DNA of 58,449 nt from Hydrurus foetidus (taxonomy: Eukaryota), in the NCBI GenBank assembly GCA_900617105.1, contig UYFQ01000820.1, forward strand, positions 1 through 58,449, read 5' to 3'. Below the pieces are notes generated by a model. That model ran no database searches. It was given only the letters and a program-made list of their open reading frames with translations, and was not told the origin of the DNA. Position 1 is the first letter of the stretch. Each line of letters begins with the position of its first letter. The position numbers were made by a program, and so were the translations under genes. This document shows positions 1 to 58,449 of the stretch, one piece after another.

Positions 1-997
1 TGGTGCGTTCGAATGCAGCGATGTACGAAGTGTGATGGCGTGATGGCATGGGTTCACTATGGATGTAGCCATCCATTTCAGATATGAGGACATATTGGGC
101 ACCGCTATGAGCTGCAACTGGAAACTTCCCAGTGAGGTCAGCACTGAGAGTTGGTGAGATGCTAATGAGCTTTGTGTACGCATAGTTAGCAAATTGAGTG
201 GGATTGATTGGGGGAGGGTCGTCGCCAGAAAGTTTGATGTCGAAGATTTCAGGGATGAAGTTGTCCGTCTGAAGTGGGGGGTGTTTGGTGGAGTCGAGAC
301 CTTGGCGACGTTGATTAAGGTGGCCCTTAGCGGTGGCAATGGTGTTTGGAGGATGGGCGAGTACTATCGTAGTCGTAAGTCGAGGCCATGTAGCTAGATA
401 ACCCGAGCGGATGGCGTTCAGAAATGTAGATAAGACAGGACTGCCAAGCGACGCATGGACGAAAGACACAAAACTGGTATCAGTACTGAGGTGTGATGCA
501 TTGCAGACAGGGGTAATAGTGGAGTCGTGGACGGCACTTGTTGGAATGTCGACGGACCACAATTTGCTTTCTGGAGGTTTAGTGCCTTGGAGAACTGGCA
601 TATCCTTATAGGCGAGGTAGAAGGATGTCGCAGTGAAGGTTGCAATGCAGCCGACATTGCAAAATTCACTGACACTAAGTAGCGATGTGTGTAGAATGTC
701 ATCTGGGAATATGTAAGCGGGAATTGGGTGCGGAAGGTTATGAAAATAGAGGTGACCAGAAGAAGTTGAACGAATGGTGTTTCCATTTGGGAGAGAGACC
801 GTAATTTGGTCTAGATGCGGAATCAAAATGATTCCAGAGGCATCTGATTGGCGAACAAGCACGTTGGAGGATCCTGTGTCGCAGCAGGCAAATTTTTTGT
901 GGGATGGGGCGCAAGTGAAGATGGCTTTTGGTACTTCGATTGTGTTACTTACAAAAGAGGTAGGACTCATAGACACAACTTCACTCAAGCCTAACTG
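1..997 (-). CDS. pol: Copia-1 Pol, N-terminal part (aspartic protease, integrase start); open to the window edge
   Basis: Manual translation after the gag TGA is stop-free to base 1: QLGLSEV...FACCDTGSSNVLV (protease), VSLPNG, SLLSVSEFC, FVHASLGSPVLSTF, TAKGHLNQRRQG, SADLTGKFPV (first integrase catalytic Asp). Not in the supplied ORF track. Confidence 0.9.
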
Positions 998-2113
998 TCA
1001 CAACCGCGTGGTTGATCCGCCAGAGACCGTGGTGTGATCAACGGCTTTGCGAGCGGCGTCATTAAAATCTTGTGCCGCCGGACCGTATCTCATCTTGTGG
1101 CAATCTAAGCCACTGTGAGTGTCGTAGCCATGTGCATAGCAGTAGGTGCGAGGAGGTGTACTAGGCGGTGGAGTGAGAGGGACTTTGGAATTTCGCCGGC
1201 CTCGGCCCGATCTTTGGTTGCGAGGTGGTCGGTGCGGAGGTATTGCGGCAGCTGCTGCAGCTGTAGCCAATGCGGCCATGAATGAGGGGGAGGATAGAAA
1301 ATCAGTAGCGTCGGATTTATGGGTTGCAGTTGTGTTGGCGGCGGTGTATCCCATGTCGGAAGTAGTTTGAGCAAAGTTGGGTGAGTGCAATGTGATGTGT
1401 TCGACCAAAGTGGCGAAGTTCTGAGTTGCTGCGCGCGGATTGGCGGTAAGGTAGGAGTCGATAGCTTTTTGAATGGGTAATAAATGAGAAGTGCCGGTTC
1501 GCAAGAAGTCGCATTTCTGTAACTCTGGAACAGGTTGGCCTTGTGCGGCGAGTTGCTCGAAGATGAATCTTTGATCGGCTGCAAAACCGGTGAAATTCAT
1601 GGCACTATCGAGTTTGAGGGCCAATTGAGAGTACAGGAGCTTGTAATCCTCCGATGTGAGGGTCCCGTACTGTGTGCGTAGATGTGCCATGATGGTAAGA
1701 GAATCGATGCGGCCCATTCCGAGGATCGGATCGGATAGCTCGTTGCGGTCTGCTGGAGGCAACGCATCTTTTAATCGACGAGTAAGGAGGAGGACTGCTG
1801 TGGTAGCTTTTTCGAACTCCTTATGTCTGTAATCGAAGAGACGCCACGCATTGGCGTTATCTGCTGGAGGTACCGGCGGTGTGAGTACATCACGCGGACG
1901 AAAGTTCAATACGTCGTTGTCAAGAAATGCATTGCCCGGAAGCTGTTGCCAGGTTTCGATCGTGGTGACAAACGAAAGTAAGCCGTGGCGATGGGGGAGA
2001 AAACCATTCTCGACGCAGATGGATGCCGCGTAATCGTACACTTGCCGTTGAAACTCCGCGAAATTTTCTTTGAAGATCGATATGAAAGGGATTGGATCGG
2101 TCATGGAGGTCAT
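998..2113 (-). CDS. gag: Copia-1 Gag (371 aa)
   Basis: ORF directly after the LTR/PBS; contains HLRTQYGTL and a C-terminal Cx2Hx4Hx4C knuckle variant (YCYAHGYDTHSGLDC); ends in TGA in frame with pol. Confidence 0.9.
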   Translation of the reverse strand: MTSMTDPIPFISIFKENFAEFQRQVYDYAASICVENGFLPHRHGLLSFVTTIETWQQLPGNAFLDNDVLNFRPRDVLTPPVPPADNANAWRLFDYRHKEFEKATTAVLLLTRRLKDALPPADRNELSDPILGMGRIDSLTIMAHLRTQYGTLTSEDYKLLYSQLALKLDSAMNFTGFAADQRFIFEQLAAQGQPVPELQKCDFLRTGTSHLLPIQKAIDSYLTANPRAATQNFATLVEHITLHSPNFAQTTSDMGYTAANTTATHKSDATDFLSSPSFMAALATAAAAAAIPPHRPPRNQRSGRGRRNSKVPLTPPPSTPPRTYCYAHGYDTHSGLDCHKMRYGPAAQDFNDAARKAVDHTTVSGGSTTRL

Positions 2114-2400
2114 TGTAATCTAAACTGTTGAGAGCTGTGTACGTTCAGCCTCAAGAGCAAACCGATGAACACAAGTTTACGAGTGTTTAGATTAACTTAT
2201 GCCGTAAGTGTCTGGAAAGGCTACAGATTGAATGAGAGATGAAGATGGTACATTGAAGCGATGAAGATCGTGTATACGGTGTATGCCGCTGTCCGCGTAC
2301 ATGAGTGTATATGAACACGTTGGCCCGGATACGTATCCCCAGTGATCGTATACAGTCCGCACGCTGTACGCTGTACGGTACGGTACGGTACCGAAGTAAC

Positions 2401-2725
2401 TGTTGGGATTTCTCTAAATCCGGATGCTTTGTGACTAATGCGACCGGAGACCCAAGGCTCGTAAAATAGGTTTGTGTTGCGTAATTACTTGATAATTAAA
2501 CTTGTGCACCGGCATCAATCAAGACGGCAACGAAGCTTTACATATCAAGACAATTGCACGTTTTCACCCATGTTGAAGACAGGTGAATGGATGGCTCCAC
2601 GAGCCCACACATCCAACGGTCAGCGGTACGTGCGCTATGATGCACGCCGCTGTCCGTCGGGTTCCATACATATACTATACAACTACAGCAGTGTCTTTTC
2701 TCCGGATACTCCAACACACCCAACA
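2401..2725 (-). repeat. Copia-2 3' LTR
   Basis: Direct repeat of 15193-15517; 7-bp terminal inverted repeat TGTTGGG/CCCAACA. Confidence 0.95.
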
Positions 2726-2887
2726 GTCACGCAGTAGTTGAGCACCCAGGCATGCATAGGATTTTCATGTCAGCAATAAAATAAATATGAATTGTTTTGC
2801 AAGCAGTAACGTCTAACTAAGTGTTCTCGAATGGTGCAGTGCATCTGCCTCCGGCACCCTTAATTCTTTCCCTCGACCGTGGGCCAC

Positions 2888-3217
2888 TGTTACATTCGTT
2901 ACTTCATATCAATCACACGTATGTACATACACAACGCACGTCACTCGTAGCCACTAGTTTTTCGGACCAGTTTTCGGTTTCTGACTGTTCGACAACTTCA
3001 ACTCGAGACATACTCCATCGTAGCTAATCTCACACTCCTTTCACATCTTATTAACTACCGTTACTACAAACCCAAAACCAACTTCGACTCCTTTGAGTCA
3101 GCCAAATCCCTTGCTCAGTCCAATTCGTCTGACAAGATCCCCAGTTGCGCCAATCTACCCAACTGGACAATTAACGTTTCATCTTCGACCAGTTCGTCGA
3201 AGCCGTGACACAGCATA
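2888..3217 (+). repeat. Gypsy 5' LTR
   Basis: TGTTAC...GTGACACAGCATA, repeated at 10061-10390. Confidence 0.93.
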
Positions 3218-3418
3218 AATATATATTTCTAGTAAACACGAGACAACGTTTATTACAATCGACTCCCCTCAGTTGATTTGTTTCTTACACGCCAGAAAGC
3301 AGTGAACGCCCTGGCTCAGCGAGATTCAGAATCTCTGAGGTAAGTGAAGTCTAAATCCAATACGTTCGCAAAGCCACTCCGAGAAGAAGAGGTCTACATC
3401 TCCTTTCTCTTTTAAACA

Positions 3419-5130
3419 ATGTCGGAAGGAAAGGGAATCCAAACTCAAGACTTGAAGAAGGAAGAAGCAAAGAAGAAGATCGAGGGCTTAAAAGAAGATC
3501 AGACAGAAAATGCAATTCTTGAGCTCAAGGAAATGTTTTCCCAATTCTTGATATCAAGCAATCAAACTCAGGCTAGCAACCGCGCCGACATCAACGAATT
3601 GAAAGAGGCAATCAAAGCAATTAACAGATCTAGCACTCAGTCTCCAATGGGCTCGGAAAGCATGGAGACTCCTTATCCCGTTAGATCTCGTGGCAGCAGA
3701 AGATCTTCAATGTTCTTCGGCATATCTCAACTTCCATCAACCCCACAGCTCACGGATACGCTCCTCGCAGATACGCCGTTCAAATCGAACATACAAGTGC
3801 TTCAAGCCGATATTGTATACGACAAGGAACTCAAAGTCAGTTCACTTGAAGGTCTTCAGTACTTAGCTCGACAACTTCAACTACTATCTTCTAAATATCC
3901 TGGCCGCGAAATTAAAATGGCTCACATGGTTTCCTACAACCTACGTCCACACGTCGTAGCATCGTGGAATTCCCATCGTTATCGAGAATCTCTCATAACT
4001 GGCCTTGAATCCAACGAAATTATGGTAGAAGATTGGCTATCTCTATCAAATTCGGAAGTCCAAGCTATCCTGGTAGAGGCTGCGAGGCCACGCACAAAAG
4101 AACTCTACTCGAAAGAACTCATCCTATTTCTCGGCAAAGGAATCCCACAAGCCCCATCCATAACCACCGAGAACTTCTCCAGTACGTTTTACGCCCCATT
4201 AATGAAGTCACTGACCGACTTACATCACCTACATGATCTTATGTCCGAGGAAACTTCCAACCATAGCACGAACAAATCAAAGATACCGGTCCAAGCCTAT
4301 GGAACTAGGGACAGCCCTGGCCAAATTGCCTTATGGCTCATCTCCTTGGGCACACAAAAGACTCAATCTTACAGTGGCTTAGTAAGGACGAACTGGTTAA
4401 ACACAAGACTTTAGAATCATCAGTCAAGTTCATCAGAGCCAGGCTCATGGAAGGCCGCGTCCAAAGCGAGTCTCGTCAAGACTTTGATGCAAAGCTCACT
4501 CCTATACGCTATGAAGATTTACGCTACACTCAAGGCGAATCCTATACACGCCAGCAGATCTCAGCACCTAACCGTCCGCAATTCACCACTCCACGCAGAC
4601 ATGACCAACGACTGCAGTCCAACTTTGCATCAATCGAGCTCTCTACCCAACAGATGTCATCCACACATGACAATGAAAATGATGAGGACACAGAAGATGA
4701 AAATGCGCCTACATACTCGGCTGAAGATCTAGATCTTTCAAATGACGCGAACGCGGAAATATCTACTGAGGATTCACTTCTTGCAATCAGTACAGATCAG
4801 CATCGTTCACGCTCAGCTGTTTCTGCCACATTTCGTGGATTTTGCAGCGAAGCATTTGTCTACGGTAGATGCACACGCCAGAGTTCTGGTTGCACCTTCG
4901 ACCATTCAACTGCAGGTCAAGAACGCTGCATTCAATCATTTACACTACTTGCCAAACGTGAGCTCCAACAGCATGGACAGCTCGAGCCATGGTCTTCGCC
5001 AAAACAAGAACCAAGTAGCAACTTGAAAACAAACAACTCACAGAGCTTTAAAACCACCAGCTCTACGAACTTCCGTGGAGTCATAAAGCCTACTTATCCG
5101 TCCACCTCGACACGTCCAAATCAGAAATAG
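3419..5130 (+). CDS. gag: Gypsy Gag-like ORF1, split into 3419-4414 and 4333-5130 by a probable 1-nt deletion in the A run at 4356-4359
   Basis: Lies between the LTR and pol; adding one A gives the continuous reading LWLISLGTQKDSILQWL; N-terminal coiled-coil-like segment; CCCH-type motif near the C-terminus. Confidence 0.75.
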
Positions 5131-8100
5131 GATTTTGCGAGGCCTTCCTTTGCCGAAATGCATATCGAAGATCACCTCGCCTCCTCTAATGACTATCCGC
5201 ATCCGACAATCTTTGACCCGGACAAAATCCTAACGCAAGCACTGCTCAACCAACTAGCATCTGCGACATCTACTACGTCACAAACTCTATGTCAACCCTT
5301 CATTCGTTCTGGTACCATTGTAACTAACACTGGTCTGATGCCTTTCAGTCGTGGTTTACTTGATACTGGCGCACAGGGAAGCAACTTCATCTGCAGAGAA
5401 CTATACGACAGCCTACCTCCAAGTGTTACTGACCTCAGTCGTCCAATCGATAAAATTGTTCGCCTCGGCGATGCTCGCTTCCTGTCAATTCAACTTGAAG
5501 TTCCACTCACTGTCGGTATCCTGGATTCCACCAACAACAATCATCAACATCGCCTCTGGTACAGCGTCCTTGACATCCTAAGTCATGACATTATCATTGG
5601 TTTGATTGATCTCATCGGTCCATTCTACGACCTATTCGCTGATTCTGTCCTAACAGCACGCCAGTTATCAATCACCAATGATCTAGGAACAAATTTAACA
5701 GAAGATACAAAAGCAATAAGTAAGCTTCGTCTTCAACACAATCAAGAGGACGTACTAAAAGCGAAACAGAAACTGCAAGAATGCAGTGCAGACTATCTTG
5801 GACGCAAAGATGTGATGTGCAACAGTGCCAGCACTCACATTCACCTACTTGCGCTCGAAGATGGAAAAGTAACAAACATTCTCGCACATCCCCGCCTAGG
5901 TCACGTCTTCGCTGACGACCGGGTCGAAAATCAATACACCATGTTATCTGCGCTACTATGCTCCCCAGATCCTGGTGACATCATTAGGCCCTGGTCTAAG
6001 CCCATAGACTCTCTTGCACCTGAAGAGATCAATACCCCAGACCCGACTAGTTTCCCCGATGATATTCTTGCCTACCTTACAACTACTCCGGAAGAAGCTC
6101 GTGCTATATATGACTCTGATCTGATCACACACGTGACCACTGAAATTCGCACTGCTTGCCCAGCAATCATGATACTCCTCCAATCAGAACTTGCCTACGA
6201 TGTCTTTGTTCCACGTGCGTGGAAGGGAATTGACATGGTGCCGTACCATCTAGATGTCAAACCTGGCTTACCAGATTACCTAAGGGCACGAGCTCGTCCC
6301 GTTAGAGAAGCCTTATTTCAAGATGCTAAAACTGAATTTGATCGAATGCGTACGTACTTCTACGAGCCATCTACATCTTCAATAGCTTGTCCGCTCGTAA
6401 TAGCACCCAAAGCAACAGCTCCATTTATACGGCTCTGCGGCGACTATCGCCCTATTAATCCATTCATTAGCATCCCACAAGAGCCAATACCACACGTCCA
6501 ACAGTCCCTTTCAAAAGCTGCTGGTTGGAAAATCTTCGTCGATCTCGACATGACAAATTCATTCCATCAAATTCCTATCGATGACTTTAGTTCCAACCTC
6601 CTCTCTGTATCTACACCATGGGGTTTGTTCCGGCCAAAGTTTCTTCCGGAAGGAGTTGGTCCAGCATCTGGTATTCTGCAGTCCATCGTTCGCCGTATCT
6701 TCGCCGACTTCGACGACTGGATTATAGTCATCTTTGACAACTTTCTCATTCTTGCCTCCGACTACCACGATGCTCTGTCGAAACTTGAGCAGGTGCTACA
6801 CCGTTGCCAAAAGTATGGTCTCGTCCTAAAGATGAAGAAGTCTTGGATAGGTACAGACGTTGTTACGTTTTTTGGATACGAAGTTCACCCTGGTTCATGG
6901 CAGCTCTCGGATGCACGCAAAGCTGCCATCTCATCGATGATCTTCCCAACAACACAAAAACAAATGCAAAGCTTCTTAGGAGCAGCAAACTTCTTCCACA
7001 CTCACATTCCCAATTTCGCCTCATGGGCATCCGCCTTATACGAATGCACTACCGCTGGCTTCAACTGGGACCCTTCAACATGGAAAACCGACTATAAACA
7101 TTTGTTCGAAGTCTTCAAATTAGCCATCACTGAATCCGTCACACTACACTTTCCAGACTACTCGCTGCCATGGATTATTCGATCAGACTCTTCTGATCAC
7201 GCCGTCGGCGCTGTTCTGTTTCAAGAGTACACAGACTCCAATGGTACAGTCATACACCAACCAATCGCATTTGCCTCACATAAATACTCTGGAGCTGCAG
7301 TCAATTGGGACACCTTCAAACAAGAAGCGTATGCGCTGTATTATGCAGTCACTCAATTTAACTACTACCTACGTGGTAAACCGTTCCTAATGGAAACCGA
7401 CCACCGCAACCTTGTCTGGATTGAGACCAGCCATGTTCCGATCGTTGTTCGCTGGCGTGTCCTTCTCCAGAGCTTTGTCTTTGACGTCAAGCATATACCC
7501 GGCAAAAGCAATACTGTCGCAGATTGGCTCTCACGCATGTACCCTCCGCCTACAACACAAACGACTCTATCTACCATCTCAACTCCTCTTACTGTACAGC
7601 ACATGTTTGATGCTGTTCATGGTGGTCGCTCACTACACCACGGTGCAAAACGTACTTACCTTGCTCTCTGTCGACAATTTCCTGGCCATGGTATCCCTCT
7701 ACGTGTTGTTCAAGATCTTGTGTCTGAATGTCCTATCTGTCAGAAGGACCGACTCCCAATGCACACAATTCCCAACAATGAGATCCGTGAGACAATTTTT
7801 CATCATCCTCGGTCGATAGGAATCGATCACGTCACTGTCACTCCACACGACGAAGATGGATATGTCGGTCTACTTCTTGTCGTAGAACTCGACACAAAGT
7901 TCCCTCAGGCTTATCCGATCCGAGATTACACAGCCAAAACAGTTGCACTCATACTCTTCAAACACTTCTGTACCTTTGGATCCTATGACTCTCTGTACTC
8001 CGATCCTGGCAGTGCATTCACCGCCGAAGTACTGAACCATCTCAATCGCTGGATCGGTATTCCACACCGAATATCCCTCGTCGGACGACACGAATCAAAC

Positions 8101-8886
8101 GGTACAGAACACGTAAATGCTCTATTCATGGGACAATTACGTAGACTAGTACATGATGAAAGATTTACAAATCAATGGGCTTCCGACACAGTCCTACCCC
8201 TAATCAATCACGCACTTATGACGATGCCAAACACCGAAATTGGAGGCTTGTCTCCCGTCGAACTCAAATTCGGCACGCGAGATCATGCACGGTTCCAACT
8301 TCCGCCGCCACTACTGCCGGGACACAAGTATTGTGACCTTGTAACAGCCCTTGATCGCAATCTAGCAATAGTACGATCAATAACCAGTACATATCAGGAA
8401 TCACTACGCAGCAAACGTCAATCCAAAACGCCTTCAAGTTCGCACAACATATACCAACCTGGAGACTTCATCCTATGGAATCCACTAGAGACTCCACAAT
8501 CCCTACGATCCAGTAAGCTTTCTCCAAAGCTCCTCGGTCCCTACGAAGTAATACAACAAATAAAAAACGATATTAAATGCAAACATCTCGTTACCAACAT
8601 CATCTCAGTACTTCACTCAAGCAGAGTTACACCATTCGTTGGTACTACAACCGATGCACAAACATCAGCACTTCTCGACAGTGATGAATTCATTGTCGAT
8701 TCAGTCATTACTCACCGTGGAAATGCGAAGAAAGTGTCCTCCCTCGAGTTCCTAATCCGCTGGTTCAACTACTCCTCAGCACATGATTCATGGGAACCAT
8801 GGGCTGAAATGAAAAAGGTATCGGTTGTACACGAATATCTCGAACAAAACAACATGTCAAACATCATTCCACAACAGTACAAGTAA
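5131..8886 (+). CDS. pol: Gypsy Pol (protease, RT, RNase H, integrase, chromodomain); first ATG at 5158
   Basis: LLDTGAQGSNFI; RLCGDYRPIN, DLDMTNSFHQI, IFDNFLI; RSDSSDHAVGAVL, TDHRNL, ADWLSR; HHCC (HGGRSLHHG..CPICQK), IDH/SDPG/GTE, GPY; chromodomain FLIRWFNYSSAHDSWEP. Confidence 0.95.
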   Translation, partial: DFARPSFAEMHIEDHLASSNDYPHPTIFDPDKILTQALLNQLASATSTTSQTLCQPFIRSGTIVTNTGLMPFSRGLLDTGAQGSNFICRELYDSLPPSVTDLSRPIDKIVRLGDARFLSIQLEVPLTVGILDSTNNNHQHRLWYSVLDILSHDIIIGLIDLIGPFYDLFADSVLTARQLSITNDLGTNLTEDTKAISKLRLQHNQEDVLKAKQKLQECSADYLGRKDVMCNSASTHIHLLALEDGKVTNILAHPRLGHVFADDRVENQYTMLSALLCSPDPGDIIRPWSKPIDSLAPEEINTPDPTSFPDDILAYLTTTPEEARAIYDSDLITHVTTEIRTACPAIMILLQSELAYDVFVPRAWKGIDMVPYHLDVKPGLPDYLRARARPVREALFQDAKTEFDRMRTYFYEPSTSSIACPLVIAPKATAPFIRLCGDYRPINPFISIPQEPIPHVQQSLSKAAGWKIFVDLDMTNSFHQIPIDDFSSNLLSVSTPWGLFRPKFLPEGVGPASGILQSIVRRIFADFDDWIIVIFDNFLILASDYHDALSKLEQVLHRCQKYGLVLKMKKSWIGTDVVTFFGYEVHPGSWQLSDARKAAISSMIFPTTQKQMQSFLGAANFFHTHIPNFASWASALYECTTAGFNWDPSTWKTDYKHLFEVFKLAITESVTLHFPDYSLPWIIRSDSSDHAVGAVLFQEYTDSNGTVIHQPIAFASHKYSGAAVNWDTFKQEAYALYYAVTQFNYYLRGKPFLMETDHRNLVWIETSHVPIVVRWRVLLQSFVFDVKHIPGKSNTVADWLSRMYPPPTTQTTLSTISTPLTVQHMFDAVHGGRSLHHGAKRTYLALCRQFPGHGIPLRVVQDLVSECPICQKDRLPMHTIPNNEIRETIFHHPRSIGIDHVTVTPHDEDGYVGLLLVVELDTKFPQAYPIRDYTAKTVALILFKHFCTFGSYDSLYSDPGSAFTAEVLNHLNRWIGIPHRISLVGRHESNGTEHVNALFMGQLRRLVHDERFTNQWASDTVLPLINHALMTMPNTEIGGLSPVELKFGTRDHARFQLPPPLLPGHKYCDLVTALDRNLAIVRSITSTYQESLRSKRQSKTPSSSHNIYQPGDFILWNPLETPQSLRSSKLSPKLLGPYEVIQQIKNDIKCKHLVTNIISVLHSSRVTPFVGTTTDAQTSALLDSDEFIVDSVITHRGNAKKVSSLEFLIRWFNYSSAHDSWEPWAEMKKVSVVHEYLEQNNMSNIIPQQYK

Positions 8887-9046
8887 ACTTACCTTCAAAC
8901 TCCATCCTGCTCCAGCTGGAACATTTCAGTCTTTGAGAACACGTCTGAGGCTTGCCCACATTCCTTTTCCCACTCAATGAAACATAGCCGAAGCTACTAT
9001 GTGAGGACGGCATTCAAAATGTGGGTTTGCCCCCTAAAATAATACT

Positions 9047-9685
9047 CTATTTAGTTATCTTCGCTTTCTTTCCCTTCTCATACAAGTCAAAATAATAACA
9101 ATCCGTCAAATCAATCATCTTGCCTGCCAAGTTCACAATGCTAAAATCAATGCTACCCTTAGTACATGCATTATCAAATAATCTCAATCCATTTTCATCA
9201 TTACGAACACTACATGCATGATCTTTACGACTCAATCCCTTGGCCACCTTGCAGAAAATCTCGAGTTCTTCACCCATGCAATCTGCTTTCTTCATCCTTT
9301 TGATAAGCGCCTCGTGAAACCGGTTCAACCGCTTTGCTTTGCCGAATATCACATAAATTCCTCTCCTTCTTCCTACTGTCTTCATCAACGACTGAACGTT
9401 CCAACGGCGGCTCTTGTCGTGTCTTCCTACAACCCTCCTGAACTCAAACTTCAACTTTATCCCCAGTTCTCGATTCCCAGCACACACATACTTCAGAAAA
9501 CCAACTGCATCTTCCACCGATGCGCCGTAGTGAAGCTTATGATCAAGAGGCAAACCCGCAGATTCCTTGAACACATCGCCTGCATCGCCACCCAGTCGCA
9601 TCCACCCCTGCTGCTGCGCAGACAGTGGCAAAACCATCGCAGCGGCCATGCACAAGTTTTTCGACGGCTGGAACTCGTCCTTCAT
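9047..9685 (-). CDS. Antisense extra ORF of the gypsy element (212 aa), putative papain-like cysteine peptidase fold
   Basis: Intact ATG-to-stop ORF between pol and the PPT with protein-like composition; Q6-x5-C12 (QPSKNLCMAAAM), DHACSV and LFDN motifs. Confidence 0.6.
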   Translation of the reverse strand: MKDEFQPSKNLCMAAAMVLPLSAQQQGWMRLGGDAGDVFKESAGLPLDHKLHYGASVEDAVGFLKYVCAGNRELGIKLKFEFRRVVGRHDKSRRWNVQSLMKTVGRRRGIYVIFGKAKRLNRFHEALIKRMKKADCMGEELEIFCKVAKGLSRKDHACSVRNDENGLRLFDNACTKGSIDFSIVNLAGKMIDLTDCYYFDLYEKGKKAKITK

Positions 9686-9854
9686 GATGCTGTGTACTTG
9701 AGTTGTGAATATCCTAACGATTCATTCAGTATGAGGTATGTGGTGTATAGTCGAATATTTCGCGACTCGACTTTTTCCTTTCCTGAAAAAACCATTTTGC
9801 AGCCACGTCACAATTTTTCCGGCGCCCTGAAAAGTGGCATGAAAAATGTTCTTT

Positions 9855-9940
9855 TTGCACTGGTCTATTGGGAGAGCACGAGACTCACAACGCTCAAGGC
9901 CGTGAGTTCGAACCCTGTACAGCTCACACCCATATTTTTT
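9855..9940 (+). ncRNA. Degenerate tRNA-like / Pol III cassette inside the gypsy 3' region
   Basis: A-box-like TGGTCTATTGG (9861-9871), CTCACAA anticodon-loop-like motif, B-box-like GAGTTCGAACC (9904-9914), T6 run (9935-9940); no intact acceptor stem. Confidence 0.5.
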
Positions 9941-10047
9941 AAATTCACATAATTTAGCTTTTCTAGCGATACCCTGTATTTGATGAACTCACTGAGATGT
10001 AGTTAATACAGCGTATTTATTTTTTATCATTGTAATACATTTCACCC

Positions 10048-10060
10048 GGAAAGGGGGTGG
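10048..10060 (+). promoter_or_regulatory. Gypsy polypurine tract
   Basis: GGAAAGGGGGTGG abutting the 3' LTR. Confidence 0.85.
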
Positions 10061-10390
10061 TGTTACATTCGTTACTTCATATCAATCACACGTATGTACA
10101 TACACAACGCACGTCACTCGTAGCCACTAGTTTTTCGGACCAGTTTTCGGTTTCTGACTGTTCGACAACTTCAACTCGAGACATACTCCATCGTAGCTAA
10201 TCTCACACTCCTTTCACATCTTATTAACTACCGTTACTACAAACCCAAAACCAACTTCGACTCCTTTGAGTCAGCCAAATCCCTTGCTCAGTCCAATTCG
10301 TCTGACAAGATCCCCAGTTGCGCCAATCTGCCCAACTGGACAATTAACGTTTCATCTTCGACCAGTTCGTCGAAGCCGTGACACAGCATA
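10061..10390 (+). repeat. Gypsy 3' LTR
   Basis: Direct repeat of 2888-3217, preceded by the PPT and followed by TSD CCAC. Confidence 0.93.
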
Positions 10391-12390
10391 CCACCCTGTG
10401 AGCCCGTCTCTCTCTCTCTGGAACTGGGACCCTTGGAGCGGCTTGGTCAGCACGTTTGCATACATGTCCTCGCTCCGTAGGTACTCCACACGCACTTCTC
10501 CGGTCACCACCCGCTCTTTCACCCAGAAGTAACGTATCTGGATATGGCGCGTACGTTCCGCTCCGGATCTCCCGCGCTCCACTAGTGCCATGCAGGACTG
10601 GTTGTCCTGGTAGATGGTCACCGGCTCCATTTTGTATCCCTGTGCAATGAGAAAAGCACGGACGAAAATACCCTGGTTAGCTGAGTCGGACAACCCACCA
10701 GCTCCGCCTCCGTACTCGACTTTGTCACTATCAGCTGCTTTGATGACCGGCAGTGCACGGCCCCGACATCGCCAATTACCACACAGCTCCCCGTGTGGGA
10801 CTTCCCATCGCTGTGTACCCCGTAGGATGCATCCACGAATAGCCGTACCGAGATCCCCTCCGCACCCGGCCTTAGCAGTACGCCGCTGTCCCTAGTCCCC
10901 TGTATGTATCGCACTAAGCGCTGTAGTTTGTCGACATCGTCTGTCGTGCACTTGTGAACTCGCGTGGCTAGAAAGGCCACAGCTACGAGGCACTCCGGCT
11001 TGGTACGCTTGGCCAAGTAGAGCACCATGGCGACCACCTTGTGGAACCAGACCCTTACCGGCTCTGTTACTGCACCAGCACCCTCTCTGGTCTCGAACAG
11101 TCCCTCTGTGGCCGGTGTCCGCGCTACCCCTTTCACTCCTGATATCTTGACTATTTCGTCGCAGTACCCTGAGGTGGTGATCGTCGCCTGTCCTGGTACA
11201 TGCATATCTATAGCCATGCCGAGGTAGTTTATGACAGGCCCATGCGATAAAGTGATTGCACCGTACCTTTTGCGCAGTCCGTCGACTAGGTGGGCCATGG
11301 TCTCCTTGCTCTTGCTAGTGATGAGTAAGTCGTCCACGTGCACTGCAGCAGTACACTGGTGCCCGTCTGGGCCTATTCGGTTGAATACGCATTTGTCGCT
11401 GATATTCCGTACGTACCCCAGTTCGAGCATGGTGGCGCGCAAATTCTCATACCACAGTCCTGCGCTCTCTACGCAACCGTATAGTGCTTTCTTGAGATGT
11501 ACTGTGACTCCCCCTCTTGCATCTGTGTACTTACCGTACCTTGGATCGATGCTGATGATGATATCTGTCATGGTACGGTCAAGGCGCATGTGCACTGGCA
11601 CATCCATCGTCATGTCTGCGTTGAGATATGCTCCGCTTATGTCTACTACTGCGACGCGTCGCTTCTCATGTGCTGCTACGGTCAACAGGGTGAATACCGC
11701 ACACGTGGACACGGTTGGGGAGGATAGGTCTTCGTACAGATCCTTGTCTTGCTGGTCACCCCCTGCGACTAGTCGAGCTTTGAGCTTGAGGAAGCTTCCA
11801 TCCGGGTTGTTCTTCTGCTTCAAGAACATGGACGACCTAATAGTAGATGCTCTCTGCATCGCTGATAGCTTGCCCCCCATCACCGGTGCCCATACCCTTT
11901 TGTCTATCATCTGCCTGAGCTCCGACACGATGACCTTCTTGGCTTCGTCCCCTCTGGTGCGAAATGCTTCTTTGACGCTGATGTTGGCTGTGCTGCTCCT
12001 GCCCATTTCCTCCCTGTGGCGTTTCATCACTTCGTCTATGGTGTGCATCGACTGTGCTCCGCCTGCTAGTCTCGCGGTGGTACCCTCCGTGCTTGTCACG
12101 AACGCATCCTCGTTCGTACGGGCTGACCTAGTCACCATTCGCTCTGTTGGTGCTGGTGCTCTGCGTGGCTCTCTCACCGGCGATTGCACTGAGTGCGCGA
12201 GCTGCTGTGGGGCTGATTCGCTGTCGAGTGCAGGTGTGTCGACTGGAGTGTCGTCAGGCTCAGTCGATGGTGCGAGTGGTGGTGGTGATGGTGGTGTAAG
12301 TACGTCGCTGTCTTGCACCCTCATCTGTTCGAGGGCCTCAGTTCCGATTTCATCGGGTAAATCAGTTGTTTCCGCTGCTGCGACTGGTAC
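10391..12390 (-). CDS. pol: Copia-2 reverse transcriptase and RNase H; frame break near 10694-10696; last codons (PTVEGKN*) displaced to about 2860-2883 by the gypsy insertion
   Basis: KLKARLVAGG, LKKALYGC, VHVDDLLI (RT); FVDASY, STEAELV, YQDNQSC, ANVLTKPL (RNase H). The reconstructed empty site reads LTGWPTVEGKN-stop. Confidence 0.9.
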
Positions 12391-15167
12391 CCCCCCCCCA
12401 CATCGGAAGTAGGGATCTCGAAAATGCTGTCTGCTGGTTGTAGGTCGGTGAGTGTGGGTTGTTGGTCACTCGATCCGGCGTCGACAAGTGCATCCTGAGT
12501 GGGGGGGTTGGTAATGAAATGTGGCATTTTAGACTTGTCGAGACTGTTCGCGAATAGTAGTTCATCAAGCACATGCAATTGAGTGTTATTTATTTTCTTC
12601 CCTTCTCTGACTGCCATGGCATTCAGCGTCGCGATGACTGACTGTGGCATTGGCAGTATCTTGAATTGGTCCCTTGTGACGATTTTGCCAGTTGCCAATG
12701 ACAGCATCTTGAATGATCCAGTTCTGCTGTGTGTAGGCAGCATAACAATGCAGTCGTCAGTTCTAGATAGCATAGTGTTGTTGGTGTTAGGTACTGTACA
12801 GACGGCGTAATCCCCATAGGCGGCACGAAAGTCCAGGTTCCCGTCAACCCGCCGTCCAGAAAATAGTTCCCTCGGCGAAAGACCCCCTGGCCTTGATCCT
12901 GACTGCTGGCAGTTAATGCGGGAGACGCAGTACAGAGCTAGATAGGTTAGACAGAGTTCGGTTGGAGTGAATGGGATCCTACCGTTGAGGTGAGCGCGTG
13001 CTCGCTCCTTCACCATCTGAATCCGTCGCTCGATTCTGGCCACATGTCCGCCAGCTGCGCTGACATCCACCTCAATTCCCATAGCAAGTAGATCTAGTTT
13101 CATTTTCCCTATAGCACCTTCTCCGTCGGACATGATGACTTGCACCATAAAGTTCCTGGACTTGAGGATTGATATCATCTCGTTCAACGCTGGCTTCACT
13201 ACAGCAGCAGCACGGGAGGTCTTATCAGTGTCTAGTCGGATGAGACTCACAGCAAGTGTCATATCCAGAGGGGTGGATACAGCGATAAGTATCGCTGTTG
13301 TCTCTAGGTACATTATATCCACGCTTAGGACTTGGTGTTGCTGCGCTGGTGCTGGTGTCACTGAAATGTCCGGCACTGGAGAAGACTTCTTGTGGGTTTT
13401 TCCTCTAAGGCTGGCGAGGCATTTGCCCCAGATTGTGTGGGCGTTTCTGAAGTCGGCTTCAGAGACGCTGAAGTTGTTTCCTCCTCTGATCATTGCGATA
13501 GCCATCTCGACCGGTGGATAACCCATCCGGGCTAGCATCTCTCTGGCTGCTGCTGCCGATGCAACCTCTCGTTTCGTGAACCGAGCCATGTTGTCTCTGA
13601 CGGTCGTCACCAATGCTTGCTCCTGTATCGCCACGCTACTCGCGTCCCATACATAGAATCTTCCCGCCGACCCTGGCAGGTCCTGTCTACTGAAGTGATA
13701 CTTCGTCTTGCTGCCAGCTGGTCGAAGTGTGAAGCACCCACCCTCATGATCGTAGCTGATCTCGGCACCTCTGTCTGCCATCGCTGCGAAGGAGAGTATG
13801 TTAGCTGTTGCTCTGCGAGTGAAATATACTGGTCCGATGTCTCCAAAGTTGCCCTCCTGTTCGACTCGGACCTTCTTTGCTTCAGACTGAACTCCTTTGA
13901 GGAGGATCGCATTCTGTGATTTCCTAATGTCGGTGAGAAGCGCGGAGTTAGAGAAGATGTTAACTGACGCCTGATTGTCCAACAGCACGTGACTTTGAGT
14001 GAACAAGGCAACTTCATCTGTCGTGATGAAAGCCGCCTCGATACTCTCGTCGTCTTCCTCTACATCTTCTTCGATGTTGGTGTGCAGCGCATGCTCTCCT
14101 TCTTTGCGCTGATCGCAGTCTCTAGCGAAATGTCCCGTCTTTCCGCATACGAAACATATCACTGACGATGCTTTCTTCTTTGTCCCAGCTGTCTTTCCCT
14201 TCGATCCTTTTCCCGCGACTTTTTCCTTTGTGCTCATCAAAGAATCGGTCAAGAACGCGGAATGTTGCTCGGCGCCAAGGGGGACTCCTCTGCTCGAGCT
14301 GGTCCAGGATGACGCTACCCTGTAGGCTCCGGCTAAGGTAGAAGGGAAGCTATTCGGCAGGTTTTGTACGGCATTGTTACGCATAAGGGTCAACATACCG
14401 GTATACCTTTTCGGGTCTAACTTACTGAGAAAATCGATTGCCCTAATCGGTTCTTCGACTTCTGTCATACCAACACCTCTGTTGGCCGACACCTGGTTAT
14501 CGAACCGTGTCTTGAAGTCTCCAATTACCTCACGTTCCCCTTGTCTGAGGTAGTTGTACCTGATGGTCTGCTCATGCACATTCATTGCCCTCATCGAATC
14601 ATCTTCGCCGTAGATGTGAGTTAAATGACTCCTTCTAATGTATTCCCACAGTTTTACACTGTCGAGTCTGAGGCGAGCCGCTTCGAACCCTGGCTCCTCA
14701 CGAACCTTGGATTTGGACCCTGTTGACATTCTCGACCACATTAGTGGAAAGAGCTTTTGCTCATCGACTTTTTGCGTTTCGACTGCCTTGCGGCGTCCCT
14801 CGAATGCATTGGCGCGCAGCTTGTCGATGAGCGCCTCGGAGTACACGACAGGAGGCACCGGTGGAGGCTGTGGTCCGATCATGACATCATCGAGGTCTAC
14901 GGATTCGTCTTCCTCGTCTTCATTTTCGGTACCCGCCGTCTGAATATCCGTTTCCACTGTTTGGAAGGTGGGATTGTAATCCTCCTCGCGAGGATACGGA
15001 TGGACGTAGCTTTTGTTGGTGGTGAAGAACGTGCCTGTCATCCCGTACAGGCCGCATGCCTCGTTCTGCATGTCTTCCCTCCATTGCACCACGTTGTTGT
15101 AACGTCCGATTCTCAGCATGCACTGCTCTGCACCTGATTTTGGTTCTTCTTGTTTCTTCGGCGGCAT
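12321..15167 (-). CDS. Copia-2 Gag-protease-integrase; frame breaks at the G10 run (12390-12399)
   Basis: CCHC knuckle CFVCGKTGHFARDC; protease-like LLDNQASVNIF; integrase core LSVDIMY / MSDGEGA / ARIERRIQMVKER. Confidence 0.9.
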   Translation of the reverse strand: MPPKKQEEPKSGAEQCMLRIGRYNNVVQWREDMQNEACGLYGMTGTFFTTNKSYVHPYPREEDYNPTFQTVETDIQTAGTENEDEEDESVDLDDVMIGPQPPPVPPVVYSEALIDKLRANAFEGRRKAVETQKVDEQKLFPLMWSRMSTGSKSKVREEPGFEAARLRLDSVKLWEYIRRSHLTHIYGEDDSMRAMNVHEQTIRYNYLRQGEREVIGDFKTRFDNQVSANRGVGMTEVEEPIRAIDFLSKLDPKRYTGMLTLMRNNAVQNLPNSFPSTLAGAYRVASSWTSSSRGVPLGAEQHSAFLTDSLMSTKEKVAGKGSKGKTAGTKKKASSVICFVCGKTGHFARDCDQRKEGEHALHTNIEEDVEEDDESIEAAFITTDEVALFTQSHVLLDNQASVNIFSNSALLTDIRKSQNAILLKGVQSEAKKVRVEQEGNFGDIGPVYFTRRATANILSFAAMADRGAEISYDHEGGCFTLRPAGSKTKYHFSRQDLPGSAGRFYVWDASSVAIQEQALVTTVRDNMARFTKREVASAAAAREMLARMGYPPVEMAIAMIRGGNNFSVSEADFRNAHTIWGKCLASLRGKTHKKSSPVPDISVTPAPAQQHQVLSVDIMYLETTAILIAVSTPLDMTLAVSLIRLDTDKTSRAAAVVKPALNEMISILKSRNFMVQVIMSDGEGAIGKMKLDLLAMGIEVDVSAAGGHVARIERRIQMVKERARAHLNGRIPFTPTELCLTYLALYCVSRINCQQSGSRPGGLSPRELFSGRRVDGNLDFRAAYGDYAVCTVPNTNNTMLSRTDDCIVMLPTHSRTGSFKMLSLATGKIVTRDQFKILPMPQSVIATLNAMAVREGKKINNTQLHVLDELLFANSLDKSKMPHFITNPPTQDALVDAGSSDQQPTLTDLQPADSIFEIPTSDVGGGYQSQQRKQLIYPMKSELRPSNR

Positions 15168-15192
15168 CTCGATGCGCTGACAAGTTTAATTA

Positions 15193-15517
15193 TGTTGGGA
15201 TTTCTCTAAATCCGGATGCTTTGTGACTAATGCGACCGGAGACCCAAGGCTCGTAAAATAGGTTTGTGTTGCGTAATTACTTGATAATTAAACTTGTGCA
15301 CCGGCATCAATCAAGACGGCAACGAAGCTTTACATATCAAGACAATTGCACGTTTTCACCCATGTTGAAGACAGGTGAATGGATGGCTCCACGAGCCCAC
15401 ACATCCAACGGTCAGCGGTACGTGCGCTATGATGCACGCCGCTGTCCGTCGGGTTCCATACATATACTATACAACTACAGCAGTGTCTTTTCTCCGGATA
15501 CTCCAACACACCCAACA
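15193..15517 (-). repeat. Copia-2 5' LTR
   Basis: Direct repeat of 2401-2725; ends 25 nt before the gag ATG at 15167. Confidence 0.95.
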
Positions 15518-16547
15518 GTAACGGCCAGTTTATAGTTCATACTTTATAACAGAGCATATAATATGGAGATGAGATCAGTCATCGATCACCCACCCCAACG
15601 GATCATTAAAATATTGAGCCCGCTCTTTGCGCATTGAATTAGGAGTAAATCTGTAGGTAGCGAAGCACTGGCTGACTATCTGAAGTGACAATTTTCTTGA
15701 AGAGTTGCATCGTTTGAAAAGCTATCGTGGTTAGGTTCTCCGAATATACTGAATTCAGACAAAAATTGAGGGAAATCAGATCCTTCAGAGACTGGTTCTT
15801 ATCGATATTTGACGAGTCCAATTAGAGCAGCTATGGCTGGTCGCCGATCTTTGAATGCATTTCTCGCATTCAATTTCTTTCTCGTAATCGCTGGTTTGCT
15901 ATCTTACCGTGCCATCTACTCGGCCAGATCTAAGGAGCCAGCCATAACAGAGTCCTCTCTGAAAGCACAATCTGGTAGCTGTTGTTGCAATTGCTTCTGT
16001 GAACTTGCTCCTTTCATGACCTATGAAGCTGCAACTGTTGTTCGATACTGTATCGCTTTATCTGAGTATTACAATATCACTCATGTAGAAAATAAACTCC
16101 GTTGCAATGTTGATTTTTACTTTAATTCGTGAAAATGTTCGCCTGATAGTAACCATATAATTGCATGGTGAATCGACAGTGTCCGATCAAGGACTAGAAC
16201 CACTGGCATCAATTATTTCTACTGGTGAGAACATTTAAAATAGCAGGACGATGTTTCCGTTCGTGTTCTGCCGATTTTAGACTGTATGATCGATGTCCTG
16301 AATTACTGCTACATGACAATCTGATGCGATGATGAGTAAAAGAAAAAATCCACTTCCCGCTCATTCCTGCGTTTCATCGAGCATTACCCGATTGACTGTT
16401 GTTGGGAGGAACATTCAATACTCACAGATACAATTGATATTATTTGCAAACATTCCCAACAAAAAATTAAAATGACATCGAAAACACTCTTTTCGCCTCC
16501 CAATTTATTGAATCTATTTTATTCTTCAATGAATAGAAGACAACAAG

Positions 16548-19500
16548 ATGGATATTCAGCAACTTGGAGACATTCAGCGAAATGCTGTCGATCCTAAATA
16601 CATGACACCTGTTGAGGCGACAGCATTGATAGACAATCTGTACAGTAAAGTGCAGCATTCTGCACAGTGGATGTCCTCATTAAATGACAAGATAAACAGA
16701 TTTGACAGAGTGTCAAATCAAGAAATGCATATGATTAACAAACTGCATCGATTTTTGAAATCAGCCGGCTCGGAAATGAAAGAAAACAGTGATAAAGGTG
16801 AAAAATCTATATCAAAGATATCACTCTCTATATGTGATATTATAAGTGTGACTATGTTATAAGTTATTAATAGATTATTTGAGACGTAGTTCAGATGTGC
16901 TGTTTAGGTTCAGTTGATAAATCGTTTTTTTGATTATATGAGAGTTGATTGTGATAGTCTTTGGGTAGTTGGGTAGTAATATTTTTCTTCTGTTGTATCA
17001 TTTTGACATTATTTACTGACTGACATCTACTAACACGCTTGTCAAGAAGTGGAGCGTATGACGGTCGCTTTTCTTACAACATCAATATACCTACTATCTC
17101 CACCAATATCAACATCACATTTCCGTCACTTGTGATGTACTGACTCACTGCATAATTCTGCTGCATTATGCAAATAGTTACTGCAAACAATTTAAAAGGA
17201 GTGATCGTAACAATACACAGGAATTCAATTGGCTTCACTCATTAATGACGGATACCAATGCAACAGTGTAGAGAGAGATGCGCAGGAATACGTAGGTGCG
17301 GTACACAGTCCTCCCCCTTTCTCTCTCCCCCTCCCTCCCTGGCTTTACTAGATTTGTTCTCAACAATTTTCTTTGCCTCTTACTTATTACTATCAGACCA
17401 CCTTTCCCTTTTTTCGCGGTACTTGATGTTCTTCTCGGTCCCACTTGATATTCATTCTGTTTGTTGTAAAAGTTTACACTGCGCTGAATCTGCATCTAAT
17501 TCAAATACATCACAACTAATTTATTCACTGTCCATCTAATACTTGTAATCTCTATCATTGTTGATACCAAATTAAGTGTACACTAAATTTTATTATATAT
17601 ACGCCATTTTTCGTTCATTTCTTTTTTACTATCGCTCAAAGTAGGATTCACGATTGTTTTGTTTCATTTTTTAATTCCACTTTTCGTCATTGAATTATTG
17701 AATTATTGAAGCACGTGGCATAAGTATGGACATTTGCAGCGAAATAGAGTGGTATAAAGGTAGGTCAGCAATACGACACAACACAACACAGCACAGCACA
17801 TTAGATTAATCCATGCTACGTGCAATTAATAGTCTGACTGCACAATCAAACTAGTAACCCTTTCTCCATCTCAGTGCGCCTTATGCCTACTTCCATATCT
17901 TTCATGCCCTTCTAATCTCTCTACTGAATTCATGACATTCTGGCCTAGCATTTCTTTTATTCCGATAATCTCTCAGATTCTCCATTATCGCTTAGCGTGA
18001 CATTTTACTTTATCATTCCCTTCCCTTCCTCTCCTCTAGTCCAATTTATCAGCACCCTGTATGTCAATCCTCTTCAAGTCATGTCCTTGAATGTCCTTTG
18101 CATCTCCTGAAAACGTGCCTGTCATAACTTTCACCCATCTGCGAATTTAAAATATCAACTATCTGCAAGTGTGTCTTCCTGTCAACGAAGTTCTTTTCTA
18201 TTTTTGTTCATTGTTCTTTTTTCCTCTTTTTAGTTGCTCAACTGGCGTGGCCTTCCGTGCTGAACATTATAGATGTTGGAGCTAATAAAGGTGATAAAGA
18301 TATGCTGATATGATATGTCTTCCTTCGTAGTGTACTACAACGTAATGTACCGTAATGTGCTAAAAAGTACGATATTATACTGTTAAAAACTGCACTTTAC
18401 TATACTGTATTAGATTACATTCAAGTCAATCATACTTTACTGTGCATGAATGCGCTCTACTACAGTATCCTACACTAACTATGCTATACTAAATACCCTG
18501 TACAGTACTATAACGTACGATTCAATACCATGCTATGCTACGCTCCACTACACTATACTATGCCGCACTTTCTTCTGCTCTACTTTACTCTATTCCAATA
18601 CGCCCTACCGCGCTCTTATGCAGTGCATTATCCATCACAATCCCGCACTGCATCTAGTTCTAATACTCCCTACTCTAACTCCCATTTAAGTGCTGCACAT
18701 CATACCTTTCATTCATAACTCCAATTTCTCTCACACACATCACATATCCTATGTCATATCCATCTAGGGTATCTCGGATCTTTGTTCCTGTCCCTCTGGG
18801 GGGGAGGCGGGGTCGGGCTGTCTCCAGGACTGCTCTATGAAGTAGCCACAAGAGAGAAGGTGACAAGGACACTTATGACGTATTACAGTAATTGGGTTGC
18901 GTAGATGTATTAGATTTTGTATTCGTTGATTTCCTTTTAGTTGCGTGACTGTGTTCATCATTATTCATGACTCATGTCTTCCTCCTCAAACACAGCTAAT
19001 TCAAGTTTGGAACACCTTATCAATCGCCATCGCATCATTACACACCCAGTCCTTCTATCTTTCAATTCATTTTGTTATTTTCTCTCTCTCTCCTCTCTCT
19101 TCTACATACTTTCACTCACTTCCTCTCTCCTCCCATTCTCTCTATCTCTTGTCTTCTGTCGCCATAGGGGCATTCTTTATTCGGTACTGGTTCCCAAGTC
19201 TCCTTTTGGGTTTTCTTGCCGAGACGGTCTCACTACGGGTCCGGATCTCACCATGTTCATCCATCCATCTTACCCTACATGTTTCACTTCCTACTCCCCC
19301 CTTCCTCTCTCTACTTATACCTCTACCCATCTCTCTATCCCCTCCTTCTCTCACTTGATTGTTGCTTCTCCATCCCTCCTCTTACGCCCTCACGCCTTCT
19401 AGCCCACCCCTTCACCCCTCCCCCATCCTCCTCTTACACTCACTAATTCTATCCATCATCACAGTATACCACTGTATTGCGAATCAACTAGAGGGGCAGG

Positions 19501-22500
19501 AGGAGAGTGCAACGTCACGAGAGACAATGTCAAGGCACGTACATCATCTTCTCATACTCTACCATGTGCATTCAATTGTACTTACACTCTTACAGTCTTT
19601 AACAATGCCGCAACTTGTAGCAGTCATTTATACAGACATGATATTGCATGGTATGACATGGTACAATGTGGTATGGTGTGATGTTATATGAAACACTTGC
19701 ATCTCAAGGGATGTGTGTAATTGCTTATCCACTTTCAATCTGGACCTAACCCCTATACACGACAATTTACACACACTAACTGTACAGTACGTTACCAGTT
19801 CTCAGTACGGTACAGAAAGCGTGTGTGAATTGTCGTTTTTAGGGGTGGGTCCAGATTAAAAGTGGATCAGCAATTAAATATGTCCCTTGATCTCATTATC
19901 TCATCATCTTCAAATCTCAGATCGTCTAATTATCTAATTCAGCATCTAATTTTCTATCGTACCACCTATTGTATGTTTCTAACTTTCCAAGCTTTGCACC
20001 GCCTGACATTTCTCTTGAGGTCCACCTAACATAGTACTATATCATGTCACATAACTCTTTTTTTCTCAACCCTTAACCCCAACCATATCCTTTTTCTTCT
20101 TTCCTAAAATCGTATCCTACCATATCCGTTTTTCTCGCTCCCTCCGACTACTTCTTTACAAATAACATCATAACATGTCATCTTTCTCTTTCACTCCCAA
20201 CTCTACACCTCATTCCTGCCTCTTGTTCCCTCACATCATTTCATAATGTATCATATCATATGTCACTCCTTTTTCTCGGTAGGTGTTCTCCATCGATGGC
20301 AGCAGTTCTCTCACAGAGACGATGAACAATCTTATTCAAAAGAGTCTACAAGGTAATATGACATAAAGTATTGTAACGATGGTCATTGTATTAGTCACCT
20401 AGTGCACTTTACAGTCTCATAAACTGTCTTCAAATGTAATAAATGTTACGCTATGATTGTCAGAGTAACATATCACGTAGTTGCACTTTACTGCTCCATA
20501 CACTGTCTTATACGCTGGCCCTCTATGTTTCAGTTTTCACCACTCAAATTCCACTACCACGCATCTCTGTAATGCACTTTACCTTTACTCCGCCTTAACT
20601 TTTATTTTTCACTTGAGATAATTTAATCCTTGACTACTATACTATACTATACTTCACTATACTATACCATACTATACTTCACTATACTATACTTCACTAT
20701 ACCATACTATACTATACTACACTATACTATACTATACTATACTAAACCTTTTTTCTTCTTATTTGACCTGTCCTATAATCTACTTTTCTTTCTTCGCCTT
20801 GCACCTCAAATTTTCTTCATCATTTATTGTGCTGTACTTTTCTTCGCTACACTTTACTTTACTTTACTGTACCCTATTCCACTATACTTTACCTTGCCTG
20901 TCACTTTCTTCTCCAATCCTTACAGCCGAGGCACACCCTAAGCTTCGTGAAGGGTCGATGTGGAGGTACTTCAACTACGCGGCATCCAACATTAAAGGTC
21001 AGCCAGTCTCTGTCCCATACGATAATCCGTCAAAGTCTCCACTGATACTTTATCCCTTGATTGTTTTGCATTTGTAGTGTCGACAAGAGTTTCACTTATT
21101 CCTCCTCCTCCATCTCTTCTCTACTCTTCTTTTTTCCTCTCTTCTCTTTTCCTCTCTTTTCTTCTCTTTTCCTCTCTCCTCTTTTCTTCTCTTCTCTTCT
21201 CTTCTCTCTCTCCTCTCTTTTCTTCTCTTCTCTTTTCTTCTCTTCTCTTTTCCTCTCTTTTCTTCTCTTCTCTTCTCTTTTCCTCTCTTCTCTTCTCTTT
21301 CCTCTTCTTCTCTTCTCTTTTCCTCTCTTCTCTTCTCTTCTCTTTTCCTCTTTTCTCTTCTCTACTCTTCTTCTCCATCCGCTTTCTCGCATGTATATTT
21401 TTTGCACTCTTATCACTCTTCCACCTGTTGCATTTTCTTGTGCTTGAAATGCTTCAAACCTTCTTTTGTCTTTCAAGCAGTTCCATTCTACCTTCTGTAC
21501 ACGTTTTCATACTTACGTATTTCTTTCTCTGATTACGCTTAATATCCTTTCATCTATCTACCTTTCTTCCTCCGATTCTTTTCCCCATCACTCGTGCTCT
21601 AGTCACCGTTTTTTCTTCACATTTCTCTTTTCTTCTCTTCTTCTTTTCTTCTCTTCTTCTCTTCACTTCACATATATCTCGTGTCCTTCTTACTCTGTAC
21701 ATTTCTCTTCTCTTCTTCTTGTTCTAGGAACAGTACGATTTACAAAACAAGGAAAAGGACAGCTACAGGGAGCCGGGTATGAAGGCGGAAAAATAAGGTA
21801 AACGCGGCTAAATACGACTGAAAATATTCTCTTTATTTTGTGTATCTGCTTTCCCACAGATATTTTGTTCATGTCATAAAGAAAGAAAAAGCGAGTTGTG
21901 AATTAATGTTCGTCTTGAATCATCGTAGTAACAGGAGAAGATGCAATCTACGCAAACTCAAATCACCTTAACTCTCACCCTAACCATATAGCAAACATAC
22001 GCTACGATATATAAATTTCATTAGCTGAATGGATTATGACACCACCTTCTAATAAAATAACATGAAATAACATAACATGAAATAACATAACATGACAAAC
22101 AGGCTAACTGCAGGGGAGGATACGGAAGAAGTAAACATGATCAGTATAACGGATTTCATAAAGGAACAGGGCATACCTCATCTTGATCTTCTCAAAATAG
22201 ACGCGGAGGGGAATGATGATAAGGTGCGCACTAGTCTTGTCTACTTTTTTCTTGTCATATACCATCTCATGTTGTTTTGTCTCGTCTTTTTTTATCCTGT
22301 CTTGTCTTTTATCGTCTTTTGCTGCTTCGTGAATGTAAAAGAGGAGGGGAGCGGAGGAGTGTAGATGTCATGTAATTGAGGAGGGGAGCGGAGGAGTGTA
22401 GATGTCTTGTAAAAGAGGAGGGGAGCGGAGGAGTGTAGATGTTATGTAAAAGGGAGGAAGGTGTAGATGTTATGTAATGTAGATGTCATGTAAGTGGAGG

Positions 22501-24183
22501 AGGGGAGCGGAGGAGTGTAGATGTCTTGTAAGGGGAGGAGGGGAGCGGAGGAGTGTAGATGTCTTGTAAGGGGAGGAGGGGAGGGGAGAGGCTTACAGAG
22601 GATGTGTTCAGGGAAGGGATGAGAGGGATTGGGATAGAGGGGAACGGAAGTAATCGGATGGGATGTGATGACTTCATTTGACCGCAGCGTCTCTGATCAA
22701 TTTTTTGTTTCTGCATCTCATCTATGCATTTGATGTCAACTTCTCTATCTTGTTATTTGATTTCTTCTTATTGTTCCATTTATCTATACATTCCCACTAC
22801 CTATCATTCAATTCTCCTCTATCTCCTTTTCTAAACCTTCCTTTCCTCCTCATTCATCCATCCATTCACTCTTATCCATACATCTATTCCTCTCATCCTA
22901 AGCACTCCAATATTCTTTCTGTATTTTACATTAAATTGTAAGGTAATATTGGGTGCTACTCAAGCGATAGATGAGGACCTTGGACTTTTCACATTCGAGG
23001 GCAATGGCGTATCTCTGTCAAAGAAAATGATATTGGAGTATGATACAAAGGGATATTCGTGTTATTCAACTTCAAGGGCTGGATTGTTCAAGGTGAGATG
23101 AATTGATGAATCGATGGACGAGTGCAAGGCATCCCCTCTCTCTCTCCTTTCTCCTCTCTTCTCCCTTCCCTTGCTCCTCCTCATTCACCTCTTTCTCCAC
23201 CCTCTCTTTTCTCCTCATCCCGCGAATCAGTCTATTTTGTCCCTCCTTCTCACCTCTCCCAATCTCCTTATCGCCTCCATCTCTCCTCTCCCACTCTCTT
23301 TATCGCCTCCATCTCTCCTCTCCCACTCTCTTCATCGCCTCCATCTCTCCTCTCCCACTCTCTTCATCGCCTCCATCTCTCCTCTCCCACTCTCTTCATC
23401 GCCTCCATCTCTCCTCTCCCACTCTCTTCATGGCCTCCATCTCTCCTCTCCCACTCTCTTCATCGCCTCCATCTTTCCTCTTTATTCTATCGACCTCTCT
23501 GTCCCTAACAATTCCATCATCTCCCTCACTCATCCCTCTCATGATATAATAGTGGAACGGAGAGTGCATGAAAGATTCGGGGTCATACTCTAAAAGAGAA
23601 AAAGGTAAGATATTTTACTATCATTCACCACCAATTTTTTCAATGATCTTATTCTGACATAGCATATTGTAATATTTGCAACTTACTTTTAGCACTTAAT
23701 GAATAGACCAGGAACACTTTATTTGAACTGTGATGAATATTATATGTTGTCACCAACATATTTCTGATTGACAATTAGTAACACAGTAATTACAATATCT
23801 TAAGGTTTTCAATGATGATTGATCTAATCTGTTTGTTATCATAAATGATAGTTACATTTGTATTTAAAATCAACACAGGAAATGTGTTCTGTGCGAATCG
23901 TCATAGAGTGCCAGGTGTAACACTTTTATTCGATGTGCTGAGTTTTCCGTACATGATGAGGGAAGTGGGAGTAGGTGCATCGCAGACGGGATCGGATGAA
24001 AGAAAATCTAGCATACCTGCTAACACACACGCACTAAAAGAGAAACATACATCACAAAGCGCACAAGACGCGCAATCAGTGGACATTAAAAAGGACCCAT
24101 CTCTACAACGCGTGATCGTCAGCTCTTACATAAATGTAAAAAAATATTGCAAGCCGTGGCCTTCCTGCATAGCCCGCCTCTAA
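16548..24183 (+). CDS. Multi-exon FkbM-family (Methyltransf_21) SAM-dependent methyltransferase; 5' exons uncertain
   Basis: Short splice-site-bounded exons translate to NIIDVGANKG (~18234-18290), YLGSLFLSLWG (~18768-18859), VFSIDGS (20283-20352), WRYFNYAASN, LDLLKIDAEGNDDK (~22103-22223), GYSCYSTSRAGLFK, WNGEC, GNVFCANR (last exon, to 24183). Confidence 0.75.
19705..19889. mobile_element. Fold-back MITE-like element in an intron
   Basis: Long imperfect inverted arms, termini CAAGGG...CCCTTG, flanked by direct repeat ATCT (19701-19704, 19890-19893). Confidence 0.7.
20632..20745 (+). repeat. (ACTAT)n-like intronic microsatellite
   Basis: Visible pentamer repeats. Confidence 0.85.
21100..21375 (+). 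repeat. Polypyrimidine (TCTTC)n-like intronic tract
   Basis: Almost purely C/T pentamer repeats. Confidence 0.85.
22340..22590 (+). repeat. Intronic minisatellite, unit about 35 bp
   Basis: GAGGAGGGGAGCGGAGGAGTGTAGATGT repeated about 5-6 times. Confidence 0.85.
23271..23475 (+). repeat. Intronic 32-bp minisatellite
   Basis: TCGCCTCCATCTCTCCTCTCCCACTCTCTTCA repeated about 6 times. Confidence 0.9.
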
Positions 24184-25073
24184 ATTCGCAAAAAAAAAGA
24201 CGAAAAGCGATCAGAAAGAATAAATGAAAGAAAGAGTGAATGAATGAAGAAGAAAGAAGAAGATTATACCGTGAAAATAAAATTCGGTCGAAATTATATC
24301 CGTACAAAATTGAAGGTTACGCAACCAGGTGGTACTTTTGTAAAATACTTACACGAAGCATTTACACGTAGTTACACACACCACACGCAATTGCTCTCGA
24401 ATATCCGACTTTTAATAGTGTTATATTATGACCTGTTGGCCGGTTATGTCATCCGTAGTCCTGCTGAATATACCGCATACCGTAAGATGGCCCGTATAAT
24501 GGGCCATTCCGGTATAATTCCTTTACATAGTTATCATCGCACTGTCACGATCAGCTCGATGCCTTCATCGAATTAGATGAAAATCTTCAGACAATATGCT
24601 GCCACTTCATAATTAAAATGACAATTGAGAGCTCTCTTCGTAAGTACGTCCAAGGTACCGTCCGTCCGTTTAAACACACTTTCACCGTACACTGAAAAGA
24701 ATGTCTTTCAAAACAGTGTCCTTAGGCTCTGGTCTAGTCTGAGTTATCTCTTTCTAATCTACGAGACATTAGTTTACTGCTAATGTCTAATGTCTGAATG
24801 ATATCTGCAGAACAGTCTCCTTCGCTCTATACTGAGAATGCAGTTCAACTTGAAGAAACACGAATAATCATGGTTTATTATGTATTCTGCAAGATGTGTT
24901 ACTTCAAAAAGTGTCCTGTCAAATGCAGTCTTCTCTTCTCTGCTGATTGCTGATCACTGATCACTTCTTTCCCAGCTAGGGTTTCAAATAATAGCGATAC
25001 GGCATCAGCATTTCTTTCTATGTACTAGAAACGGAGCAGCCGCAGCCATCACCTTCACCTTGGTCACACCAGC

Positions 25074-27707
25074 ATGACGACAGATGTCCAAGATTCCAAG
25101 AAACAGAGCGAATTGAATGTCTCTGATTCCAGTGGTTCACTGCTGTCTTTGTTGTGCGAGCAATTGTCCAATGGTGAAGTAGCGGATATGGCGAGTAATA
25201 TCGAGGAGAAATTGGCACAACACCGTGATGTAGCAAGTTCAGTGTTGGATAATATTTTCGCTGATCTCCGAAAGGATTGCAGTGAGATAATAGCTGAGCA
25301 GATCAAATGCGACGCATACTCCAGAAAGGTCGCAAGATACTGCGATAGCAAGGAGAACGATCAAACAAGAAGCTTTATTTTAAAGTTGAATGTCGGGGGA
25401 CGAAACTTCGATGTAAGTGAGAGCTCGATTCCCCGTTCAGAACCTGAGCACAACATCCTCAGTATATTACTCTCGCTCAAATCGGCACGTCACTTCATAA
25501 GAGATGAAAGAGGCCGAATATTTCTGAATGTGAATCCCGATTGGTTCGAGGCGATCATCAACCCACTGCGCAGGCGACATGCTGTAAATTACTCGAAGCA
25601 ACCGATACCTAAAATCAACCCTGAGCATAGGACTGGATTTCATGCAACCATCCTGTACTACAATCTATTTGCAGCATTCATCGATAGCAATTTGCATCTA
25701 TCGACCGTATCCAATATCGAATGCATGAACAATCATGATTCTATGGCGCTTTTACATCCGTTCCTGGCGCCAGAGTTCTCAACGTGTAGCCAACCCCCAA
25801 AGATTGGACTGAATCTGCTGTATCGAGGAACACGCGATGGATTCGAGCCGACGAATTTCATGGATAAGTGTGGTGGAGGCATATGTGAAACAGTTTGCAT
25901 TGTGGAGGATACGAAGGGTAATGTTTTCGGGGGATTTGCGAAAACAGAATGGGAGAACAACACAACCAATAGTGGCGAATGCTTTTTGTTCACGATCAAA
26001 AATGTCCGAGGGCCAGCGGTGAAGGTAGATCTGAAGACATATTACAAAAACAATGTAGACGCTGGTGTCGAAGGACCAGTAACACTTTCATTCGGACAGC
26101 ACCTCCATATCAACGGACTCGCAGGAACGAGCTGCCAAACAAATTTTCCCCATGATGAAGATTCTGAGGACGACGAAGGCGTACTGTACCTATCGGGAGC
26201 TGATGTCGACTTCACTGTCCGCGAAATTGAGGTGTACAGTATGTCTTGTGCTTATCCCGATGCCAAACCGATATCGCTGTGTTGGGGCGGGATGTACGGT
26301 CCATTATTGTCTTCCATTCGGGATGCTTTGGGACACAGCGAGATCCGAACAAACCTCGTTTATCACTCTACACGGGATGGATTCGACTGCGGCAAATGCC
26401 ATGCTCTATACGATAACAAGCCCATGACATTGTTCATCATCAAGGACGACTCCGGAGAAACCTTTGCATGTTTTTGCGACTTTGCATGGCGCAGAGACAT
26501 GACACAAATCACCTCAAAGTCGGGATTCATTTGTACGCTGGGCGGCACACTTCCTTCTCAAGAAATGAAGCAAATGGAATCAGTGAAATTCAATCCACAC
26601 GTTCTGTGCTCATTTGGGGATTTATTATCAGTACTTACAGACCGCAGCATACTTCAACGAATTGTGCCTCAAGGCACAGCGCACAGCCCACACCCCATAA
26701 GAATAGCGATTGAAATTGCGGTGTTTGGAGTAACCGTTTGTGAGTCTGTAAAAGAGCCCGAGGAGAGGACGTTAATAGCGAGGTCTTTATTGGAGCACAA
26801 ACTGCAATCAGGTACCAACGCTATGCTAGAGGAAATCAAGGAACTGACCCACGATCTGAAAGGAAAACAAGCGAAACTGCTTACCGAGTTGCTATGGATC
26901 GAGCATTTGTCTCGACCACCTAAATCGAGGGATATTGAGATCGGTCTCCTGCGAGAATGGCTCGCAGTGTCAGAAGGTGTCAGAGCTCTTGGAGCGACGA
27001 GCTGCCGCGTGGCGATCATGGCGGAGATCGAAGCGGCAATGACTCGCGTCGAGATGCTTGTATCAGCGAGAAATGCTGACAGCGACGTATCAGCGAGAAG
27101 TGCTGAGAGCCACGTATCGACTGTGAAGAGTGAGGTCGAGGTGGAGCAAGACGAAGTCGTATCCTACAATGTAGGCGGGACCATCATCGCTGTGTTGAAG
27201 AGCACTCTGCTGCGCCAAGCACCTGACAGCACATTCGCCGCAAGGTTCTCTGGTCGGTGGGAAAAGGAGAATGCTCAGGACGATGTAGAGAGTGACGGCG
27301 CGATAAACTTGGTGCGCTCCCACTCTGCACCTTCCCTTCTCTTTTCTGACTGTAACTCTGATTATCTTCCTCGACTGGTTTTCGTACAACGCCTGCTAAC
27401 TTATACCCAACACCACTGATACAGTACGACGCGGATCCAGCCTGCTTCCGCCGCATCATATCTTACCTGCAGCTGAAGGACTTGCTGGGCAAACACGCAC
27501 CTGACTATGTACGAACCACATTATTTTCCAAGGAATAGAAGTGAAATATGACGTGGCACATGTGCATGATGCGAAATGGTTCGATATTTGACTTACTAAT
27601 TATGCCAATCTACAATGCAGATTCTGTCTCCCGAAGAATCCATGGAGGCTCTCGAAGAAATGCTTGATTTCTACTGCATGGGCGACGTAAAAGTTGTGAA
27701 GCAGTAA
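25074..27707 (+). CDS. BTB/POZ-TLDc-TLDc-BTB protein, copy A (exons 25074-27311, 27425-27508, 27621-27707)
   Basis: KCTD-type BTB LKLNVGGRNF..GRIFLNVNPDWF; TLDc LLYRGTRDGF..GNVFGGF and LVYHSTRDGF; second BTB YNVGGTII..RFSGRW completed by two in-phase GT-AG exons (DADPACFRRIISYL; LEEMLDFYCM). Confidence 0.85.
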
Positions 27708-28873
27708 AGCTCCAATAGCAAATACTGAAAGATGGTAATGCGAATTTATGATCGTAGTTAGCGAATATTGCGTGCGATACACACACGTGCGTACTGATTG
27801 TTTCTGTTCTGAAAACTTTTTGGAATTCACACACATGCGTACAATCCTGAGTGCTCATAAGTAATCAGCTCTAGCTTGTTGGTTGTAACTTGCACGGCTT
27901 GAGCTTATTTCCTGTGAGATAGTAGAGTACACTGATGCTAACCCCTACAAATCGACACCGAGAAAATTATCGCCATTTCCATGTACCACTTGGCGGACAC
28001 AACTTAAGACACTGGTACGTGGAAATAGCGATGACATTTTTAAGTTCTCACATGTTGCACGACTGGCTGGCTAACTGGCATACTGAAATTGCGTTGTCCC
28101 TTAAGTAGACTTCCTGGGACGAGGTGTCCATTTTGAGATTGTTTATTTTGTAATTATCCCTTTAATTATCCCTTTAAGTAACCAAATTCGATAGATTTTC
28201 TCACAGCTAGGAATGTTCGTATAATACAAGCAATAAAAAACGACTTGGAAATGTAAAACAATCGCATATCGAAAATAAAATACTCTCAAATACGCCTTCT
28301 TGAGCAGGCATAAAATATTTCGCCTGAAAATTCGCCTTCGTACTCACCACCCTCATAGAGTTTGTAGTTGTGTGTTATTTATCGCCCTAGGGGCTACCGT
28401 ACCGTATACAAAGCTACACGTAGTTCTTAGGAACTCGGAACTTCAAGGAACGATTTAATCCATGCAGTCTTCTTCTTTCTTCAACCGTTCTCTTTCTCTT
28501 GAAGAAGTTTTTTAAAAGTTGATTCGATCGATCACTTCCACCTTCCACGTGATAATTCACGTGGGGAAGCACGTGAATTATCACTGGGGAAGCACAGTAT
28601 ATATACGATAATTCGACTGAAAACTCGGCCGCGTACGAAAAGTCGCTCTCAAATTCGAGTCGAATACAATACTACACGAAATGATGATGTCGCTTTCTTG
28701 TGAGCTGATATTATCTGATATACTGTACTACCCTATGCGAGAGACAGAAACGCAGATACCTAGCAGGTAACAGAAGGAACACCTAAAGAGAGCAGATACA
28801 GTGCGGTTAGAGTGCGACAGTCGGCTGATCGCCTAAGTCCGATCTGAATCTCATCGAGTTGCAGATTTCGTCC

Positions 28874-31800
28874 ATGAAATCGTCAAACTCCTCTTCTCTA
28901 CCACCAGCTCTCTCCACAGTGAAGAAAAGAACTTGGGAGAGACGACTTGATGAGGCGAAGTTGAAACACCAACCAAAGTTGTGTGACTGGAAAAAGGACG
29001 GATTCTCAACTAGAAGAAGAAATGACTTCAAAATTCCGGGAGAAAACTTTTCAGATCAGATCCGCAACGTTTTGACATGTCCAGAAAGCGAGTGTAACAC
29101 AGGGGATAGCCGTGAAAGAGATGCCCATAAAAGGAAAAAACAAAGGAGGGAGAAAGATAAACTTCCTAGCGAGGGCTTAGGTAGCGGGAGGAATCTTGAC
29201 CGCAACAAACTTGGGGCTGCCGCTGATGTTCTCGGAGAATCAAACAATCGAAGACATACAGCAAACAGAAGCAGTAGCGGGGAACTAAGAGAAATAGATC
29301 GTATCTCATGCAAGAATGTAAATCCAGCTCAATTCATTGAGCACTACGAGACGAGACAAGGTTATGTGAGCACTTCTTCGGCATCAACATTTCTTCCTAT
29401 CGACTCGAAACGAAGCGGCTGCAGCGATCAACTACACCTTGGTCATTCCAGCATGACGACAGATGTCCAAAACTCCGACACACAGAGTGAAGTTCCTGTC
29501 TCCGACTCTAGCATTTCACTTCTGCACTTATTGTGCGAGCGACTGTGTACCGGCAAAGTAGCCGATATGGCGAGTAATATCGAGGAGAAATTGGCGGAAC
29601 ACCGTGATGTAGCAAGTTCAGTGTTGGATAATATTTTCGCTGATCTCCGAAAGGATTGCAGTGAGATAATAGCTGAGCAGATCAAATGCGACGCATACGC
29701 CAGAAAGGTCGCAAGATACTGCGATAACAAGGAGAACGATCAAACAAGAAGCTTTGTTTTAAAGTTGAATGTCGGGGGACGAAACTTCGATGTAAGTGAG
29801 AGCTCGATTCCCCGTTCAGAACCTGAGCACAACATCCTCAGCATTTTACTCTCGTTCGAACCAGCACGTCACTTCGTAAGAGATGAAAGAGGCCGAATAT
29901 TTCTGAATGTGAATCCCGATTGGTTCGAGGCGATCATCAACCCACTGCGCAGGCGACATGCTGTAAATTACTCGAAGCAACCGATACCTAAAATCAACCC
30001 TGAGCATAGGACTGGATTTCATGCAACCATCCTGTACTACAATCTATTTGCAGCATTCATCGATAGCAATTTGCATCTATCGACCGTATCCAATATCGAA
30101 TGCATGAACAATCATGATTCTATGGCGCTTTTGCATCCGTTCCTGGCGCCAGAGTTCTCAACGTGTAGCCAATCCCCAAAGATTGGACTGAATCTGCTGT
30201 ATCGAGGAACACGCGATGGATTCGAGCCGACGAATTTCATGGATAAGTGTGGTGGAGGCATATGTGAGACAGTTTGCGTTGTGGAGGATACGAAGGGTAA
30301 TGTTTTCGGGGGATTTGCGAAAACAGAATGGGAGAACAACACAACCAATAGTGGCGAATGCTTTTTGTTCACGATCAAAAATGTTCGAGGGCCAGCGGTG
30401 AAGGTAGATCTGAAGACATATTACAAAAACAATGTAGACGCTGGTGTCGAAGGACCAGTAACACTTTCATTCGGACAGCACCTCCATATCAACGGACTCG
30501 CAGGAACGAGCTGCCCAGCAAATGCTCCCCTCAATAAAGATTTAGAGCTCTGCAGTGGCGAACTGTACCTATCGGGAGCTGATGCCGACTTCACTGTCCG
30601 CGAAATTGAGGTGTACAGTATGTCTTGTGCTTATCCCGATGCCAAACCGATATCGCTGTGTTGGGGCGGGATGTACGGTCCATTATTGTCTTCCATTCGG
30701 GATGCTTTGGGACACAGCGAGATCCGAACAAACCTCGTTTATCACTCTACACGGGATGGATTCGACTGCGGCAAATGCCATGCTCTATACGATAACAAGC
30801 CCATGACATTGTTCATCATCAAGGACGACTCCGGAGAAACCTTTGCATGTTTTTGCGACTTCGCATGGCGCAGAGACATGACACAAATCACCTCAAAGTC
30901 GGGATTCATTTGTACGCTGGGCGGCACACTTCCTTCCCAAGAAATGAAGCAAATGGAATCAGTGAAATTCAATCCACACGTTCTGTGCTCATTTGGGGAT
31001 TTATTATCAGTACTTACAGACCGCAGCATACTTCAACGAATTGTGCCTCAAGGCACAGAGCACAGCCCACACCCCATAAGAATAGCGATTGAAATTGCGG
31101 TGTTCGAAGTAACCGTTTGTGAGTCTGTAAAAGAGCCCGAGGAGCGGACATTAATAGCGAGGTCTTTATTGGAGCACAAACTGCAATCAGGTACCAACGT
31201 TATGCTAGAGGAAATCAAGGAACTGACCCACGATCTGAAAGGAAAACAAGCGAAACTGCTTACCGAGTTGCTATGGATCGAGCATTTGTCTCGACCACCT
31301 AAATCGAGGGATATTGAGATCGGTCTCCTGCGGGAATGGCTCGCAGTGTCCGAAGGTGTCAGAGCTCTTGGAGCGACGAGCTGCCGCATGGCGATCATGG
31401 CGGAGATCGAAGCAGCAATGACTCGCGTCGAGACGCTTGTATCAGCGAGAAGTGGTGAGAGCCACGTATCGACTGTGAAGAGTGAGATCGAGGTGGAGCA
31501 AGACGAAGTCGTATCCTACAATGTAGGCGGGACCATCATCGCTGTGTTGAAGAGCACTCTGCTGCGCCAAGCACCTGACAGCACATTCGCCGCAAGGTTC
31601 TCTGGTCGGTGGGGGGAAAAGGAGAATGCTCAGGACGATGCAGAGAGTGACGGCGCGATAAACTTGGTGCGCTCCCACTCTGCACCTTCCCTCCTCTGTT
31701 CTGACTGTAACTCTGACTATCTTCCTCGACTGGTTTTCGTACAACGCCTGCTAACTTATACCCAACACCACTGATACAGTACGACGCGGATCCAGCCTGC

Positions 31801-32062
31801 TTCCGCCGCATCATATCTTACCTGCAGCTGAAGGACTTGCTGGGCAAACACGCACCTGACTATGTACGAACCACATTCCTTTCCAAGGAATAGAAGTGAA
31901 ATATGACGTGGCACATGTGCATGATGCGAAATGATTCGATATTTGACTTACTAATTATGCCAATCTACAATGCAGATTCTGTCTCCCGAAGAATCCATGG
32001 AGGCTCTCGAAGAAATGCTTGATTTCTACTGCATGGGCGACGTAAAAGTTGTGAAGCAGTAA
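28874..32062 (+). CDS. Chimeric ORF: JMJD6 N-terminus fused in frame to BTB-TLDc copy B (exons 28874-31666, 31780-31863, 31976-32062; internal ATG 29453)
   Basis: 28874-29357 is nearly identical to 33274-33757; from 29453 it parallels copy A; no stop across the junction. Confidence 0.8.
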
Positions 32063-46171: not shown

Positions 46172-47806
46172 GTTACGTACAGTTGAAAGGAGTAGAAGAG
46201 TATGAGAGATGGGGGAGCATGGAAGAACGAGAGATGTGTGTAGTCCGTGAGTAAGTGCTTTAGTATGCAACTTATGTATTGCTTTCAAATGATCATCTCA
46301 CGCCTACATAGAGGAAGAGAACACTGCTAATTATCAAATAGACAAATTAGCGGGACTATACCAAACGAGTATACGGAGGTAGTGAAAGAGGTAGAGGCGG
46401 AGAAATAGGGTGTGTTAGAGAATGGGATGTCGGAAAAGTGGTCGGGAGGGATGGGAGTGTATAGGAGGACTTAATGAGTATCAGAATCTATGTAATGTTA
46501 AGCACTAGAGGGAGGGTGACAAATTAGCGCGCCTAGCCAATCATTTGAACAAAGCGGTCCATTATGGTCCATCACATTTTCCAATCTTATCTCGATGCTG
46601 CGGTCTCTATTGGCATTCATGTGCCTTGACAGCAAGCCCTTCTATTCCTAGTGGAAGCATTGAATTGGGCTGTTGAGAGGATTCCGTGTAACAATTTATT
46701 CGCTACATTTCTCATACTGTATCACACCTTACACTCACTAGAATTATTTCAATTCGTATTATGTCATTTCATACCACTCTATTCATCATCTTCTTTCTAC
46801 CATTTACGAGGACATAGAGGAAGAAAATCTCACGGTAGAACGTCCACCACACGGTATCATCCGGTTAAATTCAGCAGCTTCCCTTAAAAATTGCCCTCTA
46901 TCACATTATAGCTTACGTCGTGCACCATCGACATTTTCAATTTTTCTGCATCTTGATTTCGTTGTGTTCGAGAACCTTCAGAGGAAATAGTTAATGAGAA
47001 AAAGCTAAATTGGAAGATCACTGTTAATTGAGAGAGTGATGATTTCTAATGACACGTACGTTCAAAATCACAAAAAACTGAAAACCTCACAACTTGCAGC
47101 TTATGGCTCTTGTAAAATGGCCTCTGATAATGTTCACTTTTTACGTAGTGATGAGATCAGAACGACTTTATAGTCTGTATACTCCTTTCTCCTTTCAGTA
47201 GATAGGCTTCGTTAATGTACCCATCGTAGCGAATCTGCTTGACTTCAACGCGCTACCCTCTGTTGGACCGGACTTGGGCTGAGATTCCAGATTCCTGATT
47301 TCTTGACACAGAAATGCGATTGTTGAACTCTCTCTCGACTCCCTCACCGCTAGAGTCACCCAGGCTTACTATTACCATCCGACACAGCATAATGTCAAGT
47401 TTGTTAAACATCCGCTGCTCAGCATGATTCGACGATTTCGAGTGGAATAGCAGTTCTGCGACCACTTCCCGCAACAATCGATGATATTTAAAAGCGATTG
47501 GTCAGACTACGAATTGGGACTACTGTTGAAGCGACATCATGTCTCTTCTGCGGTACTGATACCACGCGAAGACTGATTCAAAGACGCAATTCGAAAGCTG
47601 CTGGGATTTGCACCAGAAAATTAACGGATGACATGAAATTGAATAACGGCTCATGAATGATGGGTCAATTTTAATTTCGAAGTGTCGCGCTGTTTTATTT
47701 CATGGGAATGAGTGTATTGTGAATCGACTCAGCTACTGTAGCGATTACGGCAATTGAGTACAATTCAATCTAAAAGCATCTACTCGCAACACCGACCGCT
47801 AAAGCA

Positions 47807-48499
47807 ATGTCTCAATATCTTTTTATCAGTGCTGTTGTGGCTCTCATCTTCGTTCAGCTCGTGCAAGCTCAGCTGCCTATCCCTCTTCCTCCTCTCCCTG
47901 TCGATCTACCAGCAATTCCAGCATTACCACTCCTGCCTGTTGTAGCAGCTCCAACTATTTGCCCAGGTGGCTTCTTCGCAGACTTACTACTCTGCTATCC
48001 TTGCCCACCGGGAACAACATCAGCATTGGGTTCCACCGCATGCACTGCATGCAATCCAGGATTCTACGCTCCCGGCCCTGGATCAAGCTTCTGCATGCCT
48101 TGCAATGAAGGCACCCACTCATCACCAGCAGCGGACACTTGCCACTGTGGGCCAAAGCCTAAAGGACTTTCGAAAGGCAAAGGTGGCCCAGTTGGAGCTG
48201 GCGGCGGCATCCTTGGCGGTATCCTTCCCGGAACTGGAGGCGTACTAGGCGGAGTGACCGGAGCTGGTGGCTTACTAGGCGGTGTCACTGGAACTGGAGG
48301 TGTGCTTAATGGTGTGACAGGAACTGCCAGCGTGATCGCAGGTGTGACCAACACTGCCAACGTGTTGAACGGTGTAGCCGTAACTGGTCCAGTCGCCGGC
48401 AGCCCTATTCTTGGTGGCCTGCCAGTGCCAGCCGTACCAGCAGTCCCAGCAAGTGGGAAAGGCAAAGTCAAGGCCGTCAAGGGCAAAGGAAAGGAGTAA
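47807..48499 (+). CDS. Intronless putative secreted protein (230 aa): signal peptide, Pro-rich segment, Cys-rich repeats, Gly-rich repeats, Lys-rich tail
   Basis: Hydrophobic N-terminus ending VQA; CxxCPPG / CxxCNPG / CxxCNEG repeats; GVLGGVTGAG-type decamers; KGKVKAVKGKGKE end. Confidence 0.8.
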   Translation: MSQYLFISAVVALIFVQLVQAQLPIPLPPLPVDLPAIPALPLLPVVAAPTICPGGFFADLLLCYPCPPGTTSALGSTACTACNPGFYAPGPGSSFCMPCNEGTHSSPAADTCHCGPKPKGLSKGKGGPVGAGGGILGGILPGTGGVLGGVTGAGGLLGGVTGTGGVLNGVTGTASVIAGVTNTANVLNGVAVTGPVAGSPILGGLPVPAVPAVPASGKGKVKAVKGKGKE

Positions 48500-49334
48500 A
48501 TTCGTTTCACTGATTTCATCAAGTGCATAAGTAAATTGAGTGCAATCTGTCAGCCCTGCTATCTTTTGAAGATAGTCCTGATTTTCCGGCAATATTTAAT
48601 CGTTCGTTTTCTTTCACTCTGAATTTAAATTTAAATTTGTAATGTGGCAGCAAAATCTTTGACCTTTGCATGGATGCGTCATCAGCACCGCGTCAGCAAT
48701 GGAACCTTTTACTGTGGAGGATGCCTTTACCCACGGATGATCCAACCCTTTTCAGCACATAAAATTGCCAGGAGAAGTATTGCGATTCAGGACACTAGTT
48801 ACCTTCCGATATAAGCACGCTTTAGGATGGACCATAATGTTTGAATACAAGTTTATTACATTGGACTTGCACAATATTGATAGTGAGACAGGAATCTCAT
48901 GTGGCACATTGATTGGGGCAAAGACACCGACTCGAATTTTTTAATCAATTGAATTTTTAATCCCAATGTAGATGATGCTAAATGATCATTAACATATATT
49001 AGGTTCAGTAATCGGAAATTGAGAGGAGAATATATATTATTATACATCGTATATTATATATCAACCATCTCAAATTCGGTATTATTATCTTACTAATTAG
49101 TTCAAGTTTTGCAACTGGTCGATAAGAAGCTCGGTAATGAAGTGAGAAAGATGTTTTCCGAAGCTTCCTTCAAACTGAGAACTCAACTTCATGGCTACAG
49201 AAGGGGAAGTACTCCCACCAGTACTGTCGATAAGCTCTTGATGAAGTGCACTGGATAATTGCCGAACGGCTTCTTTTGGGACTTCTATTGCTCTGCTTTC
49301 AGTGATTGCTTCAGTGAGAAGCGCTCCTAGCATC

Positions 49335-53895
<4,561 letters not shown>

Positions 53896-55022
53896 AATTC
53901 AGGACAGATTCCTTGAAATTTCTGGGTAGATTATTCTTGGAATCTCCGGATAATCTTGTAGCAGAAATTCCGGATAGATTACCCCCCAAGAATCCGTATA
54001 AATTTGCTTTTTTATAATTCACTTAGTTTTGTACATTTGAACATTTTTTTTTGTGCTATGTCTACATGACTGTATCAATTTCATTAGATGTATAATAAAC
54101 AAACTAGAGCGCTGCATGTTCTCATTTGTTTTCAAATAAAGAATGAAGCCTATTCAATTGGCACTTAGACTATTCCTTGGCTACTCTTATCGGGTCATCG
54201 CTCAATTGACAATATTGCAGTTCTCGATTGAGTGTTAGATTGAAAGTCGAGAAGTGAAAGTGGTAAAGTGAGAGTTGGGAACTGAAAAGCCCAGAGTTAG
54301 TGTTAACCGATCATCGCACCCTGATATAATCTCCTCTTTGTTAATGTATCAAGAATGTGTTCTCTATCGCTAGTACGTACGTATTCGCATAATTAGAGCA
54401 TGTAATACATTAAGGCATGAGAGAAATATATCACACATAACTTTTACAAATGGAAAATCTAAATTGAGCACAGTTGTTGTTATGAAATAGAACAAAATTG
54501 GAGGAAAAGGAATTCACTTTATTTTTCCTCTCACATCGTAACAGATTAGATTAAGACGTGGATTAGACCGGTAGTTTTTGATTCCCTGAGATTTCGATAG
54601 GCATATCAGACATGAGGCAGCGAGCCAGAAGATGATGGTCACTCGGCGGCATTGTGATGACGGTGCATATCTCTCTGTGCATCAGAGATTTGAATTAGAT
54701 GAGTTATATGAAAGATTTTCCACGTGTCCTAAATACAGAGTCCACATGTAAATTGAGCAGAAGACCGGAAGACCTACGGTACCCTACTTCTAAAAAAACT
54801 AAAGCTTTCTCCCCGTGTACGGTGTTCTTAATCCGGATAAAAAGTGTGCGTGGTGCTCTTTAACCGGATAAAAAGTTCTGTGGACAACCACCATCCGGCT
54901 TGTGCAGCTCGAGGGATGATCAAGATGATCATCTCCAATGGAAGTGGTAAGACTTCCAGCTAGCAGTGTCGGTACCAAGCAATTATTGAAATGTCGATTA
55001 CGCCTCGTGTGACTCGTTGAAG

Positions 55023-58000
55023 ATGAGGGTCAAGAAATCACTTCTCGTATCCGTGCGGTCATCAGCTTGCTTGCAGCTGCATCATCATTTACGTAATGGA
55101 GGTGCATCATTGTCGACAGCGGCGAATTCAGCAACATCATCTGGCGTTAACCCAGGCTCTGACAATAGCGCAGCCGCTTCGAGTAACAACTCATTGAATC
55201 ACAATAGCAATCCTCTTGATACTCAATCAGAGGTAGCATCAAAGGCAGTTAAAGGCGAGCATTTCAAGAAACCATACTCAGTGAAAATAAATCCCGGAGA
55301 ACAGAATAGAACGAAGTACATTTCGCCTAATTATCAAGGACGGAGGAATCCCATCCAGTATGATGCGAAGAAATCAACGGTGCCATTCGTTAAGCCAGTG
55401 CTGACCGTTGAGGATACAGCCGCCATGATAAATGCAGCGAAAAAGGCGATAATAGAAGGTTTCAGAGATGGGGATCCTACCATCGTCATAGAGGCATACA
55501 TCAAAGTCAGGTACATCAGAGCTGAGTTTTTAGGATTGCAGACTTTTACGTCATCCAATTATCCATTTTGCCGCACATGCGCTCGCAAACTCTATTGTGA
55601 GAACTCTTTTCATCATGCAATCAGTGATACGCAGAAAAGTACTTCGATTTGTACGAAACAGTCTCCTGAATACACGAATAAGAAGACTACGATCAGTTTC
55701 GCTCTGACGCTGTAAACTGCTCTCTTATTTCTTTGAATGGACTTCGAATTCAAATGTGTTTCTCTGCAGAATACTGATAATAAGTAGTAGCGCATTTCTG
55801 CATACTTGCCGTGCTGTATAGCAATTCCATCATGAACAAAGTGGTCCCACAAAACGCAAAAATTTGAAATGCGATTACACGCCTTTTCATTTCGTGCTGT
55901 AATGTGATGTGGACTGCCATACAGCGCTGTATGTTGTGTTGTACTGTACTGCCCTGTCCTGTACTGCATTATGTCGACTTCAATAACTACATCTTGCCAT
56001 ACTGCTGTGTTTCTCTGTACAATATAACTGCCCTATACATAGCATCGCTACTGTGGTGTTGCGAGGTACATTGTGGTGTGCTGTGATGTAGTGCTGCGCA
56101 TACACATTGGTGTTTTAATGCGAAATCTCATATGCTATAAACACTTTATAGTGCGTCGAAATTAACGGTATGGACTGGTGTGTGATAGTCTAATGTTATT
56201 CAAGGCTGTTGGTCCAATTTTTTGTGATGGAATGCGATGCGGTGTGATGCAGTGTGATGTTATTTGACGTTTAGTTGTGTGGTATGATGTGCTAAAGTGC
56301 GATGTGATGTGGTGTGGTGAGGTATTACACGATGTGAAATGATGTGGTATGGTGTGGTGTGGTATAATTGAAGATAGTGTGGTGTAGTGCAGTGTAGTGT
56401 AGTGTAGCCCTGTGCACGGTGCTGTCAGCTGACATAACGTACTAAATTGTTCTTTTTCTCCGTGCGATTTCATTTTCGAAGTGGGGCACCTTTCACTTTC
56501 ATTTTGTTTGATATTATTTCACCTCTTCCAATTAGCACCGTTAGCTCACAAATTCCATTTTTTATTTCGTTTTTGCATTTTGTAGGAAATTTGACCCAGC
56601 GTTTGAAATGAGAGAATACATTGGTGTGCTGTGGGCATCTACTGAGGTGTGTCAATTTCATTATTACATCAAAATGCTATCCTGCTTTCTCTTTCTTTTC
56701 TCTTTCTGTCATCTGTTTTCTTTCCTATGTTTTCTTTCCTATGTTTTTTACATGCCTTTTTCACTATATACTGCACCTGCTGTTAAGAAGACAGTACTGT
56801 TCTCATTTTGACTGTATGTTTCTACGAATCGTAGACTTGCATACTGCCAGTAATATTTCCATCACTTATGTTCTCTAACAGCTCCTCTCCTCCACTTCCT
56901 CTCCTCAAACCCTCTCCTTTTTTTCCACCACATCTTCTAATCAAAATCCAATTTTCTCTCATAATTTTTTTTCTCAGATCGTATCGGACAACAATTCACT
57001 CGCATACGAAGTCCATTCAAAACTAAAGAAGAAGAATATACTAATTCCAGACGCTTTAATGCATGTAAGAATAAATCTCTTGACTGTTTTTGGCAAATAA
57101 TGAATTGCACTTGCATAGCTTCATTTTATTTCTTTTGATTTTATTTAATTTAATTTAATTTTATCTCTCTTCTCTCATCAATCTCGTCTTGCTTAACAAC
57201 CAATACACTCGACTTCAACTTCAACTCATACTATTTTACTATTCTTTCACGATGTGACACTGCTTCTATCTTTCTCAGCCCTGGTATCACATCATCTCGC
57301 AACTCCTCCCTTCTCCCCATCACATTCGAGCACAGTCCTTACGTTCCATCTCCTTTCATCACATCACATCACATCCCTATTACTACCCTCTCCCTCACAT
57401 CTCCTCTTGGCACCTTTCCTCACACTCCTCTCATCACGTCTTATCACATCACATCTCCTCATCTCAACCAACATATCAGGTGATGCAAGTGTGTGCGGTG
57501 CGTGGAGACGGAGCGAAAGCACTTGAAGTGGCCAAGGACCACCGACTGCTCAACGTTAGTTAATCCCTCTCTGCTCTTCTGCTCTGCTCTATTTGATTTG
57601 GTTCTGTTCTGTTCTCTTCTCCTCAACTCAGCTTTGCTTTTACCGTATTCTGCTCTGCTCATTTAGCTATGTTTCCAGTATGTCATGTTCTATCCGGTTC
57701 GGCCATATTTGGCCTATTCAATGTTTCCATCTTTGTCGCTGTGGGAATGTGATTCTCAACATTCTGTACAGCGTAGATGTTATGTCATTTCATATGATAT
57801 CACGCTCTGCAACTCCTTTCCTTCCCGCGCTGCTCCTCCGCTACACTCCCTTACTGCTTCACTTTCTTCATCCTCAGCACTACTTCACTGATCCCCCCTC
57901 CTCTTCTCTTCTTTTCTCTTTCATTATTAACTTTTCTCTCTTCACACCCCTGTTTCTTTCTCTCTCCTCATTTCCTTCTCTCTCCTTCTTTGTTCTCCAA

Positions 58001-58449
58001 ATTCCTCAATCCCTTTTCTTATCTCTTTTCCTATCCCTATTCCATTTTCTGCTCCTATATTTCTCATTTTATCTCTATTCTTTCTTTCTTTCTTTTTCTT
58101 CCTCTAACCTCCACTAACTTCCTCCCTTTTTTCCTCTTTTCTTCTTCCCTGTTCCTATGCAGTGTGGTCCATTTCCTGAGGCTTTTCTCGGATACACTGT
58201 GAGAGCTATCGCATACAGTCTGTATGGATTCGATAAAGGTGAAGAAAGAATTACATCATCTGGTGTCATATTATGTCATTCTATGTGATGTCGTGCCGCA
58301 TCATACTACTGATCAAATCAATGACACTGTCCCACCTCTTCTAATCTCACCCCGTATCGCGCACATTTCACAAGCTGCCTTCTCGAAATTATCGTCGACA
58401 AATTTACTTTCACTTCCTCATTATTGCAGTATTTCCCCCCCTCCAAATT
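55023..58449 (+). CDS. Unidentified multi-exon gene, 5' part; possibly an organelle-targeted helical-repeat protein
   Basis: Long first exon with a basic/Ser-rich N-terminus; later AG/GT-bounded segments at about 56587-56647, 56978-57064, 57480-57555 and 58162-58238 give sensible peptides; no recognisable family motif. Confidence 0.45.

What the first reader, a model, noticed from the sequence alone, without database searches (positions are those of the whole stretch)
15180..15340. Copia-2 has no tRNA PBS; its PBS is perfectly complementary to its own LTR (self-priming geometry)
Seen: on the element strand the 13 nt right after the 5' LTR are TAATTAAACTTGT, with no TGG start. The exact complement ACAAGTTTAATTA lies inside the LTR (plus 15285-15297), about 92 nt upstream; the match is 14 bp with the LTR terminal A. 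A TATA-like TATGTAAA sits about 32-39 nt upstream of that motif. The enclosed U5 can fold (TTGGG/CCCAA, TCTC/GAGA, TCCGG/CCGGA). Established: S. pombe Tf1 (Ty3/gypsy) primes reverse transcription with the first 11 nt of its own mRNA, cut by RNase H, whereas Ty1/copia elements typically use tRNA or half-tRNA primers. I recall self-priming being only predicted for a few plant copia lineages, which needs a literature check. Inference: a tRNA-independent, self-primed copia lineage in a protist.
Basis: partly seen in the sequence, partly recalled or inferred. Interest (0 to 1): 0.85.

Follow-up and report, generated by a model that had tools for sequence, protein, structure and literature searches.

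The report
Self-priming copia retrotransposon lineage
Where jumping genes of this type normally bind a host tRNA, this one has 13 letters that pair perfectly with its own terminal repeat, and most distant relatives keep the pairing with different letters, so the lineage likely starts copying itself with the front end of its own RNA.

Summary
Observation confirmed. This minus-strand Ty1/copia copy has identical 325-bp LTRs and a 5-bp TSD. The 13 nt after its 5' LTR lack TGG and pair perfectly with LTR 15297-15285 (0 of 5000 shuffles). The geometry is clade-wide: 36 of 43 RT clusters (window included) pair with their own LTR starting at the LTR end, using 35 different 10-mers. Only 13 of 1806 cross-family pairs reach 10 nt. 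Sister families show mirrored changes. The LTR arm starts at C|A in 22 of 36 (background 5%), as a transcription start might. Best reading: Tf1-like self-priming (about 0.85). The TSS, RNase H cut and host tRNAs are untested. The TATA box and U5 fold are not well supported. A second, unrelated copia-like element in the window has a 10-bp version. Self-priming is shown for Tf1 (gypsy) and predicted for plant TAR copia; nine literature searches found no report for diatom-type copia. The scan noted the same geometry earlier in other genomes (32 notes, at least 6 genomes). New variant of a known kind.

The parts
15193..15517 (-). 5' LTR of the copia element (325 bp, TG...CA)
   Evidence: identical to 2401-2725; TSD outside
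15180..15192 (-). Primer-binding site, 13 nt, offset 0 from the LTR end, no TGG
15285..15297 (-). LTR arm complementary to the PBS; predicted first 13 nt of the RNA and self-primer (predicted TSS A15297, preceded by C15298)
   Evidence: complementarity; TSS inferred from the C|A start in 22 of 36 clusters, not mapped
15193..15284 (-). Rest of predicted R-U5; folds a helix next to the PBS duplex, not beyond chance
   Evidence: z -0.57
15329..15336 (-). TATA-like TATGTAAA, not conserved in relatives
   Evidence: 3 of 36
15503..15517 (-). LTR 5' end: carries the clade's PPT-like GGG-TG|TGTTGG junction 9 nt inside the LTR
12321..15167 (-). gag (CCHC knuckle), protease and integrase part of the polyprotein; ATG 25 nt after the LTR end; frame changes near 12390-12423
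10391..12465 (-). RT (Pfam RVT_2, E 2e-20) and C-terminal RNase H region; frame change near 10693-10696; interrupted at 10390 by the nested gypsy element
2726..2887 (-). Last pol codons and 3' untranslated region; no purine tract directly before the 3' LTR
2401..2725 (-). 3' LTR
15518..15522 (.). 5-bp TSD (second copy at 2396-2400)
2888..10390 (+). Nested chromodomain-bearing Ty3/gypsy element (330-bp LTRs, 1 difference, 4-bp TSD); context only
2116..2194 (-). Second, unrelated copia-like element (the one this element inserted into): apparent LTR end 2126, PBS 2125-2116 complementary to its own LTR 2194-2185
   Evidence: (8 of 5000 shuffles reach 10 nt)

Best explanation
This is a young but broken Ty1/copia retrotransposon whose primer site pairs perfectly with 13 bases of its own LTR, a pairing kept with changing letters across a broad clade, so the lineage likely primes reverse transcription with the 5' end of its own RNA instead of a tRNA. 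Predicted steps: transcription starts at the C|A at 15298/15297. The first 13 or so nt fold onto the PBS, closing a roughly 92-nt R-U5 loop. The element's RNase H would cut near the end of that duplex, as in Tf1, and RT extends the freed 3' end through U5 and R. Plus-strand strong-stop synthesis would then copy the primer into the PBS of each new copy, which would explain why the PBS tracks the LTR arm letter for letter. Shown: geometry, specificity for the element's own LTR, mirrored changes, absence of TGG. Inferred: TSS, cleavage, priming, PBS re-templating.
For: Exact 13-14 bp pairing at offset 0, 0 of 5000 shuffles. 36 of 43 RT clusters (35 of 42 relatives plus the window; median pairwise RT identity 48%) have a 9-18 nt own-LTR complement starting at the first base after the called LTR end, p<0.05 against 200 shuffles. 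33 of 43 reach 10 nt or more, against 13 of 1806 cross-family pairs. There are 35 distinct PBS 10-mers among the 36, and none starts with TGG. Sister families show mirrored changes: L042/L052 3 of 16 positions, L003/L006 2 of 10, L003/L033 4 of 10, L020/L057 2 of 11. The arm begins at C|A in 22 of 36 against 5.3% background; where it starts with A, the preceding base is C in 22 of 26 against 18%. The duplex is in the MFE fold in 30 of 32. Where a second LTR fixes the end independently, L015, L019 and L051 give 8, 15 (12 of them past the end) and 12 nt there. Positive rows lie throughout the RT tree, and the window element sits in a 98/98 clade of 11 rows, 8 of them positive. Tf1 precedent: PMC7175516, passage.
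Against: There is no transcript or cDNA evidence and no host tRNA set: no genome is held and the window has no tRNA gene. 7 of 43 clusters fail the strict test, and 44 of 89 loci were dropped for lack of a callable gag start. In most relatives the LTR end was called from an ACA motif in single-LTR contigs, not independently. DNA-tested relatives are only 41-52% identical in RT; closer ones were seen as proteins only. PBS arms are 85% A/T and share a Y-A-A start, which could reflect a common external constraint. Duplex length varies from 9 to 18 nt, against Tf1's 11. The U5 helix next to the PBS is only weakly enriched (26 of 32 against 20 expected; mean loop z -1.0). 6 of 32 testable PBSs pass a loose half-tRNA anticodon-arm rule (no null computed; the window element is not among them).
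Confidence: 0.85

Rival explanations
1. The arm-PBS duplex is a conserved RNA structure with another job (closing the 5' leader for packaging, dimerisation or control of gag translation), and priming uses a host tRNA fragment, another cellular RNA or an unknown route.
For: The gag ATG lies only 25 nt after the LTR end here and within about 11-63 nt in most relatives. The PBS start is partly conserved (Y-A-A). Fungal GalEa copia have a conserved hairpin in place of a PBS that is not complementary to the LTR, with unknown priming (PMC5445492, passages).
Against: The 3' arm starts exactly at the LTR end and the 5' arm at an initiator-like C|A, which a purely structural helix would not need. 35 different, 85% A/T PBS 10-mers without TGG are hard to serve with a fixed host RNA set.
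Confidence: 0.09
2. The complementarity is a by-product of replication (template switching or fold-back repair copying LTR sequence into the PBS position) or a DNA-level signal for integrase, not a priming device.
For: Perfect Watson-Crick matches with few G-U pairs look templated rather than merely selected for folding. This copy also shows an unusual LTR 5' end.
Against: Templating of the PBS is what a self-primer predicts in the standard LTR replication scheme (established knowledge). No alternative primer site is visible, and the coincidence with C|A is unexplained by this model.
Confidence: 0.04
3. Chance complementarity between A/T-rich sequences.
For: Arms are 85% A/T; the LTR end was chosen among several ACA candidates in relatives.
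Against: 0 of 5000 shuffles for the window. The same candidate search gives 13 of 1806 in cross-family controls against 33 of 43 for own LTRs.
Confidence: 0.02

Closest known systems
Tf1/Tf2 of Schizosaccharomyces pombe and the Tf1/sushi group (Ty3/gypsy), including plant Tcn1
   Same: No tRNA PBS; the bases just after the 5' LTR pair with a stretch of the element's own LTR. In Tf1 this is the first 11 nt of the RNA, cut by RNase H between nt 11 and 12 (PMC7175516, passage).
   Different: This element is Ty1/copia (RVT_2; integrase before RT). Duplexes are 13 nt here and 9-18 nt in relatives. The U5 stem-loop that Tf1 needs is only weakly supported. TSS and cleavage are not shown.
TAR lineage of plant Ty1/copia (Houba, Osr-1)
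   Same: Copia elements predicted to self-prime, by a similar rule: at least 10 bp complement starting 0-5 bp after the LTR (PMC6317226, passages). The window element meets that rule.
   Different: TAR is a plant lineage. The look-alikes here are aquatic-metagenome and diatom-type proteins. No TAR sequence was available, so separate origin is inferred, not tested.
CoDi (diatom Ty1/copia) lineages of Maumus et al. 2009; CoDi-like clades A-D of Llorens et al. 2009
   Same: ESM Atlas look-alikes of the RT (0.95-0.96) are eukaryotic, commonest Bacillariophyta, on only 1 and 4 recorded members. Size about 5.6 kb without the nested insert, TG/CA LTRs. The LDNQ-type protease motif resembles CoDi elements (recalled, from no call).
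   Different: No priming mode appears in the passages read: 'tRNA' 0 and 'PBS' 1 unseen occurrence in PMC2806351; 0 for PBS, tRNA and self-prim in PMC2774666. No named CoDi sequence could be placed in the tree.
Fungal GalEa copia with a Conserved Hairpin Site
   Same: Copia without a tRNA PBS; A/T-rich motif right after the LTR, resembling TAATTA.
   Different: The CHS pairs with a downstream arm 12-41 bp away, and the authors found no LTR complement (PMC5445492). Here the partner lies upstream, inside the LTR.

Membership tests
Ty1/copia | Copia-type RT with order gag-PR-IN-RT-RH between direct LTRs with a TSD | tested here: met
   RVT_2 E 2e-20 and zf-CCHC; integrase-like region upstream of RT read from the translation and alignment, with no Pfam hit for IN or RH; LTRs and 5-bp TSD
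tRNA-primed copia | PBS beginning TGG, complementary to a tRNA 3' end | tested here: not met
   No TGG in the window; 0 of 36 positive clusters
Half-tRNA-primed copia (Osser, Bryco, Bianca, FunCo1) | PBS complementary to a tRNA anticodon arm ending near nt 39-40 | tested here: inconclusive
   The window PBS fails a loose anticodon-arm rule; 6 of 32 testable PBSs pass it, with 5 different anticodons and no null. Host tRNAs unavailable.
Tf1-type self-priming (works like) | PBS at the LTR end complementary (10 nt or more) to the element's own LTR | tested here: met
Tf1-type self-priming (works like) | PBS and LTR arm covary between families | tested here: met
   cross-family control; sister pairs
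Tf1-type self-priming (works like) | The complementary arm is the 5' end of the transcript | tested here: inconclusive
   C|A at the arm start in 22 of 36; no RNA data were obtained
Tf1-type self-priming (works like) | U5 stem-loop adjacent to the PBS duplex | tested here: inconclusive
   26 of 32 against 20 expected; 11 of 32 loops with z<-1.65; window z -0.57
Tf1-type self-priming (works like) | RNase H cleavage of the RNA duplex frees the primer | not testable with these tools
   needs biochemistry
Tf1/sushi group (membership) | Ty3/gypsy RT and domain order | tested here: not met
   RT is RVT_2
Plant TAR lineage (membership) | RT/RH/INT phylogeny with TAR elements | not tested
CoDi lineages (membership) | RT phylogeny with named CoDi elements | tested here: inconclusive
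   Atlas lead only; no named member among hits
Fungal GalEa CHS | Hairpin partner downstream of the LTR end, none in the LTR | tested here: not met
   partner is inside the LTR

The most novel reading that the evidence does not exclude
Self-priming is the normal mode in at least two unrelated diatom-type (CoDi-like) copia lineages, both present in this window (no protein similarity), independent of Tf1/sushi and plant TAR. It would then be ancestral to, or repeatedly evolved in, a whole branch of Ty1/copia, with a copia RNase H that cuts RNA-RNA duplexes and releases primers of variable length (9-18 nt).
Probability: 0.4. Interest if true: 0.78.

Novelty: new variant of a known kind. Interest (0 to 1): 0.6.

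Why it matters
tRNA priming is the default for LTR retroelements. Self-priming is proven only in the Tf1 group and predicted for one plant copia lineage. A large, diverse copia clade with covarying self-primers bears on whether hairpin or tRNA priming came first, a question raised in PMC3601003 (passages). It predicts an RNA-duplex-cutting activity in a copia RNase H, and it gives a base-precise TSS prediction for dozens of families. Annotation pipelines that keep only elements with a tRNA PBS (as in PMC7466962, passage) would likely discard these elements.

Tried and rejected
No whole genome is held, so other copies and host tRNAs could not be searched; ARAGORN and Rfam found nothing in the window. 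No sequencing-run data were obtained, so the TSS is unmapped. Gag-based scans of viral and metagenome contigs found no relatives, nor did RT or Copia-1 scans of viral contigs; the RT-based scans supplied all loci. An automatic TG...CA inverted-repeat call of LTR ends was unreliable and was not used for counts. A relaxed first count (38 of 46 at 10 nt or more) included three spurious pairings (L034, L037, L041) and near-duplicates, and was replaced. The two-LTR filter also returned L009, L035 and L057, whose repeats do not look like LTR ends and give 8 nt or less. TATA box as a conserved feature: rejected (3 of 36). Self-priming of the nested chromovirus: no LTR complement at offsets 0-5 (best 4 nt; weak inverted repeats only). 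Host identity: Atlas search with a BTB-TLD gene was inconclusive; cluster look-ups gave no organism names. Naming the lineage from papers failed: supplements of PMC2806351 unreadable, no CoDi in the five held supplement files of PMC6317226, PMC1563812 not held.

Full report
Observation. The element lies on the minus strand. Its LTRs, 15517-15193 and 2725-2401, are 325 bp, identical, TG...CA-ended and flanked by a GTTAC duplication. The 13 nt after the 5' LTR have no TGG and are the exact complement of 15297-15285, 14 bp with the last LTR base. None of 5000 dinucleotide shuffles of the LTR reaches 13 nt. The gag ATG is 25 nt after the LTR end. The polyprotein has a CCHC knuckle and an RVT_2 RT. 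Against intact single-ORF relatives it changes frame near 12390-12423 and 10693-10696; these could be mutations or assembly errors. A chromodomain gypsy element is inserted in the last pol codons. The copy is young and probably inactive.

Relatives. Protein searches found many unnamed metagenome relatives. RT-based DNA scans gave 79 + 10 loci, 32-65% identical over the best segment; gag-based and viral scans gave none. Many contigs are collapsed single-LTR circles. 45 of the 89 had a callable gag start; 44 were dropped. At 90% RT identity these form 42 clusters, 43 with the window. For each, every [ATG]ACA within 300 nt of the gag ATG was tried as the LTR end, and the longest perfect complement starting at the next base was recorded. 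36 of 43 beat 200 shuffles (a shuffle of two-letter blocks) at p<0.05, where about 2 are expected by chance. 33 of 43 reach 10 nt or more. The same search against other families' LTR regions reaches 10 nt in 13 of 1806 pairs. Duplexes are 9-18 nt; there are 35 different PBS 10-mers among the 36; none begins TGG; the arm-to-LTR-end distance is 100-267 nt in the 32 where it could be measured. Sister families differ in the PBS and the arm changes to match. The positive rows are spread over the RT tree, and the window element falls in a supported 11-row clade with 8 of them (midpoint root, no named outgroup).

The seven misses. Looked at after the fact: L084 has 17 bp with one G-U when the LTR-end motif is relaxed and its near-copy L085 has 17 perfect bp. 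L073 has 12 bp. L054 has 10 bp at offset 3, and L007's cluster-mate L008 has 10 bp. L015 and L016 have 8 perfect bp at the right place, 10 of 11 by eye. L034 shows nothing convincing. These were not added to the count. LTR ends fixed by a second LTR copy (L015, L019, L051) agree with the geometry.

Transcription start. The arm begins at C|A in 22 of 36 (background 5.3%), and a CA lies within two bases of the arm start in 30 of 36. A pyrimidine-A start resembles a eukaryotic initiator (own knowledge), which supports but does not show that the arm is the RNA 5' end. A TATA-like motif 15-40 nt upstream occurs in only 3 of 36. The duplex is in the MFE fold in 30 of 32; structure in the enclosed loop is modest (mean z -1.0) and absent beyond chance in the window.

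Mechanism. By analogy with Tf1, the RNA 5' end would pair with the PBS, RNase H would cut, and RT would extend the released oligomer. Because plus-strand strong-stop DNA copies the primer into the next PBS (standard LTR replication), self-priming predicts the letter-for-letter tracking seen. A structural hairpin with another primer, or a replication by-product, remain possible until the TSS and the primer-cDNA junction are seen. Against the reading: no RNA data, no host tRNA test, only distant DNA relatives, A/T-rich arms with a conserved Y-A-A start, and variable duplex length.

Second lineage. The element sits in the LTR of another copia-like element whose apparent LTR end (2126) is followed by 10 nt complementary to its own LTR (8 of 5000 shuffles). 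Its proteins show no similarity to the first element or to any fetched protein, and its copia assignment rests on motif order read by eye (no Pfam hit). It is one copy, and no relatives were found.

Host. Not determined. Atlas look-alikes of the RT are eukaryotic, commonest diatoms, on very few records; a host gene was uninformative.

Literature. PMC6317226 (passages; five held supplement files searched): self-priming described for Tf1/sushi and predicted for Tcn1 and the copia TAR lineage. PMC7175516 (passages): Tf1 mechanism. PMC5445492 (passages): GalEa hairpin site. PMC3601003 (passages): hairpin priming as a possible ancestral state. PMC2806351 (passages and one methods section; supplements unreadable, and they may list PBS features) and PMC2774666 (passages): CoDi lineages, with no priming mode in what was seen. 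PMC7466962 (passages). The Levin, Lin and Atwood-Moore papers were seen only as reference titles. Nine searches found no report of self-priming in diatom-type or other protist copia; subscription journals, GyDB and Repbase are not covered. The scan's own notes hold 32 similar findings in at least 6 other genomes, of which 8 were shown. They are unchecked AI notes, read after my own tests, and are not counted as support.

Verdict. Real feature; most likely Tf1-like self-priming in a broad copia clade (0.85). New variant of a known kind; interest 0.6.

Noticed in passing
window 2116-2194 (-); element runs from about 15550 to beyond base 1: A second copia-like element, with no protein similarity to the first, has an apparent LTR end at 2126 followed by 10 nt that pair with its own LTR (8 of 5000 shuffles). 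The predicted fold extends the duplex imperfectly to a C|A. Its other LTR is outside the window, so the end is not independently fixed. The studied element inserted into its LTR.
   Followed up: partly
window 15503-15517 and 2711-2740 (-): Both LTRs begin 9 nt upstream of the clade's junction (GGGG-TG|TGTTG, 23 of 30 relatives; true LTR start in 3 of 3 relatives with a 5' flank). The PPT-like GGGTG is thus inside the LTR and no purine tract precedes it. Possibly a retained plus-strand primer with integrase using an upstream TG (speculation).
   Followed up: partly
window 2888-10390 (+): Nested chromodomain gypsy element with TG...TA LTRs and a 4-bp TSD. The bases after its 5' LTR have neither TGG nor an LTR complement (best 4 nt), so its priming mode is unexplained. 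It also has a 224-codon antisense ORF at 9047-9721 with no Pfam hit.
   Followed up: partly
window 2126-15550: Triple nesting: gypsy inside copia inside the LTR of another copia-like element; the two complete elements have 0 and 1 LTR differences, so both are recent.
   Followed up: yes
window 34450-42230: A 7.7-kb degenerate TG/TC-rich microsatellite-like array (periods 8, 16, 44) following a short ORF at 33229-34071 that looks JmjC-like (by eye, recalled; no Pfam hit).
   Followed up: partly
window 25000-32084: Tandem duplication (95%) of a BTB/POZ plus TLDc gene.
   Followed up: partly
P0279, P0296, P0282: Some related polyproteins are longer and carry extra precomputed Pfam hits (PF00856, PF01693, PF22936), suggesting captured domains.
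   Followed up: no
L080-L089: Ten copia contigs sit in bacterial MAG records, most likely mis-binned eukaryotic DNA.
   Followed up: no
P0123, P0139, P0200, P0219: N-terminal extensions of predicted proteins read through the PBS region. P0123 (96% gag identity) keeps both arms at the protein level; P0219 implies a changed PBS in a closer family whose LTR arm could not be seen.
   Followed up: partly
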